Positions 1 through 64,000 of a DNA stretch of 64,000 nucleotides are shown here, in pieces. Within the stretch, counting starts at the first letter, position 1, and every line of letters starts with the position of its first letter. The notes below the pieces were generated by a model. That model ran no database searches. It had not been told where the DNA came from and saw nothing but the letters and a program-made list of their open reading frames with translations. Origin of the DNA: an uncultured Thermoactinomycetaceae bacterium (lineage in GTDB: Bacteria; Bacillota; Bacilli; Thermoactinomycetales; CALJVA01); NCBI GenBank assembly GCA_937975135.1, contig CALJVA010000067.1, forward strand, positions 17,792 to 81,791. The letters run 5' to 3'. The translations under genes and the position numbers were made by a program.

Positions 1-17
1 AAAAAGTAGGTGATAGC

Positions 18-881
18 TTGGATCATTCCGATGATGTGTTTCAGCGCATTCGTGAGAAGAGCGATGGGATGAGTAAAGCTCAGCAAAAAATTGTTGCTTT
101 CCTTGAATCCCATGCAGATAGTGCCCCTTTCTTGACGGCAGCTAAAATTGCGCAAGGAGCCGAGGTGGGAGAAGCTACGGTGATTCGTTTTGCTACCTAT
201 CTCGGCTATTCCGGCTTTTCAGAGATGCAGTCTGCCTTGCAAAAGCAAATCCGGGAGCGTCTGACAACAGTCGAGCGATTGAAGCTGGCGGAGGATGTCT
301 ATTCTAAAGAGCAACGAGTTGCCTTTGAAGTGCTCAATGATGATCTAGTCAACCTTGAGAAAACGATGCATATGTTAAATACCCCTTCCTTTGTCAAGGC
401 AGTGGAGATGATTGGTAAGGCTAAATCCATTGCAGTGGTTGCCTTTCGTAGCTCCCATGCTCTTGGGTATTTCCTTTCTTTCTATCTGAATCTCATCTTG
501 GAGAACACGAAGTTAATCCGTGACTCTGATACTATGTTTGAAAAACTGGCCCCCCTTCAATCCGAAGACCTCTTAATCGGGATCGGCTTTCCCCGCTATA
601 CAGCCCGGACAATTTCCGCACTACAATATGTGCGCAGTCGTGGAGTACAGACGATGGCGATTACGGATTCTCATAGTTCTCCTCTTGCAAGAGAGGCAGA
701 TGTTTATTTGGTAGCATCCAGTCGATTGCCGTCTTTTGTTGATTCTTATGTTGCTCCACTGAGTCTTATTAACGCCCTGCTTACTGCAGTTGGACAGACG
801 AATGCCAAAAAAATCACTCACCGACTCCAAAAGATGGAGCAATTATGGGAAAAAGAGGGAATTTATTATCCAGAGCCTTAA
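18..881 (+). CDS. RpiR/MurR-family transcriptional regulator (HTH + SIS domain)
   Basis: 287-aa ORF. N-terminal HTH (AAKIAQGAEVGEATVIRFATYLGYSGFSEMQ) followed by a SIS-like sugar-phosphate-binding portion. TTG start after GTAGGTGA. Confidence 0.8.
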   Translation: MDHSDDVFQRIREKSDGMSKAQQKIVAFLESHADSAPFLTAAKIAQGAEVGEATVIRFATYLGYSGFSEMQSALQKQIRERLTTVERLKLAEDVYSKEQRVAFEVLNDDLVNLEKTMHMLNTPSFVKAVEMIGKAKSIAVVAFRSSHALGYFLSFYLNLILENTKLIRDSDTMFEKLAPLQSEDLLIGIGFPRYTARTISALQYVRSRGVQTMAITDSHSSPLAREADVYLVASSRLPSFVDSYVAPLSLINALLTAVGQTNAKKITHRLQKMEQLWEKEGIYYPEP

Positions 882-934
882 TCTTCAGCCAGCATGGTGA
901 AGGCTTTCCTACTGGTAACTGGCAAAACCGCATC

Positions 935-982
935 AAAAACGCCGAATTTTCTCTGATGAAGGGAAAAGTAGGCGTTTTTTTA
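935..982 (+). terminator. Putative rho-independent terminator after the RpiR gene
   Basis: aaaaacgcc ... ggcgttttttt: complementary arms around a large loop, followed by a T-run. Confidence 0.4.
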
Positions 983-1096
983 TTGCGTGATTATAAAGCA
1001 AGCCACTTAGGTTTTTCTATACCGAAATAGAAGAATAGCCACAAAATATTACTATCTATGGTATAATTGGAATATTGGTAATAGAATATAAGAATT

Positions 1097-1921
1097 CTAT
1101 TTTATGTTAAGAGACTGGCGTGTTTGATCAACATCTTTGGCAAATTTGGAATGAGTTAAGCGGAAGAGACGATCAAATAAGGGAGAAAACTCACCGGATA
1201 ACAAATTAAGCCCTTCACGGGTAATCCCACCGGGTACTGCTACCCGCTCCTGCAAACGATTTAATGTGAACTCTTCTTCTGTTAATAAGCGGCCTACACC
1301 CAGCACCATATGGGATACGAGCTCTGACGCAGTCTGACGTGGAAGGGGAGTTACTTCTGTTGCAGCATCGATCATTTGATCCAAGATATTAGCTAAAAAA
1401 GCTGGAGCACAGCTGGCTAAGTCTGAAGCAATGCGTGTATGCTGCTCATCAATCTGAAGGGGTGTACTAATCGCAGAAAACAGCTGTAAAAGAAACTTTT
1501 GATCTTCAGCAGTGATACGTTTGCCTGGAATATATAAAGAAGTTCCTGATAATGAAATGTGTGTAATACTTGGAATGATTTTAGCTATTTTTCCGGACAA
1601 TCGCTCCTCTAGATCGTGGATCATGACAGGACTGGTAATTGAGACTACCAGATGCTCGGGACGAACTATGGATTGAATTTCAGCGATAACCGTTGAGTAA
1701 TCACTCGGTTTTATACATAAAAAGATACATTGGACTTGCTCTACTAATTGAGGATTGCTTTCGGCTACCTGTATTCCTGGAAAAGCGAAAGCAAGCTGCT
1801 CTGCTTTCTTTAGGGTGCGATTGCTAATCACCAGGTCTTCAGGGTGAAGGACCCCGGAGCGAATCCAAGCTTCAATCAAGGTACGCCCCATACTTCCTGT
1901 GCCGATTACACCAATTTTCAC
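1097..1921 (-). CDS. comER: Pyrroline-5-carboxylate reductase family protein, ComER-like
   Basis: Rossmann N-terminus VKIGVIGTGSMGRTL. Divergent from comEA as in the B. subtilis comE locus. I prefer the GTG start at 1921 (AGGAGGG 6 nt upstream) over the track start at 1981. Confidence 0.65.
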   Translation of the reverse strand: MKIGVIGTGSMGRTLIEAWIRSGVLHPEDLVISNRTLKKAEQLAFAFPGIQVAESNPQLVEQVQCIFLCIKPSDYSTVIAEIQSIVRPEHLVVSITSPVMIHDLEERLSGKIAKIIPSITHISLSGTSLYIPGKRITAEDQKFLLQLFSAISTPLQIDEQHTRIASDLASCAPAFLANILDQMIDAATEVTPLPRQTASELVSHMVLGVGRLLTEEEFTLNRLQERVAVPGGITREGLNLLSGEFSPLFDRLFRLTHSKFAKDVDQTRQSLNIK

Positions 1922-2079
1922 AGTTATCCCTCCTGATTGGATGGAAGCGAAGCATTGCTTTTGAGTGATTCCCTTCCCCATGCCTGCGGAAGTAGGGAAC
2001 TTCGGTGCTCGCTCTTTTCCTTTTTGATCTTTATGTCAATCCATTCTCTAATATGTGGAACAGAAAGGTGATCCGCAAA

Positions 2080-2697
2080 ATGATGGATGAAAAATGGACT
2101 CCCTTGGAAAAGAAATTGCTGGGAGGGATTTTACTACTGGGGATTATCGTGATCGGACTTCTCTTTCTTTTTATGCGAAGTTCAAATTCGGATGAGGAGA
2201 TACCTCTTCCAGCATATCAAATAGCAGAAGAACAGTCAGAAAAGGTGGAAAAGGGGGAATCCAATGAGTTGGTAGTGGATGTAAAAGGGGCGGTTAAAAA
2301 TCCGGGTATTTATCGTCTTCCATCTGAAGCCCGTATGATGGACGCAATTACAGAGGCTGGAGGAGCGAGTAAAGAGGCGGACTTGGATCGAGTAAATTTA
2401 GCTGCTCCTCTTTCCGATGGCATGGCCATCTATATCCCGAAAAAAGGGGAAGAAAACCTCCCTATCCCAGGAGTTGAAGCAGGTGGGGAAGGATCTCAAG
2501 GGGGAAAAATAAATATTAATACGGCGGGAATCGATGAGTTGCAGCAACTAAATGGGATTGGACCCTCGAAGGCAGAAGCAATCCTTCGTTACCGGGAGGA
2601 GAATGGCCCCTTTTCCACTGTGGAGGAGCTAACCAATGTACCGGGGATCGGGGAGAAGACTTTGGAAAATCTTCGGGAGCAAGTTACAGTGCGATAA
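2080..2697 (+). CDS. comEA: Competence protein ComEA (membrane anchor, SLBB domain, C-terminal helix-hairpin-helix DNA binding)
   Basis: TM segment, then VDVKGAVKNPGIYRLP (SLBB), then ININTAGIDELQQLNGIGPSKAEAILRYREENGPF (HhH). ATG at 2080 follows AAAGGTGA; the track start at 2005 is probably too far upstream. Confidence 0.85.
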   Translation: MMDEKWTPLEKKLLGGILLLGIIVIGLLFLFMRSSNSDEEIPLPAYQIAEEQSEKVEKGESNELVVDVKGAVKNPGIYRLPSEARMMDAITEAGGASKEADLDRVNLAAPLSDGMAIYIPKKGEENLPIPGVEAGGEGSQGGKININTAGIDELQQLNGIGPSKAEAILRYREENGPFSTVEELTNVPGIGEKTLENLREQVTVR

Positions 2698-2721
2698 AAG
2701 AGGAACTGGGTTTTCCATAAA

Positions 2722-2750
2722 GAAAACCCACCGTAAAAGGTGGGTTTCTC
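2722..2750. terminator. Bidirectional terminator hairpin between convergent comEA and rocD
   Basis: aaacccacc-gtaaaa-ggtgggttt: 9-bp stem lying between the two convergent stop codons. Confidence 0.6.
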
Positions 2751-2751
2751 A

Positions 2752-3945
2752 TCAGGCGTTAAATACTTGGCGGATCCGCTCCAAGCCCCAATCCAACTCC
2801 TCACGGGTAATTGTCAGCGGTGGAGCGAAGCGAATGGTCCGCTCATGGGTTTCTTTACATAGTAAACCTGCTTCCATCAGGCGTTCGCAGTAGGGACGGG
2901 CATCTTCATCCAATTCAAGACCGATAAACAGCCCTTTTCCTCGCACTTCTACGATATGGGGATTATTCAGCTTTGAGAGCTCAGAGAAAAAGTATTCTCC
3001 CAACTCCAGGGAGCGCTCTGGTAGCTTCTCTTCTACCAAGACATCCAAGGCGGCATTGGCAACGGCACAGGCGAGGGGGTTACCTCCAAAGGTGGAACCA
3101 TGAGAGCCTGGAACAAGGAGTCCAAGGATCTCTTTGTCGGCAGCGACGGCAGAGATCGGCATGACACCACCACCTAACGCTTTCCCCATAATATAAATAT
3201 CGGGTGTGACGTTTTCCCAGTCGCAGGCAAACATTTTTCCAGTACGTCCAAACCCAGTCTGAATTTCATCTGCAACAAACAAGACGTTGTTTTCTTTACA
3301 AAGCTGGGCAGCTTCCCGGAGGAATCCTTCTTTTGGCAAGATTACCCCTGCTTCTCCTTGGATCGGTTCCATCATCACGGCAGCGGTATTGGGGGTAATT
3401 GCCTGCCGTAAAGCATCTATATCTCCATAGGGGATAATTTTAAAGCCAGGTGTTAAGGGACCAAAGCCGCGGGTGTTTTCTGGGTTGGAAGAGAAGGAGA
3501 TGACTGTCGTCGTCCGTCCGTGGAAGTTATTTTCAAAGACGATGATTTCCGCTTGATCTTGGGGCACTTTTTTTACTTCGTATGCCCAGCGACGGGCGGC
3601 CTTGATGGCTGTTTCTACTGCTTCTGCTCCAGTATTCATCGGTAAAATCATTTCTTTTCCTGTTAACTTTACCAGCCTTTCATAAAAAGGACCTAACTGA
3701 TCGTTGTGAAAAGCACGAGAAGTTAGGGTTACTCGATCTGCCTGTTCTTTTAAGGCGGCAATCAACCGTGGATGACGATGGCCATGATTTAATGCGGAAT
3801 AAGCACTTAACATATCCATATAACGCTTACCATCTGCGTCTTTTACCCATACTCCTTCTCCTTCTGCGATCACGACGGGGAGAGGATGGTAATTGGGGGC
3901 TCCATATTTCTCTGTTAGTTCAATAATGCTTTGGCTTCTTGACAT
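2752..3945 (-). CDS. rocD: Ornithine aminotransferase (class III PLP aminotransferase)
   Basis: 397 aa. N-terminus [29 protein letters not shown]...[13 protein letters not shown] is typical of RocD-type ornithine-oxo-acid transaminases. Confidence 0.85.
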
Positions 3946-4145
3946 GTTATCACCTCAATGATATGTAATCTGCGAAAATAGAAGCAGTCATTTCCATTTA
4001 TTATATCGCACAGTGAGATCGCTTTCATCTTTTCCAAAGTTCTGCGAAAAGCTTGAGTGACCGAAGTTGTTTTGGATTCGTATAGTCCATTCGGGTAGGG
4101 CTTGTTATAATAGATGGGAGTAAAAAGAAGAAGGAGCTACCGAAG

Positions 4146-4703
4146 ATGACCATCAAGTCGGATAAGTGGATACGCAAAATGGCACTGGAAAAAGGCATGA
4201 TCGATCCCTTTGTCGACCGTAATGTAGGAAAAGGAGAAGCAGTTAGCTATGGCTTAAGTAGCTATGGCTATGATTTACGAGTAGCTGATGAGTTTAAAAT
4301 TTTCCATAATGCCCTCCATACCATTATAGACCCTAAAAATATTGATTCTGATTCTTTTATAGACTTTAAAGGAGATGTATGTATTATACCACCTAATTCC
4401 TTTGCATTGGCCCGTTCGGTGGAATATATCCGGATTCCTGAAAATGTATTGGCTGTTTGTGTTGGTAAGTCTACCTATGCTCGCTGTGGGATTATCACCA
4501 ATGTTACGCCTTTAGAACCGGGTTGGGAAGGGTATGTGACCCTGGAGATTTCCAATACAACTCCTCTTCCTGCTAAAATTTACGCCAATGAAGGGTTGGT
4601 TCAGGTTTTGTTCTATGAGAGCGATGAAGTGTGTGAAGTTTCTTATCGAAAAAAGCAAGGAAAGTATCAGTATCAAAAGGGGATTACTCTGCCTCGAGTT
4701 TGA
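4146..4703 (+). CDS. dcd: dCTP deaminase (short, about 185-aa type)
   Basis: Highly conserved blocks [88 protein letters not shown]. Confidence 0.9.
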
Positions 4704-4829
4704 TCTTCTGTCATAAAGTATCGAAATGATTGTACCTTTAAAGATACATTGAAATGGTATATCCAACCCATTAGGTTCCCTTATTACAAAAAAATAATAA
4801 CATTTTTTTACAATTTACCTCAATTTCCT

Positions 4830-5318
4830 TTAAATCATTGAAAAAATCCTCTGCTTATTCAGCATCTGTATCAAAGCGTAATGCTCTAAAAAGTAAATGA
4901 ACAAGCTGTCATCAACATTTTCGATTGGGGGTGGCACGTAAAATTCGTTGTTACTCACATAAGCCGGCTTTACAACGAATGATACTGTAGATGCAATACA
5001 CCCCCAAATGGTTTCATTTCCCTTATCAACCTCTATGTGGATAACACCATTCCCAATCCCAACACAGATCCAATGCTTTTCGACTTCTACATAACATTCA
5101 CTTTTACTTCATAAGCCGACGATACTTTCCTGATTACCTATGTTCAAATTTAATGATCCCAAGTCAAACAATGATCGCTCTTTTCTTGTCCTTTTTCTCT
5201 CCCGAACTTTGATTTGAGTTATTCTCATGGGGCTGGAAAAAGGAGGTGTATGTCTTTTTCTGTCGAAAAAGTAGTCATATTCCAATCTTTGGGATGTGAT
5301 TAGGAGTGCGGCGGCCAC
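4830..5318 (-). pseudogene. Possible decayed gene: one reading frame interrupted by an in-frame TGA at 5109-5111
   Basis: Track ORF 5109..5318(-) ends at a TGA. The same frame stays open for another 92 codons (SKSECYVEVEKHWICVGIGNGVIHIEVDKGNETIWGC...FIYFLEHYALIQMLNKQRIFSMI*) down to 4830. The downstream part has no usable start codon of its own. Confidence 0.25.
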
Positions 5319-7741
5319 TTATGGCGGTTGCTTTGGGTTGGATCATTGGAATTGTCATAGCGAAGGAACTCTCCTACCCTTGGTGGATCTGGGTAGGACT
5401 TGCGTCACTGGTCGCTCTGCTAGGAGGGGTTATTTATTATTGGTGGTACCGATATCTCACTATAACTCTTCTGATGGTAGGTGTAACCTTAGCTGCTGCT
5501 CATTTTACTTGGGTAGATAAGGCTAATGAATCTCTGATTACTCAGGTTGTGGGGGAAAAAAAGGAGCTGACGGGGAGAATAGGAGGCAGGATTCAATCTG
5601 CTCCAGTGGTTGATGGCAATCGTCTACAGATGATCGTTCGTGTACACCAGTTGCAACTTGGAAGGAATACGATTTTTCCCAAAGAGGATATCCTGCTTCA
5701 GGTACGGATTCTCTCTGAAGAGGAACAGCAAGTGGCCCGCCAATTGCAGCGAGGGATGCAGCTACAATTTATAGGAAAGCTGGAGCTCCCATCTCCTGCG
5801 CGCAATCCAGGAGCCTTTGATTACCAAGCCTATCTGTATCGTCAAGGGATTCATTGGCTCGCAAAGGTAGAAGGAGTAGGTAAACTGCAGGTAGTGGATG
5901 GAGAAGCCAGTCATTGGCGAGCTCCTATCGATCATCTTCGTCAGTATCTGGGGCAACGGATAGAAGAGATATATCCCCAAGAGACTGCAGGCTTAATGCA
6001 AGGGATGTTATTGGGGGATCGGGGAGCTGTACCAAAAGAAGTAGAACGGGATTTTTCTTTGTTAGGCTTGATTCATCTGCTGGCGATATCGGGCTTGCAT
6101 GTGGGCGTTTTTATCGCTTGTTTATATGGGGTGCTCAAACGAATCGGTTTTACCCGAGAAAAAGCTGCTGGGATGGTGATTTTATTTCTACCCGGTTATG
6201 TATTGCTAACCGGTGCAGGACCTCCAGTGATCCGAGCGGCAGTGATGGCTGGACTGGGATTGTTGGCCGTCATTATTCGCCGGTGGAGAGATGGGCTTTC
6301 TTTTTTAGCCGTAGCGGCTCTTCTATTGTTATGGTGGAATCCTTATCTTCTCTTTGAGCCCGGCTTCCAACTTTCTTTTCTGATTACCTTTGCGCTGCTG
6401 GTGGGCGTAGGTCCTTTGAGCCGACTTTTCCCCTTTCCTTGGAAGCGATTCAATCAACTGTTGGCTGTTACCTTGGTGGCTCAGCTGGCCTCATTTCCCA
6501 TCATTATTACTTACTTTCATGAGTACTCCCTTCTTTCTTGGGCGGTCAATTTGTTGCTTGTTCCGGTTGTAAGTGGGATTGTGATTCCCCTAGGATTAGT
6601 GGCTTTAGTTCTCGGGCTTATCCATGCAGGGCTAGCAGCAATACCGGCCATGATCTCATCCTCTATTCTTTCGGGAACAATCTATATAGCCGAGGAGGTC
6701 GCAACTTGGTACCCGTGGCATCGTTCTTGGTCACCTCCAGGAGATTGGTGGTTGGCAGGGTATGCCGTGCTTTGCTGTTATACATTTATCGCTTGGACAG
6801 GTAACCTGATTTTTTCCAAGGTACAACGGGGTCTTTCTCTTCTTTTGTTGGGCGCTCTTGTTGTGTTTTCTTCTTTCCCTGCTTCCACCAAGGGAGAAGT
6901 GAGAGTTACCTTTCTCGATGTAGGACAAGGTGATGCGGCCGTAATTGAAACTCCGAGGGGTCAAGTAATTGTAGTAGATGGTGGGGGTCAGCCCTTTTTT
7001 CCACGTGAACCTTGGGAGCGGCGGAGAAGAGAGAGGGATATAGGAGAACAGATCCTGGTTCCTTACTTAAAGTATCGAGGAATTCAGGAGATTGATTATG
7101 TTGTGATGACCCATGGAGATGCAGACCATATTGAAGGCCTTAAAGCCTTGGCAAAGCGCTTTCCCATCCGCTATGTGATTCGGAATGAACATCCGCCAGG
7201 TACTGCCTTGGAAGAGGAGGTACTGGAACAACTATGGAAAAACGGCGCTCAGATACATACGGTATCTGCCGGAAGCAGCTGGACGCTAGAGCCGGATGTA
7301 TCCTGGCACTTTCTAAATCCAATGGAAGGCACAAAAGGTGTTGTTCAAAGTAGCAATAACAGCTCTGTGGTGTTTCTATTACAGGCATTTGATCAAACTC
7401 TATTGATGACTGGGGATATAGAGGAGGAAGTAGAAGAGCGGCTCGCTGCCCAGTGGAATGCTCCTCCGGTAAATGTGCTAAAGGTGGCCCATCATGGCAG
7501 CCGTACCTCCAGTAGTGAAAAGTGGCTCGATCGGATTCAACCTCAGGTGGCGGTAATTTCCGCAGGAAGGAATAACCGGTTTGGACATCCTTCACCAGAA
7601 GTACTTAAGCGCTTGGCCGAGCGAGGGATTAAAATTTTTCGCACTGACCATCAAGGTGCAATTACTCTGCGGATGACCAAAAGGGGCTTTTTCCTACAAG
7701 AGACAATAAAGAATAAAAAAACAGAATTAACGGATAACTAA
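5306..7741 (+). CDS. comEC: DNA internalization competence protein ComEC/Rec2 (competence domain + metallo-beta-lactamase domain)
   Basis: 811-aa polytopic membrane protein. C-terminal MBL motifs VTFLDVGQGDAAVIE, MTHGDADHIEG, VAHHGS. The exact start is uncertain (GTG 5306 or ATG 5321). Confidence 0.9.
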   Translation: MRRPLMAVALGWIIGIVIAKELSYPWWIWVGLASLVALLGGVIYYWWYRYLTITLLMVGVTLAAAHFTWVDKANESLITQVVGEKKELTGRIGGRIQSAPVVDGNRLQMIVRVHQLQLGRNTIFPKEDILLQVRILSEEEQQVARQLQRGMQLQFIGKLELPSPARNPGAFDYQAYLYRQGIHWLAKVEGVGKLQVVDGEASHWRAPIDHLRQYLGQRIEEIYPQETAGLMQGMLLGDRGAVPKEVERDFSLLGLIHLLAISGLHVGVFIACLYGVLKRIGFTREKAAGMVILFLPGYVLLTGAGPPVIRAAVMAGLGLLAVIIRRWRDGLSFLAVAALLLLWWNPYLLFEPGFQLSFLITFALLVGVGPLSRLFPFPWKRFNQLLAVTLVAQLASFPIIITYFHEYSLLSWAVNLLLVPVVSGIVIPLGLVALVLGLIHAGLAAIPAMISSSILSGTIYIAEEVATWYPWHRSWSPPGDWWLAGYAVLCCYTFIAWTGNLIFSKVQRGLSLLLLGALVVFSSFPASTKGEVRVTFLDVGQGDAAVIETPRGQVIVVDGGGQPFFPREPWERRRRERDIGEQILVPYLKYRGIQEIDYVVMTHGDADHIEGLKALAKRFPIRYVIRNEHPPGTALEEEVLEQLWKNGAQIHTVSAGSSWTLEPDVSWHFLNPMEGTKGVVQSSNNSSVVFLLQAFDQTLLMTGDIEEEVEERLAAQWNAPPVNVLKVAHHGSRTSSSEKWLDRIQPQVAVISAGRNNRFGHPSPEVLKRLAERGIKIFRTDHQGAITLRMTKRGFFLQETIKNKKTELTDN

Positions 7742-7809
7742 AAAAACTGCTGGAACCTTTACAAATACATTTCTCCTATATATAATGATATCATACTGAT
7801 TAAACAGCT

Positions 7810-7980
7810 AAATCAAGATGTCGCTGAATCCCCATCAGGGGAGCGGGGGACCCGTTATCAGTATTTAATCATTTTGATTTAATACTGAAGGGGTGAATCT
7901 CACTATCTTCCAAGTGAGTAGGGAAGCTCTCAGATCCCGAACCCGTCAGCTAACCCCGTAAGCGTACCCGAGAGCGTGAA
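7810..7980 (+). promoter_or_regulatory. c-di-AMP riboswitch (ydaO-yuaA motif) in the SulP leader
   Basis: Both pseudo-symmetric halves are present: tcgctgaatcc-ccatcagg-ggagcgggggaccc, and gaaggggtgaatc...gtagggaag...cccgaacccgtcagctaaccccgtaagcgt. They match my recollection of the B. subtilis ydaO element almost block for block. Confidence 0.8.
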
Positions 7981-8007
7981 TGCTGAAGAATGAGGGATCA
8001 GCCAAGA

Positions 8008-9765
8008 ATGGGTACGCATTTTTTTGAGCAATGGAAGGGATATAACTTCGCCTCCTTCCGCAAAGATCTAATTGCTGGTTTTGTAGTTGGAGTGATTGCC
8101 ATTCCGTTAGGAATGGCTTTTGCGATTGCTGTGGGAGTAAAACCGGAATATGGAATTTACACCACGATTATTGCGGGGATTTTAGTCTCTATTTTCGGCG
8201 GTTCCCGTTTTCAAATCGCCGGGCCAACCGGTGCCTTTATCCCCATCTTATTGGGAGTTACCATGCAATATGGGTATGAAAACCTGTTAATTGCCGGGTT
8301 TATGGCAGGGGTTTTCTTATTGTTGATGGGGGTTTTACGTCTGGGTTCCTTTATCAAGTTTATTCCCCGCTCAGTTACCATTGGTTTTACTTCAGGCATC
8401 GCTGTGATCATTTTTACCGGCCAGATTGGTAATTTCTTGGGCTTGGAAGATCTAGAAAAGCATGAATACCTTGTCCACACGATCCAAGAGATTGGTGCGA
8501 AGATTACCACCTTTAACCCTTATGCGTTGGTAATCTCCCTTCTCTCCTTATTACTTATATTAATTACCCCCAAGTGGTTTCCTAAGGTGCCAGGTTCTCT
8601 GATTGCCATCGTTATTTCCACAATTGTTTCGGTCCTCTTCTTTGAAGGAAAAGTAGCAACGATTGGCTCTGAGTTTGGCGGTATTCCCAACACTTTGCCA
8701 ACGATTAGCATGCCTGAGCTCTCTTGGGATCGCATTTTAATGTTAACCCAACCGGCTCTAATCATCGCTGCCTTGGGAGCGATTGAGTCTTTGCTATCCG
8801 CGGTGGTAGCCGATGGAATGGCAGGAACTCGTCACAATAGTAATCGGGAGCTAGTGGGCCAGGGGATTGCCAATATGGTGGTTCCTCTCTTCGGGGGAAT
8901 TCCGGCTACCGGGGCCATTGCTCGTACTGCCACCAATATTAAAACAGGAGCTGTTACTTCCCTATCCGGAGTGATCCATGGGGTGGTCGTTCTCGTCGTT
9001 GTTCTCCTCTTTGCTCCTTATGCCTCCCATATTCCATTGGCCAGCATGGCACCAGTATTAATGATGGTGGCTTGGAATATGAGTGGGCGCAAAGAGTTTC
9101 TTCACGTATTGCGCACCACCCGTGGAGACGCGATCGTTTTGGTGACGACGTTCCTCCTGACCGTCTTTACAAACCTAACTATTGCTGTCCAGGTAGGTTT
9201 GGTTCTTGCTTTTATTCTCTTTGTCAAAAATATGAGCGATGTCCAAGAGGTGCAGCCGATTTCACCGGATCCCAGCACCAAACATCGAAAAATGGTGATT
9301 GAAAAAAGCGGTTCTGGACGGGAATGTCCGCAAGTAAGCCTCTTTACAGTTGAAGGGCCCCTTTTCTTCGGTGTGGCTCAGCTTTTCGAGAAGCGTGTTA
9401 TGGATACCATTAATCTTCGGCCCAAAGTACTGATCTTGCGGATGAGCCGCGTTCCCTTTCTCGATGCGACAGGAGAAGATTACCTCTCCAGTGTGGTCCA
9501 CCATTTCCGTAAACATGGAGGGGTGATTCTAATCACCGGGATTCAAAAGCAACCTCTTGAGGTGCTCAAGAAGTCCAATTTGTATGAAGTGATCGGTCGA
9601 GAAAATTTCTTCCGTTACACCTACGATGCCATCCATTATGCCACGAAGATCATCGATCATGAACGTTGCAAAGCTTGCCGTCACTTTGCTTTCCATGAGT
9701 GTAATGAATTATCTTTAGAAAGGCAGTCTACGGCGCCGCAAAAGTTGCAAGAGGCTACTTCGTAG
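8008..9765 (+). CDS. SulP-family anion transporter with C-terminal STAS domain
   Basis: Polytopic N-terminal domain (IAGPTGAFIPIL, ESLLSAVVADG) and a C-terminal STAS-like region (LFTVEGPLFFGVA...RVPFLDATGE). ATG 8008 follows GAGGGA; the track start at 7990 is an alternative. The tail is Cys/His-rich (HERCKACRHFAFHEC). Confidence 0.85.
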   Translation: MGTHFFEQWKGYNFASFRKDLIAGFVVGVIAIPLGMAFAIAVGVKPEYGIYTTIIAGILVSIFGGSRFQIAGPTGAFIPILLGVTMQYGYENLLIAGFMAGVFLLLMGVLRLGSFIKFIPRSVTIGFTSGIAVIIFTGQIGNFLGLEDLEKHEYLVHTIQEIGAKITTFNPYALVISLLSLLLILITPKWFPKVPGSLIAIVISTIVSVLFFEGKVATIGSEFGGIPNTLPTISMPELSWDRILMLTQPALIIAALGAIESLLSAVVADGMAGTRHNSNRELVGQGIANMVVPLFGGIPATGAIARTATNIKTGAVTSLSGVIHGVVVLVVVLLFAPYASHIPLASMAPVLMMVAWNMSGRKEFLHVLRTTRGDAIVLVTTFLLTVFTNLTIAVQVGLVLAFILFVKNMSDVQEVQPISPDPSTKHRKMVIEKSGSGRECPQVSLFTVEGPLFFGVAQLFEKRVMDTINLRPKVLILRMSRVPFLDATGEDYLSSVVHHFRKHGGVILITGIQKQPLEVLKKSNLYEVIGRENFFRYTYDAIHYATKIIDHERCKACRHFAFHECNELSLERQSTAPQKLQEATS

Positions 9766-9799
9766 AGGATTATGAAATATAGAGTGCTGCTGGGAAGTG

Positions 9800-9834
9800 G
9801 GCCAGACTAATTAAGGTCTGGCTCTTTGTTTTTT
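9800..9834 (+). terminator. Rho-independent terminator after the SulP gene
   Basis: gccagac-taattaag-gtctggc followed by tctttgtttttt. Confidence 0.6.
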
Positions 9835-10072
9835 AAATGAAGATGATTGTAGTCCAAACGGTGCAGGGGGGCTCCTCTTTCTCTTCTTGTACTTATAAAA
9901 AGGTATTTTCTAGATAATTATATGGAGTTACCGAGTACGGTTAATAGAAGAAGTTTTACAATATAGAATAGTGTTCCTTGAGATTTGAATGGGAACCATG
10001 GTATATAATAGAATAGAAAGGCTTTCTAACAATTGTGCTCGGTATCTATTTTTCGTAGAGGAGGATCAGGTT

Positions 10073-10381
10073 ATGATGATCAACGAATCTCCACCACCAA
10101 ACAGCATAATCGATGTACCTGAGTTGAGCGCCTACGCGAAACTTCTTTACATATATCTATTTCTCTGTGCTGACTCCTCTGGACAAGCTTTTCCCAGTGA
10201 TGAACTTCTGTCTGAGAAGTTGAGTGCCTCTGTTCGGACGGTTAAACAAGCAGTTCGAGAGCTGAAAAAGGTAGAGCTGGTCACTGTGGATCGGCTGAAA
10301 GATGGGGAAGGGAATTTCTTTTATCGCTATACCATTAACCCAGAAAAGTTAGATGACCTGCTTCCAAAAGAAGAGGATTAA
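10073..10381 (+). CDS. Small helix-turn-helix domain protein
   Basis: 102 aa from ATG 10073 (GAGGAGGA upstream). Winged-helix-like segment FPSDELLSEKLSASVRTVKQAVRELKKVELV. Confidence 0.5.
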   Translation: MMINESPPPNSIIDVPELSAYAKLLYIYLFLCADSSGQAFPSDELLSEKLSASVRTVKQAVRELKKVELVTVDRLKDGEGNFFYRYTINPEKLDDLLPKEED

Positions 10382-10459
10382 AGGTTTGTAAGTCCAATGA
10401 AGAAGGAGGACGTGCTTACCTTACGAAAGCTTCTTTTATAGGAAAGGTGCTGTTGGCAT

Positions 10460-11008
10460 ATGAGAGGGAACACCGTCTATTTGCGTCCACTTCAACAGGA
10501 AGATATGGTAAGCCTCTACGAATCAACCAAGGATGAAGAGATCCGGTATATGACCGGGACCAGGGCTACCTTTACCATGGAACAACTATATGCCCATTAT
10601 GAGAAGATTGCCAAGGATGATTCACGCCATGACTTTGCGATTTGTTTAGTAGAGGATGACCGGTTGATCGGCGAGTTATCGATCATGGATATTGAACCGG
10701 AGAATCAAAAAGCAGGTTTTCGGATTGCCCTGAATAACAAGAAAGATTTCAATAAAGGGTATGGGACAGAAGCCGTTCAGTTAGCACTAAAATTTGTCTT
10801 TGAAGAGCTTAAGCTCAATCGTCTGCAACTGGAAGTCTACTCCCACAATATACGGGGCATTAAGGCCTATGAAAAGGCTGGATTTAAACGAGAAGGGGTT
10901 CTCCGTGAATCCTTGTACTACAATAATCAATTTTCAGATGAGATCATCATGGGCATGTTACGAAAGGATTATGAAGAACTGAAAAAGATCGGACAACAGA
11001 CGGAATAA
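10460..11008 (+). CDS. GNAT-family N-acetyltransferase (RimJ/RimL-like)
   Basis: 182 aa. VYLRPLQQEDM start motif and GNAT core NKGYGTEAVQLALKFVFEELKLNRLQLEVYSHNIRGIKAYEKAGFKREG. Confidence 0.85.
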   Translation: MRGNTVYLRPLQQEDMVSLYESTKDEEIRYMTGTRATFTMEQLYAHYEKIAKDDSRHDFAICLVEDDRLIGELSIMDIEPENQKAGFRIALNNKKDFNKGYGTEAVQLALKFVFEELKLNRLQLEVYSHNIRGIKAYEKAGFKREGVLRESLYYNNQFSDEIIMGMLRKDYEELKKIGQQTE

Positions 11009-11130
11009 GAGGCCTTGATGGGTCCTCTTTCCTTTTATTCAGTGGAGTTTTGGAATTTATCTAGTGATAAGCCTAAGTTTCCACTCAGTGAAGAACAAGC
11101 AGCAAATTAGCATAAAAAGAAAAAGCATAT

Positions 11131-11478
11131 GTGGCAATATTTTCTAGTGATGATGAGATTAAGTATGTTGTGGAAATTATGTTTGGCCACTATTACTGTG
11201 GGATTAGGTACTTGACCCCTATACAAAAAAGAACTAAAACGGAAGCCTATGTTAAACATCAAGGTGGATTATTCCTAAGAGAAAAGGCATTTCATCATGA
11301 AAATGGAGGTGCAAAGATTACCTACCTATATGAAACAGATGGGAAGTATCGGAAAACTTTGTTTAATGAAGAGGGAGAGATTATCGAACAAACATTTGAA
11401 ACTATCGATGTAACCAGTCACTTTCGGAATAGGATCAATTTGGGAGAACACTATTCCAGTTGTCCAAAAGATGAGTAG
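11131..11478 (+). CDS. Hypothetical protein
   Basis: 115-aa ORF with a GTG start and no recognisable motif. It lies in an AT-rich, gene-poor stretch. Confidence 0.35.
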   Translation: MAIFSSDDEIKYVVEIMFGHYYCGIRYLTPIQKRTKTEAYVKHQGGLFLREKAFHHENGGAKITYLYETDGKYRKTLFNEEGEIIEQTFETIDVTSHFRNRINLGEHYSSCPKDE

Positions 11479-11956
11479 GCCGTGCTGGCCTGGAGGAACT
11501 CTATACGGCGGGATTCCCTTTATTGCAAAACTTGTCATTCAGGGTCTTATCTCTTTGGTAATCTCACCTTCTACTTTTATAACCTGAAGAAGTTTTTGTT
11601 TTTCGCGGTTTCATGGGATCTATTAATTATCTTAAATGCGTTGTTATCGATTTGGTATGTTGTCACGATGTCTAAACAATCGGAGTAGTTCACCAGTTTT
11701 CTGGATGGAAAGGATTTGGTACACTTCTCGTTGGTTTTTTTATAATATCATTTTTGATGGTTATATTTCGCTCCTAGGTTTTTTGATTTTTGCATTAATT
11801 AAGTGAAATATTTAAGATATGTGGAAAACGAGGATGAAAGAGTATTTGTTTTTGAAGGAATCAAGTGATCAAAAAATATGCTCTTAAAAGGCTGTTTTTA
11901 TAGGAGAGTGACATACGATCCCAGAGAAGAAAGAGGCAGGTTGAGGAGGACTTATC

Positions 11957-12231
11957 ATGAAACAATGGGAGAGATGGTATCCTAAAAAAGGAATTCTAGA
12001 GATACTATATCTTCCACACTGAACATGATATGATTGAAATCCTATCGACGTATGAACCGGAGGTAAAAATCAAGGATAATGTTTAAAGAAAGCGTGCAGG
12101 TCTTATCCTTGACGGGTACTAGTTTGGAGAAAGATAGCTTAGCAATTGATGTAGGAGACGATCTAGAAAATTTCACACATGTGAACAAACTTTTGGTACA
12201 AAGAGTGAATCGAGATATTTTCAAGATATGA
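11957..12231 (+). pseudogene. Fragmented ORF remnants (multiple stops and a frameshift) ending at an intact terminator
   Basis: A strong RBS (GAGGAGGA) plus ATG 11957 gives only 21 codons. Downstream pieces MIEILSTYEPEVKIKDNV* and, in the +1 frame, FKESVQVLSLTGTSLEKDSLAIDVGDDLENFTHVNKLLVQRVNRDIFKI* read like one broken gene. Confidence 0.25.
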
Positions 12232-12288
12232 TCAATTTTATTAGAAGGTATGATGCTATTTTTCTAAGTTTGAGTGAGTAGACCTTTC

Positions 12289-12323
12289 AGCCCAGAGTGA
12301 ATTCTCTGGGCTTTGTTTTTTCT
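12289..12323 (+). terminator. Rho-independent terminator
   Basis: agcccagag-tgaatt-ctctgggct followed by ttgtttttt. Confidence 0.65.
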
Positions 12324-12386
12324 CATAAAATAGGAGATGTATCACAGGAATTTATCCATTCTGAGCAATTATCTGCATCAAAAGGA

Positions 12387-12417
12387 TTGACCTTAACGTT
12401 ACGTAAAGGTGTACAGT
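12387..12417 (+). promoter_or_regulatory. MerR-type promoter with 19-bp spacer
   Basis: TTGACC (12387-12392), a 19-nt spacer containing the palindrome ttacgtaa, then TACAGT (12412-12417), directly upstream of the MerR-family gene. Confidence 0.55.
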
Positions 12418-12442
12418 TTTGAATATCGGGAGGTGATCACAG

Positions 12443-13207
12443 GTGGAGTATACAGTGCAAAAGTTAGCCCAATTGGCAGGAGTTAGTACTCGGACGCTAC
12501 GCTACTATGATGAGATCGGCTTACTTAAACCTGCAAGAATCAATTCGTCAGGATACCGAATATATGGTCAGATAGAAGTGGATAAGTTACAGCAAATCCT
12601 GCTTTACAGGGAGCTACGGCTTAGTTTGGATCGGATTAAAAAAATCGTTAACGATCCTTCTTTTGACAAGGTCAGAGCACTGAAAGAACATCGTGAGCAA
12701 CTCCTCGATAAAAGGAAGCAGTTGGACCTTTTAATCGCCAGTGTAGAAAAAACAATTGCTTTTACTGAGGGGAGAATAAATATGACCGACAAAGAAAAGT
12801 TTGAAGGGTTTAAACAAAAGATGATCGATGAGAACGAGAAGAGGTTTGGTAAAGAAATTCGTGAGAAGTATGGTGATGCCGCTATCGACAGATCCAATGA
12901 GAAGGTAAAGAATATGACTCAGGAAGAGTATGAAGAGATGATTCAATTGGAAAGGAAGATGATGTCCACTTTGGCCGAAGCGATAAAACTTGGGGATCCT
13001 GGCAGCGAAATTGCACAAAAAGCTGCCGCTTTGCACAAACAGTGGTTAGCTTATTTTTGGAGCGAATACAGTAAAGAAGCCCATGCCGGCCTAGCTCAAA
13101 TGTATGTGGATGATGAACGATTTCGAGAGTACTATGATGCGAAGCAACCAGGTTCAGCCAGATTTTTACGAGATGCTATACACATTTATACCGGAATTAA
13201 GGGATAA
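12443..13207 (+). CDS. MerR-family regulator of TipAL/Mta type (N-terminal MerR HTH + C-terminal TipAS antibiotic-recognition domain)
   Basis: YTVQKLAQLAGVSTRTLRYYDEIGLLKP...GYRIY (MerR HTH). The C-terminus HKQWLAYFW...HAGLAQMYVDDERFREYYD resembles the TipAS domain. Confidence 0.8.
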   Translation: MEYTVQKLAQLAGVSTRTLRYYDEIGLLKPARINSSGYRIYGQIEVDKLQQILLYRELRLSLDRIKKIVNDPSFDKVRALKEHREQLLDKRKQLDLLIASVEKTIAFTEGRINMTDKEKFEGFKQKMIDENEKRFGKEIREKYGDAAIDRSNEKVKNMTQEEYEEMIQLERKMMSTLAEAIKLGDPGSEIAQKAAALHKQWLAYFWSEYSKEAHAGLAQMYVDDERFREYYDAKQPGSARFLRDAIHIYTGIKG

Positions 13208-13237
13208 AAAACTAACTCAAATGGATAAAAGCAAAAC

Positions 13238-13263
13238 GAGGCCTTACGGCCTCTTTATTTTTC
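13238..13263 (+). terminator. Rho-independent terminator
   Basis: gaggcc-ttac-ggcctc followed by tttattttt. Confidence 0.7.
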
Positions 13264-13416
13264 TATATGGATCAAACCAAACAAAAGTTGACCCTCACTA
13301 ACATTTGTTAGTACTATAAACATACGTTGAGGAGAAAAACTTTTCTCCAATTCGGCTACAGTACAGAGTAGCTGTTTGTATAGGGATTATCACAATAAAA
13401 TGGGGAGGGTAGGGCG

Positions 13417-14547
13417 GTGAAAGCATTAACTACAATGGAGCAGAAAATCTTAGAGATGATTAAGAGTAATCGGTTTATTTCCCAGAATGAATTGGCCCAA
13501 CAGCTGGGAATCTCTCGTTCTGCTGTGGCAGGTCATATCTCGGGATTGATGCGGAAGGGATTTGTTCTTGGCCGCGCCTATGTTTTAGCCGAAGAGGGAC
13601 GGATCACTTGTCTGGGCGGAGCTCATATTGACCGGAAAGCAAGGACACTCCAAAAGGTCCAATATGGCACCTCCAACCCGGTACAAGTGCAGGAATCCTT
13701 TGGGGGAGTGGCCCGGAACATTGCAGAAAACTTGGGCCGTCTCGGTGCCTCAGTTGCTTTGATTACTGGGGTAGGACGGGATAAAGAAGGTGAAGCGGTA
13801 CTGCAATATTGTCGGCAGCACGGTATTGATGTGAGTCAGTCCGCGATTTTCTCTGAGGGGAAAACAGGAACTTATACAGCTATTTTGGATCCTACCGGGG
13901 AGATGGTCCTTGCCTTAGCGGATATGGCGATCTATGATCTGGTGACCTGGGAGGTAATCGAAAAGAAGTGGACTCATCTTGCTGCATCCTCATGGATCGT
14001 AGTTGATACCAATCTTCCAAAGGAAGTGTTAACCCATCTCGTCGCCCGCTGTCATGAGGAGGAGATTCCTCTCTGTATCGTACCCACCTCGGTTCCCAAA
14101 TTGGATCGGATTCCTGAAAATCTGGAAGGAGTCGAGCTATTTATCGGTAACCGGGATGAAATCGCATCCTTGGTGGGAGAGAACGCACCAAGCCGAGAGC
14201 AAGTTCCGGAGCTATGTCAGCGAGTACTGGATAAAGGGGCAAAACAGGTGATATTAACCATGGGCGCAGAAGGTGTCTTTTTCATAGATGCCCAGGGTGA
14301 TAAGGGCTGGTTAACTCCCGCAGTCCAACCGATTGTTGATGTAACAGGTGCAGGGGATGCCTTTGCGGCGGGCGTTTTGTTTGCCTTGAATCAAGGACAA
14401 GAGTTGTCTGTTGCTTGCCGGACAGGGATGAGTTTGGCTGAACTCACTTTACAAACGGAAGAGAGTGTCCACTCCTCCCTTACACGTTCATTGTTAAAAG
14501 AGCGCTTAGGGGAATGGGGAAGTTACTTGAAGGAAACAGAGGCATAG
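13417..14547 (+). CDS. psuK: HTH-fused PfkB-family sugar kinase, pseudouridine-kinase-like (YeiI/PsuK type)
   Basis: N-terminal winged helix (ISQNELAQQLGISRSAVAGHISGLMRKG) plus PfkB motifs GGVARNIAENLGRLG and DVTGAGDAF. Adjacent to psuG. Confidence 0.65.
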   Translation: MKALTTMEQKILEMIKSNRFISQNELAQQLGISRSAVAGHISGLMRKGFVLGRAYVLAEEGRITCLGGAHIDRKARTLQKVQYGTSNPVQVQESFGGVARNIAENLGRLGASVALITGVGRDKEGEAVLQYCRQHGIDVSQSAIFSEGKTGTYTAILDPTGEMVLALADMAIYDLVTWEVIEKKWTHLAASSWIVVDTNLPKEVLTHLVARCHEEEIPLCIVPTSVPKLDRIPENLEGVELFIGNRDEIASLVGENAPSREQVPELCQRVLDKGAKQVILTMGAEGVFFIDAQGDKGWLTPAVQPIVDVTGAGDAFAAGVLFALNQGQELSVACRTGMSLAELTLQTEESVHSSLTRSLLKERLGEWGSYLKETEA

Positions 14548-14756
14548 CTGACGAGGAATGCATTCCTTTAGTCACAGTAGTAGCAGGCAATGAACGTCTT
14601 TCAATTTTCAAGGCCAAAGGAATATTAAGCTGCATAGCGTTTCCTTGCTACAAAAAGAGATAAATTAGTGAAAATTACCTTCACAAGTAATGAAGTGGAG
14701 TAGCTGATCATGTTTTTGGATTAGTCAAATAGAGATTTGCGGAGGGACATTAATTG

Positions 14757-15683
14757 ATGAGCAAAAAGTTCTTGGTATTTTCAGAAGAGGTTGCCCAGGC
14801 ACAAGCTGAAGGAAAAGCCATCGTCGCTTTGGAATCGACGATCATTGCCCATGGGATGCCTTATCCTGACAATGTGAAAACTGCCCTAGCGGTAGAGGAA
14901 ATTGTCCGTCAGCATGGCGCAGTTCCAGCAACAATCGCTATACTTGATGGCAAAATTAAGATTGGCCTATCAGAAGAGGAGATTCAATTTTTAGCCACCA
15001 GTGACCAGGTTGCCAAAGTGAGCCGCCGTGATCTTCCCTACGTCGTATCCACTGGAAAACATGGAGCAACCACCGTTGCAGCCACAATGATCTGTGCTCA
15101 ACTGGCTGGGATTGAACTCTTTGTCACTGGGGGGATTGGCGGCGTGCACCGTGAGGGCGAAAAGACGATGGATATCTCTGCCGATCTGCAGGAGCTAGCC
15201 CGCACTAACGTTGCCGTTGTTTGTGCCGGAGCCAAGTCAATCCTTGACATCGGCTTAACACTGGAGTATTTGGAGACCCATGGAGTACCTGTAATCGGGG
15301 TGCAAACCGATAGCTTCCCCGCTTTTTATGCCCGTACCAGTGGGTTTTCCGTCGATTATCGCTTGGATACACCGGAAGAAATCGCAAAACTGATTCGTAC
15401 CAAGTGGGATCTTGGATTGGAGGGAGGCGTCGTCATTGCCAATCCTGTCCCGGCATCCGATGCCATGGAAGAGAAGCAGATTGAAGAAATGATTGCCAAA
15501 GCGTTGGAGAAGGCCAAAGAACGGAATATTACGGGGAAAGGGGTTACCCCATTTTTGCTGGATCAAGTGAAAGAGTTAACCGGCGGGGCCAGCTTGAAAA
15601 CGAACATTGCTCTTGTCAAGCATAACGCCCGTGTCGGTGCCGAGATTGCAGTCCAGTTGCAGAAAAAAGTGGGCTCAATTTGA
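14757..15683 (+). CDS. psuG: Pseudouridine-5'-phosphate glycosidase
   Basis: Conserved IndA/PsuG blocks: [67 protein letters not shown]. Confidence 0.9.
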
Positions 15684-16298
15684 GGTATGGTGATCTTGTA
15701 ATCGATAAGGTAAGAAGTGCAGATCGCACCGTATCCTTTGAGTTGCCTCCAGAATCAATTTGGGGTTGTGTTTGTTGAAAGTTATCTGCTTTATATTGGG
15801 TTGCCAGCGCCTATGCTTTTAAGCGATAAAGGGCGTTGGCCCAATTATTTTCCTCACTGAACAATTCCTCATGCTTCTCCTCGATTACTCTTACTATCCC
15901 GCAAATGATTGTTTGAATTTTTTGTAATCTAGTCTTAGAGGAAAGATGACTTATCTAGAAAATATTCGCCGGACGAAAGATTCGAATTCCACCACATAAA
16001 TGGATAAACTTTACCCTTCTATAGCAAAAAGTGAGATGAAAAACATTCCACTTATTAGCAAATACTAACACATATTCTACTAACCTATCAAACAAATAAT
16101 TATATTTCTATATAAATTTTTATGATGAATCAAATGATATCGGCTTTATTGAATCGCTGTTTTCCATAATTGTCATTGTTTTTACTGTACCTGATAACAA
16201 TAAAATAACGATTAAAAGTTAAAAAATATAGATATAATCTAGCTGAGTTTTTTTAATCAATGGTGTTTAATTACTATTCTCAAATGCTTTTTACGGAA

Positions 16299-16327
16299 TT
16301 GACAAGAAAAATATTTTGCCTTAAAAT
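16299..16327 (+). promoter_or_regulatory. Sigma-A-type promoter of the 16.4-23.7 kb operon
   Basis: TTGACA (16299-16304), 17-nt spacer, TAAAAT (16322-16327). Confidence 0.5.
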
Positions 16328-16351
16328 GAGCGCAACGAAAAATAGGAATCC

Positions 16352-16385
16352 AATTCCGAATATCGGAATTATGGGTGTCGGAATT
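16352..16385. promoter_or_regulatory. Candidate operator: perfect palindrome AATTCCGA-ATA-TCGGAATT plus an extra TCGGAATT half-site
   Basis: Palindrome at 16352-16370 and a third half-site at 16378-16385. A further ACGGAATT at 16293-16300 abuts the -35 (its last two bases are the first two of TTGACA). All lie between the promoter and the ATG at 16407. Confidence 0.5.
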
Positions 16386-16406
16386 GTGTAAAAGGAGGAG
16401 AATTAC

Positions 16407-18122
16407 ATGGAGCCAATCTTGAAGCAGAATGATCTTCCTCTGCGTCCGCCTGAGGAAGTCATGAAGCCGGAACGTCTGGGAGCACTCAGATTTACTTCCA
16501 TTAGTTTTAGCCAGAGTATGTTGCGGAAAGTTTTTCGTGAAGGTTGGAAAATTAAGCGGATACAATTCGACTTAGATGACCAGGGGTATGGAGAAGCTTT
16601 ATATTCTATCGAAACCCCCAACGGAGTCTTCTCGTTTATCGTCTTTTCTCAACATGTAGATGATCAAGAGCGAACCGATCGCGTCATCGCACAGAAGTGG
16701 GATGTCACCTTTGCATTGTGTGAGGGATTAATCACCGAAGAGAAAAAGAAACGTCTAAAAGGTGAACTTCCTCACCAAGAGGCAGGACGTGGAGATGCGA
16801 TGGATCTTGTTTGGTCACGAGCAAATCGTAGTACCCGCGTGTTTGAATATGTTGTGGATCAATTAGCAAAGGGAAAACAACCGGATCCAAATATTTTAAA
16901 TCAAGCCGGTTATCTCTTAAGAACCACTGCTGTTTATGGAAACGGGAAATTTGGGATTGCTTCGTATCGAAAGCTAAACCAAGATCATCCTTTTTATGGT
17001 GCTTTCCGGGCACAAATGTTTGCGGTTTGGATGATTCGAGAGTTTAGTTTTGAATTGGTCGAACATATTGCTCGTGCTCGAAGTCCACAAGCGGTGAGAC
17101 TTGATCCGAAATTAAAGCGCTTTCTTGGGATTGGAAATGCGACGGGATTGGGAATGGTGCCCTTCTTGATCTCGCACCCGAAGTTGCTTCATACGTGGAT
17201 TCGATTGCGTGAAAAAGGTCTGGCACGTGTATTACATGTACACGCTTCGAAGGAAGATGGTCAGAAATTACTCGACTACATTGACCGGGGCATTGCTTAT
17301 TTTCGCGAGTCACCCTTTGTTGAACCGAAGGCATTTGCTAAGCCCCAAGAATTAGTTTCTGAACTTCAAATCCTTCGAAGAGTGGTAGAGGAATTTGTAA
17401 ATCAAGGGACGATCGATCAGAAAAAGTCGGACTATCCATGGAAGGAGCTAACGCAATTCGCTAAAAAACGGGTTGGAATCGAGACCCAAGAACTCCTTCA
17501 TTCACTATTGACGGAAGTATACTCAGATTTGCTTTCAGATTTAGGAGAGCAAACAACAATTGATGAAAGGTATGATTTAACCCCTGAAATGAAAATTGGG
17601 GAACTAAAGCACTTAATCCAGACTAGATATGCATGGGCATTTGAGTATGACTTTTCTGATCCCGATGAAATGAAGTATTTCTGGTATCGTTCCCAGGAGA
17701 AAGAAGAACCAAGAATGGGTGAACGGGGAGTTGAGCCGGGAGAAGAAAATGAACTTCCTGTAAATATTGCACAACAAGTACAGCAACTAAGTCGTCAATT
17801 AGAGAATCGACCTAATACAGAAATCGTTGCGAAATTTGTGATTCAGTATCCTGAGTTTAAATGGATTATTCGTCGTATCCAATCTCTTCAGAATGATGAA
17901 TATGCAGAGATTCACGGCAATCTCTTAGCGAAAGGACTCGTTCCAGTCTATCTCTTGCGTTGTAAACTGGCGATTTTCGGAGCAGAACGATTTGATCCAA
18001 AGTCCAATCGTTGGGTACGTGTTACTTTCTTCCAAGGAGCTCCCTTAGTAACCGACATCGGATCTGACTTTAACGACCATTGGTTCTTCCCATTGATTTC
18101 GCAGATGGAGGGTGAGGAATGA
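16407..18122 (+). CDS. Uncharacterized 571-aa protein (no family recognised)
   Basis: Long ORF with RBS AAAGGAGGAG. Its stop overlaps the next start (ATGA at 18119). No motif I can assign. Confidence 0.7.
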   Translation: MEPILKQNDLPLRPPEEVMKPERLGALRFTSISFSQSMLRKVFREGWKIKRIQFDLDDQGYGEALYSIETPNGVFSFIVFSQHVDDQERTDRVIAQKWDVTFALCEGLITEEKKKRLKGELPHQEAGRGDAMDLVWSRANRSTRVFEYVVDQLAKGKQPDPNILNQAGYLLRTTAVYGNGKFGIASYRKLNQDHPFYGAFRAQMFAVWMIREFSFELVEHIARARSPQAVRLDPKLKRFLGIGNATGLGMVPFLISHPKLLHTWIRLREKGLARVLHVHASKEDGQKLLDYIDRGIAYFRESPFVEPKAFAKPQELVSELQILRRVVEEFVNQGTIDQKKSDYPWKELTQFAKKRVGIETQELLHSLLTEVYSDLLSDLGEQTTIDERYDLTPEMKIGELKHLIQTRYAWAFEYDFSDPDEMKYFWYRSQEKEEPRMGERGVEPGEENELPVNIAQQVQQLSRQLENRPNTEIVAKFVIQYPEFKWIIRRIQSLQNDEYAEIHGNLLAKGLVPVYLLRCKLAIFGAERFDPKSNRWVRVTFFQGAPLVTDIGSDFNDHWFFPLISQMEGEE

Positions 18123-19126
18123 TCAAAGATGAGATGCTGTTTATCGATGGGTTACAACTATGTAAGTGGGACCGAGAGTTACTTTTAGATATGCGCGAAG
18201 GGGGTATCAATTGTATTCATGCAAGTATTGGGTTATGGGAGAATGCACGGGAAACTCTAAGTAACATTGGGCAATGGAATCGCTTTTTCCTTGACAATGA
18301 AGACTTAATCCTTCAAGTAAAAAAAGGTGAAGATATCCTTCGGGCCAAAGAGGAAGGGAAAATCGGTGTCATTTTAGGTATGCAAAATGCATCACTTTTT
18401 GAAGATGAGCTTGCCTTGGTGGAGATTTTCAACCAACTGGGCTTAAAAATTGTCCAATTAACTTACAATAACCAAAATTTAATAGGAAGCAGTTGTTATG
18501 AAGAAAACGATCCAGGCCTTTCCCGATTCGGGAAGAATGTGATTGCCGAGATGAATCGAGTAGGCATGCTTATCGATCTTTCCCATTGTGGAGAACGAAC
18601 AACCCTGGATGCCATCAGTGTATCTTCGCGCCCTGTAGCGATTACCCACGCCAATCCGGACTGGATTTATCCAGCCAAGCGGAATAAATCTCGTGAGGTT
18701 CTCCAAGCCCTTCGTGATCATGATGGAATTCTTGGACTTTGCCTTTACCCCTTCTTAATTGGTGGTCCCGATACTACATTGGAAGAGTTTTGCGAAATGG
18801 TTGCTCGTACGGTTGATTTTATGGGAGTTGAACGAGTCGCGATTGGAACCGATTTAACACTAAATCAGGATGAACAATTCTTGAAATGGATGCGGATGGG
18901 ACGATGGACATTTCAAGTTGAATATGGTGCTGGTTCAAAGGATCAGCCGGGATGGCCTCCTTGGCCAAGTTGGTTCCAAAAGCCATCCGACTTTGGTAAC
19001 ATCGCGGAAGGCTTGCAACGACACGGTTTTCATGCGGATGAGGTAGAAGCGATTATGGGTAAAAACTGGCTACGATTCTTTACGGAAAGTTTTAAATCAG
19101 AAAAGGAGTTGAGCCTATGCGTGTAA
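18119..19126 (+). CDS. Peptidase M19 (renal/membrane dipeptidase)-like amidohydrolase, atypical metal site
   Basis: M19-like blocks LIDLSHCGERT, ITHANP, AIGTDL. The N-terminal motif reads FIDGLQL where M19 enzymes have (V/I)DGHxD, and the expected bridging Glu position reads GMQNAS. Confidence 0.75.
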   Translation: MIKDEMLFIDGLQLCKWDRELLLDMREGGINCIHASIGLWENARETLSNIGQWNRFFLDNEDLILQVKKGEDILRAKEEGKIGVILGMQNASLFEDELALVEIFNQLGLKIVQLTYNNQNLIGSSCYEENDPGLSRFGKNVIAEMNRVGMLIDLSHCGERTTLDAISVSSRPVAITHANPDWIYPAKRNKSREVLQALRDHDGILGLCLYPFLIGGPDTTLEEFCEMVARTVDFMGVERVAIGTDLTLNQDEQFLKWMRMGRWTFQVEYGAGSKDQPGWPPWPSWFQKPSDFGNIAEGLQRHGFHADEVEAIMGKNWLRFFTESFKSEKELSLCV

Positions 19127-19815
19127 GCTATCCAGAGTTGCAAGTCCTATGTGAACGAGTTTTACAAGCAAAAGGCTTTCCACTCGGATCCGTAGTGGAA
19201 GGGGCTGAAATGGTTGTATGGGCAGAGGTTGTCGGATCACAGGGACTAAAAAAATTAGTAGAAAAGTTTGATGTGCTGGAAAAGAGTCAGCCGAAAAGGA
19301 TTCAAATTGCAAGTGAGTCTCCACATCTGACAATATTGGATGGTGCCCATCAGACCGATCTCTTAACTGCTCGAGTAGCTGCAGATTTAGCTTACTCTAA
19401 AGCAACCACCAACGGAGTTGGAGTCGTTGAAGTGATCAACTGTCAGGGAAATGACTGGGTGGCGCAAAATGCGTTTCAAGTCGCCAAAAGAGGCATTTCC
19501 TGTATGATCAGTTGGGATAATTATGTAGCAATTGCGCATCCAGATACAGAGCATCCCAGAATCATGAAGAAATCAGAGGCTCAAGAGAATTCAAACAGTA
19601 TTCTAGTCATCTGTTCAAAATCCGCTTATCAGGAAGAAGCAGGACAACAAGTGATTCGAGAACCGCATCAGATCCAAGAGCGTTGGGATGATGCCATTGG
19701 AAATGGACTGGAAGTAGATCCGGATATTTGGAGGAAGTTAGTTGAAAAAGCAAGAGAAATTTTAGTTGAATCAACTGAACTTTCTCGATTAAAAGGAACG
19801 GGTGAACTAGCGTAA
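19117..19815 (+). CDS. Uncharacterized 232-aa protein (weak resemblance to the N-terminal half of Ldh_2-type dehydrogenases)
   Basis: Overlaps the upstream gene by 10 nt and has a GGAG RBS. The resemblance is by eye only (ELQVLCERVLQAKGFP...AEMVVWAEVVGSQGL). Confidence 0.55.
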   Translation: MRVSYPELQVLCERVLQAKGFPLGSVVEGAEMVVWAEVVGSQGLKKLVEKFDVLEKSQPKRIQIASESPHLTILDGAHQTDLLTARVAADLAYSKATTNGVGVVEVINCQGNDWVAQNAFQVAKRGISCMISWDNYVAIAHPDTEHPRIMKKSEAQENSNSILVICSKSAYQEEAGQQVIREPHQIQERWDDAIGNGLEVDPDIWRKLVEKAREILVESTELSRLKGTGELA

Positions 19816-19829
19816 GGAGGGGCTTTTAA

Positions 19830-21299
19830 ATGGCAGAGAAAACCACTTATGAAGTACACAACTTTATCGATGGGGAATTTGTCCGTGGAAGCAGTGATGA
19901 AGTGAAGAAAGACATCAATCCCGCCAATACGGAAGATGTGATCGCGGAATATGTTCCTTCCACTGAGCAGGATGCACTGCGAGCAGTAGAAGCAGCACAA
20001 CAGGCATTTTCCGAATGGCGAAAAGTACCTGCGCCTCAGAGAGGGAACTATCTATTCCGAGTAGCTGATCGACTGGAAGAGAGAGCGGAAGAATTTGCTC
20101 ATCTAATTGTACGTGAGATGGGGAAGCGACTCATTGAGGCACAGAAAGAAGTGGAGTATGCGATCAATATTCTGCGTTTCTATGCCGGGGAAGGTTCTCG
20201 GTTAAATGGTAAATTGATCGCATCGGATCATCCTGATATCCAGGTTCAATTAATCAAAGAACCTTTAGGGGTTGTTTTAGCCGTTACACCATGGAACTTC
20301 CCACTTTCTATTCCGACTTGGAAAATCGCGCCAGCCATCGTGGCGGGCAATACGGTTGTCTTAAAGCCTTCCTCTGAAACACCTTTGGTCAGTGTGAAAT
20401 TGATGGAGATTTTTCAGGAAGTACAACTTCCTAAAGGGGTAGTGAATGCCGTAGTCGGACCTGGAAGATTGGTCTCCAAGATGATTCATCATCCTGCAGT
20501 ACAAGTGATTACATTTACCGGTTCCAATCGGGTTGGTAACCTTATCTATCAAGAAGCAAGTAAAGAGATGAAACGGGTACAACTCGAGATGGGCGGGAAA
20601 AACCCGTTAATTGTCTTGGATGATGCCGATTTGGATCTGGCTGTGGATCTTGCGATTCGTGGTGGATATGGTCAAGCGGGACAAGCTTGTACGGCCACAA
20701 GTCGTGTGATTGTACAATCTTCCATTGCTGAAGAGTTTACTCGTCGGCTGGTCGAGGAAGTAAAGAAATTAAAAGTGGGAAATGGTTTAGATCCCGATGT
20801 GGATATGGGACCACAAGTAAGCGAAGCAGAGTTGTCATCTACACTAGAAGCGATCCAGCAAGCGCTTTCTGATGGAGCAACACTATTATGTGGGGGAGAT
20901 GTTCCCAAAACCACAGAGACTCAACATGGATTTTTCGTCCAACCCACCGTTTTAGGTAATGTAAAACCAGGGACGAAAATCGCGTTGGAAGAGGTTTTTG
21001 GACCTGTGATCGCGATTATGGAAGTCGAAACGGTGGAGGAAGCGATTGAGCTTGCTAATGAGGTCGAATATGGCTTATCGTCTGCCGTCTGCACAAAAAG
21101 CTTGGCCCGGATGAACCAGGTTGTTCAAGGAGTAGAATCCGGTCTTGTGAAGGTAAATATGACGACCACAGGAACTTCATTCCAGGCTCCTTTTGGAGGA
21201 TACAAAAAGTCGAGTAATGGTGTATTTAAGGAATTGGGTAGTGAAGCGATGGATATTTATACACGTACGAAAACTGCCTATATTCATTATACCTCGTAA
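19830..21299 (+). CDS. NAD(P)-dependent aldehyde dehydrogenase
   Basis: 489 aa. ALDH signatures VTPWNFP, LEMGGKNPLIV (catalytic Glu) and GQACTATSR (catalytic Cys). Confidence 0.9.
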   Translation: MAEKTTYEVHNFIDGEFVRGSSDEVKKDINPANTEDVIAEYVPSTEQDALRAVEAAQQAFSEWRKVPAPQRGNYLFRVADRLEERAEEFAHLIVREMGKRLIEAQKEVEYAINILRFYAGEGSRLNGKLIASDHPDIQVQLIKEPLGVVLAVTPWNFPLSIPTWKIAPAIVAGNTVVLKPSSETPLVSVKLMEIFQEVQLPKGVVNAVVGPGRLVSKMIHHPAVQVITFTGSNRVGNLIYQEASKEMKRVQLEMGGKNPLIVLDDADLDLAVDLAIRGGYGQAGQACTATSRVIVQSSIAEEFTRRLVEEVKKLKVGNGLDPDVDMGPQVSEAELSSTLEAIQQALSDGATLLCGGDVPKTTETQHGFFVQPTVLGNVKPGTKIALEEVFGPVIAIMEVETVEEAIELANEVEYGLSSAVCTKSLARMNQVVQGVESGLVKVNMTTTGTSFQAPFGGYKKSSNGVFKELGSEAMDIYTRTKTAYIHYTS

Positions 21300-21313
21300 A
21301 GGAGGAGCGTTAA

Positions 21314-22054
21314 TTGGCAAAATCAGAAAAACCGGACCTATCATCGACCGTATTACGGGCGATCAAGGTGCTAAATTACTTAAAGGAAGCACCGGGTCCC
21401 CAATCCTTATCCGATATAAGCAGAGATACAAAGCTTTCACAGACGGCAGTTCATCGATTGTTGAATACTTTAAAGGTCGAAGGTTTTGTTTATCAACATC
21501 CACAGACCAAATTATACTCACTTGGCATCGCATTCATTGATTTTGCCAACAATTTCTTAACTGATATGCCGATCGCGCCGTTTGTTGAACCACATCTCAG
21601 CCGATTGCGCGATCAATCTGGGGAAACCGTAGGATTTTATGTGCCGATCGGCAATGAACGTGTCTGTGTGTTGGAATTTGAAAGTCAACAGGAAATTCGA
21701 CGAAGTGTTGGTATTGGTCGAAGACATCCTTTGTATCGAGGGGCAAGTGGGCGGGCCTTATTGGCCCATATGCCCAAAGATTATCAAGAGCGAATTCTAT
21801 CTTTTCTCCCTCTTGAGGAAAGAGAGAAGGTTAAAGAATTGCTTGATATCACTCGCAAAGATGGTTATTCCATCAATGAAGGCGAGATTACGGAAAGCGT
21901 AGGTGCGTTATCTGTTCCTGTTTTTGATCAACATCAAAAAGTGATTGGTGCTTTGTCTGTATCAGGACCCCTTTTCCGTTGGAACAAAGAGACGATGCTT
22001 CCCTTTGTTCCAATTTTGAAAGAAGCTTCGAAAACGATTACATCTTCCATGTAA
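21314..22054 (+). CDS. IclR-family transcriptional regulator
   Basis: 246 aa. N-terminal wHTH (VLRAIKVLNYLKEAPGPQSLSDISRDTKLSQTAVHRLLNTL) plus a C-terminal IclR effector domain (GALSVPVFD...IGALSVSGP). Confidence 0.9.
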   Translation: MAKSEKPDLSSTVLRAIKVLNYLKEAPGPQSLSDISRDTKLSQTAVHRLLNTLKVEGFVYQHPQTKLYSLGIAFIDFANNFLTDMPIAPFVEPHLSRLRDQSGETVGFYVPIGNERVCVLEFESQQEIRRSVGIGRRHPLYRGASGRALLAHMPKDYQERILSFLPLEEREKVKELLDITRKDGYSINEGEITESVGALSVPVFDQHQKVIGALSVSGPLFRWNKETMLPFVPILKEASKTITSSM

Positions 22055-22081
22055 TAAAAAATGATAAAAAGGAGGAGGAAA

Positions 22082-23674
22082 ATGAAAAATTCGTTATCCA
22101 AAAAAGCGATTGACTGGCCGGTATTATTGATAAGTGGTGGCTTTTTGGTCTTGTTTGTTATTGGATCCTTAATCAATAGTGATTTTGTCTCAAACCTAGT
22201 GGATCAATCCTTTAACTTTTCGATTGAATACTTCAGCTCCTTTTATCAGTTCCTGGTATTAGCTTATTTCTTCGTGGCCCTCTTTTTAGGAATTTCAAAG
22301 TATGGAAAGATTCGATTGGGCAAACGAGAAAAGCCGGAAATGAGCACATTTCGATGGATTGCCATTATTATGACGACGCTTATGGCCGGAGGTGGCGTAT
22401 TCTGGGCAGCCGCAGAACCCATGTTTCACTTTATGGAGACTCCTCCATACTTTGCTGAGCAAGGAATTAAGTCTTTAACCGAAGCTGCTGTCGTACCTGC
22501 GTTGAGTCAGAGTTATCTCCACTGGGGATTTATCGCTTGGGCGGTGAATGGAACATTAGGAGCCATCATTTTGATGTATGCCCATTACCATCGCGGAGCT
22601 CCATTAAAACCAAGAACACTTCTTTATCCCATCTTTGGGGATCGACTGTTTCGAAAAAATAGTGTGATCGGAGTTCTTGCTGATTCCGTCGCGATGATCG
22701 CTGTAGCAGCAGGAACCATCGGCCCTGTTGGGTTTCTCGGATTGCAGGCAGGATTTGCATTTGAAGAGATCTTTGGCATTCCCAATAACTTCACACTGCA
22801 TACCATCATAATTTTAGGAGTTGTAATCATCGCCGCCATTTCAGCTGCTACAGGTGTTCATAAAGGAATTCAATTTCTAAGCCGATTAAATGTTAATCTC
22901 ACCATCTTTCTTTGCGTCGCCATTTTATTCATTGGTCCAGGTATGTTTATAATCGATAAATTTTTCGGTGCCTTTGGTACCTATATTCAAAATTATATTG
23001 GCCTTGGAACCTATCGGGGTGACCCCGCGTGGTTAGGTGCTTGGACAGTATTCTTTATCGCTTGGTTTGTTGGATATGCACCTATGATGTCCATTTTCGT
23101 CGCTCGCATTTCCCGCGGCCGCTCCATTCGCCAAATCATCATGATCATCGGTGTAATGGCAGGGATTGTGATGAACTTCTGGTTTACTATTGTGGGTGGT
23201 TCGGGAATTTATTACGAGTTGGTCAACCCAGGATCTATTTCCGAAGTGTTGAGTGAGAATGGAATCCCAGCAGCCATGATCTCGATTACACAACAGCTTC
23301 CTTTGGGTTTCCTGTTTTCAGTACTATTTTTGGCAGTAACCATCATCTTTGTATTAACCACTACCGATTCAATTTCCTATACCATGGCCATCACCCTTAC
23401 AGGTGATGAAAACCCACCAAGGGGATTACGAATATTCTGGGCCCTCATCATGGGTGTGATCAGTGTGATTCTGGTCTCCTTTGGTGAAGGTACGATTAGC
23501 TCCTTACAATCGTTTATTGTCGTAACAGCAATTCCTGTATCAATTCTCATGCTTACAAATCTATGGACTGCACCAAAACTATGTGGTCAAATTGCAAAGG
23601 AGATAGGGATCACTCAATCCAGTGAACAGAAGCTCAACCCAACTCAAAAGGAAGCACTTCCAAGTGAATCTTAA
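22082..23674 (+). CDS. BCCT-family (betaine/carnitine/choline-type) transporter
   Basis: Polytopic protein. BCCT signature WTVFFIAWFVGYAPMMSIFVARISRGRSIRQ. ATG 22082 follows AAAGGAGGAGG. Confidence 0.9.
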   Translation: MKNSLSKKAIDWPVLLISGGFLVLFVIGSLINSDFVSNLVDQSFNFSIEYFSSFYQFLVLAYFFVALFLGISKYGKIRLGKREKPEMSTFRWIAIIMTTLMAGGGVFWAAAEPMFHFMETPPYFAEQGIKSLTEAAVVPALSQSYLHWGFIAWAVNGTLGAIILMYAHYHRGAPLKPRTLLYPIFGDRLFRKNSVIGVLADSVAMIAVAAGTIGPVGFLGLQAGFAFEEIFGIPNNFTLHTIIILGVVIIAAISAATGVHKGIQFLSRLNVNLTIFLCVAILFIGPGMFIIDKFFGAFGTYIQNYIGLGTYRGDPAWLGAWTVFFIAWFVGYAPMMSIFVARISRGRSIRQIIMIIGVMAGIVMNFWFTIVGGSGIYYELVNPGSISEVLSENGIPAAMISITQQLPLGFLFSVLFLAVTIIFVLTTTDSISYTMAITLTGDENPPRGLRIFWALIMGVISVILVSFGEGTISSLQSFIVVTAIPVSILMLTNLWTAPKLCGQIAKEIGITQSSEQKLNPTQKEALPSES

Positions 23675-23720
23675 TCAGCTTTAAACTATCTGACTAATTG
23701 TCCCAAGGTGTTGTCATCGT

Positions 23721-23750
23721 AAAAACCTCCCAAGTTAAGGGAGGTTTTTG
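23721..23750 (+). terminator. Rho-independent terminator ending the operon
   Basis: aaaacctccc-aagtta-agggaggtttt followed by tg. Confidence 0.7.
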
Positions 23751-23929
23751 ATGACTTCATACTTAATTTGGTAGGATGCTCTGATAGGTTTTTGCATTTG
23801 GAAAATAAAAATGGCTTAGAGGCTACTAAATAAAGGGAGATAGAGGAGGAAATAACGTTACAAAAGGCTTGTTTTGTTACCCTGAGATCGGACGCAGGGC
23901 TAAAACCCCGCGTCCTAACTTGTTATTGT

Positions 23930-24403
23930 TTAATTAGGAGGATGTTGGTGATCTCCATGTTCACGTATCTCAATTCGGTGAGGTCTTTTGGACTGATCTT
24001 TGGGAATATAGATTGTCAGGATCCCGTTTTTACTTTCTGCAGTGATCTGGTCGACTGCTACATTTTCAGGTAGAGTAAAGGATCGTTGGTAGGAACCATA
24101 GCGACTTTCGATTATATGTGCATGGCGCTGATCCCGTAGCTCTTCTTTTTGTCTGCGTTCCGCTCGAATCGTCAGTGTATTACCATTAATCTCTAGATCA
24201 ATATCTTTTGTTTCAATCCCCGGAAGCTCCGCTTCTACAATGTATTTATCCTTTGTTTCTTCAATATTAAGTGCTGGTAGCAGATGGGATGATTCATTCC
24301 AAAAGGACTCGCCAAAAAAACGATCAAAGGCGCGGTTGATCTCGTTTTGGATGCGAGCAAAAGGATTTCCATCTCGAATTGGATAACGTTGAGGCGTATT
24401 CAT
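23930..24403 (-). CDS. Hsp20/alpha-crystallin small heat-shock protein
   Basis: 157 aa. Alpha-crystallin core PALNIEETKDKYIVEAELPGIETKDIDLEINGNTLTIRAER...SFTLPENV...A.SKNGILTIYIPK. Confidence 0.9.
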   Translation of the reverse strand: MNTPQRYPIRDGNPFARIQNEINRAFDRFFGESFWNESSHLLPALNIEETKDKYIVEAELPGIETKDIDLEINGNTLTIRAERRQKEELRDQRHAHIIESRYGSYQRSFTLPENVAVDQITAESKNGILTIYIPKDQSKRPHRIEIREHGDHQHPPN

Positions 24404-24558
24404 TAGACTTCCTCCTCACAGATTTTGATTCAGACATCCATATTATGAGCAAGTAGTATTCTCTTTATAAAACACTTTTTTGCTGATTTCCCTGTGGTAC
24501 AATATAAAGAACATTTTTTAACGTTATTGGTACATGATTCGCTTGAAGGGATGGGGGG

Positions 24559-25107
24559 TTGGACTTGCTGGAAGAGGAATGGATTGAGCGGGCGAAAACA
24601 GGAGACCAAACCGCTTTAAAGAGAGTTTTGCAGGAGGTGGAGGCTCCGCTATACCGTACAGCACTTTATCTTCTTGGGAATGAACATGATGCCTTAGATG
24701 CCACTCAAGAAGCCCTATTACGAATTTATAAACGATTGGCCACATTTAAGGGGAATTCACGATTTGAAACATGGGCCCAGCGAATCGTAACCAATGTGTG
24801 TATCGATCTTTTGCGGATGAATAAAAGAGCCTACTATATAAAAGAAAATATAGAGTTAATCGATCCCAAGGCAGAGGCGAGAATACAATTTTCCGGTTTC
24901 TCATCTGATTTGAGAGGTGCGATCGAGAAATTGTCATCACTTCAACGTGCGGTAGTTATTTTTCGTTCTGTACATGACTTTACATATGCTGAGATTGCAG
25001 AGGTGCTGGACCTGCCTTTAAATACGGTGAAATCACACCTGTTTCGGGCGAGAAAACAGCTCCGGAAATATCTTTCGGAGTATAAGGAAAGCGGTGTTAT
25101 GCGATGA
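24559..25107 (+). CDS. ECF-type RNA polymerase sigma-70 family factor
   Basis: 182 aa. Region 2 (DALDATQEALLRIYKRLATF...RFETWAQRIVTNVCIDLLR) and region 4 (FTYAEIAEVLDLPLNTVKSHLFRARKQL). Confidence 0.85.
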   Translation: MDLLEEEWIERAKTGDQTALKRVLQEVEAPLYRTALYLLGNEHDALDATQEALLRIYKRLATFKGNSRFETWAQRIVTNVCIDLLRMNKRAYYIKENIELIDPKAEARIQFSGFSSDLRGAIEKLSSLQRAVVIFRSVHDFTYAEIAEVLDLPLNTVKSHLFRARKQLRKYLSEYKESGVMR

Positions 25108-25772
25108 ATTGCGAAGAGGCTCTAGATATGATTCAACGAAATCTAGATGGCGATTTGTCGGATTGGGAAACCGTACTGCTTGAAAAACACCTTTCGGTCT
25201 GTTCGAAATGTGCAAAGGAAAAGCATGATTTGGAAGAACTTTCGAGTAGGTTATCTCGCTTACCACAATCCTTACCGCCGGTTAGTATCGTCGATCAGGT
25301 GTTGATGCAGATCGATCATAATCGTGAAAAACCTTCCCATAGGGGTTCCTTATGGTGGATCATAGGAAGTACGAGTGCAGCTGTAATAATAGGAGGGCTA
25401 CTTTTTTGGCATCTGGAAGGTAGTTCACCAAATGAACAAATGTTGACGACGGAAACAGAAAGCATATCATCGGAACAAATTATGAATAATCAACAAAACC
25501 AAGAGACGGTATTTGAACCTTCTGTACCGCTTTGGTCACCAGATGGACAATACCGTGCTCAAGTGGAAGAACGGCGGGTAGTCATCTATTCTCGGGAAGG
25601 TGAAGTTTATTTTCGTTCTTCGCAATGGGCAGAAGAAGGAGAGACAGAACTCTTCTGGACTGGTGAACAAAAACTCACTCTTCAGTTAAAATGGGAGGAG
25701 AAGCGGATCGAAGTTTGGCAGATTGATTTAAATAAAGAGCCACCCGAGGTGATGATCAAAGATGGCCCATAA
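25104..25772 (+). CDS. Anti-sigma factor (zf-HC2, single TM, extracytoplasmic domain)
   Basis: ATGA overlap with the sigma gene. N-terminal H-x3-C-x2-C motif (HLSVCSKCAKE) and TM segment WWIIGSTSAAVIIGGLLFW. Confidence 0.8.
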   Translation: MNCEEALDMIQRNLDGDLSDWETVLLEKHLSVCSKCAKEKHDLEELSSRLSRLPQSLPPVSIVDQVLMQIDHNREKPSHRGSLWWIIGSTSAAVIIGGLLFWHLEGSSPNEQMLTTETESISSEQIMNNQQNQETVFEPSVPLWSPDGQYRAQVEERRVVIYSREGEVYFRSSQWAEEGETELFWTGEQKLTLQLKWEEKRIEVWQIDLNKEPPEVMIKDGP

Positions 25773-26790
25773 ATTATCCCAGGAGATAGCACATAACAAG
25801 TTTGCCCCAGTCTATGTATTTTATGGGATAGAAGAGTATCGGATCAAAAGAGCGTGTCAGATCATCCGTGAACGACTTGTTCCTGAAGAAGAACGAGAGA
25901 TGAATGAAATACAAGTAAATCTTAGTGAGGTACCTTTGGATGTTTTGATTCAGGAGGCAGAAACACCTCCTTTCTTTGGTAATCGGCGACTGATTATTGG
26001 TCAAAATGCCTTGTTTTTGACAGGAACGAAAGAGAGAACAAAAGTAGAGCATAATATTGAGGAATTGCTTCGATACATTGCCAATCCCCTCGATTCTAGT
26101 GTCGTGATTCTAATTGCTCCAACAGAAAAACTGGATAAAAGGAAAAAGATTGTAAAAGAGCTAGAGAAACATGCCCGGATGGTTAATTTTGAGCCTTTGA
26201 ATGAAAAGGAATTGTCAATTTGGGTGAGAAAACAGATCGAAAAAGAAGGTGCCCAAATTCGGCCAGAAGCAGTGATCCGTCTTATAGAATTGATCGGAAA
26301 TGATTTATATACATTGCACAATGAGTGTAAAAAGCTGTCCACCTATGTAGGAAGGGGAGGAGTCGTTACGCCACAGATGATTGACCAACTTACCCCTCGT
26401 ACATTGGAACAGGATGTTTTTAAGCTTATTGATCAAGTGGCAAGGCGGAAGACGGATCAAGCATTGGCAGTTCTCTATGACTTATTGCAAAATCGGGAAG
26501 AGCCTATTCGAATTCTAGCACTTATCATTCGGCAATTTCGGATCTTACTGCAAGTTTATACCTTAACCAGCCAGGGGAAGAGTGAGCGGGAAATAGCTTC
26601 AATACTAGGACTTCATCCTTATCCGGTTAAACTTGCTGTTCGTCAATGTAGGGCTTTTTCGGAAAAGTCCTTACGAACCCTTTTACGTAAAGCTATTGAA
26701 GCGGATCAAGGAATAAAAACTGGGAGAATCGAAAAGAGATTCGCCTTAGAACATCTTCTATTACAAATCGGAACAAGATCGTCTACATAA
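25762..26790 (+). CDS. holA: DNA polymerase III delta subunit
   Basis: 342 aa. PVYVFYGIEEYRIKRA N-terminus. Sits where holA (yqeN) follows comEC in B. subtilis. Overlaps the anti-sigma gene by 11 nt. Confidence 0.85.
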   Translation: MAHKLSQEIAHNKFAPVYVFYGIEEYRIKRACQIIRERLVPEEEREMNEIQVNLSEVPLDVLIQEAETPPFFGNRRLIIGQNALFLTGTKERTKVEHNIEELLRYIANPLDSSVVILIAPTEKLDKRKKIVKELEKHARMVNFEPLNEKELSIWVRKQIEKEGAQIRPEAVIRLIELIGNDLYTLHNECKKLSTYVGRGGVVTPQMIDQLTPRTLEQDVFKLIDQVARRKTDQALAVLYDLLQNREEPIRILALIIRQFRILLQVYTLTSQGKSEREIASILGLHPYPVKLAVRQCRAFSEKSLRTLLRKAIEADQGIKTGRIEKRFALEHLLLQIGTRSST

Positions 26791-27106
26791 CCCTGGAGAA
26801 CTTGCGAAATAAAGGAAAATCGGTAAAAAGAAGAGGTTTCAAAAGAGCGATTAATATTTTATGATCCCTGGGATTGATCTATGGGAGATCGTATCCCATT
26901 AAGGGGGGTTCTTTTTTTATAATGAAATAGCGAAACGTTTGTAATAATACTGTGAATCATCCCTATATTTTATAAATATTCCCAAACGATTGATGATGAA
27001 ATCGTAATACCAAAATTATAGATTATGCTCATCTTCAAAAAATGATAGGTTTTTCTCTCAAATGAAATAGATCATACACTTATTAACATCAGGAGGGAAC
27101 CATAAA

Positions 27107-27757
27107 ATGTATCCAGTTGAGATTTTTGTAGTTCATTATCCAGACAGCCTATTATCAGGATTGCAGCTCGTGTTGGAACGCGATATTGAAATTGTAAAAA
27201 GAGGAATCCTCGCAAACCTGTCTACTGAGAAAGATACCTTTCTGTCTAAAGTATCTTGGAAATGTTTTGGAAAAGACATAAAAGAAGTTCAGCAGGCGAT
27301 TACTGAAAAGAAAAGCTCAACAAAGGTGATTTTGTACGCCGATTGTTTGCCAGATTACTGGTTTAGTTATCTCTTAAAAGGTGTCAATGCTGTGGTAGCT
27401 ATCAAAGATCATCAGGAGTTACCAATCGCCATACACCTTGTCTCTCTAGGTGGAATTTATCTCAGCAAGGAATATAAAAATTGTTTTCGTAAAGGGCTAT
27501 ACTTCGAAACTGGTTTTGAATTAGCTAAAAATTGTATAGGATTAACTGAAATGGAGATAAAAGTGATTCGGGAAATTGCACAGGACCGTTCAAATAAGGA
27601 AATTGCTGAAGTGCTCTATATTAGTGAGCGGACTGTAGAATATCATATTTCCTCTGCAATGCGGAAAATGGGAGTAAAGTCAAGGGTTGGATTAGTTGTT
27701 AATATACTAAAAATGAATTTGATAGATTTGAAGGAAATACAAAAATTAAACAGTTGA
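27107..27757 (+). CDS. Orphan LuxR/GerE-family regulator with degenerate receiver-like N-terminus
   Basis: C-terminal HTH LTEMEIKVIREIAQDRSNKEIAEVLYISERTVEYHISSAMRKMGVKSR. The N-terminus EIFVVHYPD lacks the acidic DD pocket of NarL-type receivers. No cognate kinase lies nearby. Confidence 0.8.
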   Translation: MYPVEIFVVHYPDSLLSGLQLVLERDIEIVKRGILANLSTEKDTFLSKVSWKCFGKDIKEVQQAITEKKSSTKVILYADCLPDYWFSYLLKGVNAVVAIKDHQELPIAIHLVSLGGIYLSKEYKNCFRKGLYFETGFELAKNCIGLTEMEIKVIREIAQDRSNKEIAEVLYISERTVEYHISSAMRKMGVKSRVGLVVNILKMNLIDLKEIQKLNS

Positions 27758-27896
27758 ATATGCTATCCAGTACTAAGAAACTAGTGTGTTCCGAGGAAAT
27801 GACTGTGGAAAACACGGAAGATCTAAATAGTTGTATGTGATATATATATAATTAATTCATTTGTCTTAAGATTATATCTATATATCTATCAGAACA

Positions 27897-27958
27897 ACGG
27901 AATATTCATATGATTTACTGACGACGGAATACTAGAACTTATTTAAATGAGTTATTAT
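27897..27958 (+). promoter_or_regulatory. Candidate activator-dependent promoter of the precursor genes (direct repeats ACGGAATA x2 + TATTAT -10)
   Basis: ACGGAATA at 27897-27904 and 27924-27931 (27 bp start to start). TATTAT at 27953-27958 has a poor -35 (TACTAG) that abuts the second repeat. Confidence 0.3.
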
Positions 27959-28033
27959 GCAAGAAATGAAATTTGAATCACCCCCGTCGATGATTTCAAA
28001 AAATGCATGTTTTACAGAAAGGGGGTGAAAAGA

Positions 28034-28186
28034 ATGGAACTGAAGGATCTGGAAATCACTGGGTTAGAAGTGATGGAGTTGAATGATGCGACAGCATTGC
28101 CAGAAACCGGAGCATCTTCTGGTTCAACTTCCTGCTCTGCTACCTCCACATGCGGTTCCTCCTCCTGCTGTGGATCTTGCTGGTAA
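28034..28186 (+). CDS. Thiopeptide/lactazole-type RiPP precursor peptide A1 (50 aa)
   Basis: Hand translation: MELKDLEITGLEVMELNDATALPETGA-SSGSTSCSATSTCGSSSCCGSCW*. RBS GGGGGTG 6 nt upstream. Absent from the ORF track because it is shorter than 60 aa. Confidence 0.85.
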   Translation: MELKDLEITGLEVMELNDATALPETGASSGSTSCSATSTCGSSSCCGSCW

Positions 28187-28288
28187 TGGGTGAGGGAATC
28201 TTTGTAATCATCAGTTTAGATTGGTGATTCCAGTAATAAAAGGATAACTTTATACTTCCCTCAATGCCTTTATGAAAGAGGGGATAGT

Positions 28289-28441
28289 ATGGAACTGAAA
28301 GATCTAGAAATCTCAGGTATCGAGATAATGGATCTAAAAGATGCTACAGCATTGCCAGAGACAGGTGCTTCTGCGGGATCGTCTGGCTGCTCTGCTTGCT
28401 CTACCTGTGGTTCTTGTTCTTGCTGTAGCTCTTGTTTCTAA
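28289..28441 (+). CDS. Thiopeptide/lactazole-type RiPP precursor peptide A2 (50 aa)
   Basis: MELKDLEISGIEIMDLKDATALPETGA-SAGSSGCSACSTCGSCSCCSSCF*. RBS GAGGGGA upstream. Confidence 0.85.
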   Translation: MELKDLEISGIEIMDLKDATALPETGASAGSSGCSACSTCGSCSCCSSCF

Positions 28442-28468
28442 GAATCTACTTTGAGAGGAGGTGAAACT

Positions 28469-28618
28469 ATGGAATTGAAAGAGTTGGAAATCACAGGTTT
28501 GGAAGTAATGGACTTGAATGATGCCACTGCATTGCCAGAAACCGGAGCATCTTCAGGCTCCTCTTCTTGCTCCGCTACATCTACTTGTGGTTCTTCTTCC
28601 TGCTGCGGCTCTTGCTAA
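28469..28618 (+). CDS. Thiopeptide/lactazole-type RiPP precursor peptide A3 (49 aa)
   Basis: MELKELEITGLEVMDLNDATALPETGA-SSGSSSCSATSTCGSSSCCGSC*. RBS AGGAGGTG 5 nt upstream. Confidence 0.85.
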   Translation: MELKELEITGLEVMDLNDATALPETGASSGSSSCSATSTCGSSSCCGSC

Positions 28619-28675
28619 GCTATGGAAGAGGATAATGATTGGGGCCTACAACAAAAGTTATTACTTTTACTTACC

Positions 28676-28715
28676 AATGATGTAATCGATGTGTTTTCAC
28701 ATCGGTTACATCATT
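28676..28715 (+). promoter_or_regulatory. 18-bp stem-loop between the precursor genes and the enzyme genes (attenuator or mRNA-stabilising hairpin)
   Basis: aatgatgtaatcgatgtg-tttt-cacatcggttacatcatt: 17 Watson-Crick pairs plus one G-U. Followed by tatgtattt, a weak U-tract. Confidence 0.5.
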
Positions 28716-28776
28716 TATGTATTTAAGCAATTTTTCACATAATCTAGATAATTAGTTAAAAGTAAGGAGGATTATA

Positions 28777-31509
28777 GTGGCGCAGGCAGGAGTTGCCCTT
28801 TCAACACCCTCAAGGAAACAAGTCATTGATTTGCCTCTATTTATGCTCCGTGTGGCGGGAATGCCTATTCATGAGCTTCTGCGAATGCGGATTCCGCTGA
28901 CGATGAAGTGTCTTAAAGAAATGACCGAAAATCAAAGGTGGATTGAGGCCAACACCCAATGGATTATAGAAAAAATTGAGCAGGAAGTTCCTAAACAGAA
29001 GGATGATAAAATACGTAATCAGCTAATTCAATATAAAAGGGATATTTTTAACAATCGCTTTCCTAAAAAACGCTCCGATCACTTTCACTCTGTTTTACCT
29101 TCTTCCCTACTTGAGCAGATGAAACAATGGGAAGAAGTTTGGCTTACCATTAAAAAATTGAAAGAGGAAGCAAGTCAACATTTTCCCCAAGAGCTTACTA
29201 AGAATCGGGAAGTACTACAGGAAATTATTCAGGATCCGAACTTATTGAGAGGCGTTGTTTTAACAAGCCGCGATTTGTACTACAAGGTGAAAAAATATAT
29301 TGAAACACCGATTCCCAAGCAAAAAGCGAGATTACGAAAAGTAGAGTATTCCCTGAGCAAGTATATTTCTCGTGTAGCAGCTAAAACCAGCCCTTTTAGC
29401 ACATTCACATCTGTAGGGATTGGAGAATGGAGCTCAGAGCATAAGGATGGAAAGCTTCATATTGCCTCTCTTCAGCATAAGAGCCATGTTCAGCTGAATT
29501 ATGCAAACCTTTTGCGGGTAGTGGATGGACTGGTTAAGCAACCGGCGGTAAGAAAACATCTGTCTTACAAAGTAAACCCAACACTGATTGTCGATGAGGG
29601 CAAAGTGAAGTATATTCGACGGTTGGATGATTCTCAAAGAAGAGCCCGCGTTTTCAAGACATTGGAAACACCTGTTTCTTTGAATTTAAATCCAGCGATT
29701 CAAGCAGTGTTTTCTATTCTTCAATCGGAAGATCAGGGTAAAATCGGTTTTATTGAGTTAGCAAAAAGGCTAACTGAACAATTGTCTACTGCCCCAGAAA
29801 ATGTAGAAAAGTTTCTACATCAATTGATTGACTTAGCGATCCTTGTTCCTGATCTTCATTTATATGAACAGACAAATGAGATTATTCCATCCATATTAGA
29901 ATTAATTAAGGAATGGCCGGAAGAAATTGCACAGCGAACTGGAAGTCGATTACAAGACATGGAAGACATTCTGGCCCAATATGGCTCAGCTTCAGTTGAG
30001 GAGCGTGCCGCTTATTTGCAGCGCGTTAAAGAAATTTATCGAGATATATGCACAGACCTTCAGATTGAAATTTCGGAGACCTCTCTGGGACTCTTAGTCT
30101 ATGAAGACGCAATTTTGCAGGAAAAATCATCCTTTTCACTAGATAATTGGAAAGAGTATCTTAATGATCTAGTGGCCTACCAGTCAATTGCCCCTATTTT
30201 TGATGTTAAATTCCGCATTCAATCTGCAATTGCCCAGAAGTTTATCGAAATGTATGGGGAGGATGGAGTGTGTGATAAACCAGGGCAGTTTCTAAGTACT
30301 GTCGTTCCAACATTAACAGAGTTTTATTCTGCCTTTTTACCTACTGCCTTGCCAAAGGATTTGGAGCTTAAGAATGAGTTGAAGCCAATTCGGATATTAA
30401 ACGAGTTACAAAGAGAAATGGGCGAGTTATTATTAGAACGATTTAAGAATGAACAGGAAGAAGTCCACCTTACTCATGAAGAATTGACTTCCTTTGCAGA
30501 GCGGATTCCAAAGGAGATTGCGAGACGGCCTCTGTCCCATGACTGCTTTGTGCAACTGGTTTCCCGTAGTGATGGTGAGGATCTACTCGTACTTAACCAG
30601 ATGTATTTGGGGAATACCACCTTTTTTACACGATTTCTTTCTTATTTTCCAGAGGAAGAGATCACCCAACTACTTCGAAATTATCTATCTACTCTCTATG
30701 AAAAAGAAGGGGTACTGGCAGAAATTTCGGGCGTATATGGTTTTAATGCCAACCTTCATCCTCCTTTGACGCCGTATGAGCTGTCACTTCCCATGTTATC
30801 ACCTACAAGAGATAAAGGAGAAAAAATTAATTGGGAAGACTTGGTGATGGTATACAACAAAGAAAAAGATCGTGTGATTCTTCGTCATCCTGAACTGGGT
30901 GAAGTGACAACACTATTTTTAGGTACCCTGATTCCCATGTTGATTCCCTTTGTGGTTAATTTTATGGCAACCAATTTTAGTAATGGACATTTTTCTAATT
31001 GGTTTCATTTGTTTGCAGAACAAAAATTAACAGAGGAAGAGAAGCAGCAAGTGCGAGTCTATCCTCGTATTTCTGTCGGACGGGTAGTTGTTGCACGTAA
31101 AAAGTGGATTTTTCCCCGCTCCCAACTGGTATATCGTGAAGCGAGGGATGATGAATTTTCCTACTTTACACGAGTGCATGAGTGGAGAAAGAAGTGGGAC
31201 TTACCAGATCGTCTCTTTTTCCGTTTGGCGGCTGAGCGTCAATCAGAGGAATCAACGTTCTCTTTGGATCCCCAAGCAACAGCCAATACAGAGGAGATCG
31301 ATTTTACGGACTTTAAACCCCAATACCTTGACTTCGAAAATCCTTTATTAGTACGTATGTTTGGAAAAATGATCGCAGACAATTCTTACTATGTCATTAT
31401 GGAAGAAATGTTGCCTGATATTGATAATCTGGCTTTATCGAGTGATGGTAGTTCTTATGTTTCAGAACTTTTAGTAGAACTTAGTCGACCAGGATTGAGG
31501 GAGGAATAG
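28777..31509 (+). CDS. LanB-type dehydratase, N-terminal glutamylation domain protein (Lant_dehydr_N)
   Basis: 910 aa. N-terminal FMLRVAGMPIHEL motif and size are typical of split class I lanthipeptide/thiopeptide dehydratases (TclK/LazB-like). GTG start after AAGGAGGA. Confidence 0.8.
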   Translation: MAQAGVALSTPSRKQVIDLPLFMLRVAGMPIHELLRMRIPLTMKCLKEMTENQRWIEANTQWIIEKIEQEVPKQKDDKIRNQLIQYKRDIFNNRFPKKRSDHFHSVLPSSLLEQMKQWEEVWLTIKKLKEEASQHFPQELTKNREVLQEIIQDPNLLRGVVLTSRDLYYKVKKYIETPIPKQKARLRKVEYSLSKYISRVAAKTSPFSTFTSVGIGEWSSEHKDGKLHIASLQHKSHVQLNYANLLRVVDGLVKQPAVRKHLSYKVNPTLIVDEGKVKYIRRLDDSQRRARVFKTLETPVSLNLNPAIQAVFSILQSEDQGKIGFIELAKRLTEQLSTAPENVEKFLHQLIDLAILVPDLHLYEQTNEIIPSILELIKEWPEEIAQRTGSRLQDMEDILAQYGSASVEERAAYLQRVKEIYRDICTDLQIEISETSLGLLVYEDAILQEKSSFSLDNWKEYLNDLVAYQSIAPIFDVKFRIQSAIAQKFIEMYGEDGVCDKPGQFLSTVVPTLTEFYSAFLPTALPKDLELKNELKPIRILNELQREMGELLLERFKNEQEEVHLTHEELTSFAERIPKEIARRPLSHDCFVQLVSRSDGEDLLVLNQMYLGNTTFFTRFLSYFPEEEITQLLRNYLSTLYEKEGVLAEISGVYGFNANLHPPLTPYELSLPMLSPTRDKGEKINWEDLVMVYNKEKDRVILRHPELGEVTTLFLGTLIPMLIPFVVNFMATNFSNGHFSNWFHLFAEQKLTEEEKQQVRVYPRISVGRVVVARKKWIFPRSQLVYREARDDEFSYFTRVHEWRKKWDLPDRLFFRLAAERQSEESTFSLDPQATANTEEIDFTDFKPQYLDFENPLLVRMFGKMIADNSYYVIMEEMLPDIDNLALSSDGSSYVSELLVELSRPGLREE

Positions 31510-31512
31510 TTT

Positions 31513-32652
31513 TTGTGGAAAGCGATTCATATTTATTATTACCAAGATGATAAAGAAGGTTTGTTACTGGATGGCATTCGTCCTGTAGTCAAAAGTTTGC
31601 GCGATACATACCAGGTTGAACGTATTTATCTAAAGAGACATTGGAAATTGGGTCCTCACATTATTTTATATGTCGATGCTTTGGAAGAAAGATTTGAAAA
31701 AGTACTTTATCCCTTTATTGAACAAGAAATTTACAAGTATCTTAAGGAACACCCATCGACACAGGTGATCGATCCCGTTGCTTATGTAAAGCAATCAGAA
31801 ACATTGGGTGCGTGGGAGCTGGAACCAGGCCCTTATGAACCGCTTGAACCAGACAATTCCATCAGTGTTAAGCCTGTTCGATCTCGAGCTGAATTGGTCA
31901 ATGGGGAAGAAGTAGCTCATCTCATTGAGAACTTTATGGTAGACAGTGTTGATCTTGTGTTTGACTGTTTGGATTCTACTCGAGGTCAAATTAATCAGCG
32001 GTATGGAAAACTGATTCAGATGATGGCTGTAATTGGCCAAATGTATCCCGTTGATGGGATTATCCGTGGTCATCTTTCTTATCGATCCCATGTTGAAGGG
32101 TATTTGCATTCTTTTGATAAAGAGGGAAAGATTCGACAAGTTTTTTTAGAAAATGAACGTGGAATGATGAAGACCGTCGATCATCTTGTACGGGATATTA
32201 TGGACCATACAAATGAGGATGGTACTTACGGAGGGGACGACCCCTTTTTACAGTCCTGGTCAGAAGTTCTTTCTAAATTGTATCAAGAAGCATTCCCTCT
32301 GGCTCAAGCAGGAAAAATTAACGCTGACACATCCCACTATAGAGAGATTGCCGCTAGAATAGGGGAACAAGCAAAAAAGCGTTGGGATCTAACACAGGAT
32401 CAAAGCGATTTTCACCGGCATCTTCAATCGGAAGAAGAAGGTTTGCGTGTTTTAAACAGTCCTGAATTTGCAACCTATCGTATCTTGGTAAATAATTTTT
32501 ATTCCTTGTTGCCTCTTTTGGGAATTAATCCAAATGTAAAGCACTTACTCTGTTTTCTGGTTGCCAATTCTGTAGAGAGAATTGCACAAGTAACATGGCA
32601 GGAACTTATGGGATATCAAAAGGGTGAGAATACTTATGAAACCAAAACTTAA
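31513..32652 (+). CDS. Thiopeptide-type bacteriocin biosynthesis domain protein (SpaB_C / Lant_dehydr_C): glutamate-elimination partner or pyridine synthase
   Basis: 379 aa. Family hallmark W..IHIYYY....LLLDGIRPVV...YLKRHWKLGPHIILYV. Confidence 0.75.
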   Translation: MWKAIHIYYYQDDKEGLLLDGIRPVVKSLRDTYQVERIYLKRHWKLGPHIILYVDALEERFEKVLYPFIEQEIYKYLKEHPSTQVIDPVAYVKQSETLGAWELEPGPYEPLEPDNSISVKPVRSRAELVNGEEVAHLIENFMVDSVDLVFDCLDSTRGQINQRYGKLIQMMAVIGQMYPVDGIIRGHLSYRSHVEGYLHSFDKEGKIRQVFLENERGMMKTVDHLVRDIMDHTNEDGTYGGDDPFLQSWSEVLSKLYQEAFPLAQAGKINADTSHYREIAARIGEQAKKRWDLTQDQSDFHRHLQSEEEGLRVLNSPEFATYRILVNNFYSLLPLLGINPNVKHLLCFLVANSVERIAQVTWQELMGYQKGENTYETKT

Positions 32653-34498
32653 ACAGACTGTTCACTTCGCACCAACAGAAGACGGGGTATATTTTAAGAC
32701 ATGGACCGGTGAATTTGCGATCAAAGGCAAAGGGTTGTATCAATGGATTGAACAGATGGTACCTTATTTAGATGGAAATAGAACCATTGAAGAGCTGGTG
32801 GAACCTTTATCTCCCGAACAAGAACAGTTTGTGAGGCATCTCATTAATCAGCTGGTACAGCGTGGTGTAATTAAAGATGCGACTGAGGAATCCCATGTAG
32901 TCTTATCGGAGCGGGAAAAAGAGCTTTATCAACAGACTATCCTGTACTTAGAAGAGTATGCTTCTGATGGACGAAAACAATTTCAACGGTTTCGGCACAG
33001 TCAATGGATGGTTTTTGGTTCTGGATTAAGTTACCGTTCCTGTGTTCGTTCAGTAATTTCCCTTGGAGTAAAAACACTTTACTTAGAAAAGACAGAAGAT
33101 ATCACCTTGATTCGTTGGATCGAAAAGTGGCAAAAGAAAGATCCTGAATTTAAAGTGACATGGATCTCCAGTGAGAAAGAAGAGGAAATTCTAGATACAG
33201 TTGTCGATAAGCAACTTGATCTAGCAATCTATGTGAGTGATCAGTATGATTCCGAGCGGATTTCTTCTTTGATCCAGTTCCTTGGAAAACATGAGATAGA
33301 TCTTCTGATCACCAGCAATATCGAAAACCGAGGGATTGTAGGTCCTATCATTACTAAAGAAGAACCAACAAGTTGGTACAGTCTACAGGATCGTCTGCAT
33401 CCAAAGAAGGAGGTTGCTGCTTCTCCTCCTCCTACTTTTTATCTCATGCTTGGCAATCTTGCTGCTTTGGAGGCATTTAAGTTTGTCAATGGATTGCCAG
33501 ATCAAGGGGTAGTGGATGGAGTTGTTATTTTGACGCCGGAGCAACTGGAGACGAAGCGTCATCCTGTTTTGTCATCTCCCTTCTTTAACAAGAAGGAGAG
33601 TGTGGATGAAGAAGAATGGCTACATCGTTTTCAGAAGAAATCAGAGGAAGAGGATCAAGAGGTATTCCTAGAACAAATTGCAGAGATCAGTGATCCACAG
33701 CTTGGAATCCTTCATCCAGTTCATCCTGGGGATCTCTGGCAGATTCCACTTCTTTTTATGGGAGCAACGCTTCATTTTCCTCGTTCTATGAATCGTGAAA
33801 TCAAGCAATTTGTAGCAGGGAAAGAAAATGTATCAGATGCAACGGAGCAAGTGATCCGAGATGCACTCACTTATTATGCTCAAACGATTCACGAATACGA
33901 AGGAGATGAAGAGCTTGCTGCTACGTCATATGTTTGGGAAAACGGACGAACTTTTGCTGAATGGTTGGGCAGAGGCGCCTTGAAGGCTTGGGCTCAGATG
34001 GTGAAACAGTCAGCACCAGCCAAGGAGCTGCCTTTGGAGATTCCCTCCTTAAAAATTGGTACCTATGTAAAAATGTTATCCCTTCGTTATGGGTGTAACA
34101 TCCGCTTAATTGAAGTGGATCTAGGTTTACCTTCTTCCCATTATGTACAAGTATTGGACAATGGAAACATATTGGCAGAAAGTGTGGGTCGTACTCAGGA
34201 TGAAGCGGTTGAACTCGCCTTGGTACAGGGAATCAGCCAAATGCAGTTGAAAAATCATCATCCGGAACTTTGTGATCCTTTGGAACCCTCTTGGTTTGCT
34301 AGATCACTTGAAGTAGGTGAGTGGGAAAATAAGCAACCCATACCTTCCTGGCAGGAATGGAAAAGGAATGCAGAAGAGTATTGGAAAGAAAAGGGATGGG
34401 AGCTGATTGTAAAACCCTGGTATCGTGACCCAGCTTGCTATGAAGCAGGTTTGTTGATTGGGCGGATCGGATTTAAAGAAGGGAGAGGGGTTGAATGA
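32636..34498 (+). CDS. TOMM/thiopeptide leader-peptide-binding (RRE / E1-like) cyclodehydratase partner protein
   Basis: The N-terminus KLKQTVHFAPTEDGVYFKTWTGEFAIKGKGLYQWIEQMVPYLDGNRTIEELV is typical of PqqD-like RRE N-termini of azoline-forming C proteins. The C-terminal GRTQDEAVELALVQGI weakly recalls a YcaO motif. Confidence 0.6.
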   Translation: MKPKLKQTVHFAPTEDGVYFKTWTGEFAIKGKGLYQWIEQMVPYLDGNRTIEELVEPLSPEQEQFVRHLINQLVQRGVIKDATEESHVVLSEREKELYQQTILYLEEYASDGRKQFQRFRHSQWMVFGSGLSYRSCVRSVISLGVKTLYLEKTEDITLIRWIEKWQKKDPEFKVTWISSEKEEEILDTVVDKQLDLAIYVSDQYDSERISSLIQFLGKHEIDLLITSNIENRGIVGPIITKEEPTSWYSLQDRLHPKKEVAASPPPTFYLMLGNLAALEAFKFVNGLPDQGVVDGVVILTPEQLETKRHPVLSSPFFNKKESVDEEEWLHRFQKKSEEEDQEVFLEQIAEISDPQLGILHPVHPGDLWQIPLLFMGATLHFPRSMNREIKQFVAGKENVSDATEQVIRDALTYYAQTIHEYEGDEELAATSYVWENGRTFAEWLGRGALKAWAQMVKQSAPAKELPLEIPSLKIGTYVKMLSLRYGCNIRLIEVDLGLPSSHYVQVLDNGNILAESVGRTQDEAVELALVQGISQMQLKNHHPELCDPLEPSWFARSLEVGEWENKQPIPSWQEWKRNAEEYWKEKGWELIVKPWYRDPACYEAGLLIGRIGFKEGRGVE

Positions 34499-36462
34499 AG
34501 CGGCAGATTTGGGTAGTTGGAGAGGGAACCTTTGCTGACCAGGTATTGAAGCAAATCGAAGTAAATGCTTCACTAATCCAAAAATGTATCGCCGATTTAC
34601 ATGAAGCAAATGATCAACATCAACCAGATGTAATTCTAAGTTTGCTTGATTACCGTGGAATTGAAGAGGAGTTGGAGATCCAAAGAATTGCAGGTCGCTT
34701 GCAAGTACCCTACTTACGTGCTCACTTATATACGGATCGGGCCTATATTGGGCCTTGGGTAATGCCCGAGAAAGAAGGATGTATTCGCTGTGCAGAGTAT
34801 CGGATGAGGACGGCCCATCCACATCGTGACATGGAAGAGGGAATGGTGAAGGCACAAAAAAGTGTACGTTATCTAGAAGCAAAAAAGTGCTGGAGCGTTC
34901 CCTTTCTTTCCTATTGTAGTGTGTTGATTGAAGGAGAATTGCAACAGTGGATTTCTGGAGGGCCATTGCAATTGATTGAGCAGATGTATGTGGGTTACGA
35001 TCATTTACTCACCGGACAGCTTCATCGGTTTCAGCCGAATCCAGTCTGCCCCGAATGCAGTCCTCTTCCCGATGATACCCCCGAGCTTTGCCAGTTAAAT
35101 CTTGTTCCACGACGCAAACCATCTCCACGAACCTATCGCTTACCCAATCCGAATCTGTCCAGAGAAAATTTGCGTCGTCAATTTTATGACTGGCGGATGG
35201 GAATATTTCGTCATATCTACCGGGATATTTATTCAAGTTTGTTACCGATTTGTGGGTCGGAACTACCTTTGGATGATCGGATGATCGAACGTGGTTTTGG
35301 GCGGACGACAACATTTAATGATTCGGAAAAGACCGCAATGTTGGAAGCTCTAGAAAGGTATGCTGGTATGAAACCGCGGGGCAAACGGACCGTGGTTCGA
35401 GGTTCTTATCGGGAGCTAAAAGATCGGGCGATTCACCCCCCGTCATTGGGCCTTCATGATCCAAAACAAGCGAATGAGCCAGGGTATAATTATCGGCCCT
35501 ACGATGATGATACTCCCTTTAACTGGGTTTGGGCCTATTCCTGGAAAGAAAAAAAGCCCGTTTTGATTCCAGAACAAATGGTTTATTACCGCTCCACAGA
35601 AACGAAGGATCGCTTTGTTTATGAAACCTCTAATGGTTGTGCGATGGGAGGGTCCTTAGAAGAAGCAATCTTCTATGCATTGTTGGAAGTGATTGAGCGG
35701 GATGCTTTCTTGATTGCTTGGTATAATCGCTTGCCTTTGGTTCATTTGGATATTGAAGATGTGAAAGATCCCAATATTTTGTTGGTTAAAGATCGCGTTA
35801 CTGCGATGGGATATCAGCTCCACTTTTTCGATATGACCATGGATAGTAAGGTTCCAAGTATATGGGCTACTTTGATCAATCCCGCTGAAGATGCTGGAGT
35901 GAAAACCTATTCCGCCGCCGGAGCTCACCCTGATCCCGAAAAGGCACTAATGGGGGCAATGGTGGAAGTTGTTACCTCTGTACCAATTTATGAACAAACC
36001 ATGCCACAACAGCGGGATCGTGCAACAGAGATGGTAAAGGATCCAGGAAAAGTTCAATTGATGGAAGATCATGTATTGCTTTATTCCCATCCTGATACGC
36101 TGAGTCGGTTTGATTTTTTGTTTACAGAACAAAGTAAAACAAAAAAAATGCGGGAGGCATATCGGGACTGGTATGAAAAGACACCCCCAGAAGATTTGAC
36201 AGAAGAACTTACGGCTTTAGTTGAGCGAATCCTCCAGAATAACCATGATCTTCTAATTGTTGATGAAACCACTCCCGAACTACGAAAAGTAGGAATTTAT
36301 GCGGTAAAGGTTTTTGTTCAAGGAATGCTTACGATGTCCTTCGGTCATCAGTATCGCAGGATTATTCTTGACCGTGTACAACAAGCCCCCATTTTGGCTG
36401 GCTATCGTACACATCCGATCAAGGAAGAAGAGATCAATCTTCATCCTCACCCCTTTCCGTGA
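34495..36462 (+). CDS. YcaO-family cyclodehydratase (azoline synthase) with N-terminal E1-like/zinc-ribbon region
   Basis: 655 aa. YcaO motifs GFGRTTTFNDSEKTAMLEALERYAG and ETSNGCAMGGSLEEAIFYALLEVIERDAF. N-terminal CIRC...CPEC cysteine pairs. ATGA overlap with the upstream gene. Confidence 0.85.
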   Translation: MKRQIWVVGEGTFADQVLKQIEVNASLIQKCIADLHEANDQHQPDVILSLLDYRGIEEELEIQRIAGRLQVPYLRAHLYTDRAYIGPWVMPEKEGCIRCAEYRMRTAHPHRDMEEGMVKAQKSVRYLEAKKCWSVPFLSYCSVLIEGELQQWISGGPLQLIEQMYVGYDHLLTGQLHRFQPNPVCPECSPLPDDTPELCQLNLVPRRKPSPRTYRLPNPNLSRENLRRQFYDWRMGIFRHIYRDIYSSLLPICGSELPLDDRMIERGFGRTTTFNDSEKTAMLEALERYAGMKPRGKRTVVRGSYRELKDRAIHPPSLGLHDPKQANEPGYNYRPYDDDTPFNWVWAYSWKEKKPVLIPEQMVYYRSTETKDRFVYETSNGCAMGGSLEEAIFYALLEVIERDAFLIAWYNRLPLVHLDIEDVKDPNILLVKDRVTAMGYQLHFFDMTMDSKVPSIWATLINPAEDAGVKTYSAAGAHPDPEKALMGAMVEVVTSVPIYEQTMPQQRDRATEMVKDPGKVQLMEDHVLLYSHPDTLSRFDFLFTEQSKTKKMREAYRDWYEKTPPEDLTEELTALVERILQNNHDLLIVDETTPELRKVGIYAVKVFVQGMLTMSFGHQYRRIILDRVQQAPILAGYRTHPIKEEEINLHPHPFP

Positions 36463-36472
36463 GGTGGACTTA

Positions 36473-38020
36473 ATGAATCGAGATCTTACCATCGGTCGCA
36501 CTTTTATTCACAATAAAACCTATTACCGTTTTCGGACGGCTCAAGATTTAAAATTGCGATCAGTTCCGGAAAGGTTTGTAACTGAGAAACCCGCAAAAAA
36601 AATGATTCCTTTAACGTGGGATGTATATCCTGATTTGGGGGAGATGGAGAGCTTTGGTCCGTTAAAAGTCCCATCTTTTGAGAGGAGAATAGCAACGCTT
36701 CTTTACTATACAATGGGACTTCTCCGTTATGAGGTGAATAGTCCACGGGCGTTTCATCGCCCTTTTCCTTCTCCTCGTGGTCTCTACGCATCGGAGATTT
36801 ACCTCTCTCTTCCTCAAGAAATAATCGGGGAAGCTGGTATCTATCGCTACAATCCGCTTTACCACGCTGTGGAAAAAAGGCGTTCGTTTACAGGATGGCA
36901 ACAGATTGAAGCAGCAATTGGTATCTCGCTTACAGATGCACAAGGTGTACTCGTGTTAGGTATTGACTTTTGGCGCATCGCCCATGTCTACGATGATTTT
37001 GCGCTAAATTTGGCCACGATAGAGGCAGGGCATGCTTTGGGACAGATCCTCCTTACGGCCCAACGTTTATCATGGGATGTTTCTGTTCATTACACCTTCA
37101 TAGATCAAGAGATTTTATCCTTATTTGGGTTGAACGAAGCGGAAGAAGCTCCGTTGGCCGTAATTGTTTTATGGCCTGCAGGGAAGAAAAAAATTGAGCC
37201 GGCCACCAAATTCTTTGCTCCATCGTTACCGCCCTTCACCGTCCATTCCCGCTATAGCCGGGAAATGGCACAGTGCAAGGAGATGCTGGAAATGGTACGA
37301 GCCTCTCGATTGCGTCGAGGGGATCCCTTTCCCTTAATAGAGATAGAGAAGGGTATATTCGAAGGAGATAAAAAAAGAATGGATTGGGTGCCGTTTCAAG
37401 TAGTAGGAGCAGAGTGGCATGATCCCAGTTGGCTAGAAGCGGTGAAAAGGCGAAGTTCGGGAAATGATCTGGGGGGGATGATGGCAGCCAGTACGTCCCT
37501 TAGCTTTACCCAGTTATCGAAGATGTTGCTCTTATTATTAGGGGAAAAACAATGGGAATGGCAAGTGGCATTAAAACATGTGAAAATTTTTGTGGTGGCT
37601 AATCGGGTGAATAATCTTAGGTCAGGTATTTATCGGGTAGTAAGAGAGCCGGATGGATTGATCCCTTACCGACAAGGATCTATGGGGGAATTACTGCAGA
37701 AATTGAGTATTTATTCTCCACAAAGTTGGAATGCCCATTCTTTTCCCGTCTCTATTTTTCTGGCGGTCGACTATCAAAGTGTACTGGAACGGTATGGAAA
37801 TCGCGGTTTTCAGATGGTTCAGCTGTGGATGGGTCAGATTAGCCAACATCTATCCTTATCAGCTGCTGCGATGGACTTTTTCTTACGTCCCCTTAAAAGC
37901 TTCTACGAAGAAGAAGTTGAACATGCTTTTGGTTTGTTATCAACGAAGGATACAATTGCTTATCAACTTATTTTGGGAAAAAATAAAACACCTTATTTAT
38001 CTTTCGATCTTGGATTTTAA
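36473..38020 (+). CDS. SagB-type (nitroreductase-fold, FMN) azoline dehydrogenase, two-lobed 515-aa form
   Basis: ATG 36473 follows GAGGTGG. PSPRGLYASEIYL and RRSSGNDL motifs are typical of SagB/McbC-type dehydrogenases. The track start at 36314 would overlap the YcaO gene by about 150 nt. Confidence 0.75.
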   Translation: MNRDLTIGRTFIHNKTYYRFRTAQDLKLRSVPERFVTEKPAKKMIPLTWDVYPDLGEMESFGPLKVPSFERRIATLLYYTMGLLRYEVNSPRAFHRPFPSPRGLYASEIYLSLPQEIIGEAGIYRYNPLYHAVEKRRSFTGWQQIEAAIGISLTDAQGVLVLGIDFWRIAHVYDDFALNLATIEAGHALGQILLTAQRLSWDVSVHYTFIDQEILSLFGLNEAEEAPLAVIVLWPAGKKKIEPATKFFAPSLPPFTVHSRYSREMAQCKEMLEMVRASRLRRGDPFPLIEIEKGIFEGDKKRMDWVPFQVVGAEWHDPSWLEAVKRRSSGNDLGGMMAASTSLSFTQLSKMLLLLLGEKQWEWQVALKHVKIFVVANRVNNLRSGIYRVVREPDGLIPYRQGSMGELLQKLSIYSPQSWNAHSFPVSIFLAVDYQSVLERYGNRGFQMVQLWMGQISQHLSLSAAAMDFFLRPLKSFYEEEVEHAFGLLSTKDTIAYQLILGKNKTPYLSFDLGF

Positions 38021-38047
38021 ATTAAGACGAGGTGACGGTTAACTCAT

Positions 38048-39019
38048 ATGAAACGGGATTGGCATGCTTATCACATTTTTTATCATCGGTTTGATAAACA
38101 AGACTCACTATTGCTAGACTGTATTGCTCCACTAGTAGCTGAGGTTCAGGAAAAAAACTTATGCAAGGATTGGTTTTTTATCCGCTATTGGGAAGGTGGA
38201 CCTCATATCCGTCTTCGTTTTTTGGATCCGGATCCTTTGGTTGAAACGATGATCCATGAGAGAATCACTGATTTTATTACAGCTTATCCACCTAAAGAAG
38301 AGATCACTCGGGATCAGTATTATCGAAATCATAAGTTTGATGGAGAACCCGTTGATCCAGACACCTTGCCATGGTATCCCAATGGAAGTATTGTGAAACT
38401 TCCTTATGAGCCGGAATATCAGCGCTATGGTGGAAAAGATGCGATGGCAATCAGTGAGAAAATCTTTACCTATTCTAGTGAAATGGCTTTGAAGGTGATG
38501 GGAGAGTCCGCTGGAGATTTGGCCAAACGATTAAATTTGGCCATGGATTTGATGATTTTAACCGCTAGGTGTTTAGATGTAAGGTTCGAAGAGCTTGCCG
38601 GTTATTTTAAGCGCTATGCAGATTATTGGGGTGGGTTTTTGGATCAACCCAAAGAAGCAGTACAAAAAATTGAATTTACATTTTCTAAGCAGGCTGAGCG
38701 ACTTGTAAAACGATTAGCCATATTGGAGAAGATCCATGATTCTCAAGAAGAGGTGCCACTTTATCGAATATGGGTGGAGCAATTAAAGTCAGCCCAACAA
38801 AGTTACCATCAGTTGGCAAGCGAAGGAAAGTTGATATCCCCTATTTCGATTCCTAATAAGAAAGGGGATCAAACGCGATTTGCCGTTTCAGCGATTGCTT
38901 TTTCTCAGATCCATATGACCAATAATCGTCTTGGACTTGCGCCTCCCTTTGAACATTATCTAGGTTATATGATTTATTTAATTGCGCAACATCGCCAATC
39001 TTCAATAAATGCTTCCTGA
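38048..39019 (+). CDS. Second thiopeptide-type bacteriocin biosynthesis domain protein (SpaB_C-like): candidate [4+2] pyridine synthase (TclM/LazC-like) or elimination domain
   Basis: 323 aa. Hallmark WHAYHIFYH...SLLLDCIAPLV...WFFIRYWEGGPHIRLRF. Confidence 0.7.
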   Translation: MKRDWHAYHIFYHRFDKQDSLLLDCIAPLVAEVQEKNLCKDWFFIRYWEGGPHIRLRFLDPDPLVETMIHERITDFITAYPPKEEITRDQYYRNHKFDGEPVDPDTLPWYPNGSIVKLPYEPEYQRYGGKDAMAISEKIFTYSSEMALKVMGESAGDLAKRLNLAMDLMILTARCLDVRFEELAGYFKRYADYWGGFLDQPKEAVQKIEFTFSKQAERLVKRLAILEKIHDSQEEVPLYRIWVEQLKSAQQSYHQLASEGKLISPISIPNKKGDQTRFAVSAIAFSQIHMTNNRLGLAPPFEHYLGYMIYLIAQHRQSSINAS

Positions 39020-39064
39020 AATCGTTGAGAGAGTATAAAGTGGACTGGAAAGGAGGCTTCTGTA

Positions 39065-39946
39065 ATGAAAAAATCAACACAGTGGATGTTCGCTTCTTTA
39101 AACAGCCTTACACCAGCAGAGCGGTTAAAACGGAAGGGAAAGGATTTCCCTAATCCTTTTTCACTGGCAGAGTTGTATCACGAAAACAGCAAGTATCATC
39201 CGAACTTGATGTCATACCAGATGCCCCTACATCAGTATGCAACACCCGATTACGCCAAAATGCGAAGGAAAGATTATGTGGACCTTCCTTCATTAAAGGA
39301 GCTGCCATCGTTACCTGTCCCATTAGGAGAAGTATTGAAGCGGAGGCGAAGCGAGTGGGACTTTGCCTTGCCAGTTACCTTTGAGCAACTGGCACAAGTA
39401 CTGCAGCATGCTTGGGGTGTTTCGGCTTACAAGCCTGTGCAAGATCATGACGGCAGCACCTTTGATCTTCGGTTACGAACCTACCCGTCAGGGGGGGCTC
39501 TATATCCCATTCAAATGATTATCTATGCACAACAAGTGGAAGGGCTTCAGTCCGGTTTATATCAATTTTCAGCTTTCGACAATCGGTTATATCGAATTTC
39601 AGGTGAACTGGACCCCGATTCTTTTTCTCGCTTAACCCCCTCCACGGATCCGGACCGCAATCCCATTTATCCTGGAAGTGACTTTCGTAAGGCGGCCTTT
39701 TTTTGCTTTTTATATGCGGACTTTACCAATCAAGCGGATAAGTATGGACTGCGGGCCTATCGTCTCGCACTGTTGGAAGCAGGACATGCAGCACAAAATT
39801 TACTCCTAGTCACTACGGCATTACAGTTGAAGAGTGTTCCTCTGGCGGGTTTTTATGATGATCGAGCCCATCAGCTGTTGCAGCTAAATGGTGTTGATCA
39901 AGCTTTGTTATATATAATTCCTGTGGGCAAATCGAAGGAGACTTAA
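39065..39946 (+). CDS. SagB/ThcOx-family dehydrogenase (293 aa)
   Basis: LYHENSKY, RRRSEWDF, TYPSGGALYP and AGHAAQNLLL motifs of the SagB-type dehydrogenase domain. Confidence 0.8.
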   Translation: MKKSTQWMFASLNSLTPAERLKRKGKDFPNPFSLAELYHENSKYHPNLMSYQMPLHQYATPDYAKMRRKDYVDLPSLKELPSLPVPLGEVLKRRRSEWDFALPVTFEQLAQVLQHAWGVSAYKPVQDHDGSTFDLRLRTYPSGGALYPIQMIIYAQQVEGLQSGLYQFSAFDNRLYRISGELDPDSFSRLTPSTDPDRNPIYPGSDFRKAAFFCFLYADFTNQADKYGLRAYRLALLEAGHAAQNLLLVTTALQLKSVPLAGFYDDRAHQLLQLNGVDQALLYIIPVGKSKET

Positions 39947-39948
39947 GA

Positions 39949-41070
39949 ATGATAAACAAAGAAACGCATGAGGAATGGTTGGATAAGGTATATCAATTGC
40001 GTCCTGGATATTTCTTTTCCTTTCCGAAGCCCCATGAGATGCAGATTCGCTTGAAAAGCTGGGGAGAGAGTCTGATTTGGCTGCGCGGTCGTGAAGGAGA
40101 GGACTGGGTATCTCACTTTTTCAGTGGGCTTGATGGCTTTCATCGGTTGAGGGAGCTTATTCAAAGAGTACCCAGAGAATATCATGAAAATGTATTTAAG
40201 ATACTCGCTGCTCTAAGACCTCGCTTTCTTATAGAATCAACCCTTAGCACTACAACTCGAATAGAAAAACGTTGGCAACAGATACTGGGAGTGAGAGCAA
40301 CAGCGATGGAGGAATATCAAAAAGCTTTAGCAGAAGCTCGCGTCTTAATCTTTGGAGCAGGTAAGTTAGGAAGTCGCTTTGCAACGAGCTTGGCCCAATG
40401 GAATCCACAGCAGCTTATGATTGTGGATGATGAAAAGATTACTCGAAATGATATTGAAGAAAGCCCTGCTTATGCTTTTTTTGAGGTAGGGGAGAACCGG
40501 GGAGAAGCTTTGGCCAAAACGATTAATCGGATGGCTGGGCGCACCTTAGCCGAAGGTGTGAACCTATCTTACGAAGACTTACAAGGTTTACGGGAGAGAA
40601 TCGAAAATTCAACACATGTTTTTGTGGCTATTGATCGCTATTCACCTGCTTTATATGATAAGGTTAATCATATCGCACTGGAGAAAAAAGTGCGTTGGTC
40701 TTTTCTGTTGGTAGATGGATGGGACTTATATGTTGGGCCTACTTTTTTTCCTGAACAATCGGGATGCTATCATTGTTTGGAACTGACCAAAAAGAGTGAT
40801 ATGCAAAAACCTGCTTCTTATGAAGCTTTCCGTGAAAGTTTGATCAGAGGAGAAAAAGCGCCTGATTTATGTAGTCCGATCGCTGCAGATTTGGCAGCGG
40901 GATTTTTGGCTGCGGATGCCATTCATCTCTTTGGGTTGATGCCCCAACGGATTGAAGCGGAAGCTAGTTTAACAATCGGTAGACAGCTCCATGTAAATTT
41001 ACGTACCTTTGACGCTTATTTTCATCCAATGATTAAGAAGCCTCGGTGTACAGTGTGTGGCACAGTCTAG
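39949..41070 (+). CDS. ThiF/E1-like protein with N-terminal RRE-like region (ocin-ThiF-like)
   Basis: Rossmann RVLIFGAGKLGSRFATSLAQ...MIVDDEKITRNDI, paired cysteines CYHC ... CTVC, and an N-terminal wHTH-like segment. Confidence 0.65.
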   Translation: MINKETHEEWLDKVYQLRPGYFFSFPKPHEMQIRLKSWGESLIWLRGREGEDWVSHFFSGLDGFHRLRELIQRVPREYHENVFKILAALRPRFLIESTLSTTTRIEKRWQQILGVRATAMEEYQKALAEARVLIFGAGKLGSRFATSLAQWNPQQLMIVDDEKITRNDIEESPAYAFFEVGENRGEALAKTINRMAGRTLAEGVNLSYEDLQGLRERIENSTHVFVAIDRYSPALYDKVNHIALEKKVRWSFLLVDGWDLYVGPTFFPEQSGCYHCLELTKKSDMQKPASYEAFRESLIRGEKAPDLCSPIAADLAAGFLAADAIHLFGLMPQRIEAEASLTIGRQLHVNLRTFDAYFHPMIKKPRCTVCGTV

Positions 41071-41087
41071 AAAGGGGAGAAGAGAAC

Positions 41088-41828
41088 ATGGCAAAGAAAA
41101 CTGTCATCGAAGTGGATGCAGTTGAAAAAGCTTACGGAACAACCAAAGCAGTGGATGGGATATCCTTTACAGTATCTCAGCAGGAGATTTTTGGTGTAAT
41201 TGGTGCCAATGGAGCAGGCAAGACAACCACATTGGAAATGATCATGGGCCTTAGGGTTCCAGATAAAGGAAATATCAAGGTGTTGGGGCATGATGTGGTC
41301 AAAAATACAGATCAAATCAAGCAAAAAATTGGTATTCAATTACAGCAAACATCGTTGTATGACCGCATTAAGGTTAAGGAAGCGCTAGAGTTGTTTGCTT
41401 CCTATTATGATAAAACAAGGGACCCACAAGAGATTATTCAGCTTCTGGGGTTAGAGCCCTATTTAAATAAATATGTAAAGAAGTTATCTGGTGGTTGGCA
41501 ACAGAGGACTGCATTGGCCCTTGCTTTAATCAATGATCCTGACATTATATTCCTAGATGAACCAACAACAGGACTCGATCCACAGGCACGGCGGGATTTG
41601 TGGGACGTGATTTTAAAGTTGCGTGATGAGGGGAAAACAATTGTTCTTTCGACACACTATATGGAAGAAGCACAACGCCATTGTGATCGAATCGCGGTAA
41701 TAAAAAAAGGACGGCTCGTCGATTGTGATACACCTGAAGGATTGATTCGCCGTCTACCAGAAGGCAAAGGGACAATGGATGATGTATACCTTCAACTAGC
41801 GGTGGAGCAGAAGGAGGAATCGGCATAA
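41088..41828 (+). CDS. ABC transporter ATP-binding protein
   Basis: Walker A GANGAGKTT, signature LSGGWQQR, Walker B IIFLDEPTTGLD. ATG 41088 follows GGGGAGAAGAG. Confidence 0.9.
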   Translation: MAKKTVIEVDAVEKAYGTTKAVDGISFTVSQQEIFGVIGANGAGKTTTLEMIMGLRVPDKGNIKVLGHDVVKNTDQIKQKIGIQLQQTSLYDRIKVKEALELFASYYDKTRDPQEIIQLLGLEPYLNKYVKKLSGGWQQRTALALALINDPDIIFLDEPTTGLDPQARRDLWDVILKLRDEGKTIVLSTHYMEEAQRHCDRIAVIKKGRLVDCDTPEGLIRRLPEGKGTMDDVYLQLAVEQKEESA

Positions 41829-41829
41829 G

Positions 41830-42570
41830 ATGCAGGCGTTATGGACACATACCAAAACTGAGATGAAGCTCTTTTTTCGTGAACCGATTGCGGTCTTTTT
41901 TACGCTGTTATTGCCGGGTGTTATGTTTGTTATTATGGGTAAAATTTTCGGTACGGAGACATATAGTATCGGGGACTATTTCGAAGTTTATATTCCCAAT
42001 ATGATAGGCATTGTTATTTTTGCTACCGGTTTTTTTGCAATTGGTCTCCAAATTGTCATTGATCGGGAAAAAGGAGTGTATAAAAGGCTAAAAGGAACTC
42101 CTCTTAATCCCATCTATGTGTTCACAGCACTGGTCGTGAAGGGATGTTTGGCCGTTTATTTAGGCGTGATTGAGATTTTAATTTTGGCCAAAGTTGTATT
42201 TGATGTGTCCTTGTCCTCTAGTCTTTTTCAGTTCTTTTTAGGTGTTACCCTATCCCTTCTCGCTTTTTTAGGTCTTGGTTTTTTGGTCGCCAGTATTTCG
42301 AAGCGAATGCAGACAGCCATGGCGATTGGCTTTATTGCCATGTATCCAATGATGTTTTTGTCAGGAGCTTGGTTTCCAATCGATAATTTTTCCCCTTTTT
42401 GGAAGTCGATGTCAAAAATAATTCCTTTAACTTATGCCAATGATATGATGCGTTTAGGATGGCAAGGGAAGCTGTATACTCAGGAAGGACTGGTTGCAAC
42501 CATAGTTCTTTTTGGGATCCTACTGGTGAGTGCTTTTATAGGTGTTCGTTTTTTCCGTTGGGATCCCTAA
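41830..42570 (+). CDS. ABC-2-type transporter permease
   Basis: 246 aa with six predicted TM segments. The start lies 1 nt after the ATPase stop, with an AGGAGG RBS. Confidence 0.85.
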   Translation: MQALWTHTKTEMKLFFREPIAVFFTLLLPGVMFVIMGKIFGTETYSIGDYFEVYIPNMIGIVIFATGFFAIGLQIVIDREKGVYKRLKGTPLNPIYVFTALVVKGCLAVYLGVIEILILAKVVFDVSLSSSLFQFFLGVTLSLLAFLGLGFLVASISKRMQTAMAIGFIAMYPMMFLSGAWFPIDNFSPFWKSMSKIIPLTYANDMMRLGWQGKLYTQEGLVATIVLFGILLVSAFIGVRFFRWDP

Positions 42571-42590
42571 AATAGAATAAAATCCCTTTG

Positions 42591-42627
42591 AGATCGGGTA
42601 TGGTCATTCCATACCTGATCTTTTTTA
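42591..42627 (+). terminator. Strong rho-independent terminator closing the RiPP operon
   Basis: agatcgggtatgg-tcatt-ccatacctgatct (13-bp stem, one G-U) followed by tttttt. Confidence 0.8.
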
Positions 42628-42726
42628 TGGCATAAACCCTCCATTCCTTCTATTGCAAGGGTTGTTTCTGTTGGGTAAGCTACTAAATTGATGGGTCCAG
42701 TGCAGAATGAAAAAAGGAGGATCTTG

Positions 42727-43191
42727 ATGATCATCGTTAGCGCATGCTTTGCAGGTATTTGTTGCCGTTATGATCAAAAGCATAATCGAATTGCGGAGAT
42801 TCAAAAGTTAATCCGGGAAGGAAAAGCAGTTCCTGTATGTCCAGAGCAGATGGGAGGATTACCCACACCACGCAATCCTGCGGAAATTGTAGGAGGAGAT
42901 GGGGAGGATGTGCTCGATGGTCGAGCCCGGGTTATTGACTGTGAAGGAAAGGATGTTACATCACAGTTTTTGGCTGGGGCAAGAGAAACGTTAAAGATAG
43001 CCCAGGACGTGGGAGCAAAAAAGGCGATTTTGAAAGAGAATAGCCCTTCCTGTGGAAGTCAGATGATTTATGATGGTACATTTAGTAAGAAAAAAAAGAG
43101 TGGGGTGGGTGTGACAGCGGCATTGCTTCGTAGGCATGGGATTGAAGTGTATTCTGAGAATACGTGGCCTGGAATAGAAGGGCAAGTCTAA
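42727..43191 (+). CDS. DUF523 family protein (TudS-like Fe-S protein family)
   Basis: MIIVSACFAGICCRYD N-terminus and PSCGS motif. ATG 42727 follows AAAAGGAGGA. Confidence 0.65.
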   Translation: MIIVSACFAGICCRYDQKHNRIAEIQKLIREGKAVPVCPEQMGGLPTPRNPAEIVGGDGEDVLDGRARVIDCEGKDVTSQFLAGARETLKIAQDVGAKKAILKENSPSCGSQMIYDGTFSKKKKSGVGVTAALLRRHGIEVYSENTWPGIEGQV

Positions 43192-43201
43192 AATTAACGT
43201 G

Positions 43202-43711
43202 CTAAGAAGTTACTTCTCGTTGGGAAGAGTTTTTCTCTTTCACGACCTTTTGAAATCGAAAATACATTGAGATCCGCCAAGTAATTATCATGCCAAAAGC
43301 TAAAATGAAGAAAATAGAAGCGGTCTGTTCAATTGTAAGATACTGTTCCACATAATTACGTAATAGTAGGCGAAGTAAAAATAAGCCAAGGAGAATAAAA
43401 ATGAATGCTTTGGATCGGGTAAGATAAATCTGATTATCAGTGATGCGAAATTTCGTTGTACGTATTAAGGGATAAGATAAAAAGATACTACCGATAGTGA
43501 AAGCAATAACTGCCCATGATAGTGGTATATGGGTAGGAGGGTAAAGAAACATTAAAAAACCTGTACTCATCCCTAGAGGAGCCAGGAGTATTCTTTTCGT
43601 CGTGATGGGACGTTGTGTCGCTCGGAGCCGAATAAAGATCGCCAAGATAGCCATCCCGATAAAGCCAATGGTGAGGATCCATTCAATGGGAAAAGGGAGA
43701 GTAAAATCCAT
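43202..43711 (-). CDS. CcdC-like (DUF1453) integral membrane protein
   Basis: 169 aa from ATG 43711 (GGAGG 5 nt upstream). Four TM segments and YPLIRTTKFRITDNQIYLTRSKAF, as in CcdC-family proteins. Confidence 0.55.
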   Translation of the reverse strand: MDFTLPFPIEWILTIGFIGMAILAIFIRLRATQRPITTKRILLAPLGMSTGFLMFLYPPTHIPLSWAVIAFTIGSIFLSYPLIRTTKFRITDNQIYLTRSKAFIFILLGLFLLRLLLRNYVEQYLTIEQTASIFFILAFGMIITWRISMYFRFQKVVKEKNSSQREVTS

Positions 43712-43834
43712 CGTATCCTCCAAATATTGTAGTTTAGAAAGGTGGAGATCCACCAGAGGTAATCAGACTTGCGTTACATCACTCTTCTTTGTATGATTAG
43801 TATAACGTAATACAAGTAAACATCAAAGGCGAGG

Positions 43835-45110
<1,276 letters not shown>

Positions 45111-45115
45111 ATTCA

Positions 45116-45143
45116 ACCTGGGCGGTGATGCCCAGGTTTTTTT
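45116..45143 (+). terminator. Rho-independent terminator after trpS
   Basis: acctgggc-ggtgat-gcccaggt followed by tttttt. Confidence 0.8.
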
Positions 45144-45195
45144 ATGGAATAAGGGCCCAAATCTTTAAGTCGGAAAATTTTTGTAAAAAAAATCA

Positions 45196-45233
45196 TTTAC
45201 AGGAGAGATCGATTTAGTTTATAATAATTATAA
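45196..45233 (+). promoter_or_regulatory. Promoter (TTTACA-18-TATAAT) overlapped by a perfect PerR-box-type 7-1-7 repeat TTATAATAATTATAA
   Basis: TTATAAT-A-ATTATAA at 45219-45233 equals the B. subtilis PerR consensus TTATAATnATTATAA. -35 TTTACA at 45196-45201, -10 TATAAT at 45220-45225. Confidence 0.65.
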
Positions 45234-45304
45234 ATAGAGAAGATCTGTAGTTAAGTCTAAAGATGAAACCACTTATAAAAAGTATATAGGTTCTTTTTGT
45301 AAAG

Positions 45305-45330
45305 CATGTCGCCCTTTTTGGGGCGACATG
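45305..45330 (+). other. Perfect 10-bp GC-rich hairpin in the ATPase leader
   Basis: catgtcgccc-tttttg-gggcgacatg. Followed by tcgcatttta, with no clean U-tract. Confidence 0.4.
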
Positions 45331-45400
45331 TCGCATTTTATACGGGTTAAGAATGATCTTTATTCTCATTTCAGTGCAGAATAATAAGTAAAGGCGGTGG

Positions 45401-47344
45401 ATGAAGGTGCTTGAAGTACCTAGAGAGAGACTTCAATCATTCATGTTCAGCCATTTACAGTTGAGAAAGGACAATAAACTCATGCGATTTCTAAGAAAGC
45501 ATGGTGAAGGACTTGCAGCAATAGCCAGTGGCTTTCTAATGCTAAGTGCATGGTTTGTAGAAAAGTATATCGGTGTTGGCGCAGCACTATTATATTTAAT
45601 TTCATATGTGGTAGGTGGGTTTGCTTCCGCGCGCCAAGGGGTAATGGTGCTTATAAAAGAGCGAAAGCTGGATGTCAACATGTTGATGATTCTCGCGGCG
45701 TTCGGAGCTGCAAGTATTGGCTATTGGCTGGAGGGTGCGATCTTAATCTTTATCTTTTCCTTAAGTGGTGCTCTAGAGAGTTATGCTGAGGCACGTAGCC
45801 GGAGTGACCTTTCCGCTTTGATGAAGATGAAGCCTAAAGAAGCCCTGCGAATTCAAAATGGTGAAGAGAAACGGGTACCGATTGAAGAGTTGCGCGTCGG
45901 CGACCATATTTTAGTTAAGCCAGGGGAGCAGATTCCTGCAGATTCCAAGGTTATTTGGGGAACATCTACTGTAAATCAGGCGTCAATCACCGGAGAATCT
46001 CTTCCTGTTGAAAAAGAGATCGGAGATGAGGTTTATGCTGGATCGATAAACGAACGTGGTTCACTCCAATTAGAGGTAATCCGACTAAGTGAGGAAAGTG
46101 TGTTTTCCAAAATTATTTCTCTCGTGGAGCAAGCGCAGCAGCAAAAGCCTCGCTCACAGCATCGTATTGAGCGTTTTGAGCAGTATTATGCTACGAGTGT
46201 CGTTTTGATAACGCTTCTTCTTATACTTTTTCCTCCTCTTTTTCTTAATTGGAGCTGGAGTGATTCACTGTACAAGGCGATGGTTTTTATCGTTGTCGCT
46301 TCTCCCTGTGCGATTGTGGCTTCAATAATGCCCGCTACCTTATCGGCAATATCCAATGGTGCACGCAAGGGTTTACTTTTTAAAGGAGGGAGTTACTTAC
46401 AATCCCTTTCTGAGATTAAAGTGGTCGCCTTTGATAAGACAGGCACTTTAACCATGGGACAACCAACAGTAACAGATATCGTTGCTGCTCCGGGATATGA
46501 AGCTGAAAAGGTGCTCCAAGTAGCAGCTTCACTAGAAAGCTTATCCGAACATCCTTTAGCGGAGGCAATCATAACCAAAGCGAAGGAAACGGGTTTGCAG
46601 GTAGAAACCCCAGGCCAATTTGAATCAATTACTGGAAAAGGAATTACTGGGATGATCGGAAATGAACAATGGTGGCTGGGAAAAGCAACATTCATCACTG
46701 AGAAGTTTACTTCCAATCAAAAATGGATTGCAAAAATTGATGCGCTGGAAAACCAAGGGAAAACAGTGATACTGTTAAGCAATCGTGAGGGGATCTGTGG
46801 AGGAATTGCTATTCGGGATACTTTACGGCCACAGGCGAAAGAGGCCATCAAACGGTTGAAAAAGATGGGGATTTTTGTAGTGATGTTGACTGGAGACCAG
46901 GAGAAAACAGCGAAGGCGGTTGCGAAAGAAGCGGGGATCGACGATGTGCGAGCTAACCTATTACCCGAAGAAAAAGTGGAGGCAATTCGGGAGATAGAAC
47001 AAAAGTATGGACCTTTATTAATGGTAGGCGAAGGAGTGAACGATGCCCCTGCTCTTGGTTCGGCAACGGTTGGCATGGCGATGGGGGTTGCTGGAACTGA
47101 TGTCTCTTTGGAGGTAGCGCAGATCGTTTTAATGAAGGATGATCTCGATAAAGTTCCCATTGCGGTAAAAATGGCGCGAAAAACGGGAAGGGTTATCAAA
47201 CAAAATCTTATCTTTGCATCTTTGGTTATCTGTTCATTGATCGGAGCCAACTTCTTCGGTGAAATAACACTTCCCTTTGGTGTGATTGGTCATGAAGGAA
47301 GTACAATTCTCGTTATTCTTAATGGCTTACGGCTTCTCCGTTAA
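45401..47344 (+). CDS. pfeT: P1B-4-type heavy-metal P-type ATPase (PfeT/ZosA-like Fe(II)/Co(II) exporter)
   Basis: 647 aa with no N-terminal CxxC metal-binding domain. The TM metal motif is SPC (VVASPCAIV), with DKTGTLT phosphorylation site, TGD and GEGVNDAP. A PerR box lies upstream. Confidence 0.7.
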   Translation: MKVLEVPRERLQSFMFSHLQLRKDNKLMRFLRKHGEGLAAIASGFLMLSAWFVEKYIGVGAALLYLISYVVGGFASARQGVMVLIKERKLDVNMLMILAAFGAASIGYWLEGAILIFIFSLSGALESYAEARSRSDLSALMKMKPKEALRIQNGEEKRVPIEELRVGDHILVKPGEQIPADSKVIWGTSTVNQASITGESLPVEKEIGDEVYAGSINERGSLQLEVIRLSEESVFSKIISLVEQAQQQKPRSQHRIERFEQYYATSVVLITLLLILFPPLFLNWSWSDSLYKAMVFIVVASPCAIVASIMPATLSAISNGARKGLLFKGGSYLQSLSEIKVVAFDKTGTLTMGQPTVTDIVAAPGYEAEKVLQVAASLESLSEHPLAEAIITKAKETGLQVETPGQFESITGKGITGMIGNEQWWLGKATFITEKFTSNQKWIAKIDALENQGKTVILLSNREGICGGIAIRDTLRPQAKEAIKRLKKMGIFVVMLTGDQEKTAKAVAKEAGIDDVRANLLPEEKVEAIREIEQKYGPLLMVGEGVNDAPALGSATVGMAMGVAGTDVSLEVAQIVLMKDDLDKVPIAVKMARKTGRVIKQNLIFASLVICSLIGANFFGEITLPFGVIGHEGSTILVILNGLRLLR

Positions 47345-47375
47345 AACAACCCCCGGGTATTCCCCGGGGGTTGTT
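47345..47375. terminator. GC-rich hairpin between convergent ATPase and rpsT genes
   Basis: aacaacccccgg-gtattcc-ccgggggttgtt, a 12-bp stem immediately after the ATPase stop codon. Confidence 0.5.
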
Positions 47376-47387
47376 CCAAATAAAATC

Positions 47388-47409
47388 GCTGTTGACTTTG
47401 TCAACAGCT
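47388..47409 (-). terminator. rpsT terminator
   Basis: On the minus strand: gctgttga-caaag-tcaacagc followed by gattttattt. Confidence 0.6.
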
Positions 47410-47419
47410 GGCTGCCTCT

Positions 47420-47686
47420 TTAACCATTTAGGACATGGAATTTTTGATATAGACGGGACTTTTTACGTGCACCTGCATTTTTGTGAATTAAGCCTTTGCT
47501 AACAGCTTTATCCACGGCTCGTGTTGCTTGACGTAGTAATTCAGCTGCTTTTTCTTTTTCTTCATTTTCAACTGCCAGGTTGAACTTTTTGATCATTGTA
47601 CGCATGGCTGACTTTTGTGCAGCACGATGGAGGCGCTTTTTTTCATTTTGCTTGGCCCGCTTAATTGCAGATTTGATATTTGCCAT
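47420..47686 (-). CDS. rpsT: 30S ribosomal protein S20
   Basis: [29 protein letters not shown] 47686 follows GGAGGTG. The track start at 47695 adds 3 codons. Confidence 0.95.
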
Positions 47687-47974
47687 CACTTTCACCTCCT
47701 GAGAAGGAATCAGCGTCCATTTATTAGGCGTCCATTGATTAAGAGAACACGGACAATTTTATCACGGAGAATAAGAAAATGCAAGAGAGAGAATAAAGGC
47801 TGTCGAGCATGGGTCATACTGAAATGACTGGAACTTTTTCTAAAAAGAAGATTCTTAGATTGGGATTTAGGGACATCCGATATTTCATTTTTCTAAGCAA
47901 ATGATTTAGGCAAAATAGCATGCTATTAGCATCTTTCTTACAAGGATTTAAGACGATAGTAGGAGTGGATTTTG

Positions 47975-49075
47975 ATGAGAGAAGCTGATCATCTTGATTT
48001 AGAAGGAATGTCTATTCGAACCGATTTGGCCTTGGAAGCACACGATCTGGCTCTGAAAAAAAGAAAAGATTACAGTGAAATACCTGGAGTTCGTAAGTAT
48101 GATTATGAGGAAGATGGGATCAGAGTAAGTTGGATTCAGATAGAAAATGAGCAGGGAGCACAGGAAGTGGGGAAAGATCCCGGGAGTTATCTCACTCTGG
48201 AGGTCCCTGGTCTTAAGGGACGTGACTCTAATCTGCAAAAGCGAGTAACAGCATGTTTTGCTGAAGAGTTTGCTCACTTTTTACGTGAGCTGAAAGTGGG
48301 ACCTAAGGAAAAAATACTTGTTATTGGTTTGGGTAACCGAGATGTAACAGCTGATGCACTTGGTCCTTTTGTAGTTAAGCATACTTTGGTAACACGCCAC
48401 TTGTTTCAAATGTTTCCCGAACAAGTGGAAGAAGGATATCGCCCGGTAAGTGCTGTCTCACCGGGTGTTTTGGGTACGACTGGAATTGAAACCAGTGAAA
48501 TTGTGCATGGAATTGTAGAAAAAACGCAACCCGATTTGGTGATCGCTATTGATGCTCTCGCTTCTCGTGCCTTATCCCGGGTTTATACAACAATTCAGGT
48601 AGCTAGTAATGGAATCAGTCCCGGTTCGGGGGTGGGCAATAAACGAAAGGCGCTTAATAAGGAAACTTTAGGAATTCCAGTGATTGCTATAGGTGTTCCC
48701 ACAGTAGTTGATGCTGTTACCATCGCCCACGATACCATTGAGCTGGTGTTAGGCCATCTTAATCGCGAAATGACTCAGAAAAAGCCTAGCAATCCCTTAG
48801 ATCCTATGAATCGACCGAATATGAAGGAATTAGAAGAACAACAAATTCAACAAGAAACAAGGCAACACTTTATGGGATTGGTAGGTAGCTTAGAGCCTCA
48901 AGATAAGCGAAACCTTATTGAAGAGGTATTAAGTCCACTAGGGCAAAATCTGATTGTTACTCCTAAGGAAGTAGATGCTTTTATTGGAGACATGGCCAAA
49001 ATTATCGCTGATGGGCTTAATTGTGCCCTTCATGAAGCAGTAACCATGGAGAATGTTTCGGCCCATGCCGATTAG
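47975..49075 (+). CDS. gpr: Germination protease (spore endopeptidase)
   Basis: IRTDLALEAH N-terminal block, GLGNRDVTADALGP, AIDALASR. Conserved position next to rpsT. Confidence 0.9.
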   Translation: MREADHLDLEGMSIRTDLALEAHDLALKKRKDYSEIPGVRKYDYEEDGIRVSWIQIENEQGAQEVGKDPGSYLTLEVPGLKGRDSNLQKRVTACFAEEFAHFLRELKVGPKEKILVIGLGNRDVTADALGPFVVKHTLVTRHLFQMFPEQVEEGYRPVSAVSPGVLGTTGIETSEIVHGIVEKTQPDLVIAIDALASRALSRVYTTIQVASNGISPGSGVGNKRKALNKETLGIPVIAIGVPTVVDAVTIAHDTIELVLGHLNREMTQKKPSNPLDPMNRPNMKELEEQQIQQETRQHFMGLVGSLEPQDKRNLIEEVLSPLGQNLIVTPKEVDAFIGDMAKIIADGLNCALHEAVTMENVSAHAD

Positions 49076-49111
49076 CTGCTCTTAATATCTACTGTTTAAG
49101 CAATTGCTAGT

Positions 49112-50353
49112 TTGATGGCCTATCTATTTATCGTTCTATTAATCTCTCCTCCAACATATATTGTGATGAGACAAGCCTATAAGGGGGGAGAGAGATTGGG
49201 CCATCGTTACCGAGGATTTAAAATTGTTAATATGACTGGAGCCCAGATACGGCAGATTCTTGTGATTACTATCTTGTCCGCGGCGGTCATCTTTATCTTT
49301 ACTGGAATCTTTGCGACAACACAGGCAGAACGTCACGTGCAGTCTGATCTGGGGAGGATTACAGCCCACTTTTCTTCCTCTACTCTTTTGCAACTGATGG
49401 GTTTAGAAGTTCCATACTTGTCCACAATTGTACAAGTGCAAGAAAAAGAAGGAGCATTATCACGGATCTTTTTTGAATTGGCAACCAGTATTGATCTTGA
49501 AGATCCGCGTAGTTTCTTAGGCCAAGAGTTGCCGGGTTTTGCTCTTTTTGATACTGAAATTGTCATTGCTGGGGAAGGAGTTGATTATACCTCGGTTCCA
49601 ATCGAGTCTCCTCCTCCCCCTGAATTGGAAGAGGAACTTGTAAATCGACCTCGTTCAATGCCTGAGTCGGAAGAGACTCCAGAAAAAAAGGTGCCCCCAG
49701 TTGGAGGAAAGAAGCAGGTTTTTATTTACCATACACATTACACTGAATCCTACCTGCCCTCTCTAGAAGGAATTAATAAACCTAATCGCGCCTATGACAA
49801 CAAACAAAACATAACGCTCGTTGGAAAGCGATTTGGCGAGGCTTTGGAGCGACGCGGCATTGGTGCCGAAGTATCATCGAAACAATATAAGGATAGCTGG
49901 AATCGCTTATATAGAGCTTCTCGAAAAACTGTAGTGCAAGCGATGAATCAAAATAAAAATCTGGAGTATTTTTTCGATATACACCGTGATTCTCAACGTC
50001 GAAATAAGACTACAAAGGTGATCGATGGACAGCCTTATGCGCGCGTCGCATTCGTGATTGGGACAGCACATAAGAATTGGCAGAAAAATGAGCAGTTTGC
50101 AAGAGAAATGCATAAAAAGCTTGACGAATTGTATCCTGGATTATCAAAAGGTGTTTTTCGAAAAAGTAGAGCTACTGGAAATGGAGAATATAACCAATCG
50201 CTCTCGCCGCGAAGTATCTTGATTGAAGTGGGAGGGGTTGACAATACATTTGAAGAGGCTTACCGCACAGCTGAAGCTTTGGCTCACGCATTAGCGGAGA
50301 TTCATTTTCAGGCAGTGCCTGTTGATGCACCTGCTGGCGGAAATGATTCATAA
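49112..50353 (+). CDS. spoIIP: Stage II sporulation protein P
   Basis: SpoIIP amidase-like C-terminus (VFIYHTHYTESY, FFDIHRDS, ILIEVGG). Follows gpr as in Bacillus. The start is uncertain; 49166 is an alternative. Confidence 0.85.
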   Translation: MMAYLFIVLLISPPTYIVMRQAYKGGERLGHRYRGFKIVNMTGAQIRQILVITILSAAVIFIFTGIFATTQAERHVQSDLGRITAHFSSSTLLQLMGLEVPYLSTIVQVQEKEGALSRIFFELATSIDLEDPRSFLGQELPGFALFDTEIVIAGEGVDYTSVPIESPPPPELEEELVNRPRSMPESEETPEKKVPPVGGKKQVFIYHTHYTESYLPSLEGINKPNRAYDNKQNITLVGKRFGEALERRGIGAEVSSKQYKDSWNRLYRASRKTVVQAMNQNKNLEYFFDIHRDSQRRNKTTKVIDGQPYARVAFVIGTAHKNWQKNEQFAREMHKKLDELYPGLSKGVFRKSRATGNGEYNQSLSPRSILIEVGGVDNTFEEAYRTAEALAHALAEIHFQAVPVDAPAGGNDS

Positions 50354-50411
50354 AGAGTATAACTTTGTTCCAGAGAACCTTTATGCTAACGATTTATAAA
50401 TTTTATAGTAG

Positions 50412-50777
50412 GTGGATAGAATGAGATTTACTTTACAAGCGATCTCTCTTTTGCTGGCAACGATATTTGGAATCTTTCTAGGAATTGATACAGCGGAGAA
50501 AAACATGCAAAAAATGCAAGGAAGTGAAGGAGCACCACGGGCCCTCCAAATCACACCGGAAAATGGACGTTTGGAAATCTCTGTATTAGGTCATGTATAT
50601 GAATCAGAGAATCCGCTCCCTAAAGAAAAAGTAACAAAAAAGATGGAGCAAACCAACTTCGTAGAGAAATCGCAGGAAGAAAACTTACTATCCCGAATTG
50701 GCAATGGAGTGGGACAGGGATTGGAACAAGGTACACGAAAAGCCTTGGAGGCGTTAGTTTCTTTATTAGATCAATAA
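50412..50777 (+). CDS. Small membrane-anchored protein, positional equivalent of yqxA
   Basis: 121 aa with an N-terminal TM segment. Follows spoIIP as yqxA does in B. subtilis. Confidence 0.5.
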   Translation: MDRMRFTLQAISLLLATIFGIFLGIDTAEKNMQKMQGSEGAPRALQITPENGRLEISVLGHVYESENPLPKEKVTKKMEQTNFVEKSQEENLLSRIGNGVGQGLEQGTRKALEALVSLLDQ

Positions 50778-50778
50778 T

Positions 50779-50815
50779 AAAAGCAGCCGATCCTTAAGGA
50801 TCGGCTGCTTTTATT
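50779..50815. terminator. Bidirectional rho-independent terminator
   Basis: aaaagcagccgatcc-ttaa-ggatcggctgctttt, flanked by A/T runs on both sides. Confidence 0.85.
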
Positions 50816-51526
50816 TTATGGCCAGGGTGTTTGGTCCATGAGAATATGGTGAGTGTAAATCCATTCGCCAGTTGAGCTTTTTTGTTTGTATAATTCCATG
50901 ATTAAAGCTCCGTTGATGGGCATTTTTTCTAAAGGAATCGTGATCTTCTCTGTGAAGATTCCCCAATCTGAGCTTGTGGCAGAAGCTGCTCCGATTCCTT
51001 CGACTAAATAATCATGTCCTTCTTGAACGGCGTATTTATAAAATCCACCAGGTGTTTTAGCTTCTCCATATACATAGTAGATTACATGGGGTTTATTGAT
51101 TTGAACATCTTTGAATGCCTCGTTGGTAACTGGAGAATCTCCTTCCTGAAGTGGTATAACCAACTTATTTATTTCAGAGCCATCCTTTGCAGAAATCTCA
51201 AACATTTCAAGGGTTAAATCTGTTTTAAGTGCAGATCTACTCTTTGGTAGATGGATCGATACATGAAAGTTTCCCCATTCTGGTGCACCTACAGAGGTCA
51301 TGGTCCATCCGGTGATCAATATTCGGTTTTTATCTTTAACACGATAATGGAATGTCCCTTCGTAAATTCGGGCTTTTCCGTTGACGATATATTCTACGAA
51401 TGGTTCGGTTACTTCCAAATTGCGAAAAGAGCTGTTCTCTTCTTGGTTGGCTTGGGCCGCTTCGATAGAGGGGATCATTCCTAGCATCAAGAGAAATGCG
51501 ATGAAAACAATTGACCATCTTCTCAA
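50816..51526 (-). CDS. Secreted protein with two tandem Gmad2-like immunoglobulin-like domains
   Basis: Signal peptide RRWSIVFIAFLLMLGMIPSIEA. Two repeats (GKARIYEGTFHYRV...GAPEWGNFHVSIHLP and GEAKTPGGFYKYAV...SSDWGIFTEKITIP). TTG 51526 follows GGAGGA. Confidence 0.55.
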   Translation of the reverse strand: MRRWSIVFIAFLLMLGMIPSIEAAQANQEENSSFRNLEVTEPFVEYIVNGKARIYEGTFHYRVKDKNRILITGWTMTSVGAPEWGNFHVSIHLPKSRSALKTDLTLEMFEISAKDGSEINKLVIPLQEGDSPVTNEAFKDVQINKPHVIYYVYGEAKTPGGFYKYAVQEGHDYLVEGIGAASATSSDWGIFTEKITIPLEKMPINGALIMELYKQKSSTGEWIYTHHILMDQTPWP

Positions 51527-51958
51527 TGGATTTCCTCCATTCTGTCTATGATTCGTTTTTACAAGGAGTAAAAAGGTGCCTTTCCTTTGGATACTGAACA
51601 ATAACTAGATAGACCAAAGGAAGTATGTACCAACTGAGAGGGAAATTGGGCACAGTAGCGGATAAAATCTCCGCTACTGTAAGATCCCAACATTTCTAGA
51701 ATCATTGTGAAATATTGTATTCACACACAATCTTAAATTATCAATACTACTATGTCAAGGCTTTTATGAAAAAAGAACGATAATGTAAAAATATTTTACA
51801 GTACTTATTTCCTAATACCAATAATAATCGGCGTTAATGGTATTGTCACCTAATAATTTTAATAAAAAATACATTCATTTATAATAAAAAATATTTTGTA
51901 TCCACTCTTAATAAAACAAGTCTTATATAAAGAAACTTATTTTATCTAGGGGGAGTAT

Positions 51959-52360
51959 TTATGCACGGTGGAATTTAGATCGGTACCAAGTAAATAACAA
52001 TCGCCATAGCAAAATAAAGGAAAAAACGGCTGCCCATGAAGCATACAGAAAACTGAGATCTGTAGGCCGACCAAGAATAAGCTGACGAAGTAAAATCGCT
52101 AAGGGAACGGCAATCAGAGTATTTAAAGCTACTTTTTTGATCATTACCCAAATCTGGAGATGAATGTTTTGAGAAAAAACACCGATCAACAGACCGATGA
52201 ATATCCAGAAAAAGAGAAAAGGAAGAGTCGTGAGAAGAAAAGAAGAAAAGTCAAACTCCATCTTGTGGAAGGATCTTCCCAGCAAAGAAAATAGGATCAA
52301 AACAGTAATATCACCCATCACGAATACAGGAGAAAGTAGCGTTATCTTATTGAGATTCAC
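51959..52360 (-). CDS. Small integral membrane protein (four TM segments)
   Basis: 133-aa hydrophobic ORF. The family is not confidently recognised. Confidence 0.5.
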   Translation of the reverse strand: MNLNKITLLSPVFVMGDITVLILFSLLGRSFHKMEFDFSSFLLTTLPFLFFWIFIGLLIGVFSQNIHLQIWVMIKKVALNTLIAVPLAILLRQLILGRPTDLSFLYASWAAVFSFILLWRLLFTWYRSKFHRA

Positions 52361-52638
52361 TTTTTTCCCTCTTTTCCGTGGAAGTTATCTTTATATTTTA
52401 TATCGTAAGCTTCCTGATCACACAAACCTTCCCTTTAGAGCATTGAGTAATGTATTTTATGTTTATCTTTTTGCTAAATAGAGATTTTGCATCCACATTT
52501 TTATTTCCCATAATGAATCAAAGGATGAATCACATTGTAATTCGCCCATCCTCTAGAGGGGCCTGTATCATAGGTGTGGCTTTTTTGATATAATAAAAAA
52601 ATGCAGTTTTCCCCGTCGAAAGCAGGAGGGAACTATAA

Positions 52639-54450
52639 ATGGATAAACGGCAAAAGAAAATCCGTAACTTTTCTATCATCGCACATATTGACCATGGTAA
52701 ATCTACTTTAGCGGATCGTATTTTGGAGGCAACCGGTGCGCTAACTGAACGTGAGAAAACAGATCAGTTTTTAGATCAGATGGATTTAGAACGTGAACGG
52801 GGAATTACCATTAAGCTCAATTCGGTTCGTCTCACTTATAAGGCAAAAGATGGGGAGGAATATATATTAAACCTCATCGATACACCTGGTCATGTTGACT
52901 TTACCTATGAGGTATCACGAAGCCTAGAGGCCTGTGAAGGAGCCTTGCTCGTTGTGGATGCAGCCCAGGGAGTAGAGGCCCAGACATTGGCCAATGTTTA
53001 CTTAGCTCTGGAAGGGGACTTGGAGATCATTCCAGTGATCAATAAGATAGATTTGCCCAGTGCTGATCCGGACCGGGTACGGCAAGAAATTGAAGATGTG
53101 ATTGGCTTGGATGCAAGTGAAGCAGTCCTCGCGTCAGCGAAGGAGAATATTGGCATTGAAGAGATTTTAGAACAAGTAGTAGAAAAGGTGCCTCCTCCAG
53201 CTGGGGATCCAGAAGCACCCTTAAAGGCGTTGATTTTTGATTCGGTTTATGATCCATATCGGGGTGTAATCACCTATATTCGTATCGTTGATGGTGTCTT
53301 GAAAAAGGGAATGCGGATTAAAATGATGGCTACAGGAAAGACCTTTGAGGTCACAGAGGTAGGAACTTTTACTCCGCGACCTGTAGAGGTAGATGAATTG
53401 GTAGCAGGGGAAGTAGGGTTTGTTGTAGCCGGTATTAAAAATGTGCGGGATACCCATGTAGGAGATACCATCACGGATGAAGAGCGGCCTGCTGAGACGC
53501 CATTGCCTGGATATCGGCGGATCAACCCGATGGTTTATTGTGGAATTTACCCGATTGATTCTTCCGATTATGATGACCTGCGAGAGGCGTTGGAGAAATT
53601 GGAGCTAAACGATGCTTCTCTCTCTTATGAGCCAGAGACTTCTGGAGCACTTGGTTTTGGGTTTCGGTGTGGTTTTTTAGGGTTGCTTCATATGGAAATT
53701 ATCCAAGAACGGATCGAGCGGGAATTTGATATTCCAATTATTACAACTGCCCCCAGTGTTGTTTATCGCGTTCATAAAACTGATGGGACTATGGTTGAGA
53801 TCGAAAACCCGACCCATATGCCTCCCCAGCAGGAAATTGACTTTGTTGAAGAGCCCATGGTTCGTGCAAGTATTATGACACCACAAGAGTATGTGGGCTC
53901 TGTAATGGAGCTAAGTCAAAATAAAAGAGGTACCTTTATCGATATGCAATACCTAGACGAAAACAGGGTAAATATTATTTATGAATTGCCCTTGGCGGAA
54001 ATTGTCTACGACTTTTTTGATCAGTTAAAATCGGGAACCAGAGGATATGCTTCCTTTGATTATGAATTGATCGGATATAAAACCTCCAAACTGGTGAAAA
54101 TGGACATTCTTTTAAATGGCGAACCAGTTGATGCTCTCTCCTTTATCGTCCACAAGGACCATGCTTATCATCGTGGCCGACAACTTGTAGAGAAGCTTAG
54201 GGAGCTAATTCCTCGACAAATGTTTGAGATCCCGATACAGGCGGCAATAGGAAACCGAGTTATTGCTCGGGAAACAATTCGCGCCATGCGTAAAAACGTG
54301 TTGGCCAAATGTTACGGTGGGGATGTGAGTCGGAAAAGAAAACTCTTAGAAAAGCAAAAAGAGGGTAAAAAGCGAATGAAGCATGTGGGAAGTGTGGAGG
54401 TACCTCAAGAAGCCTTTATGGCCGTACTAAAAATTGATGAGAGCAAGTAA
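52639..54450 (+). CDS. lepA: Translation elongation factor 4
   Basis: [33 protein letters not shown], and a conserved LepA C-terminal domain. Confidence 0.95.
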
Positions 54451-54553
54451 TCGCTTGAAAAAGATACAAAATCATAAGCAGCTGTTGGGCCAGAATCAAT
54501 CAAGGGTTGGAAAAGAAAATCACAGGAGGCCAGACCTGAAAGAAGGATGTTTT

Positions 54554-55708
54554 ATGTTGCCACGAGCAATCTATCTTCATATTCCTTTTTGTACGAACAT
54601 CTGTCATTATTGCGACTTTAACACGTATGTAGTTCGTGGTCAGCCCGTGGACGATTATCTGTTAGCATTGGAACGGGAAATGGCCAATACAGTAGAGCGA
54701 TATCCACCTGACCGGATTGACTCTATCTTTATTGGTGGGGGAACACCAACGGTTCTTGAGCCAGACCAATTAGAACGTTTACTTGAGGCGATTCAACGAT
54801 ATTTTCCAGTGTGGTCTGAGCAGATTGAATTTACTGTGGAGGCCAACCCGGGAACGACACAGTTGGAGAAGCTAAAGGTAATGAAAGCGGGAGGTGTCAA
54901 CCGCCTTAGTTTTGGAGCCCAAACATTTCGACCCGATTTGTTGCGACGAATTGGCCGGATCCATAACGCAGAGGATATTGTTCGTAGCGTCGAAGATGCT
55001 CGTGCTGTAGGGTTTGATAATCTATCTCTTGATCTGATGTTTGGTCTTCCTGACCAGCGAATTGCTGACTTGGAACAAACATTGCTACGAACAGTAAGTT
55101 TATCTCCGTCTCATATCTCCTTATATAGCCTGCAGATTGAAGAGGGGACACCTTTTCATACCTTACACCACCAAGGTAAATTGCCCCTGCCCTCTGAGGA
55201 TGAAGAGCTGGCTATGTACAAATTGGCTCAAGAATTTTTGTCAAAAGCAGGTTACAAACAATACGAAGTGAGCAATTTTGCTCAACCTGGGAGAGAGAGT
55301 CGACACAATTTAACCTATTGGCACAACGGGGCTTATTATGGATTTGGGGCTGGGGCTCACGGTTACATTCATGGAATTCGTTATGCTAATGTAAAGGGGA
55401 TTAAAGAGTATATAAAATGTAGCAATCGTGGGATGCGACCGGTTGGAGAAGAAAGAGCAGTTACTGACGAAGAGTCGATGGAAGACTTTTTGATTCTAGG
55501 CTTGCGACTTTTAGAAGGTGTATCGAAAGAACGCTTTTTTCATCGATATCGTCGTTCCCTGGATGAAGTTTTTGGACATGTTATAAAATCATTGGAAAGT
55601 CGTGGCCTACTGTTAGCAGATGAAGCGCGGATTAAGTTGACATCTCAAGGATTACTATTTGGAAATGAGGTATTTGCTGCCTTTATAGGTGAGGCAGGTA
55701 AAGCCTGA
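54554..55708 (+). CDS. hemW: Radical SAM heme chaperone HemW / HemN-like protein
   Basis: YLHIPFCTNICHYCDF (CxxxCxxC). Sits after lepA as in Bacillus. ATG 54554; the track start at 54434 overlaps lepA. Confidence 0.85.
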   Translation: MLPRAIYLHIPFCTNICHYCDFNTYVVRGQPVDDYLLALEREMANTVERYPPDRIDSIFIGGGTPTVLEPDQLERLLEAIQRYFPVWSEQIEFTVEANPGTTQLEKLKVMKAGGVNRLSFGAQTFRPDLLRRIGRIHNAEDIVRSVEDARAVGFDNLSLDLMFGLPDQRIADLEQTLLRTVSLSPSHISLYSLQIEEGTPFHTLHHQGKLPLPSEDEELAMYKLAQEFLSKAGYKQYEVSNFAQPGRESRHNLTYWHNGAYYGFGAGAHGYIHGIRYANVKGIKEYIKCSNRGMRPVGEERAVTDEESMEDFLILGLRLLEGVSKERFFHRYRRSLDEVFGHVIKSLESRGLLLADEARIKLTSQGLLFGNEVFAAFIGEAGKA

Positions 55709-55757
55709 GTAAACATTGACAATGACCTGTCCCTTTGGTACTTTTAAAGAAAGCATT

Positions 55758-55784
55758 TTAGCACTCGGTCACTGGGAGTGCTAA
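55758..55784. promoter_or_regulatory. CIRCE operator (HrcA binding site)
   Basis: Perfect TTAGCACTC-N9-GAGTGCTAA. A TTGACA -35 lies at 55716-55721 upstream. Confidence 0.95.
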
Positions 55785-55800
55785 CAAGGAGGTGGGGCAG

Positions 55801-56826
55801 ATGTTATCCCAAAGGCAGCGGCTCATTCTTCAATCGGTTGTGGATGATTATATTCGTACAGCTGAACCTGTAGGATCACGTAGTATTTCTAAGCGTAAAG
55901 ATGTGGGCTTTAGTGCTGCAACAATAAGGAATGAAATGGCTGATTTAGAAGAACTTGGATACCTAGAGCAGCCGCACACATCCGCTGGCCGTATTCCCTC
56001 TAACTTGGGGTATCGTTTCTATGTGGACCATCTGATCCCGACAGTTCGTCCTCCACGGAATGAAATTAAAGCGCTGCGAAATCTATTTGCGCTTAAAATT
56101 GATGAATTGGAACAGATGATCGCAGAAACAGCTAAAATACTTGCTCAGATTACCAACTACACGACGATTATTTTGGGACCACAGGTTTTTGGAACTAAGC
56201 TGAAACATATTCAGGTAGTTCCATTATCTGAACGAGTCGCCGTCTCGGTTATAGTGACAGATACGGGACATGTAGAGAAACGGCGTATTAAGGTGCCAGA
56301 AGGGATTTCCCTTACTTCCATTGAAAAGCTGGTAAATCTTTTAAATGCCAAACTAGTAGGGGTTCCTTTGTACAAGTTAAAAGATACCGTCTATGAAAAG
56401 TTGCGAGAAGAATTGTTACGACATGTAGATCAATGTGAGTATGTCCTTGATCTCGCAGCTGAACTGTTGCAAGCGGATCCCAATGTAAAGGTCCACTTTA
56501 GTGGAACGACCAATATGCTCGATCAACCTGAATTTCGTGATCTGGAAAAAATGAAGGGGATATTAAGTCTATTTGAAGAGGGAAAAACGGTTCTGCAACT
56601 TTTTCCTTTGATGGAAGAAGGGGTCCAAGTTCGAATCGGTCATGAAAACAATTTAGAGGAAGTAAGTCAATGCAGCATTGTTTCGGCAACCTACACACTA
56701 AAAGGACGCCCATTGGGTATTATAGGTGTGTTGGGTCCCACTCGTATGAACTATAAAAAGGTAATTGGTCTTTTAGATATCTTAACCAAAGATTTTTCCG
56801 AACATCTCCGACGCCTTTATGGTTGA
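55801..56826 (+). CDS. hrcA: Heat-inducible transcription repressor HrcA
   Basis: LSQRQRLILQSVVDDYIRTAEPVGSRSI N-terminus. ATG 55801 follows AAGGAGGTGGGG. Confidence 0.95.
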   Translation: MLSQRQRLILQSVVDDYIRTAEPVGSRSISKRKDVGFSAATIRNEMADLEELGYLEQPHTSAGRIPSNLGYRFYVDHLIPTVRPPRNEIKALRNLFALKIDELEQMIAETAKILAQITNYTTIILGPQVFGTKLKHIQVVPLSERVAVSVIVTDTGHVEKRRIKVPEGISLTSIEKLVNLLNAKLVGVPLYKLKDTVYEKLREELLRHVDQCEYVLDLAAELLQADPNVKVHFSGTTNMLDQPEFRDLEKMKGILSLFEEGKTVLQLFPLMEEGVQVRIGHENNLEEVSQCSIVSATYTLKGRPLGIIGVLGPTRMNYKKVIGLLDILTKDFSEHLRRLYG

Positions 56827-57075
56827 GAGCGGAGAAATTAGAGGGTTGGATGCCAAGGCATCTTTCCTATGTATTTAAAGTATGTGGACTTATGTCTTAT
56901 TCATTTATTTCAATCTGTTTCGGATCAAAAATTTAATGAGGGATCATGCATCCTGATATAAGTTTAGATCAAGGCTTGGCAGGAGCTATCTCATCCTCAT
57001 GCCATGTCCTAAGGGTATATTTACAATTCAGTATGAATTGCTTTTTGCGGGGAGAATCGCTACCCCGCTCTCCCT

Positions 57076-58653
57076 ATGCCCAAGGAAAGCGAGGAGAGTT
57101 ATTTGGAGCGTCACAAAGAACTGGAGAGTGCAGATCCCGGGGAAGCACGGATGAACGCCTTGCAAAGCAATGCTACTGCTGTCCGTGCTGTAGCTGCTGC
57201 TGTTGAAGGTACGCTAGGCCCCAAAGGGCTGGATACCATGTTGGTCAATGGCCGAGGAGAGGTTGTTGTCACCAACGACGGGGTAACGATATTAGAACGT
57301 ATGGATGTAAAGCATCCTGCCGCACAAATGGTGGTTAATATTGCACGCGCTCAGCAGGAAGAAGTGGGTGATGGAACGACTACTGCTACTCTGTTAGCGG
57401 CGGCATTGGTAGATGAAGGGGTTAAGCAGGTAAAGCGAGGTGTTCCGGTTGCAAAAGTAATCGCCGGGATCCAATATGGTGTCCGCTTTGCCTTGGAGCA
57501 AATGCAGATGAAAGCACGTCCAATATGGGATTTAGAGGATGAGTGGCTGCAACGAATTGCTTTTACCGCTGGTCGTGAACAGGAGGATATCACCAACCTG
57601 GTAATGGAAGCTGCCCACCTTGTCGGTCGAGAAAAGCTTTTGGAAAAAAACTTTAAGCTATCAGATACCGTGGTGGCTCACCCTCGAGTGGAGAGTGGAG
57701 TTTTTTCTGGTGTACTTCTTAATAAAGGACGGCTTAATGTACAAATGCCTTCTTTTTTGGAAAATCCGCGGGTGTTGGTCGTAGCGGATGCGTTGGAGCC
57801 AGAGCAATTGGAGGAAGAGGTATTACGTACAGAGGCCGGCTTTTCAAAGTATATGGAGTTAAAAGAAGCATTTCGCAAAACCATTGAGCAGCTGGTTGAA
57901 TTAGATGTAGGACTTGTCGTTGTAGGGCAAGGTGTAGACCCTGTGGCTGAGGAGATACTGACAGAGGCCTCGGTCATTGTTGTGAATCGGGTCAAAAAAA
58001 GCGACTTAATAAAAGTAGCTGAACATACCGGTGCACGAATGGTGAAGCGAACCGGTCTGGATAGGTCCCCTGAAGAGCTAGAGGAAATTTTGGGTTCCTG
58101 TGCTACAGTTGAAGAGGATGAGCGTTTTCAGCGGATCCGGATTACAGGAGGTACAGGAAAACCTTCAGCGACCATCTTAGTAGGAGCGGCTACAGAGGAA
58201 GTGGTCGGCGAGCGGGAGCGCATATGTAAGGATGCTGCGGCTGCTGTGCAGGCGGCATTACGAGGAGGATTTATTCCGGGGGGAGGAGCCACGGAACTGG
58301 CACTCGCCCGAGATGTTGAAAAGTATGGGGATACCGTTCAGGGAATGGAAGGATTCGGAATCGCTGCGGTTGCTGAAGCTTTACAACGGCCAATGGCTCA
58401 AGTGGTTGCTAATGCAGGTTTTAATCCATTGGAAAAGGTGGAAGAAGTAAAAGCATTACAATGGAAACGCCGTTCTGACTCTCTAGGCATTGACTGTGAC
58501 CGCGGTACGGTTGTGGATATGATTGAAATGGGTGTTGTGGATTCTTTATTGGTAAAGTATCATGCTTTACAGGCGGCAAGTGAAGTAAGTACTGCAATCC
58601 TCCGAATCCACACGGTGGTGCGGATGCGTGACGAAGAATACTTGTCGGAGTAG
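57076..58653 (+). CDS. Group II-like (thermosome/CCT-type, 'group III' bacterial) chaperonin
   Basis: TCP-1/cpn60 family signatures of the archaeal type: TLGPKGLDTMLV, VVVTNDGVTILERMDVKHPAAQMVV, QEEEVGDGTTTATLLA, GGGATELAL. 525 aa. The stop lies 16 nt before the grpE start. Confidence 0.85.
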   Translation: MPKESEESYLERHKELESADPGEARMNALQSNATAVRAVAAAVEGTLGPKGLDTMLVNGRGEVVVTNDGVTILERMDVKHPAAQMVVNIARAQQEEVGDGTTTATLLAAALVDEGVKQVKRGVPVAKVIAGIQYGVRFALEQMQMKARPIWDLEDEWLQRIAFTAGREQEDITNLVMEAAHLVGREKLLEKNFKLSDTVVAHPRVESGVFSGVLLNKGRLNVQMPSFLENPRVLVVADALEPEQLEEEVLRTEAGFSKYMELKEAFRKTIEQLVELDVGLVVVGQGVDPVAEEILTEASVIVVNRVKKSDLIKVAEHTGARMVKRTGLDRSPEELEEILGSCATVEEDERFQRIRITGGTGKPSATILVGAATEEVVGERERICKDAAAAVQAALRGGFIPGGGATELALARDVEKYGDTVQGMEGFGIAAVAEALQRPMAQVVANAGFNPLEKVEEVKALQWKRRSDSLGIDCDRGTVVDMIEMGVVDSLLVKYHALQAASEVSTAILRIHTVVRMRDEEYLSE

Positions 58654-58669
58654 GAAGGAGAGTCAGGTA

Positions 58670-59254
58670 ATGAGTTTAGATAATAAGGATCGTCAGGAAA
58701 AGCAAAACGACGAGACCAAAGAAGAAGTGAAGAAAGAAGAAGTACATATGTCTGATGATACCGCAGAAGTACACGTTGATTCAGATGAGAAGAAGGATTC
58801 TCCTCAAGAGGAGGAGATTGATTGGAAGAAAAAGGCGGAGGAGTACCACGGTAAGTACCTAAAGGCATTGGCGGATTTGGAAAATTACCGTAGACGTACC
58901 CGCAGGGAGCGAGAAGAGCTGATTAAGTATGCTGCAGGACCATTGCTAGAAAAGTTGTTACCTGTTGTAGATAATTTAGAACGTGCTCTTTCGGCTAGCA
59001 AGGAAAGTGGTCAAGAAGAAGCACTGCATCAGGGAGTGGACATTATTTATCGTCAGTTTATGCAAGTGCTTAAAGAGAGTGGTCTTACCCCAATCGAATC
59101 GGTAGGCCAACCTTTTGATCCCCATGTGCACAATGCTGTAGCTCAAGTGGAAAGTGATAAATACGAATCAGGAATAGTAGTTGAGGAGCTACAAAAGGGT
59201 TACCGATTTAAAGACCGAGTATTAAGACCTGCGATGGTACAGGTAAGTATTTAA
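58670..59254 (+). CDS. grpE: Nucleotide exchange factor GrpE
   Basis: KALADLENYRRRTRRERE and C-terminal GYRFKDRVLRPAMV. ATG 58670 follows GGAAGGAGAG. Confidence 0.95.
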   Translation: MSLDNKDRQEKQNDETKEEVKKEEVHMSDDTAEVHVDSDEKKDSPQEEEIDWKKKAEEYHGKYLKALADLENYRRRTRREREELIKYAAGPLLEKLLPVVDNLERALSASKESGQEEALHQGVDIIYRQFMQVLKESGLTPIESVGQPFDPHVHNAVAQVESDKYESGIVVEELQKGYRFKDRVLRPAMVQVSI

Positions 59255-59296
59255 CTTAAATAGAGGTTTAATTCTAGACTGGGAGGATAGGTTGTC

Positions 59297-61135
59297 ATGG
59301 GAAAAGTAATCGGAATTGACCTGGGAACGACCAATTCATGTGTCGCATTTATGGATGGAGATGAACCAGTTGTAATTCCCAATGCCGAAGGAGGTCGTAC
59401 CACAGCCTCTGTCGTCGGTTTTTCTAAAAGCGGAGAGCGCTTGATTGGTGAAGCAGCCAAACGACAAGCAATTACCAATCCAGATAAGACGATCATGTCC
59501 ATAAAACGACACATGGGTAGTGATTATAAAGTAAAGATTGATGAGAAAACATACACACCACAGGAAATTTCATCGATGATTCTGCAAAAGCTGAAGACGG
59601 ATGCAGAAGCTTACCTCGGCGAAAAGGTAACACAAGCAGTGATTACTGTTCCTGCTTATTTTAACGACAGCCAGCGACAAGCCACCAAAGATGCAGGGCG
59701 AATTGCTGGCTTGGAAGTACTACGAATTATTAACGAACCGACAGCTGCAGCCCTGGCATATGGTATGGATAAGACAGATGATCAGACGATTTTGGTCTTT
59801 GACTTGGGTGGAGGAACCTTTGACGTTTCCATCTTGGAGATGGGAGATGGCTTTTTTGAAGTAAAAGCTACAAGTGGCGACAACCAATTAGGTGGCGATG
59901 ATTTTGATCAAGTGATCATCGATTATCTTGTAGCGGAATTTAAAAAAGAGCATGGAATTGATCTTTCTAAAGATCGGATGGCACTTCAGCGGATGAAAGA
60001 TGCAGCAGAGAAAGCAAAGCATGATCTATCAGGTGTATTGACGACCACGATTTCACTACCTTTCTTAACTGCAGATGAAACTGGTCCCAAGCACCTTGAA
60101 GTTACGTTAAGCCGTGCCAAGTTTGAGGAGCTATCCGCTCACTTGGTGGAACGGACCATGGGACCAACCCGCCAAGCGCTTAAAGATGCAGGATTGTCGC
60201 CAAGTGATGTTGATAAGGTAATCCTAGTAGGAGGTTCCACACGAATTCCCGCTGTACAAGAAGCGATTAAGGAATTGACAGGTAAAGAGCCCAGCAAGGG
60301 CGTAAACCCTGACGAAGTCGTTGCGATGGGTGCAGCTATCCAAGGTGGTGTCCTATCAGGAGAGGTAAAAGACGTAGTCTTGCTGGACGTAACTCCCTTA
60401 TCTCTCGGGATTGAAACCTTGGGTGGAGTCTTCACTACGCTGATTGAGCGAAATACCACGATTCCGACTGAGAAATCCCAAATTTTCTCCACAGCTGCAG
60501 ATAATCAAACGGTAGTCGATATTCATGTTCTCCAGGGAGAGCGGCCCATGGCCAAGGATAATAAAACTTTGGGTCGTTTTCAGCTTCAGGATATCCCACC
60601 TGCTCCCCGGGGCGTTCCACAAATCGAGGTTACCTTTAAAATTGATGCCAACGGAATTGTGAATGTGTCCGCTCAAGACAAAGCGACAGGAAAGAGTAAA
60701 GATATCACCATTCAATCATCGAGCGGGTTGACAGAAGAGGAGATTCAACGCATGATCCGTGAGGCAGAAGAGCATGCCGAAGAGGATCAGAAGCGTAAAG
60801 AGGAAGTGGAGTTAAGAAACCGTGCTGATCAAATGATTTTCACCACTGAAAAAACATTGAAAGACCTTGAGGATAAAGTGGAGAAATCTGATGTTGATCA
60901 GGCCAATGAGAAGAAGGAAGCGCTAAAGAAAGCATTAGAAGGATCGGATACTGAAGAAATCAAAAAAGCACTGGAAGAACTGGAGCAAGTGGTACAGCAG
61001 CTTTCCGTGAAGTTGTACGAGAAAGCAGCTCAAGAAGCAAAGCAAGCGCAAACTGACACAAAGGATGAAAAAGAGAAAGATGATGTAGTAGATGCCGACT
61101 ATGAAGTCGTCGACGATGATAAAAAAGAGAAGTAA
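59297..61135 (+). CDS. dnaK: Molecular chaperone DnaK (Hsp70)
   Basis: [26 protein letters not shown], and the full-length Hsp70 pattern. Confidence 0.98.
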
Positions 61136-61157
61136 CTTTCCGCTTTTTTCTATAGAG

Positions 61158-61210
61158 GTCAAAGCCATGGTGAAAATCACCGATGGCTTTGACTTTTCCC
61201 GTTTTTTCTG
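61158..61210 (+). terminator. Long hairpin plus T-runs between dnaK and dnaJ (partial terminator/attenuator)
   Basis: gtcaaagccat-ggtga-aaa-tcacc-g-atggctttgac followed by ttttcccgttttttc. Confidence 0.6.
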
Positions 61211-61258
61211 TTTTGGGATTCATCACACCATTTCTTATGGTGAAAAGGGGGTGATCCG

Positions 61259-62374
61259 GTGAGTAAACGTGACTATTATGAAGTGCTGGGGGTCGGAAGA
61301 GATGCTAGTCAGGAGGAAATCCGGAAAGCGTACCGCAAATTAGCACGGAAGTACCATCCTGATGTCAATAAATCACCGGATGCTGAAGAAAAATTTAAAG
61401 AAGTGAAAGAGGCATATGAGGTTTTAAGTGATCCCCAGAAAAAAGCGAGATATGATCAATTTGGTCATACGGATCCTGGAGCTGCCGGTGGAGGTGGCTT
61501 TGGTGGCTTTGGTAGTACTGACTTTGGTTTTGGTGATATTTTTGATATGTTTTTTGGCGGACAGCGAAGGGATCCCAATGCACCGAGAAGTGGAGCCGAT
61601 CTGGAATATCGGTTAAAAATATCGTTTAAAGATGCTGCCTTTGGGAAAGAAATGGATATAATCGTTCCTCGAACCGAAACGTGTCGCACTTGTAACGGAA
61701 GTGGTGCAAGACCCGGAACCTCCCCTGAAACATGTGCAACTTGTCGTGGAACGGGAGAAGAAGAAAGGGCACAAAATACTCCCTTTGGTCGGATTGTAAA
61801 TCGTCGTCCTTGTTACACATGTGGTGGAAAAGGAACGATTATCCGTGATAAATGTACAACGTGTAGTGGCAGTGGAAGAGAGCGACGAAAAAGAAAAATT
61901 CATATCAAAATTCCTGCTGGAATTCACGATGGAGCACAATTGCGTGTGACAGGTGAAGGAGAGCCGGGAATAAATGGTGGCCGTCCTGGAGACTTGTATA
62001 TATTGATTGAAGTAGAACCTCATGAGATGTTTACGCGCGAAGATAATGACGTGGTTTGTGAACTCCCGGTCACCTTTACCCAAGTTGCATTGGGAGATGA
62101 AGTTGTTGTTCCTACATTGGATGGGCGTGCCAAGATTAAGATCCCCCCAGGAACTCAGAGCGGAGTAGAGTTCCGTCTACGAGGAAAGGGAATCCCTCAC
62201 CTCCGCGGTTACGGCAAAGGGGACCAGCGGGTGCGGATTCGAGTAGTTACGCCAACCAATCTGACAGAGGAACAAAAACAGCTGCTTCGTAAGTTTGCTA
62301 AAGTAAGTGGCGATTATGTCAATGAACAAAAAGAGGGCTTTTTTGACAAGTGGAGAAAACTTATGCGTGATTAG
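61259..62374 (+). CDS. dnaJ: Molecular chaperone DnaJ (Hsp40)
   Basis: J domain [10 protein letters not shown]...YHPD, a G/F-rich region, and four CxxCxGxG zinc-finger repeats. Confidence 0.97.
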
Positions 62375-62583
62375 TTTTCTTCTTGCACGAATGGAAAAAA
62401 TAAGTGATGAAACAAGACGAATTGGTCTATTGATACCACTTTTAGAGGCTGATGGTATTGGGTGTGCCTAAATTCCTCTTTTTGTAAGTAACAAAGTAGA
62501 GGGGCCACCCTTATCAAGTGTATCAACCTTTCCAGAAGATCTGTAAAGTTGGAATAAATGAAGATATGGTTTGGAAGGTGTTG

Positions 62584-62609
62584 GACGGGCAGTGGCCCGT
62601 CTTTTATTT
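62584..62609 (+). terminator. Rho-independent terminator upstream of prmA
   Basis: gacgggc-agtg-gcccgtc followed by ttttattt. Confidence 0.7.
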
Positions 62610-62631
62610 ACTATAGGAGGGGCGGGTTAGA

Positions 62632-63585
62632 TTGAACAAGAATTGGCTTGAAATAAGTGTCCATACCAGCAGTGAAGCAGTAGAGGCTGTTACAAATAAG
62701 ATGCTAGAACTGGGGCTAAATGGGGTTGCGATTGAGGACTCAGAAGTGCTTACCCGGGACTGGGAGAGCCCTTATGGAGAGATCATCTCCCTTTCTGAAG
62801 ATGATTATCCAGCGGAAGGAGCCATTGTAAAGGGCTATCTACCCGGTAACTGTAACCACTCTGAACTAGTACAGCAGATAAAAAAATTGGTGGATAACTT
62901 GAAAGGATATGGACTTGATCCGGGGCCCGGTCGCGTTATGTTGCGGAACGTGACAGAGGAGTCTTGGGCTCATGCGTGGAAAAAGTTTTATAAACCGATT
63001 CGGGTGACAGAAAAGTTAACCGTGAAGCCTCGCTGGGAAGAGTATACACCACAAACAACAGGAGAGATTGTGATTGAGTTAGACCCTGGTATGGCCTTTG
63101 GGACTGGAACCCATCCTACAACACTTCAGTGCTTGCGCTTGTTAGAAAAGTGGCTTCAGCCAGGAATGCACATAATTGATGTAGGCTGTGGAAGTGGGAT
63201 TTTAAGCATAGCGGCTGCAAAGATGGGGGCTAAGACCGTCTTAGCCATTGATCTGGATGAAATTGCAGTAAAAAGTGCAAAAGAGAATGTTCTTTTAAGC
63301 GGACATGAACACCAGATACAGGTTTTGCAAGGGGATCTTTTACAGTGTCAGGAAAAGCCTGCTCATCTAATTGTCGCCAACCTACTCGCAGAAATTATTC
63401 TGCGTTTGGTAGAAGACCTGCCATCTGCGCTTCAACCCGGAGGAATATTTATCGGGGCGGGAATTGTGGCGAATAAAGCCGATTTGGTGGAAAAAGCACT
63501 GTCAGAAGTGGGTCTAAAAATAATGGAAAGGATTCACGATGAGGATTGGGTAGCAATTGTAGCAAAAAAAATGGTAGAATGTTAG
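62632..63585 (+). CDS. prmA: Ribosomal protein L11 methyltransferase
   Basis: WLEISVHT N-terminus, GMAFGTGTHPTT, and SAM motif IDVGCGSGILSIAA. Confidence 0.93.
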   Translation: MNKNWLEISVHTSSEAVEAVTNKMLELGLNGVAIEDSEVLTRDWESPYGEIISLSEDDYPAEGAIVKGYLPGNCNHSELVQQIKKLVDNLKGYGLDPGPGRVMLRNVTEESWAHAWKKFYKPIRVTEKLTVKPRWEEYTPQTTGEIVIELDPGMAFGTGTHPTTLQCLRLLEKWLQPGMHIIDVGCGSGILSIAAAKMGAKTVLAIDLDEIAVKSAKENVLLSGHEHQIQVLQGDLLQCQEKPAHLIVANLLAEIILRLVEDLPSALQPGGIFIGAGIVANKADLVEKALSEVGLKIMERIHDEDWVAIVAKKMVEC

Positions 63586-63596
63586 GAGCTTGAGTT

Positions 63597-64000
63597 ATGC
63601 AACGCTATTTTTTCTCCCCAAAACAGATCGATGGAAATGAGATCATCATCCAAGGGGATGATGTTCACCATATAAAAAATGTGATGCGCTTTCAGCCTGG
63701 AGATACGATCCTACTTTGTGATGGAGCGGGATTTGATTATCTAGCGGAAATTGTCCAAATCCAAAAGGAAGGGGTAATATGCTCCATTAAGAGAAAGACA
63801 CCCTCTAGGGGAGAGCCGCGACTACAGATTACTGTGGCCCAGTCTTTACCCAAAGGGGATAAGATGGATTGGGTATTGCAAAAGGGAACAGAGCTTGGTG
63901 TAACCTCTTTTTTTCCTTTTTCCTCTCAACACACCATTGTCCAATTATCCCCCAATAAAGCGGAGAGACGGCTTCAGCGCTGGCAGCGAATTGTGAAGGA
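63597..64000 (+). CDS. rsmE: 16S rRNA (uracil1498-N3)-methyltransferase, 5' partial (runs off the window)
   Basis: Hand translation MQRYFFSPKQIDGNEIIIQGDDVHHIKNVMRFQPGD...ITVAQSLPKGDKMDWVLQKGTELGV. Absent from the ORF track because it has no stop codon in the window. Follows prmA as in Bacillus. Confidence 0.85.
   Translation, partial: MQRYFFSPKQIDGNEIIIQGDDVHHIKNVMRFQPGDTILLCDGAGFDYLAEIVQIQKEGVICSIKRKTPSRGEPRLQITVAQSLPKGDKMDWVLQKGTELGVTSFFPFSSQHTIVQLSPNKAERRLQRWQRIVK

What the first reader, a model, noticed from the sequence alone, without database searches (positions are those of the whole stretch)
28034..28618. Precursor paralogues differ mostly at synonymous sites, indicating old duplicates under purifying selection
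I aligned A1 and A3 codon by codon by hand. This gives 22 synonymous codon differences (for example ctg/ttg, aag/aaa, ggg/ggt, tcc/tct, tgc/tgt). There are only 3 amino-acid changes (D5E, E15D, T32S), plus the extra C-terminal Trp in A1. The eight codons for ALPETGAS are identical at the nucleotide level in A1 and A3. So the copies are not a recent duplication or an assembly artefact. All three peptide sequences appear to be maintained, which suggests the cluster makes a small family of congeners. A2 has 7 Cys against 5 in A1 and A3, and the C-terminal residues differ (W, F or none).
Basis: seen in the sequence. Interest (0 to 1): 0.6.

Follow-up and report, generated by a model that had tools for sequence, protein, structure and literature searches.

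The report
Three old thiopeptide precursor gene copies
Three tandem small genes encode slightly different precursors of a thiopeptide natural product; they are ancient duplicates kept almost unchanged at the protein level, which is a well-supported but fairly ordinary feature of a known kind of gene cluster.

Summary
A1 (28034-28186) and A3 (28469-28618) differ at 22 synonymous codons and 3 amino acids (D5E, E15D, T32S), and A1 has an extra C-terminal Trp. Formal estimates give dN/dS of about 0.02-0.03 for A1/A3 (LRT against neutrality p about 1e-10) and 0.07-0.11 for pairs with A2. Synonymous sites between the paralogues are nearly saturated.

All three genes match the curated thiopeptide-precursor models. 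They sit in front of a complete thiopeptide gene set with lactazole-like order, in an unnamed Thermoactinomycetaceae genome. A sister species (86% nt identity) keeps all three copies intact with the same W/F/none C-termini, and each copy groups with its orthologue. The duplications are therefore older than that species split. Staphylospora-type clusters carry four copies.

The precursors are 84-90% identical across genera, while the modifying enzymes are only 32-60% identical.

Caveats:
- The run of eight identical codons looks like a short gene-conversion patch.
- A2 evolves faster, and its two extra Cys are not conserved.
- "Three congeners" is plausible but unproven. Paenibacillus tarimensis keeps two equally diverged copies with the same core, so dosage is a live rival.

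Verdict: a new member of a known kind, of modest interest.

The parts
27107..27757 (+). LuxR/GerE-type regulator directly upstream of the precursor genes; also present upstream of the precursors in L001, L002, L003, L004 and L006
   Evidence: Pfam GerE 4e-18; synteny
28034..28186 (+). Precursor A1, 50 aa: leader M1-A27, predicted core S28-W50 (SSGSTSCSATSTCGSSSCCGSCW)
   Evidence: NF033400 60.9 bits (cutoff 30), TIGR03892 38.6 (cutoff 25), PF19409 59 bits; RBS GGGGGTG; orthologue in L006 with pS 0.32, pN 0.02
28289..28441 (+). Precursor A2, 50 aa: core SAGSSGCSACSTCGSCSCCSSCF (7 Cys); the fastest-evolving copy
   Evidence: NF033400 58 bits, PF19409 62.5 bits; RBS GAGGGG; against its L006 orthologue pS 0.63, pN 0.13, omega 0.18, LRT p 5e-5
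28469..28618 (+). Precursor A3, 49 aa: core SSGSSSCSATSTCGSSSCCGSC
   Evidence: NF033400 58.7 bits, PF19409 61 bits; RBS GAGGAGGTG; orthologue in L006 with pS 0.41, pN 0.02
28676..28715 (+). 18-bp stem-loop with a T-rich tail between A3 and the first enzyme gene; a likely attenuator or terminator that sets the precursor-to-enzyme transcript ratio (inferred)
   Evidence: a strong hairpin at the same position in L006, L003, L004, L009 and L013
28777..31509 (+). LanB-type glutamylation (dehydratase N-terminal) protein, LazB/TbtB-like
   Evidence: PF04738 1e-47; PDB 6EC7 1e-43 over the full length
31513..32652 (+). Probable [4+2] pyridine synthase (LazC/TbtD-like)
   Evidence: NF045556 288.6 bits, below the equivalog cutoff of 325; PDB TbtD 5WA3 1e-35 over residues 2-357
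32624..34498 (+). ocin-ThiF-like partner protein (LazD-like)
   Evidence: TIGR03693 1.5e-31, below cutoff
34495..36462 (+). YcaO cyclodehydratase with an N-terminal leader-peptide-binding domain
   Evidence: PF02624 5e-86; TIGR03604 359 bits; TIGR03882 90.5 bits
36314..38020 (+). SagB-type FMN dehydrogenase (azoline to azole). The listed TTG start is uncertain: the gene called in L001 is 515 aa, implying a later start that I did not map in the window.
   Evidence: TIGR03605 116.8 bits; gene call in L001
38048..39019 (+). Lant_dehydr_C / thiopep_ocin protein, the probable glutamate-elimination partner of the dehydratase
   Evidence: PF14028 3e-48; TIGR03891 106.7 bits
39065..41070 (+). Second SagB-type dehydrogenase (39065-39946) and a ThiF-family protein (39949-41070); extra genes beyond the minimal laz set, role unknown
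41046..42570 (+). ABC transporter ATPase and ABC-2 permease; export or immunity (inferred)
   Evidence: PF00005 and PF01061

Best explanation
A1, A2 and A3 are three functional, tandemly arranged structural genes for precursors of a lactazole-like thiopeptide. Each has its own ribosome-binding site.

Inferred pathway: the conserved leader (LEITGLEVM-L-DATALPETGA) is read by the leader-binding domain of the YcaO protein, by the LanB-type dehydratase and by the pyridine synthase. The Ser/Thr/Cys-rich core is converted to azoles and dehydroamino acids. It is then closed by a [4+2] reaction between Ser1 and the Ser of the conserved S-S/C-S-C motif (core positions 15-18), which releases the leader.

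Shown: the copies arose by duplications that predate the split from the sister species, and they are so old that synonymous sites are essentially randomised. Since then both leader and core have been under strong purifying selection (omega about 0.03 for A1/A3 and about 0.1-0.2 for A2), with only a short gene-conversion patch between A1 and A3.

Inferred: one enzyme set processes all three substrates and yields up to three related products. These would differ at core position 5 (Thr or Ser), in the A2-specific residues and in the C-terminal residue (Trp, Phe or none).
For: Identity of the genes:
- All three exceed the curated cutoffs of NF033400, TIGR03892 and PF19409.
- The downstream genes are a full thiopeptide set in the order dehydratase, pyridine synthase, ThiF-like, YcaO, dehydrogenase, elimination domain, ABC transporter.

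Selection:
- NG86 and GY94 estimates with LRTs.
- Leader pN is 0.03 and core pN 0.02 for A1/A3, against pS 0.5-0.7.

Age:
- Orthologue pairs between the window and L006 have pS 0.32 (A1) and 0.41 (A3). This matches the enzymes (0.40-0.41), while the paralogues have 0.61-0.65.
- NJ bootstraps of 96/85/76% support the orthologous pairs; window paralogue pairs get 0%.
- Paralogue codon identity is only 0.7-0.9 SD above a random draw of synonymous codons under precursor codon usage (about 2 SD under genome usage). Orthologues A1 and A3 stand at 3.5-6 SD.

Maintenance:
- All three are intact in L001, L002 and L006/L007, with W/F/none C-termini conserved.
- Staphylospora marina and a related metagenome contig have four copies, including an STS-type and an SSS-type pair like A1/A3.
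- Precursors are 84-90% identical to those clusters, the enzymes 32-60%, and TrpRS 68%.

Mechanistic analogy:
- The minimal lactazole scaffold needs Ser1 and Ser10-Ser11-Ser12-Cys13 (PMC7210931).
- That SSSC motif is conserved in more than 60 predicted lactazole-like precursors (10.1101/2020.05.12.092031).
- A1 and A3 carry SSSC at core positions 15-18.
Against: - There are no expression, mass-spectrometry or genetic data. Processing of any copy, and the ring topology, are inferred by analogy.
- Each sequence is only about 150 nt, so estimates have wide errors, and several ML fits ran to saturation.
- Deep orthology between the window lineage and the Staphylospora group is unresolved. The nucleotide tree groups copies by lineage (92%), but GC content differs (43% against 58-60%), which confounds it.
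- In the Staphylospora-type clusters the STS/SSS pair is closer within a genome than between genomes. Either gene conversion or independent duplication occurred there.
- A2's core is much less conserved: 7 of 23 residues differ from its orthologue.
- The pyridine-synthase match is below the NCBIfam equivalog cutoff.
Confidence: 0.8

Rival explanations
1. Dosage rather than diversity. The duplicates, at least A1 and A3, are kept because more gene copies give more precursor for one enzyme set. The few conservative differences (D/E, T/S, a terminal Trp) are functionally near-neutral, so the cluster does not make a selected family of congeners.
For: - Paenibacillus tarimensis has two tandem precursors with an identical core and leader from KDLNELEV onward, yet pS 0.59.
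- The B. cereus group cluster has two identical copies.
- Thiocillin has four identical tclE-H copies, and identical precursors already yield eight congeners through variable modification (PMC5100339).
- All three A1/A3 replacements are conservative.
Against: - The Thr/Ser difference at core position 5 distinguishes an A1-type from an A3-type copy in all four lineages examined.
- C-terminal W, F and none are conserved between the window and the sister species.
- A2 differs at 10-12 codons and would give a clearly different product.
Confidence: 0.3
2. A2 is a decaying or neo-functionalising copy. It is no longer a good substrate and is drifting, so only A1 and A3 are truly maintained.
For: - A2 against its L006 orthologue has pN 0.13, compared with 0.02 for A1 and A3, and a core pN/pS of 0.24.
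- Its 7-Cys pattern is not conserved: L6_A2 has 5 Cys.
- The SSSC motif is changed to SCSC in the window and STSC in L006.
Against: - Omega is still 0.18, significantly below 1 (LRT p 5e-5).
- The ORF, RBS and leader motifs are intact in all four assemblies.
- Position 16 of the core remains an azole-forming residue (S, C or T).
- Its C-terminal CGSCSCCSSCF is identical to copy 1F of the metagenome cluster L004.
Confidence: 0.07
3. The synonymous divergence is itself selected, or is retained because only diverged copies survive. Tandem identical repeats are lost by homologous recombination, so codon-scrambled copies are the stable state. High dS would then overstate age.
For: The same pattern of near-identical peptides with saturated synonymous sites occurs independently in P. 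tarimensis. In the window only a 26-nt identical patch is left between A1 and A3.
Against: - Near-identical copies persist in B. cereus group genomes (pS 0.03-0.08 in two assemblies).
- Orthologue and paralogue pS values fit a simple age ordering.
Confidence: 0.1
4. Recent duplication, assembly artefact, or chance ORFs.
For: None beyond the tandem arrangement.
Against: - DNA identity is 74-82%.
- pS is near saturation.
- The same three genes occur in independent assemblies from other samples.
- All three match curated HMMs above their cutoffs.
Confidence: 0.01

Closest known systems
Lactazole (laz) cluster of Streptomyces lactacystinaeus and the predicted 'lactazole-like' thiopeptides
   Same: - The leader ends in ...ALPExGA followed by Ser1.
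- Core positions G3, S4, S6 and C7 match the residues stated for LazA.
- The Ser-Ser-Ser-Cys motif is required for pyridine formation (PMC7210931; 10.1101/2020.05.12.092031).
- Gene order is dehydratase, pyridine synthase, ThiF-like, YcaO.
   Different: - There are three divergent precursor genes, whereas the laz cluster as described has one structural gene, lazA.
- The core has 22-23 residues, with the SSSC motif at positions 15-18 rather than 10-13. By analogy the ring would be about 47-membered instead of 32 (inference).
- The elimination domain and the dehydrogenase are separate genes, not the LazF fusion.
- There are an extra SagB-type dehydrogenase, a ThiF protein and an ABC transporter.
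- The host is a Firmicute.
Thiocillin tclE-H of Bacillus cereus ATCC 14579
   Same: A thiopeptide cluster with several tandem precursor genes ahead of one enzyme set (PMC5100339).
   Different: tclE-H are four identical copies. Here the copies differ in peptide sequence and are saturated at synonymous sites. The core family and ring type also differ.
NCBIfam NF033400 (thiazolyl_B) / Pfam PF19409 precursor family in other genomes (Staphylospora marina, Paenibacillus tarimensis, B. cereus group, Deinococcus arcticus)
   Same: The same leader and core motifs (LPETGASSG...CGSSSC). Copy number ranges from 1 to 4. The LuxR regulator and the hairpin after the last precursor recur.
   Different: Copy number and the C-terminal tails vary. 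In the B. cereus group the copies are nearly identical in DNA, and the window lies at the old, unconverted end of the range. I found no member with a characterised product.
Multi-precursor RiPP systems in general (for example prochlorosins; own knowledge)
   Same: One promiscuous enzyme set with several precursor genes that share a conserved leader.
   Different: In those systems the cores are hypervariable. Here the cores are among the most conserved sequences of the whole cluster.

Membership tests
Thiopeptide precursor (NF033400 thiazolyl_B / TIGR03892 / PF19409) | Score above the curated cutoff of the family models | tested here: met
   All three score 58-61 bits against a cutoff of 30, 38.6-44.9 against 25, and 59-62.5 against 23.5
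Thiopeptide precursor (NF033400 thiazolyl_B / TIGR03892 / PF19409) | Encoded next to thiopeptide maturation genes | tested here: met
   The dehydratase gene starts 159 nt after A3's stop, and the full enzyme set follows
Thiopeptide biosynthetic gene cluster | Split LanB-type dehydratase (glutamylation and elimination proteins) | tested here: met
   PF04738 at 28777-31509 and PF14028/TIGR03891 at 38048-39019; TbtB structure 6EC7 1e-43
Thiopeptide biosynthetic gene cluster | YcaO cyclodehydratase with a partner and an FMN dehydrogenase | tested here: met
   TIGR03604 359 bits, TIGR03882 90.5, TIGR03605 116.8 and 111.1
Thiopeptide biosynthetic gene cluster | [4+2] pyridine synthase | tested here: inconclusive
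   NF045556 scores 288.6 bits, below the equivalog cutoff of 325. There is a full-length match to the TbtD structure at 1e-35. Activity was not tested.
Thiopeptide biosynthetic gene cluster | Mature product with a central six-membered nitrogen heterocycle | not testable with these tools
   Needs MS/NMR of the product
Lactazole-like thiopeptides | Core begins with Ser and carries the Ser-Ser-Ser-Cys motif used for pyridine formation | tested here: met
   A1 and A3 have S1 and S15-S16-S17-C18. A2 has the variant S-C-S-C. The motif is defined.
Lactazole-like thiopeptides | LazF-type fusion of the elimination domain and the dehydrogenase | tested here: not met
   The dehydrogenase (36314-38020) and the elimination domain (38048-39019) are separate ORFs in the opposite order
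Lactazole-like thiopeptides | 32-membered macrocycle | not testable with these tools
   The spacing between Ser1 and the motif Ser is 16 residues rather than 11. By analogy only, this predicts a larger ring.
Identical multi-copy precursors (tclE-H type) | Copies encode the same peptide | tested here: not met
   A1/A3 differ at 3 residues plus the terminal Trp. A2 differs at 10-12 residues.

The most novel reading that the evidence does not exclude
The precursor family to which A1-A3 belong may make a thiopeptide scaffold unlike any characterised one.

- It would be a hyper-modified core of 22-23 residues in which nearly every residue is Ser, Thr, Cys or Gly.
- By analogy with lactazole, the pyridine macrocycle would be about 47-membered.
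- The sequence is held almost constant across bacterial phyla. The first 19 core residues of A3 are identical in Deinococcus arcticus, and the precursors are more conserved between genera than TrpRS or the modifying enzymes.
- That degree of constraint points to a conserved target or a physiological role rather than an arms-race antibiotic.
- The recurrent STS/SSS pair of copies might be a functionally paired set of products.
Probability: 0.15. Interest if true: 0.6.

Novelty: new member of a known kind. Interest (0 to 1): 0.3.

Why it matters
For the finding itself, it is a clean, quantified example of tandem RiPP precursor genes that are ancient, unconverted and under strong purifying selection. 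It tells anyone mining this cluster that all three genes should be treated as real substrates.

More broadly, it points to an uncharacterised and unusually conserved branch of the lactazole-like thiopeptides. The literature I read (a 2020 paper) describes that group as having no known function and only one characterised member. Here the core peptide is more conserved than the enzymes that modify it. That makes the group a reasonable target for product discovery, but it does not change current understanding of how such clusters work.

Tried and rejected
1. The plasmid collection search with the precursor region found no match.
2. The genome-contig scan with a precursor alignment returned only two loci, a Pseudonocardiales MAG and Paenibacillus tarimensis. 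Taxonomy came instead from TrpRS homologues.
3. Full-text searches for the core and leader strings (LPETGAS, CGSSSCC, SSGSSSC and others) found nothing relevant, so I could not link the family to a characterised compound.
4. The Schwalen et al. 2018 thiopeptide survey (PMC6070396) is not held, so its classification could not be checked.
5. Pairwise ML for the most diverged pairs ran to infinite branch length because of saturation. Only the LRT and the NG86 proportions are usable there.
6. A nucleotide tree to test whether the A1/A3 split predates the genera is confounded by the GC difference (43% against 58-60%). I left it unresolved.
7. I considered nucleotide-level constraint (an RNA or regulatory element) for the identical ALPETGAS codons and rejected it. 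The same codons differ at 4 nt between the L006 paralogues and at 4 of the 8 codons in A2. Both window copies also share derived ACC-GGA where A2 and all the L006 copies have ACA-GGT, which is the signature of a short conversion tract.
8. The promoter scan found no convincing sigma-70 site upstream of A1.

Full report
**What is at the coordinates**

Window 28034-28618 holds three small + strand ORFs, each preceded by a good Shine-Dalgarno sequence:
- A1, 28034-28186: MELKDLEITGLEVMELNDATALPETGASSGSTSCSATSTCGSSSCCGSCW
- A2, 28289-28441: MELKDLEISGIEIMDLKDATALPETGASAGSSGCSACSTCGSCSCCSSCF
- A3, 28469-28618: MELKELEITGLEVMDLNDATALPETGASSGSSSCSATSTCGSSSCCGSC

The repeat finder sees them as three copies of a 153-nt unit with 74% and 82% identity to the first.

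**Check of the observation**

For A1/A3 there are 24 identical codons, 22 synonymous differences and three replacements (D5E, E15D, T32S), plus Trp50 in A1 only. Codons 21-28 (ALPETGAS) are identical.

| Pair | Nei-Gojobori | GY94 pairwise ML |
|---|---|---|
| A1/A3 | pS 0.61, pN 0.027, dN/dS 0.02 | omega 0.031; LRT 42.2, p 8e-11 |
| A1/A2 | 18 synonymous, 12 replacement codons; dN/dS 0.11 | omega 0.074; p about 2e-6 |
| A2/A3 | 18 synonymous, 10 replacement codons; dN/dS 0.09 | saturated fit; p about 2e-6 |

A Fisher test on the A1/A3 site counts gives p 8e-14. Both leader and core are constrained: for A1/A3 the leader has pN 0.033 against pS 0.51, and the core pN 0.021 against pS 0.70. The Cys counts of 7, 5 and 5 are right.

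**What the genes are**

All three exceed the curated cutoffs of NCBIfam NF033400 (thiazolylpeptide-type bacteriocin), TIGR03892 and Pfam PF19409. A LuxR-type regulator lies upstream (27107-27757). Downstream, after an 18-bp hairpin (28676-28715), comes a complete thiopeptide maturation set:
- a LanB-type glutamylation protein, matching the TbtB structure 6EC7 at 1e-43
- a TbtD/PbtD-like pyridine synthase (5WA3 at 1e-35; NF045556 at 288.6 bits, below its equivalog cutoff of 325)
- an ocin-ThiF-like protein
- a YcaO fused to a leader-binding domain
- a SagB-type dehydrogenase
- a Lant_dehydr_C elimination protein
- a second SagB-type dehydrogenase and a ThiF protein
- an ABC transporter

The leader end and the core match what is published for lactazole. 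Ser1 and the Ser10-Ser11-Ser12-Cys13 motif are the essential residues of LazA (PMC7210931), and that SSSC motif is conserved in more than 60 predicted lactazole-like precursors (10.1101/2020.05.12.092031). A1 and A3 carry SSSC at core positions 15-18. A2 has SCSC there.

By analogy (inference, not shown), the pyridine would form from Ser1 and Ser17. That gives a ring about 15 atoms larger than lactazole's 32-membered ring. The enzymes differ from the laz set because the elimination and dehydrogenase functions are separate genes.

**Organism and context**

The TrpRS encoded at 44037-45110 has a 100% match only to an unnamed protein. It is 74% identical to Planifilum and 68% to Staphylospora marina, so the window comes from an unnamed member of the Thermoactinomycetaceae.

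The cluster lies downstream of holA, within a chromosomal stretch running comEC ... holA ... gpr-spoIIP-lepA-hemN-hrcA-grpE-dnaK-dnaJ. I know this arrangement from Bacillus, but I did not compare the order here.

**Orthologous clusters**

- Two Logan assemblies (L001, L002; 99.6-99.7% nt identity) carry all three genes intact. A2 and A3 peptides are unchanged, and A1 has D5Y.
- A sister species (L006/L007; 86% nt identity, same holA-LuxR synteny) also has all three intact, with the same C-termini...GSCW...GSCF...GSC.
- Staphylospora marina (L003) and a related metagenome contig (L004/L005) have four precursors each. These include an STS-type and an SSS-type copy like A1 and A3, and a copy ending in CGSCSCCSSCF exactly like A2.
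- More distant clusters have two copies (P. tarimensis L009; B. cereus group L010/L011) or one (L012; Deinococcus arcticus L013).

**Age of the duplications**

Between the window and L006, the neighbouring dehydratase and pyridine-synthase genes have pS 0.40 and 0.41. The orthologous precursor pairs have pS 0.32 (A1), 0.41 (A3) and 0.63 (A2). The paralogues within the window have 0.61-0.65.

In an NJ tree with codon-column bootstrapping, each window copy pairs with its L006 orthologue (96, 85 and 76%) and never with a paralogue (0%). The number of identical codons between the paralogues is only 0.7-0.9 SD above what a random draw of synonymous codons would give under precursor codon usage (about 2 SD under genome usage). 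Orthologues A1 and A3 stand at 3.5-6 SD.

All three copies therefore predate the species split, and their true age is beyond what synonymous sites can measure.

Whether the A1/A3 split also predates the divergence from the Staphylospora group is unresolved:
- The STS/SSS distinction recurs in all four lineages.
- However, the nucleotide tree groups copies by lineage. This could reflect the GC difference (43% against 58-60%), gene conversion, or independent duplication.

**Strength of constraint**

Against the Staphylospora-type clusters the precursors are 84-90% identical (A2 73-76%). The enzymes are 32-60% identical, and TrpRS is 68%. The precursor peptides are the most conserved genes of the cluster, the opposite of the usual hypervariable RiPP core.

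The same core recurs across phyla. SSGSSSCSATSTCGSSSCC is identical in Deinococcus arcticus, and near-identical cores occur in proteobacterial and actinobacterial entries. An exhaustive search finds only 45 clusters at 50% identity.

1. The eight identical codons are only marginally unusual (P 0.043). They coincide with shared derived synonymous states: both window copies have ACC-GGA where A2 and all L006 copies have ACA-GGT. Four of the four differences between W_A1 and L6_A1 in codons 22-26 match W_A3, against two of nine elsewhere. This is the footprint of a short gene-conversion tract, not of nucleotide-level constraint.
2. Thr at core position 10 occurs in both A1 (ACC) and A3 (ACA), where every other A1/A3-type sequence has Ser. 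That is a parallel replacement in the two paralogues.
3. A2 is the fast copy. Against its orthologue it has omega 0.18 and a core pN/pS of 0.24, and its two extra Cys are absent from L6_A2. It is still significantly constrained (p 5e-5).
4. 'Congeners' is not the only reason to keep duplicates. The P. tarimensis copies encode the same core and yet have pS 0.59. The B. cereus group copies are identical with pS 0.03-0.08. The four identical tclE-H genes of thiocillin already give eight products (PMC5100339).

**Verdict**

Three distinct products are plausible but unproven.

The system is a new member of a known kind: a lactazole-like thiopeptide cluster with multiple precursors. I found no characterised product for this precursor subfamily in the searchable literature.

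Interest is modest for the finding as stated.

Noticed in passing
window 28142-28144 (A1 codon 37, ACC) and 28577-28579 (A3 codon 37, ACA): Both A1 and A3 have Thr at core position 10, where the sister species and all Staphylospora-type A1/A3-like copies have Ser. The third codon bases differ, so this looks like a parallel Ser-to-Thr replacement in two paralogues rather than a simple conversion.
   Followed up: partly
window 28094-28119 (A1) and 28529-28554 (A3): The 26-nt identical run over ALPETGAS carries shared derived synonymous states (ACC GGA against ACA GGT in A2 and in all L006 copies). It is probably a short gene-conversion patch between A1 and A3.
   Followed up: yes
L009 (Paenibacillus tarimensis CP166298), ORFs 5611-5910 and 5953-6147: Two tandem precursors with an identical core and a near-identical leader, but pS 0.59. 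This is the same saturated-synonymous pattern without any difference in product.
   Followed up: yes
L010 and L011 (B. cereus group), 4001-4174 and 4247-4420: Two identical 57-aa precursors of the same family with pS 0.03-0.08, meaning a recent duplication or ongoing conversion. This is the opposite end of the range from the window.
   Followed up: yes
L001, at the positions matching window 28900 and 38151: A conspecific Logan assembly has an 11-nt insertion that splits the dehydratase gene (46 + 868 aa) and a 1-nt deletion in the elimination-domain gene. The YcaO gene is also called in two pieces. These are either a degenerating cluster in that strain or assembly errors.
   Followed up: no
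window 28676-28715; L006 4319-4483; L003 10340-10485; L004 9607-9754; L009 6148-6259; L013 4196-4301: A strong hairpin lies between the last precursor gene and the dehydratase gene in every cluster checked except the B. cereus group locus (L010) and L012. The stem sequences are unrelated, so its position is conserved but its sequence is not.
   Followed up: partly
window 28206-28229: A 10-bp hairpin without a T-run lies in the 102-nt A1-A2 spacer. The A2-A3 spacer is only 27 nt. The hairpin could be a processing or partial termination site.
   Followed up: no
proteins P0012, P0013, P0016 and others: The core SSGSSSCSATSTCGSSSCC is identical in Deinococcus arcticus and in unnamed metagenome entries. 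LPETGASSG...CGSSSC recurs in Proteobacteria, Actinobacteria and Firmicutes. This is unusually strong core conservation for a RiPP.
   Followed up: partly
window 28034-39019 against L003 and L004: The precursors are 84-90% identical between genera, while the modifying enzymes are 32-60% identical and TrpRS is 68%. The substrates are more conserved than the enzymes.
   Followed up: yes
window 39065-41070: A second SagB-type dehydrogenase and a ThiF-family protein follow the core enzyme set. They have no counterpart in the five-enzyme laz set and may add a further modification.
   Followed up: no
window 25762-26790 and 47972-62374; L003 1-9147: The cluster lies downstream of holA, in a stretch that continues with gpr-spoIIP-lepA-hemN-hrcA-grpE-dnaK-dnaJ. 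In Staphylospora marina the related cluster lies in a different neighbourhood (argG/argH, TerC, GSP_synth), so the cluster has moved.
   Followed up: partly
window 27839-27886 and 27936-27953: The AT-rich region upstream of A1 contains (TA)n runs and two inverted repeats (12-nt arms with a 24-nt gap; a 13-nt palindrome). These are possible binding sites for the adjacent LuxR-type regulator. The simple sigma-70 scan found no promoter there.
   Followed up: no

What the first reader, a model, noticed from the sequence alone, without database searches (positions are those of the whole stretch)
28115..28186. Core register does not fit known thiopeptide macrocycle classes
In characterised thiopeptides the pyridine forms from Ser1 and a second Ser that is followed directly by Cys. 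Examples are Ser10 in thiocillin (26-membered), Ser11 in GE2270 (29) and the S-S-S-C motif in lactazole (32). Known ring sizes follow 3(n-1)-1. In these three cores the Ser-Cys pairs conserved in all paralogues are S6/G6-C7, S17-C18 and S21-C22. A1 and A3 also carry a lactazole-like S15-S16-S17-C18 motif. If Ser1 and Ser17 are the cycloaddition partners, the ring would have about 47 members, larger than any class I know (26, 29, 32, 35). Alternatively the product may be linear. Either outcome would be structurally new.
Basis: inference. Interest (0 to 1): 0.65.

Follow-up and report, generated by a model that had tools for sequence, protein, structure and literature searches.

The report
Thiopeptide precursors with oversized conserved core
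Three tandem genes encode precursors of a thiopeptide-type modified peptide whose 22-23-residue core probably closes into a ring much larger than in any characterised thiopeptide, but the core belongs to a widespread, already catalogued and chemically unstudied family.

Summary
Window 28115-28186 is the 23-residue core of the first of three tandem precursor genes. They sit in front of a complete thiopeptide gene set that includes a TbtD-like pyridine synthase.

Of the four known ring registers (second Ser at position 10, 11, 12 or 13), only position 11 is a Ser in these cores.

In the berninamycin class Ser13 is followed by a dehydroalanine. A standard 29-membered ring from Ser1 and Ser11 was therefore wrongly dismissed.

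The block C13-G14-S15-x16-S17-C18-C19 is nearly invariant. It copies the lactazole recognition motif and lies directly before the variable tail. A related Bacillus cereus-group cluster keeps this block although its core has lost the S11-T12-C13 module.

My best reading, at about 0.5, is a pyridine from Ser1 and Ser17 and a ring of about 47 members.

The core is not peculiar to this window. It is a member of NCBIfam NF033400, which also contains LazA, and it occurs almost unchanged across phyla. I found no characterised product.

Verdict: a new variant of a known kind, of moderate interest.

The parts
27107..27757 (+). LuxR-family (GerE HTH) regulator directly upstream of the precursor genes
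   Evidence: PF00196 GerE, E 4e-18. A LuxR homologue sits at the same place in L003-L005.
28034..28186 (+). Precursor A1. Leader 28034-28114 (MELKDLEITGLEVMELNDATALPETGA). Core 28115-28183 (SSGSTSCSATSTCGSSSCCGSCW).
   Evidence: NF033400 60.9 bits.
28289..28441 (+). Precursor A2. Core 28370-28438 (SAGSSGCSACSTCGSCSCCSSCF).
   Evidence: NF033400 58.0 bits. The identical protein P0024 was seen on 20 public contigs.
28469..28618 (+). Precursor A3. Core 28550-28615 (SSGSSSCSATSTCGSSSCCGSC).
   Evidence: NF033400 58.7 bits.
28676..28715 (+). 18-bp stem-loop followed by a T-rich tail, between the precursor genes and the enzyme genes. It is probably a leaky terminator that sets the ratio of precursor to enzyme (inference).
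28777..31509 (+). Split LanB dehydratase, glutamylation domain (TbtB/LazB-like)
   Evidence: PF04738, E 1e-47. 43-45% identical in L001-L003.
31513..32652 (+). Pyridine synthase ([4+2] enzyme, TbtD/PbtD-like)
   Evidence: NF045556 288.6 bits over the full length, below the cutoff of 325. PDB TbtD 5wa3, E 1e-35. Both Tyr of the segment holding catalytic TbtD Y319 are conserved.
32624..34498 (+). Ocin_ThiF_like protein (partner of the cyclodehydratase, TbtF/TclI-like)
   Evidence: TIGR03693, E 1.5e-31.
34495..36462 (+). Fused E1-like/YcaO cyclodehydratase
   Evidence: PF02624, E 5e-86. TIGR03604 359 bits. TIGR03882 90 bits.
36473..38020 (+). SagB-type azoline dehydrogenase 1. The ORF is listed from 36314. 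ATG 36473, preceded by GAGGTGG, is the likely start.
   Evidence: TIGR03605 117 bits. Start examined.
38048..39019 (+). Split LanB dehydratase, glutamate-elimination domain (TbtC/TclL-like). This is not the pyridine synthase.
   Evidence: PF14028 165.6 bits. TIGR03891 106.7 bits, cutoff 48.
39065..39946 (+). Second SagB-type dehydrogenase
   Evidence: TIGR03605 111 bits. Conserved in L001-L003 and L060.
39949..41070 (+). Second ThiF/SagC-like protein with a leader-binding domain
   Evidence: PF00899, E 5e-20. TIGR03603 and TIGR03882.
41046..42570 (+). ABC transporter: ATPase 41046-41828 and ABC-2 permease 41830-42570. Export or immunity is inferred.

Best explanation
The finding is the core of one of three tandem precursor peptides (A1-A3) of a thiopeptide gene cluster (27107-42570).

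Shown by homology:
- The precursors belong to the same curated precursor family as LazA.
- The cluster encodes a split LanB dehydratase, a YcaO cyclodehydratase with two partner proteins, two azoline dehydrogenases, a TbtD-like pyridine synthase and an ABC exporter.

Inferred pathway:
- Cys residues, and some Ser and Thr residues, are converted to azoles.
- Other Ser and Thr residues are dehydrated.
- The pyridine synthase joins the dehydroalanine from Ser1 to a second dehydroalanine and expels the leader as a carboxamide.

Most likely second partner: it lies in the nearly invariant block C13-G14-S15-x16-S17-C18-C19, and is most probably Ser17. Dha15 and azole16 would lie before it and thiazole18 after it. 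This is the same arrangement as Dha10-Oxz11-Ser12-Thz13 of lactazole.

The result would be a ring of about 47 members (44 if Ser2 is the first partner, 41-44 if Ser15 or Ser16 is the second) and a short tail C18-C19-G/S-S-C(-W/F).

Residues 4-10 form the variable part of the ring.
For: 1. A complete thiopeptide enzyme set is present. The pyridine synthase matches over its full length and keeps the Tyr residues of the segment holding catalytic TbtD Y319.
2. In 86 unique cores of the same register, S17 is 86/86, S15 85/86, G14 85/86, position 16 is S/C/T only and position 18 is C/T/S only. Positions 4-10 and everything beyond 19 vary.
3. In lactazole Ser10, Ser11 and Ser12 are each essential. 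Ser12 is the pyridine Ser and the unmodified tail follows Cys13 directly. An S-S-S-C or S-T-S-C motif is present in 66 of 83 lactazole-like precursors. LazA itself scores 67.7 bits on NF033400, the model the window precursors hit.
4. A natural variant in the Bacillus cereus group (P0185, 12 contigs, two tandem copies) has the core SSGSNGTYLCGSSSCCSSCCS. It has lost the S11-T12-C13 module and has no Ser between S4 and S12, yet keeps C-G-S-S-S-C-C. Its cluster L060 has the window's architecture (pyridine synthase 30% identical, E 2e-57; YcaO 48%) and a LEITGL...PETGA leader.
5. The only core that lacks S17 (P0171) is a singleton on an 845-bp contig.
6. Among 207 unique cores, the last S-[S/T/C]-S-[C/T/S] motif has its third residue at position 17 in 118.
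7. LazC forms rings of up to 62 members in vitro, so a ring of this size is enzymatically feasible.
Against: - No product has been observed. Everything about the ring is inference from sequence.
- S11 is also invariant (86/86). It is flanked by azole-capable residues in most members (position 10: C53, T13, S13, Y5, H2; position 12: T58, S21, C7). This matches the GE2270/thiomuracin register (n = 11).
- The window's enzymes are TbtD-like rather than LazC-like.
- An ungapped alignment places LazA S10-S11-S12-C13 on window positions 10-13, not 15-18.
- Some family members carry the exact C-G-S-S-S-C-C heptad at positions 7-13.
- FIT-Laz efficiency fell as the ring grew.
- Subfamilies that start with T1 (TSGS..., and one TIGS...) still have a pyridine-synthase homologue. 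The first partner is therefore not securely position 1.
Confidence: 0.5

Rival explanations
1. A standard 29-membered ring. The pyridine forms from Ser1 and Ser11, the GE2270/thiomuracin register. Azole 10 (Thz in A2, methyloxazole in A1 and A3) would sit on the ring side and T12 (methyloxazole or Dhb) plus Thz13 on the tail side. Residues 12-22/23 would form an unusually long, azole-rich tail.
For: - S11 is the only Ser at any of the four known registers and is invariant in 86/86 cores.
- Position 10 is C/T/S in 79/86 cores and position 12 is T/S/C in 86/86.
- The pyridine synthase is closest to TbtD, whose substrate uses Ser11.
- 'Followed by Cys' is not a general rule.
- Long tails are tolerated by LazC.
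Against: - The S11-T12-C13 module is missing from a related window-type system that keeps the pyridine synthase.
- Position 9 (n-2) is Ala in all three window cores and variable across the family, and position 10 is Y or H in 7 unique cores.
- This model leaves the near-invariance of G14-S15-x-S17-C18-C19 unexplained.
- An 11-12-residue tail has no precedent among characterised thiopeptides. The structural peptide is 12-17 residues in total.
Confidence: 0.22
2. A small ring made inside the conserved block. Dha11 would be the first partner and Dha17 the second, giving a 17-membered ring. Residues 1-10 would be expelled together with the leader.
For: - S11 and S17 are the only two Ser invariant in all 86 same-register cores, and their spacing never varies.
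- G14 is invariant, as a tight ring might require.
- S1 is replaced by Thr in several subfamilies that keep the synthase homologue.
- Rings of 14 members are accessible to LazC.
Against: - The L060 variant has no Ser at or near the S11 position.
- Positions 1-10 are Ser/Cys-rich and begin at the canonical ALPE.GA|S boundary, which is homologous to proven Ser1 of LazA.
- A1-A3 conserve S1.
Confidence: 0.06
3. A linear azole- and dehydroalanine-containing peptide (goadsporin-like). The TbtD-like protein would be inactive or would do something else.
For: - The score on NF045556 is below the curated cutoff (288.6 against 325).
- The core is longer than any characterised thiopeptide core.
- The published discussion suggests that lactazole-like thiopeptides may have evolved from goadsporin-like peptides.
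Against: - The match to TbtD is full-length with conserved Tyr residues.
- The enzyme is conserved at 46-47% identity in the syntenic clusters of three other species (L001-L003) and aligns with 21 relatives, with 19 invariant columns in an 18-sequence alignment.
- S1 and the GA|S boundary are conserved.
Confidence: 0.08
4. More than one product. The two tandem S-x-S-x modules (positions 9-12 and 15-18) would both be used, giving ring-size isomers (29 and 47 members) from the same precursor, or different rings from A1/A3 and A2.
For: - The core reads as hexad repeats, SSGSSS|CGSCST|CGSSSC|CGSC.
- Pyridine synthases are promiscuous about ring size.
- Three divergent paralogues are kept.
Against: There is no direct evidence. 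Thiopeptide pathways usually converge on a single ring (abstract).
Confidence: 0.1

Closest known systems
Lactazole A (LazA and the laz cluster of Streptomyces lactacystinaeus; 32-membered ring)
   Same: - Same curated precursor family: LazA scores 67.7 bits and the window peptides 58-61 bits on NF033400.
- Same leader end, ALPE[N/T]GA|S, and the same S-x-G start of the core.
- An S-S-S-C motif with Gly or Ala before it and Cys or Ala after it.
- No tailoring enzymes beyond azole, dehydroalanine and pyridine formation.
   Different: - Position 12 is Thr, not Ser.
- The S-S-S-C motif sits five residues further along, at 15-18.
- The core has 22-23 residues, all Ser/Thr/Cys/Gly/Ala apart from the terminal Trp or Phe of A1 and A2, instead of 14 plus an unmodified tail.
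- The enzymes are split and TbtD-like, with no LazF-type fusion of elimination and dehydrogenase domains.
- There are two dehydrogenases and extra ThiF-like proteins.
Thiomuracin / GE2270 (Tbt and Pbt clusters; 29-membered ring from Ser1 and Ser11)
   Same: - Closest enzyme set: TbtD-like pyridine synthase (PDB 5wa3, E 1e-35), split LanB, Ocin_ThiF_like protein plus fused YcaO, and a SagB dehydrogenase.
- Ser at position 11.
   Different: - Ser11 is followed by Thr, not Cys.
- Position 2 is Ser or Ala, not Cys.
- The core is 7-8 residues longer.
- The precursors do not reach the GetA-type model NF033399 at E 0.01.
Berninamycin / geninthiocin class (35-membered ring from Ser1 and Ser13)
   Same: A Ser-rich core. 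It shows that the second Ser need not be followed by Cys.
   Different: Position 13 is Cys here. The window cluster has no P450 and no C-terminal amidation gene.
Goadsporin-type linear azole/dehydroalanine peptides
   Same: A combination of a YcaO cyclodehydratase and a split LanB dehydratase acting on a Ser/Cys-rich core.
   Different: The window cluster has a dedicated TbtD-like pyridine synthase.
Uncharacterised thiazolyl_B precursors of the Bacillus cereus group, Tumebacillus, Staphylospora, Paenibacillus, Proteobacteria, Deinococcus and Actinobacteria
   Same: - Almost the same core. B. cereus-group SSGTSSCSASSTCGSSSCCGSC matches A3 at 20 of 22 positions.
- Same register in 103 of 105 unique cores.
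- Tumebacillus and P. tarimensis clusters are fully syntenic with the window.
   Different: - Leader and enzymes diverge strongly. The pyridine-synthase homologue of the B. cereus L052 cluster is only 22% identical.
- None has a known product in the literature I could search.

Membership tests
Thiopeptide (RiPP class) | Ribosomal precursor with a leader and a Ser/Thr/Cys-rich core | tested here: met
   NF033400 58-61 bits (cutoff 30) and TIGR03892 39-45 bits (cutoff 25) for A1-A3.
Thiopeptide (RiPP class) | YcaO cyclodehydratase and azoline dehydrogenase | tested here: met
   PF02624, E 5e-86. TIGR03604 359 bits. Two TIGR03605 SagB proteins.
Thiopeptide (RiPP class) | Split LanB-type dehydratase (glutamylation and elimination domains) | tested here: met
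   PF04738, E 1e-47 (28777-31509). PF14028 and TIGR03891 (38048-39019).
Thiopeptide (RiPP class) | Dedicated [4+2] pyridine synthase | tested here: inconclusive
   The match to NF045556 is full-length at 288.6 bits, but below the curated cutoff of 325. TbtD in the PDB matches at E 1e-35, and the Tyr residues around catalytic Y319 are conserved. Activity was not tested.
Thiopeptide (RiPP class) | Six-membered nitrogen heterocycle closing a macrocycle in the product | not testable with these tools
   This needs MS and NMR of the product.
26-membered class (thiocillin, thiostrepton, nosiheptide) | Ser at core position 10 | tested here: not met
   Position 10 is T (A1), C (A2) and T (A3).
29-membered class (GE2270, thiomuracin) | Ser at core position 11 flanked by Cys10 and Cys12 | tested here: inconclusive
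   S11 is present in all three cores. The flanks are T10/C10/T10 and T12. They could form azoles but are not the canonical Cys.
32-membered class (lactazole) | Ser at core position 12 within S10-S11-S12-C13 | tested here: not met
   Position 12 is Thr in A1-A3 and Thr in 58 of 86 family cores. The lactazole requirement is documented.
32-membered class (lactazole) | laz-type enzyme architecture (LazF fusion of elimination and dehydrogenase domains; five-gene minimal set) | tested here: not met
   The elimination domain and the dehydrogenases are separate genes, and there are extra ThiF-like and SagB-like genes. The laz architecture is described.
35-membered class (berninamycin, geninthiocin) | Ser at core position 13 | tested here: not met
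   Position 13 is Cys in A1-A3 and in 86 of 86 family cores. Ser1/Ser13 usage is documented.
NCBIfam NF033400 thiazolyl_B precursor family (includes LazA) | Score above the curated cutoff of the model | tested here: met
   A1 60.9, A2 58.0 and A3 58.7 bits against a cutoff of 30. LazA scores 67.7 bits.

The most novel reading that the evidence does not exclude
The window's cluster would make natural thiopeptides whose pyridine closes a ring of about 47 members, or 41-47 depending on the exact Ser pair. That is well outside the 26-35 range of all characterised thiopeptides. By extension, so would a cross-phylum family of clusters that includes Bacillus cereus-group strains.

The core scaffold is conserved far more tightly than the enzymes that build it. 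This points to a conserved, possibly non-antibiotic function.
Probability: 0.5. Interest if true: 0.75.

Novelty: new variant of a known kind. Interest (0 to 1): 0.5.

Why it matters
In the studied classes, ring size decides the target: 26-membered rings bind the ribosome/L11 complex and 29-membered rings bind EF-Tu. A natural ring of 41-47 members would therefore define a new structural class, probably with a new target.

According to the authors of the 2020 FIT-Laz paper, about half of all predicted thiopeptide clusters are lactazole-like, and lactazole is the only characterised member. The function of that half is an open question.

This locus, its three divergent paralogues and its natural variants supply a concrete set of substrates and enzymes to answer it. 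The variants are the B. cereus-group core lacking the S11 module and the cores with +1 and -1 indels.

The near-identity of the core across Bacillota, Actinomycetota, Pseudomonadota and Deinococcota is unusual for an antibiotic, given that the enzymes are only 22-33% identical. It deserves an explanation.

Tried and rejected
Searches that gave little or nothing:
- A scan of metagenome contigs with the precursor profile gave only two weak leader-only matches.
- Full-text searches for core strings (STCGSSSCC and others) found nothing.
- A search for thiopeptides with 38-47-membered rings found nothing relevant.
- A search for thiopeptides in the genera that carry the family turned up no characterisation of a product, judging from titles and abstracts; the listed papers were not opened.
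- Schwalen et al. 2018 and Wang et al. 2010 (cyclothiazomycin) are not held. My statements about cyclothiazomycin rest on my own knowledge.

Organism not identified:
- No rRNA lies in the window.
- I ran no further search on this.
- The gene content (gpr, holA) points to a spore-forming Bacillales chromosome. I identified gpr and holA by Pfam.

Readings considered and rejected:
- Thr12 as the second partner, which would give a methylpyridine in the lactazole register. Position 12 is Cys in 7 cores, Ala in P0029 and absent in L060.
- The 323-aa Lant_dehydr_C protein as a second pyridine synthase. It passes TIGR03891 (elimination-type), whereas the 379-aa protein does not.
- P0171, the only core lacking S17, as evidence against S17. 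It is a singleton on an 845-bp contig.

Not attempted: structure prediction, because a model of the enzyme alone cannot tell which Ser it uses.

Full report
**1. What is there**

Window 28115-28186 is the last 23 codons plus the stop of a 50-aa ORF. The ORF starts at ATG 28034, 7 nt after an AGGGGGTG Shine-Dalgarno sequence.

Two paralogues follow at 28289-28441 and 28469-28618. The three genes form a 153-nt direct repeat with 74-82% nucleotide identity.

The leaders are MELK[D/E]LEI[T/S]G[L/I]E[V/I]M[E/D]L[N/K]DATALPETGA. The cores are:
- A1: SSGSTSCSATSTCGSSSCCGSCW
- A2: SAGSSGCSACSTCGSCSCCSSCF
- A3: SSGSSSCSATSTCGSSSCCGSC

The peptides are not chance ORFs. Each scores 58-61 bits on NCBIfam NF033400 'thiazolyl_B' (cutoff 30) and passes TIGR03892.

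An 18-bp hairpin with a T-rich tail (28676-28715) separates the precursor genes from the enzyme genes.

**2. The gene cluster**

All the cluster genes are on the + strand:

| Coordinates | Product |
|---|---|
| 27107-27757 | LuxR-type regulator |
| 28777-31509 | LanB glutamylation domain |
| 31513-32652 | Pyridine synthase |
| 32624-34498 | Ocin_ThiF_like protein |
| 34495-36462 | Fused E1-like/YcaO cyclodehydratase |
| about 36473-38020 | SagB dehydrogenase |
| 38048-39019 | LanB elimination domain |
| 39065-39946 | Second SagB-like dehydrogenase |
| 39949-41070 | Second ThiF/SagC-like protein |
| 41046-42570 | ABC-2 exporter (ATPase and permease) |

The 379-aa protein is the pyridine synthase:
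- It matches NF045556 (TbtD_PbtD_pyrid) over its full length at 288.6 bits. This is somewhat below the curated cutoff of 325.
- It matches TbtD in the PDB at E 1e-35.
- TbtD Y319 is catalytic (PMC12018205). Both Tyr of the aligned segment are kept in the window enzyme, as Y322 and Y330. Y330 is invariant and Y322 nearly invariant in an alignment of 18 homologues.

The 323-aa protein passes TIGR03891 and is the elimination domain, not a second synthase.

The cluster lies between holA and a group made of a 2-thiouracil desulfurase, ccdC and a tRNA-synthetase gene preceded by a T-box leader (probably trpS), in a spore-former chromosome. There are no further tailoring genes.

**3. The four known registers**

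The facts about lactazole were checked in the literature (PMC7210931):
- Ser1 and Ser12 form the pyridine.
- Residue 11 is an oxazole and residue 10 a dehydroalanine.
- S1A, S10A, S11A and S12A each abolish cyclisation.
- Known natural rings run from 26 to 35 members.

In the window cores, position 10 is T/C/T, position 11 is S/S/S, position 12 is T/T/T and position 13 is C/C/C. Only the 29-membered register (n = 11) is open.

That rule fails for the 35-membered class. In geninthiocin and berninamycin Ser1 and Ser13 form the pyridine, and Ser14 becomes a dehydroalanine of the tail (PMC6306032). The 29-membered outcome therefore has to be kept as a rival.

**4. The core belongs to a large conserved family**

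A profile of the precursors found 223 homologues, all carrying PF19409. A search of cluster representatives found 139 more distant ones.

The same 22-residue register appears in many lineages:
- The Bacillus cereus group, with SSGTSSCSASSTCGSSSCCGSC in up to six tandem copies.
- Tumebacillus, Staphylospora, Paenibacillus, Halobacillus, Oceanobacillus and Exiguobacterium.
- Streptococcus and Carnobacterium.
- Deinococcus.
- Several Proteobacteria.
- Streptosporangium.

Conservation in 86 unique cores of the same register:

| Position | Residues (count) |
|---|---|
| 1 | S80, T6 |
| 2 | S84 |
| 3 | G85 |
| 4-10 | variable |
| 11 | S86 |
| 12 | T58, S21, C7 |
| 13 | C86 |
| 14 | G85 |
| 15 | S85 |
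| 16 | S73, C9, T4 |
| 17 | S86 |
| 18 | C71, T12, S3 |
| 19 | C69, V12, others |
| 20 onward | variable |

Only two of 105 unique cores have an indel between positions 1 and 13.

LazA scores 67.7 bits on NF033400. At the precursor level the window peptides are therefore lactazole-like.

Peptides of this register appear in the published alignment of 83 lactazole-like precursors (supplementary Fig. S23 of bioRxiv 10.1101/2020.05.12.092031). One example is ...STGSSSSDSSSTCGSSSCSSSV. The figure legend says nothing about their ring size.

The enzymes, by contrast, diverge widely:
- Tumebacillus and P. tarimensis clusters are fully syntenic at 37-61% identity.
- The B. cereus L052 cluster has a pyridine-synthase homologue only 22% identical and a YcaO only 33% identical, although its core matches A3 at 20 of 22 positions.

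**5. Which Ser is the second partner?**

Both S11 and S17 are invariant, so simple conservation does not decide. Four observations favour the block C13-G14-S15-x16-S17-C18-C19.

- (a) The block reproduces the lactazole site, [A/G]-S-S-S-C. A conserved Ser lies two residues before the partner, an azole-capable residue one before it and an azole-capable residue after it. Around S11 the n-2 position is Ala in all three window cores and varies across the family. The n-1 position is Tyr or His in seven cores.
- (b) As in LazA, the variable and often unmodifiable tail starts right after the block. Examples are ...CGSSSCC|ISLE and ...CGSSSC|VALN.
- (c) Among 207 unique cores, the last S-[S/T/C]-S-[C/T/S] motif has its third residue at position 17 in 118.
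- (d) A natural variant from the B. cereus group gives the strongest evidence. P0185 occurs on 12 contigs and as two tandem copies in L060. Its core is SSGSNGTYLCGSSSCCSSCCS.
  - The S11-T12-C13 module is gone, and no Ser lies between S4 and S12. C-G-S-S-S-C-C-x-S-C is intact.
  - Its cluster has the window's gene order. The leader shares LEITGL...PETGA with the window leaders.
  - The pyridine synthase is 30% identical (E 2e-57; NF045556 191 bits), the YcaO 48% and the second dehydrogenase 43%.

The only core lacking S17 is a singleton on an 845-bp contig.

The L060 variant also argues against a small ring formed between S11 and S17.

**6. Points against the Ser17 model**

- An ungapped alignment puts LazA S10-S11-S12-C13 on window positions 10-13.
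- Some family members carry the exact CGSSSCC heptad at positions 7-13.
- The window enzymes are TbtD-like, and TbtD's own substrate uses Ser11.
- LazC made rings of up to 62 members in vitro, but efficiency fell as the ring grew.
- The first partner is also not fully secure. Several subfamilies start with T-S-G, and one with T-I-G, yet keep a TbtD-like homologue next to the precursor gene. In those systems Ser2, Ser4 or a dehydrobutyrine must serve.
- In the window, A2 has Ala2, so Ser1 is the natural candidate there.

**7. Verdict**

I put about 0.5 on a second partner in the S15-S17 block, which means a 41-47-membered ring and most likely 47.

A linear product is unlikely.

The locus is a typical member of a catalogued but chemically uncharacterised family, not a one-off. 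I found no report of a natural thiopeptide with a ring larger than 35 members. The library lacks most subscription journals, so this absence is weak evidence.

I rate the finding a new variant of a known kind, with interest 0.5.

Noticed in passing
Family-wide: window 28115-28618 compared with L052 10001-11164 and the enzyme genes of L052: The core peptide is far more conserved than the enzymes that modify it. The A3 core and the B. cereus-group core match at 20 of 22 positions. The pyridine-synthase homologues are only 22% identical, the LanB domains 24% and the YcaO proteins 33%. The family spans at least four phyla. This pattern is unusual for an antibiotic and suggests a conserved function of the scaffold.
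   Followed up: partly
L057 10001-11534, L058 2675-4066, L059 10001-10350; proteins P0159-P0163, P0166, P0169: Several subfamilies of the precursor start the core with Thr (TSGS...), and one starts with T-I-G-S. They still have a full-length TbtD-like homologue next to the precursor gene (48-70 bits on NF045556). All characterised thiopeptides that I know use Ser1, so the first cycloaddition partner in these systems is unexplained.
   Followed up: partly
L004 5504-9094 and L005 9266-12873 (Paenibacillus pinihumi, P. roseus): These loci hold an orphan arrangement: a LuxR regulator, a pyridine-synthase homologue (37% identical to the window's) and the ABC-2 exporter pair. Within the stretch fetched I could find no precursor gene, no LanB and no YcaO. 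It may be a cluster remnant or an immunity-type module.
   Followed up: partly
L052 10001-11164 (B. cereus-group chromosome): Six tandem precursor genes carry two core variants (SSGTSSC... and SSGSSGC...). L051 from another strain has two genes plus a truncated copy. The copy number of the precursor array therefore varies between strains.
   Followed up: no
window 43823-44088 (+): A T-box leader (136 bits) lies upstream of a class I Trp/Tyr-type tRNA-synthetase gene. It overlaps the start of the ORF listed from 44037, so the real start codon is probably further downstream.
   Followed up: no
window 7812-7979 (+): A c-di-AMP riboswitch (ydaO/yuaA type, 97 bits) lies directly upstream of the 591-aa ORF at 7990-9765.
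   Followed up: no
window 36314-36472: The ORF listed for the first SagB dehydrogenase begins at a TTG inside the YcaO gene. ATG 36473, preceded by GAGGTGG, is the more likely start. That gives 515 aa instead of 568.
   Followed up: yes
L028, L031, L034-L036 (Streptomyces and Kitasatospora); L008, L014, L021 (Actinomycetes): Other uncharacterised thiopeptide-type precursor arrays turned up. One kind has mixed cores, SSGGTMCCSSSSSTCCC and SNWGGWFCCSSSSSATCCC, within one locus. Another kind has cores ending in runs of five or six Cys (for example SCSVCSCCVVCCCCCCS).
   Followed up: no

Follow-up and report, generated by a model that had tools for sequence, protein, structure and literature searches.

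What kind of chaperonin is encoded between hrcA and grpE in this locus, and is it made under the same heat-shock control as its neighbours? A reading of the sequence alone had taken the 525-aa open reading frame found there (57076-58653), here called cpn, for a member of the 'group II-like' or group III bacterial chaperonins in a CIRCE-controlled dnaK operon. We studied the promoter and operator, the spacer upstream of cpn, the protein itself and its relatives in the 64 kb window, that is, the whole stretch of DNA that was analysed. All features described below lie on the + strand.

Promoter, operator and genes of the operon

Positions and family models agreed in placing cpn between hrcA and grpE, as the sequence-only reading had it. 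The hrcA gene (55801..56826) encodes 341 aa and scored 341.6 bits with TIGR00331 (cut-off 197.2) and E 1.4e-67 with Pfam HrcA. Its frame in the ORF listing begins at 55792; the ATG supported by a Shine-Dalgarno (SD) sequence, AAGGAGGTG at 55786-55794 (duplex -16.0 kcal/mol), is at 55801, and the orthologue in the close relative L030 is also called at 341 aa. The cpn stop codon TAG (58651-58653) is separated by 16 nt, as claimed before, from the ATG of grpE (58670..59254; 194 aa), whose SD sequence GGAAGGAGAG (duplex -13.8 kcal/mol) begins 2 nt past this stop; the product was recognized by Pfam GrpE (E 9e-54) and NF010738 (194 bits, cut-off 137). Further downstream follow the dnaK ORF (59297..61135; 612 aa), the product of which is 85% identical to Melghirimyces DnaK and has an L030 orthologue carrying Pfam HSP70, and dnaJ (61259..62374; 371 aa), which starts with GTG, has an SD duplex of -21.2 kcal/mol and occupies the same position in related loci.

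Upstream of hrcA, a σA-type promoter (55716..55744) consists of the -35 element TTGACA (55716-55721), the TG of an extended -10 (55736-55737) and TACTTT (55739-55744). Aligned across 9 Thermoactinomycetaceae loci, TTGACA, TG and the TA..TT of the -10 element were invariant and the flanks variable. The CIRCE that had been described as perfect is indeed present at 55758..55784 (TTAGCACTC-N9-GAGTGCTAA), where it forms the predicted HrcA site; its arms were invariant and its 9-nt centre variable in the same 9 loci. Even when 3 mismatches were allowed, this was the sole match in the 64 kb window, with 0.01 expected by chance, and the spacer between hrcA and cpn therefore has no second CIRCE, again as the earlier reading stated.

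Co-transcription of cpn with grpE, dnaK and dnaJ had been considered very probable. From hrcA as far as dnaK the terminator scan found no canonical terminator, in line with this claim. Between dnaK and dnaJ, however, lies a strong terminator-like hairpin (61155..61214; hairpin at 61155-61196, then a U-rich tract) with a folding energy of -32.1 kcal/mol and a z score of -7.0, and because of it co-transcription is less certain through dnaJ than through dnaK. The base of this hairpin (GUCAAAG...CUUUGAC-UUUUCC) recurs in L030, L001, L003 and the Paenibacillus locus L007. Downstream of dnaJ the scan called a canonical intrinsic terminator (62583..62612; GGACGGGC-AGTG-GCCCGTCT followed by TTTATTTACT; -15.8 kcal/mol, z -3.5). 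By analogy with the Carboxydothermus protein and with HrcA/CIRCE of Bacillus subtilis, we infer that cpn would be heat-induced and co-transcribed with its neighbours. Group III genes have been placed in the dnaK operon under HrcA, alongside GroEL (PMC5635000, PMC5220055, PMC5904260), and group III chaperonins co-occur with canonical groESL in the same genome (PMC5220055); within the 64 kb window no GroEL or groESL was found.

Start codon and the spacer between hrcA and cpn

The ATG at 57076 had been flagged for lacking a good SD sequence and its use as a start for checking. Its duplex with the 3' end of 16S rRNA amounts to only -1.4 kcal/mol; the SD duplexes of hrcA, grpE, dnaK and dnaJ range from -12 to -21 kcal/mol. 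The TTG at 57103 is preceded at normal spacing by GAGGAGAG (57091..57098; duplex -13.2 kcal/mol), and translation from it yields an N-terminus (MERHKE...) resembling the MERQ, MESQ or MEGQ of relatives, in which the AUG equivalent to ATG 57076 stands directly before TAG (L034, L036) or out of frame (L001). Both lines of evidence point to TTG 57103 as the probable start of cpn, which settles the doubt about ATG 57076 in favour of a codon further downstream. With this start the gene spans 57103..58653, the protein has 516 aa and the spacer is 276 nt long instead of 250 nt. A third candidate, ATG 57151, was rejected, as its SD sequence is weak (-5.7 kcal/mol) and residues conserved in relatives would be dropped. 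Public gene calls on identical DNA disagree: 17 contigs have the 516-aa version and 9 the 525-aa version. The N-terminal peptides predicted are (M)ERHKELESADPGEAR for TTG 57103 and MPKESEESYLER for ATG 57076.

The spacer contains a GC-rich stem-loop (57047..57068; GCGGGG-N10-CCCCGC; -13.2 kcal/mol) 34 nt upstream of the TTG. In 12 Thermoactinomycetaceae loci cpn is preceded, at a distance of 28-41 nt, by an equivalent hairpin. A covariance model from which the window lineage had been left out matched 57046-57105 at 14.9 bits; in the covariance alignment the stem is 89.7% paired and three of seven pairs change on both sides. Adjoining the hairpin is a pyrimidine box, UCUCCCUAUG (57069..57078; family consensus UAUCCCUAUG), as is also the case in L030, L031, L032, L034, L036, L041 and L001. 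The AUG of this box is the ATG 57076 taken by ORF callers. No further occurrence of the box with its C-run was detected in 534 kb scanned. Stem-loop and box are conserved although the rest of the spacer cannot be aligned. Rfam gave no family in the spacer at E values up to 1 (searched over 55000-60000) and none at gathering threshold in the whole window, and the global structure of the spacer was not significant (z -0.95).

Several functions were considered for these elements and rejected. A canonical intrinsic terminator at 57047-57068 was not called by the terminator scan, and this reading was dropped because a U tract is lacking: across the 12 Thermoactinomycetaceae loci, the 8 nt that follow the stem contain no more than 2-4 U, whereas clear terminators in the same genome do carry U tracts. 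In Tumebacillus (L042) a U tract is present at the hrcA-cpn junction. An RNA thermometer is not indicated, as the unpaired probability of the cpn SD sequence at 37 °C (0.46) is similar to that of grpE (0.47) and dnaK (0.41) and rises no faster with temperature. Masking of the SD sequence by the box is not indicated either, since the box-SD duplex was no better than with composition-matched shuffled boxes (P 0.45). A repeated or mobile element was discarded, no other copy of the spacer being present in the window, and so was a small ORF (56946-57206), as the conserved block from which it would be translated contains a 1-nt indel in L030. Inspected by eye, neither the box nor the conserved block consistently matched σB, σI or σ54 elements.

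Tentatively, and with considerable doubt, stem-loop and UAUCCCUAUG box might be taken together as a new cis-acting RNA element peculiar to Thermoactinomycetaceae. Such an element could be a determinant of processing or stability, or bind a protein, and so set the ratio of HrcA to the downstream chaperones, in the window lineage perhaps together with a newly acquired internal promoter without CIRCE.

This internal promoter is central to the strongest rival to common control of the operon. According to it, hrcA in the window lineage would end at a leaky terminator, and cpn-grpE-dnaK would be transcribed mainly from a CIRCE-less internal σA promoter (ATGCCA-17-TACAAT, 56999-57027), so that the chaperonin would be largely constitutive. 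The promoter scan reported this site with 9/12 matches. The candidate region (56971..57027) comprises a block at 56971-57004 ending in the -35-like ATGCCA, a 17-nt gap and the -10-like TACAAT at 57022-57027. Compared with L030, identity is 97% for the hexamers and the 34-nt upstream block but 35% for the 17 nt that separate the hexamers; in the 5' half of the spacer it is 68%, near the ~66% expected from a dS of 0.45. The length of the spacer (other family members have 77-170 nt) and the lack of a second CIRCE fit this scenario as well, and just past the hrcA stop there is a weak hairpin (56848..56863; GGAUGC-CAAG-GCAUCU, then the U-containing tail UUCCUAUGUAUUU; -12.6 kcal/mol, z -2.2) that is a possible leaky terminator.

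The footprint, however, is backed by one close relative only (L030), and neither L031 (88% protein identity) nor L040 has a promoter-like site on the + strand of its spacer, for which reason a family-wide internal promoter was rejected. Moreover, the -35 element is weak, promoter-like matches in the region are no commoner than in shuffled sequences (6 vs 5.5), and the hairpin past hrcA has a stem of 6 bp with a poor U tract, was not called by the terminator scan and is poorly conserved in L030. We therefore regard the split operon as unlikely. Still, the weak hairpin and the CIRCE-less promoter-like footprint imply that part of cpn-grpE-dnaK expression could be independent of HrcA.

Family, phylogeny and predicted fold of the chaperonin

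Over its full length the 525-aa translation matched Pfam Cpn60_TCP1 (E 1.3e-114). The signatures on which the earlier thermosome/CCT-type assignment was based (TLGPKGLDTML, TNDGVTIL, HPAAQM, QQEEVGDGTTT and GGGATE) are all present. They do not, however, distinguish the protein from GroEL as had been supposed: TLGPKG, GDGTTT and GGG occur in GroEL too, and because several motifs are shared, motifs alone cannot separate the chaperonin groups. The group assignment consequently rests on indels, phylogeny and fold.

The phylogenetic placement against groups I, II and III that the earlier reading had called for was carried out with a neighbour-joining tree of 18 sequences and 497 columns, in which the L029 match, an ordinary GroEL (27% identity), served as outgroup. 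In this tree cpn belongs to a Thermoactinomycetaceae clade (100% bootstrap) within group III (90%), apart from both GroEL and group II, the latter forming a separate clade (100%). Identities follow the same order, with 46-74% to group III, 32-38% to group II and 27-28% to GroEL. According to PMC5635000, group III is set apart from group II by a nucleotide-sensing loop that is 6 residues shorter and has an Arg (R155 of Ch-CPN, the Carboxydothermus hydrogenoformans chaperonin) in place of Lys. In cpn this loop lacks 6 residues when aligned with ACII, T. acidophilum and Sulfolobus (TA------GREQED), and Arg158 (516-aa numbering), equivalent to Ch-CPN Arg155, is invariant in 32 group III proteins. 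Lid deletions of 3+1 residues are common to all group III sequences, cpn included, and absent from group II. The pattern of short loop and lid deletions thus fits the description of group III in PMC5635000.

Among solved structures the highest-scoring sequence matches were 9RWQ (ACIII; 594 bits) and 5X9U (Ch-CPN; 437 bits), whereas thermosomes reached at most 239 bits. The AF2 model of cpn (pLDDT 89.8) has lid-region helices at 238-241 and 244-266. Foldseek searches with this model returned 5X9V as best match (E 1.5e-49, TM 0.85/0.88) and 5X9U as the next, with TM values of 0.85-0.88, followed by group II and CCT structures at 0.70-0.83.

In the 32 group III proteins GDGTTT (G89-T94), D377 and G393-G395 are likewise invariant. 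Asp377 corresponds to the position of GroEL D398, which we take to be the catalytic Asp. The dN/dS of cpn against L030 is 0.037, equal to that of dnaK; the gene is under purifying selection and its ATP-site residues are intact.

A recent horizontal transfer of an archaeal group II thermosome gene, inserted by chance into the dnaK operon, was considered as another origin of cpn. The best curated NCBIfam matches are indeed thermosome alpha and beta, and the GC content of cpn (0.49-0.51) is slightly higher than that of neighbour genes (0.42-0.46). Yet all thermosome models stayed below their cut-offs (314 vs 450, 305 vs 400 and 297 vs 671), the first and last of them far below. The identities and the tree given above place cpn in bacterial group III, the long Lys-bearing sensing loop is lacking, and selection on cpn is as strong as on dnaK. 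Furthermore, the same insertion site is used in Thermoactinomycetaceae, Paenibacillus, Tumebacillus and Desulforamulus, and cpn identities track those of DnaK, HrcA and GrpE. Taken together, these points make a transfer of this kind very improbable. A group I identity of cpn, as a divergent GroEL paralogue, is scarcely credible, and so is its decay to a non-functional copy, as NCBIfam GroEL models matched partially (146-186 bits; the best, 186, vs a cut-off of 352) but the identity to GroEL is low, the alignment shows none of the GroEL-specific insertions, the ORF listing contains no groES adjoining cpn, and the frame of 516 codons is uninterrupted, with invariant ATP-site residues and the low dN/dS.

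Altogether, sequence, indels, tree, predicted fold and conserved synteny bear out the group III reading and support the assignment of the predicted cpn product as a bacterial group III chaperonin, thermosome-like and distinct from GroEL.

Distribution, working model and comparison with known systems

Of 29 genome loci from Thermoactinomycetaceae and Paenibacillus, 28 have retained the order lepA-hemW-hrcA-cpn-grpE-dnaK-dnaJ-prmA, and 13 further contigs have hrcA-cpn-grpE-dnaK-dnaJ. Every sampled Thermoactinomycetaceae locus and 24 Paenibacillus genomes carry cpn at the same place; a metagenome scan for more relatives added one partial locus. The junction between hrcA and cpn varies, from overlapping codons (Paenibacillus) and a short gap (Desulforamulus) to hairpin plus box (Thermoactinomycetaceae) and a terminator-like hairpin (Tumebacillus), with spacers of 0-170 nt outside the window lineage. 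Techtmann and Robb reportedly linked bacterial group III chaperonins to dnaK operons in 2010, on the example of Carboxydothermus. Descriptions of this arrangement date back to 2010 and many Firmicutes have it, so that the locus adds one more, unremarkable member to a family already known. The earlier description of such chaperonins as rare is outdated: by 2017, 195 species with a group III chaperonin had been listed, and in all except one of them the gene lies within the dnaK operon (PMC5635000).

With high confidence we propose that cpn is the second gene of a CIRCE/HrcA class I heat-shock operon, hrcA-cpn-grpE-dnaK(-dnaJ), and encodes a group III chaperonin. The model builds on the observed promoter, CIRCE, gene order and family assignment. 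Transcription would start at the conserved σA promoter (TTGACA / TG-n-TACTTT) with CIRCE just downstream, where HrcA would repress; upon protein-folding stress HrcA would be released, and the chaperonin would therefore be made together with the Hsp70 system. Translation of cpn would most likely begin at the TTG, with grpE following closely after the cpn stop. From homology to Ch-CPN, the ~56 kDa subunits may assemble into a double ring (2 x 8) whose helical lid is built in, and ring closure on ATP binding could enclose non-native proteins without GroES. Both the oligomeric state and the closure mechanism are carried over from the Carboxydothermus protein by analogy.

The locus brings nothing new in kind. 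It does present cpn as a lasting component of the dnaK operon, under strong constraint, both in a Bacillales family of aerobes and in a large group of Paenibacillus species, and thereby extends the range beyond the anaerobic thermophiles from which such genes were initially reported. The kinship of the GroEL and thermosome/CCT lineages is one question to which group III chaperonins are relevant; whether chaperonin and Hsp70 cooperate directly is another. In practical terms, the start codon is corrected where public calls are split between 525 and 516 aa, and the catalogued hrcA-cpn junctions are targets for studying how repressor and chaperones differ in level within one operon.

Among characterized proteins, the group III prototype Ch-CPN (CHY_0807; 5X9U open, 5X9V closed) is homologous to cpn over the full length, has the short, Arg-bearing sensing loop and the lid deletions in common with it, and provides the best structural match. 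It is encoded in a dnaK operon as well (PMC5635000). Ch-CPN and ACIII are both known to form homo-hexadecamers (2 x 8), which close when ATP binds and show little cooperativity (PMC5635000, PMC12696368). Ch-CPN and cpn are, however, only 46% identical, cpn belongs to a separate Bacillales branch, and it is preceded by the 276-nt spacer with stem-loop and box; the biochemistry that is known is that of Ch-CPN. ACIII, the reconstructed group III ancestor (9RWQ; PMC12696368), is 58% identical to cpn and forms a double ring of octamers, but is a synthetic, consensus-like protein and not a natural gene product. Group II chaperonins (T. acidophilum 1A6D, Mm-cpn 3KFB and CCT) share with cpn the three-domain fold, the built-in lid and the ATP-site motifs, and differ in the longer, Lys-bearing sensing loop, the longer lid and their separate clade.

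At the level of the operon, the hrcA-grpE-dnaK-dnaJ genes of Bacillus subtilis are likewise preceded by a σA promoter and then CIRCE upstream of hrcA, flanked by lepA-hemW upstream and prmA downstream, and interrupted by a hairpin between dnaK and dnaJ; unlike in the window, the interval between hrcA and grpE contains no chaperonin gene. Homuth et al. (1999), a study cited in PMC12341298, are said to have found that the B. subtilis transcript is processed, which leaves hrcA and the chaperone genes with mRNA of different stability. The Paenibacillus loci (L005-L028) have the same gene order and a chaperonin of the same family (52-56% identity) but neither spacer nor hairpin nor box; instead, the ATG of cpn overlaps the TGA of hrcA (ATGA), which suggests that the two genes may be translationally coupled there.

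Operon layout and the start of the chaperonin gene

On the + strand between 55.7 and 62.6 kb, hrcA (ATG 55801 to 56826), a 525-codon ORF (57076-58653), grpE (58670-59254), dnaK (59297-61135) and dnaJ (61259-62374) follow one another in that order, flanked by lepA and a HemW-type radical-SAM gene upstream and by prmA downstream. Every chaperonin motif quoted in the sequence-only reading is present in the 525-codon ORF (cpn), which Pfam Cpn60_TCP1 matches end to end (E 1.3e-114). As had been noted, cpn ends 16 nt before the grpE start; the grpE Shine-Dalgarno (SD) starts two bases past the cpn stop. The operon promoter consists of TTGACA (55716-55721) and an extended -10 (55736-55744) and is followed by a perfect CIRCE, the HrcA operator (55758-55784, TTAGCACTC-N9-GAGTGCTAA). 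The claim that CIRCE occurs upstream of hrcA and is missing from the hrcA-cpn spacer was confirmed, as no other match turned up across the 64 kb window when up to three mismatches were tolerated. In a nine-locus Thermoactinomycetaceae alignment TTGACA, the extended -10 TG-n-TA(C/A)TTT seventeen bases downstream of it, the CIRCE arms and the hrcA SD are invariant, and the bases between these four features vary. The same layout is established for the Bacillus-type class I heat-shock promoter of B. subtilis.

The suspicion that ATG 57076 lacks a good SD was borne out (-1.4 kcal/mol). This ATG just happens to be the earliest start codon to follow a stop, and it is part of a conserved non-coding box. 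At the in-frame TTG 57103, GAGGAG is found upstream at normal spacing (-13.2 kcal/mol, on par with hrcA, grpE and dnaK), and the protein beginning there, MERHKELESADPGEARMNAL, matches MERQDE.., MESQKE.. and MEGQNE.. of its relatives in sequence and length. Among the comparison loci, the box ATG directly precedes TAG in L034 and L036, the equivalent GTG is out of frame in L001, and no start codon occurs at the box position in L037 or L041. Public gene calls on identical DNA (window 57076-57103; proteins P0121 and P0123) give 525 aa from the ATG on 9 contigs versus 516 aa from the TTG on 17. We therefore take TTG 57103 as the putative start of cpn, predicting a protein of 516 aa.

The hrcA-cpn spacer

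The spacer varies widely in length between lineages, from the ATGA of Paenibacillus, where the hrcA stop overlaps the cpn start, over 23 nt in Desulforamulus, 55 nt in Croceifilum and 77-170 nt in most Thermoactinomycetaceae to 262-281 nt in the window, in the locus of its closest relative (L030) and in L031. The window spacer is not a repeat, contains no Rfam family and has an unremarkable overall fold (z -0.95). A GC-rich stem-loop (57047-57068, -13.2 kcal/mol) is followed directly 3' by a pyrimidine box (UCUCCCUAUG in the window, family consensus UAUCCCUAUG). Stem-loop and box precede the cpn start by 28-41 nt in 12 Thermoactinomycetaceae loci, the rest of whose spacers cannot be aligned. 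No further occurrence of the box with its C-run was found in the 534 kb that window and loci make up together. Nine loci, with the window lineage left out, were used to build a covariance model, which recovered 57046-57105 of the window (14.9 bits, E about 0.14), as well as L030 and L031, at exactly the expected place; it gave no match in Paenibacillus, Tumebacillus, Desulforamulus, Croceifilum, L002 or L004. Pairing in the stem amounts to 89.7%, and 3 of 7 pairs have both partners altered (GC to UA, GC to GU to AU), a covariation that lends modest support, since the alignment had been fitted to the model. In L035 (1907-1945) the tandem direct repeat GGTTGTTGAC x2 lies just upstream of the stem-loop.

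Two roles of the element were rejected. It is no SD-masking thermometer, since the cpn SD is no less accessible than those of grpE and dnaK, its opening with rising temperature is no faster, and pairing of box and SD is no better than with shuffled boxes (P 0.45). For a terminator it lacks the U tract (2-4 U in the next 8 nt) which the clear terminators of the genome have. Tentatively, stem-loop and box could represent a determinant of mRNA processing or stability by which the repressor level is decoupled from the chaperone level. The B. subtilis dnaK operon transcript reportedly undergoes such processing.

An unlikely alternative is that the operon is split in this lineage, with cpn onward transcribed from a putative internal promoter, ATGCCA-17-TACAAT, which a promoter scan reports. 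With a dS of 0.45 between window and L030, about 66% identity is expected at unconstrained sites. Identity is 68% in the 5' half of the spacer (56830-56970), 97% in a block ending in ATGCCA (56971-57004), 35% in the next 17 nt (57005-57021) and 84% from TACAAT to the hairpin (57022-57046). Conserved hexamers flanking a drifting spacer form a promoter-like pattern, and a weak hairpin (56848-56863, z -2.2) after the hrcA stop would fit as well; however, this footprint rests on one relative, L030, no such site occurs in L031 or L040, the -35 is weak, and promoter-like matches in the region are as frequent as in shuffles. Within the 34-nt block 56971-57004 (+), which L031 lacks, there are also a TTGGCA hexamer and an inverted repeat that is imperfect (TGGCAGGAG-N10-CTCATGCCA). 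The stem-loop and box themselves are well kept, with 91% identity to L030 in the hairpin (57047-57068, both changes in the loop) and 94% in box plus SD (57069-57102).

Other lineages have different junctions. In Tumebacillus algifaecis (L042, about 1453-1485) a hrcA-cpn hairpin, AGGGAAG-N8-CUUUCCCU followed by UCUUUUAAAU, resembles a canonical terminator with a UCUUUU tail only 24 nt before the cpn start, and thus attenuation at this boundary may be a recurring theme. The ATGA overlap in the inspected Paenibacillus loci (L005-L028, around locus position 5965-5975) suggests that repressor and chaperonin are translationally coupled. P. elgii, P. tyrfis and P. ehimensis are examples of soil species with this overlap.

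The dnaK-dnaJ junction and other features of the window

No canonical terminator was found in the scan between the CIRCE promoter and dnaK; one follows dnaJ (62583-62612). The dnaK-dnaJ junction has a very strong hairpin (61155-61196, +, with a U-rich tract, 61155-61214; -32 kcal/mol, z -7), whose base GUCAAAG...CUUUGAC-UUUUCC is kept in the dnaK-dnaJ spacers of L030 (10074-10135), L001, L003 and Paenibacillus L007. It may therefore be that the main transcript stops behind dnaK and that dnaJ depends on read-through or on a start of its own, and the hairpin is probably a conserved attenuator setting the DnaK:DnaJ ratio.

Elsewhere in the window, a thiopeptide-type RiPP gene cluster (27107-42570, +) lies between holA and a gpr/spoIIP block. 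It comprises a regulator of the LuxR/GerE type and, in tandem on the + strand, three Cys/Ser-rich precursor ORFs (28007-28186, ...SCSATSTCGSSSCCGSCW; 28289-28441, ...GCSACSTCGSCSCCSSCF; 28451-28618, ...SCSATSTCGSSSCCGSC). Next come Lant_dehydr_N, two Lant_dehydr_C, YcaO, two nitroreductase-like genes, ThiF and an ABC transporter. A c-di-AMP riboswitch (RF00379, 7812-7979, +, 97 bits, gathering score 38) is situated directly upstream of a SulP/STAS-family permease gene (7990-9765). A T-box leader (RF00230, 43823-44088, +, 136 bits) extends into the 5' end annotated for ORF 44037-45110. The real start of this ORF is probably further downstream.

The chaperonin family and its known relatives

Among solved structures the top relative by sequence was 9RWQ (594 bits), labelled 'ACII' in the PDB and according to the paper (PMC12696368) ACIII, a reconstruction of the group III ancestor; its reconstructed group II counterpart (ACII) reached 289 bits and natural thermosomes at most 239 bits. 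With the curated NCBIfam models for thermosome, CCT and GroEL, every score was well below the cut-off, placing the protein in none of those families. The proposed placement against groups I, II and III was run as a neighbour-joining tree with bootstrap on 18 sequences: 11 natural group III proteins from bacteria (that of the window included), the Carboxydothermus hydrogenoformans prototype Ch-CPN, ACIII, ACII, two thermosomes, a Bacillota GroEL (L029) and E. coli GroEL, the last checked over its full length (1139 bits to 4PKN, all 548 residues). The window protein fell into a Thermoactinomycetaceae clade (100%) within group III (90%), apart from GroEL, which formed the outgroup; group II was separate at 100%. 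GDGTTT, Asp377 and GGG393-395 of the ATP site are invariant across 32 group III proteins, and cpn dN/dS versus L030 is 0.037, equal to dnaK and below hrcA (0.055), which argues that cpn is a working gene, not a relic.

In a scan of one genome per species, a close relative was found at 28 loci (4 Thermoactinomycetaceae, 24 Paenibacillus), all of which showed the order lepA-hemW-hrcA-cpn-grpE-dnaK-dnaJ-prmA, and hrcA-cpn-grpE-dnaK was also found on thirteen further contigs reached via individual homologues, among them Hazenella, Croceifilum, Marinithermofilum, Thermoactinomyces, Tumebacillus and Desulforamulus reducens. Cpn identity declines from 68% to Melghirimyces to about 55% to Paenibacillus in parallel with DnaK, HrcA and GrpE, which fits long co-inheritance with the operon. 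The best 120 database matches (54-96% identity) are all bacterial, from several Bacillota lineages; the best named relatives are about 70% identical, and a 1.09 Mb contig in public assemblies already carries an identical protein. Group III has been described as monophyletic, with 195 species and 'with one exception' in the dnaK operon (PMC5635000), so that, together with the loci and contigs found here, the arrangement can no longer be called rare. Group III chaperonins co-exist with GroEL/ES (PMC5220055); no GroEL was found within the 64 kb window. A passage in PMC5904260, citing Techtmann and Robb 2010, states that group III genes are regulated by HrcA.

The gene is a further member of this already described group III/dnaK-operon arrangement, and the finding is real. 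The corrected start codon, the family-specific stem-loop with its box and the ambiguous promoter-like footprint are additions that serve as experimental leads, not discoveries. Tree, hallmarks and fold all uphold the interpretation as a thermosome-like, bacterial 'group III' chaperonin. Ch-CPN (5X9U open, 5X9V closed) is its second-best solved sequence match (437 bits) and the best match of its AlphaFold2 model (pLDDT 89.8; TM 0.85-0.88), whereas group II and CCT structures reach TM 0.70-0.83. With all group III sequences compared, the window protein shares the two hallmarks of PMC5635000, lid deletions and a nucleotide-sensing loop with Arg replacing Lys; in group II this loop is six residues longer and carries the Lys, and the lid is without the deletions.
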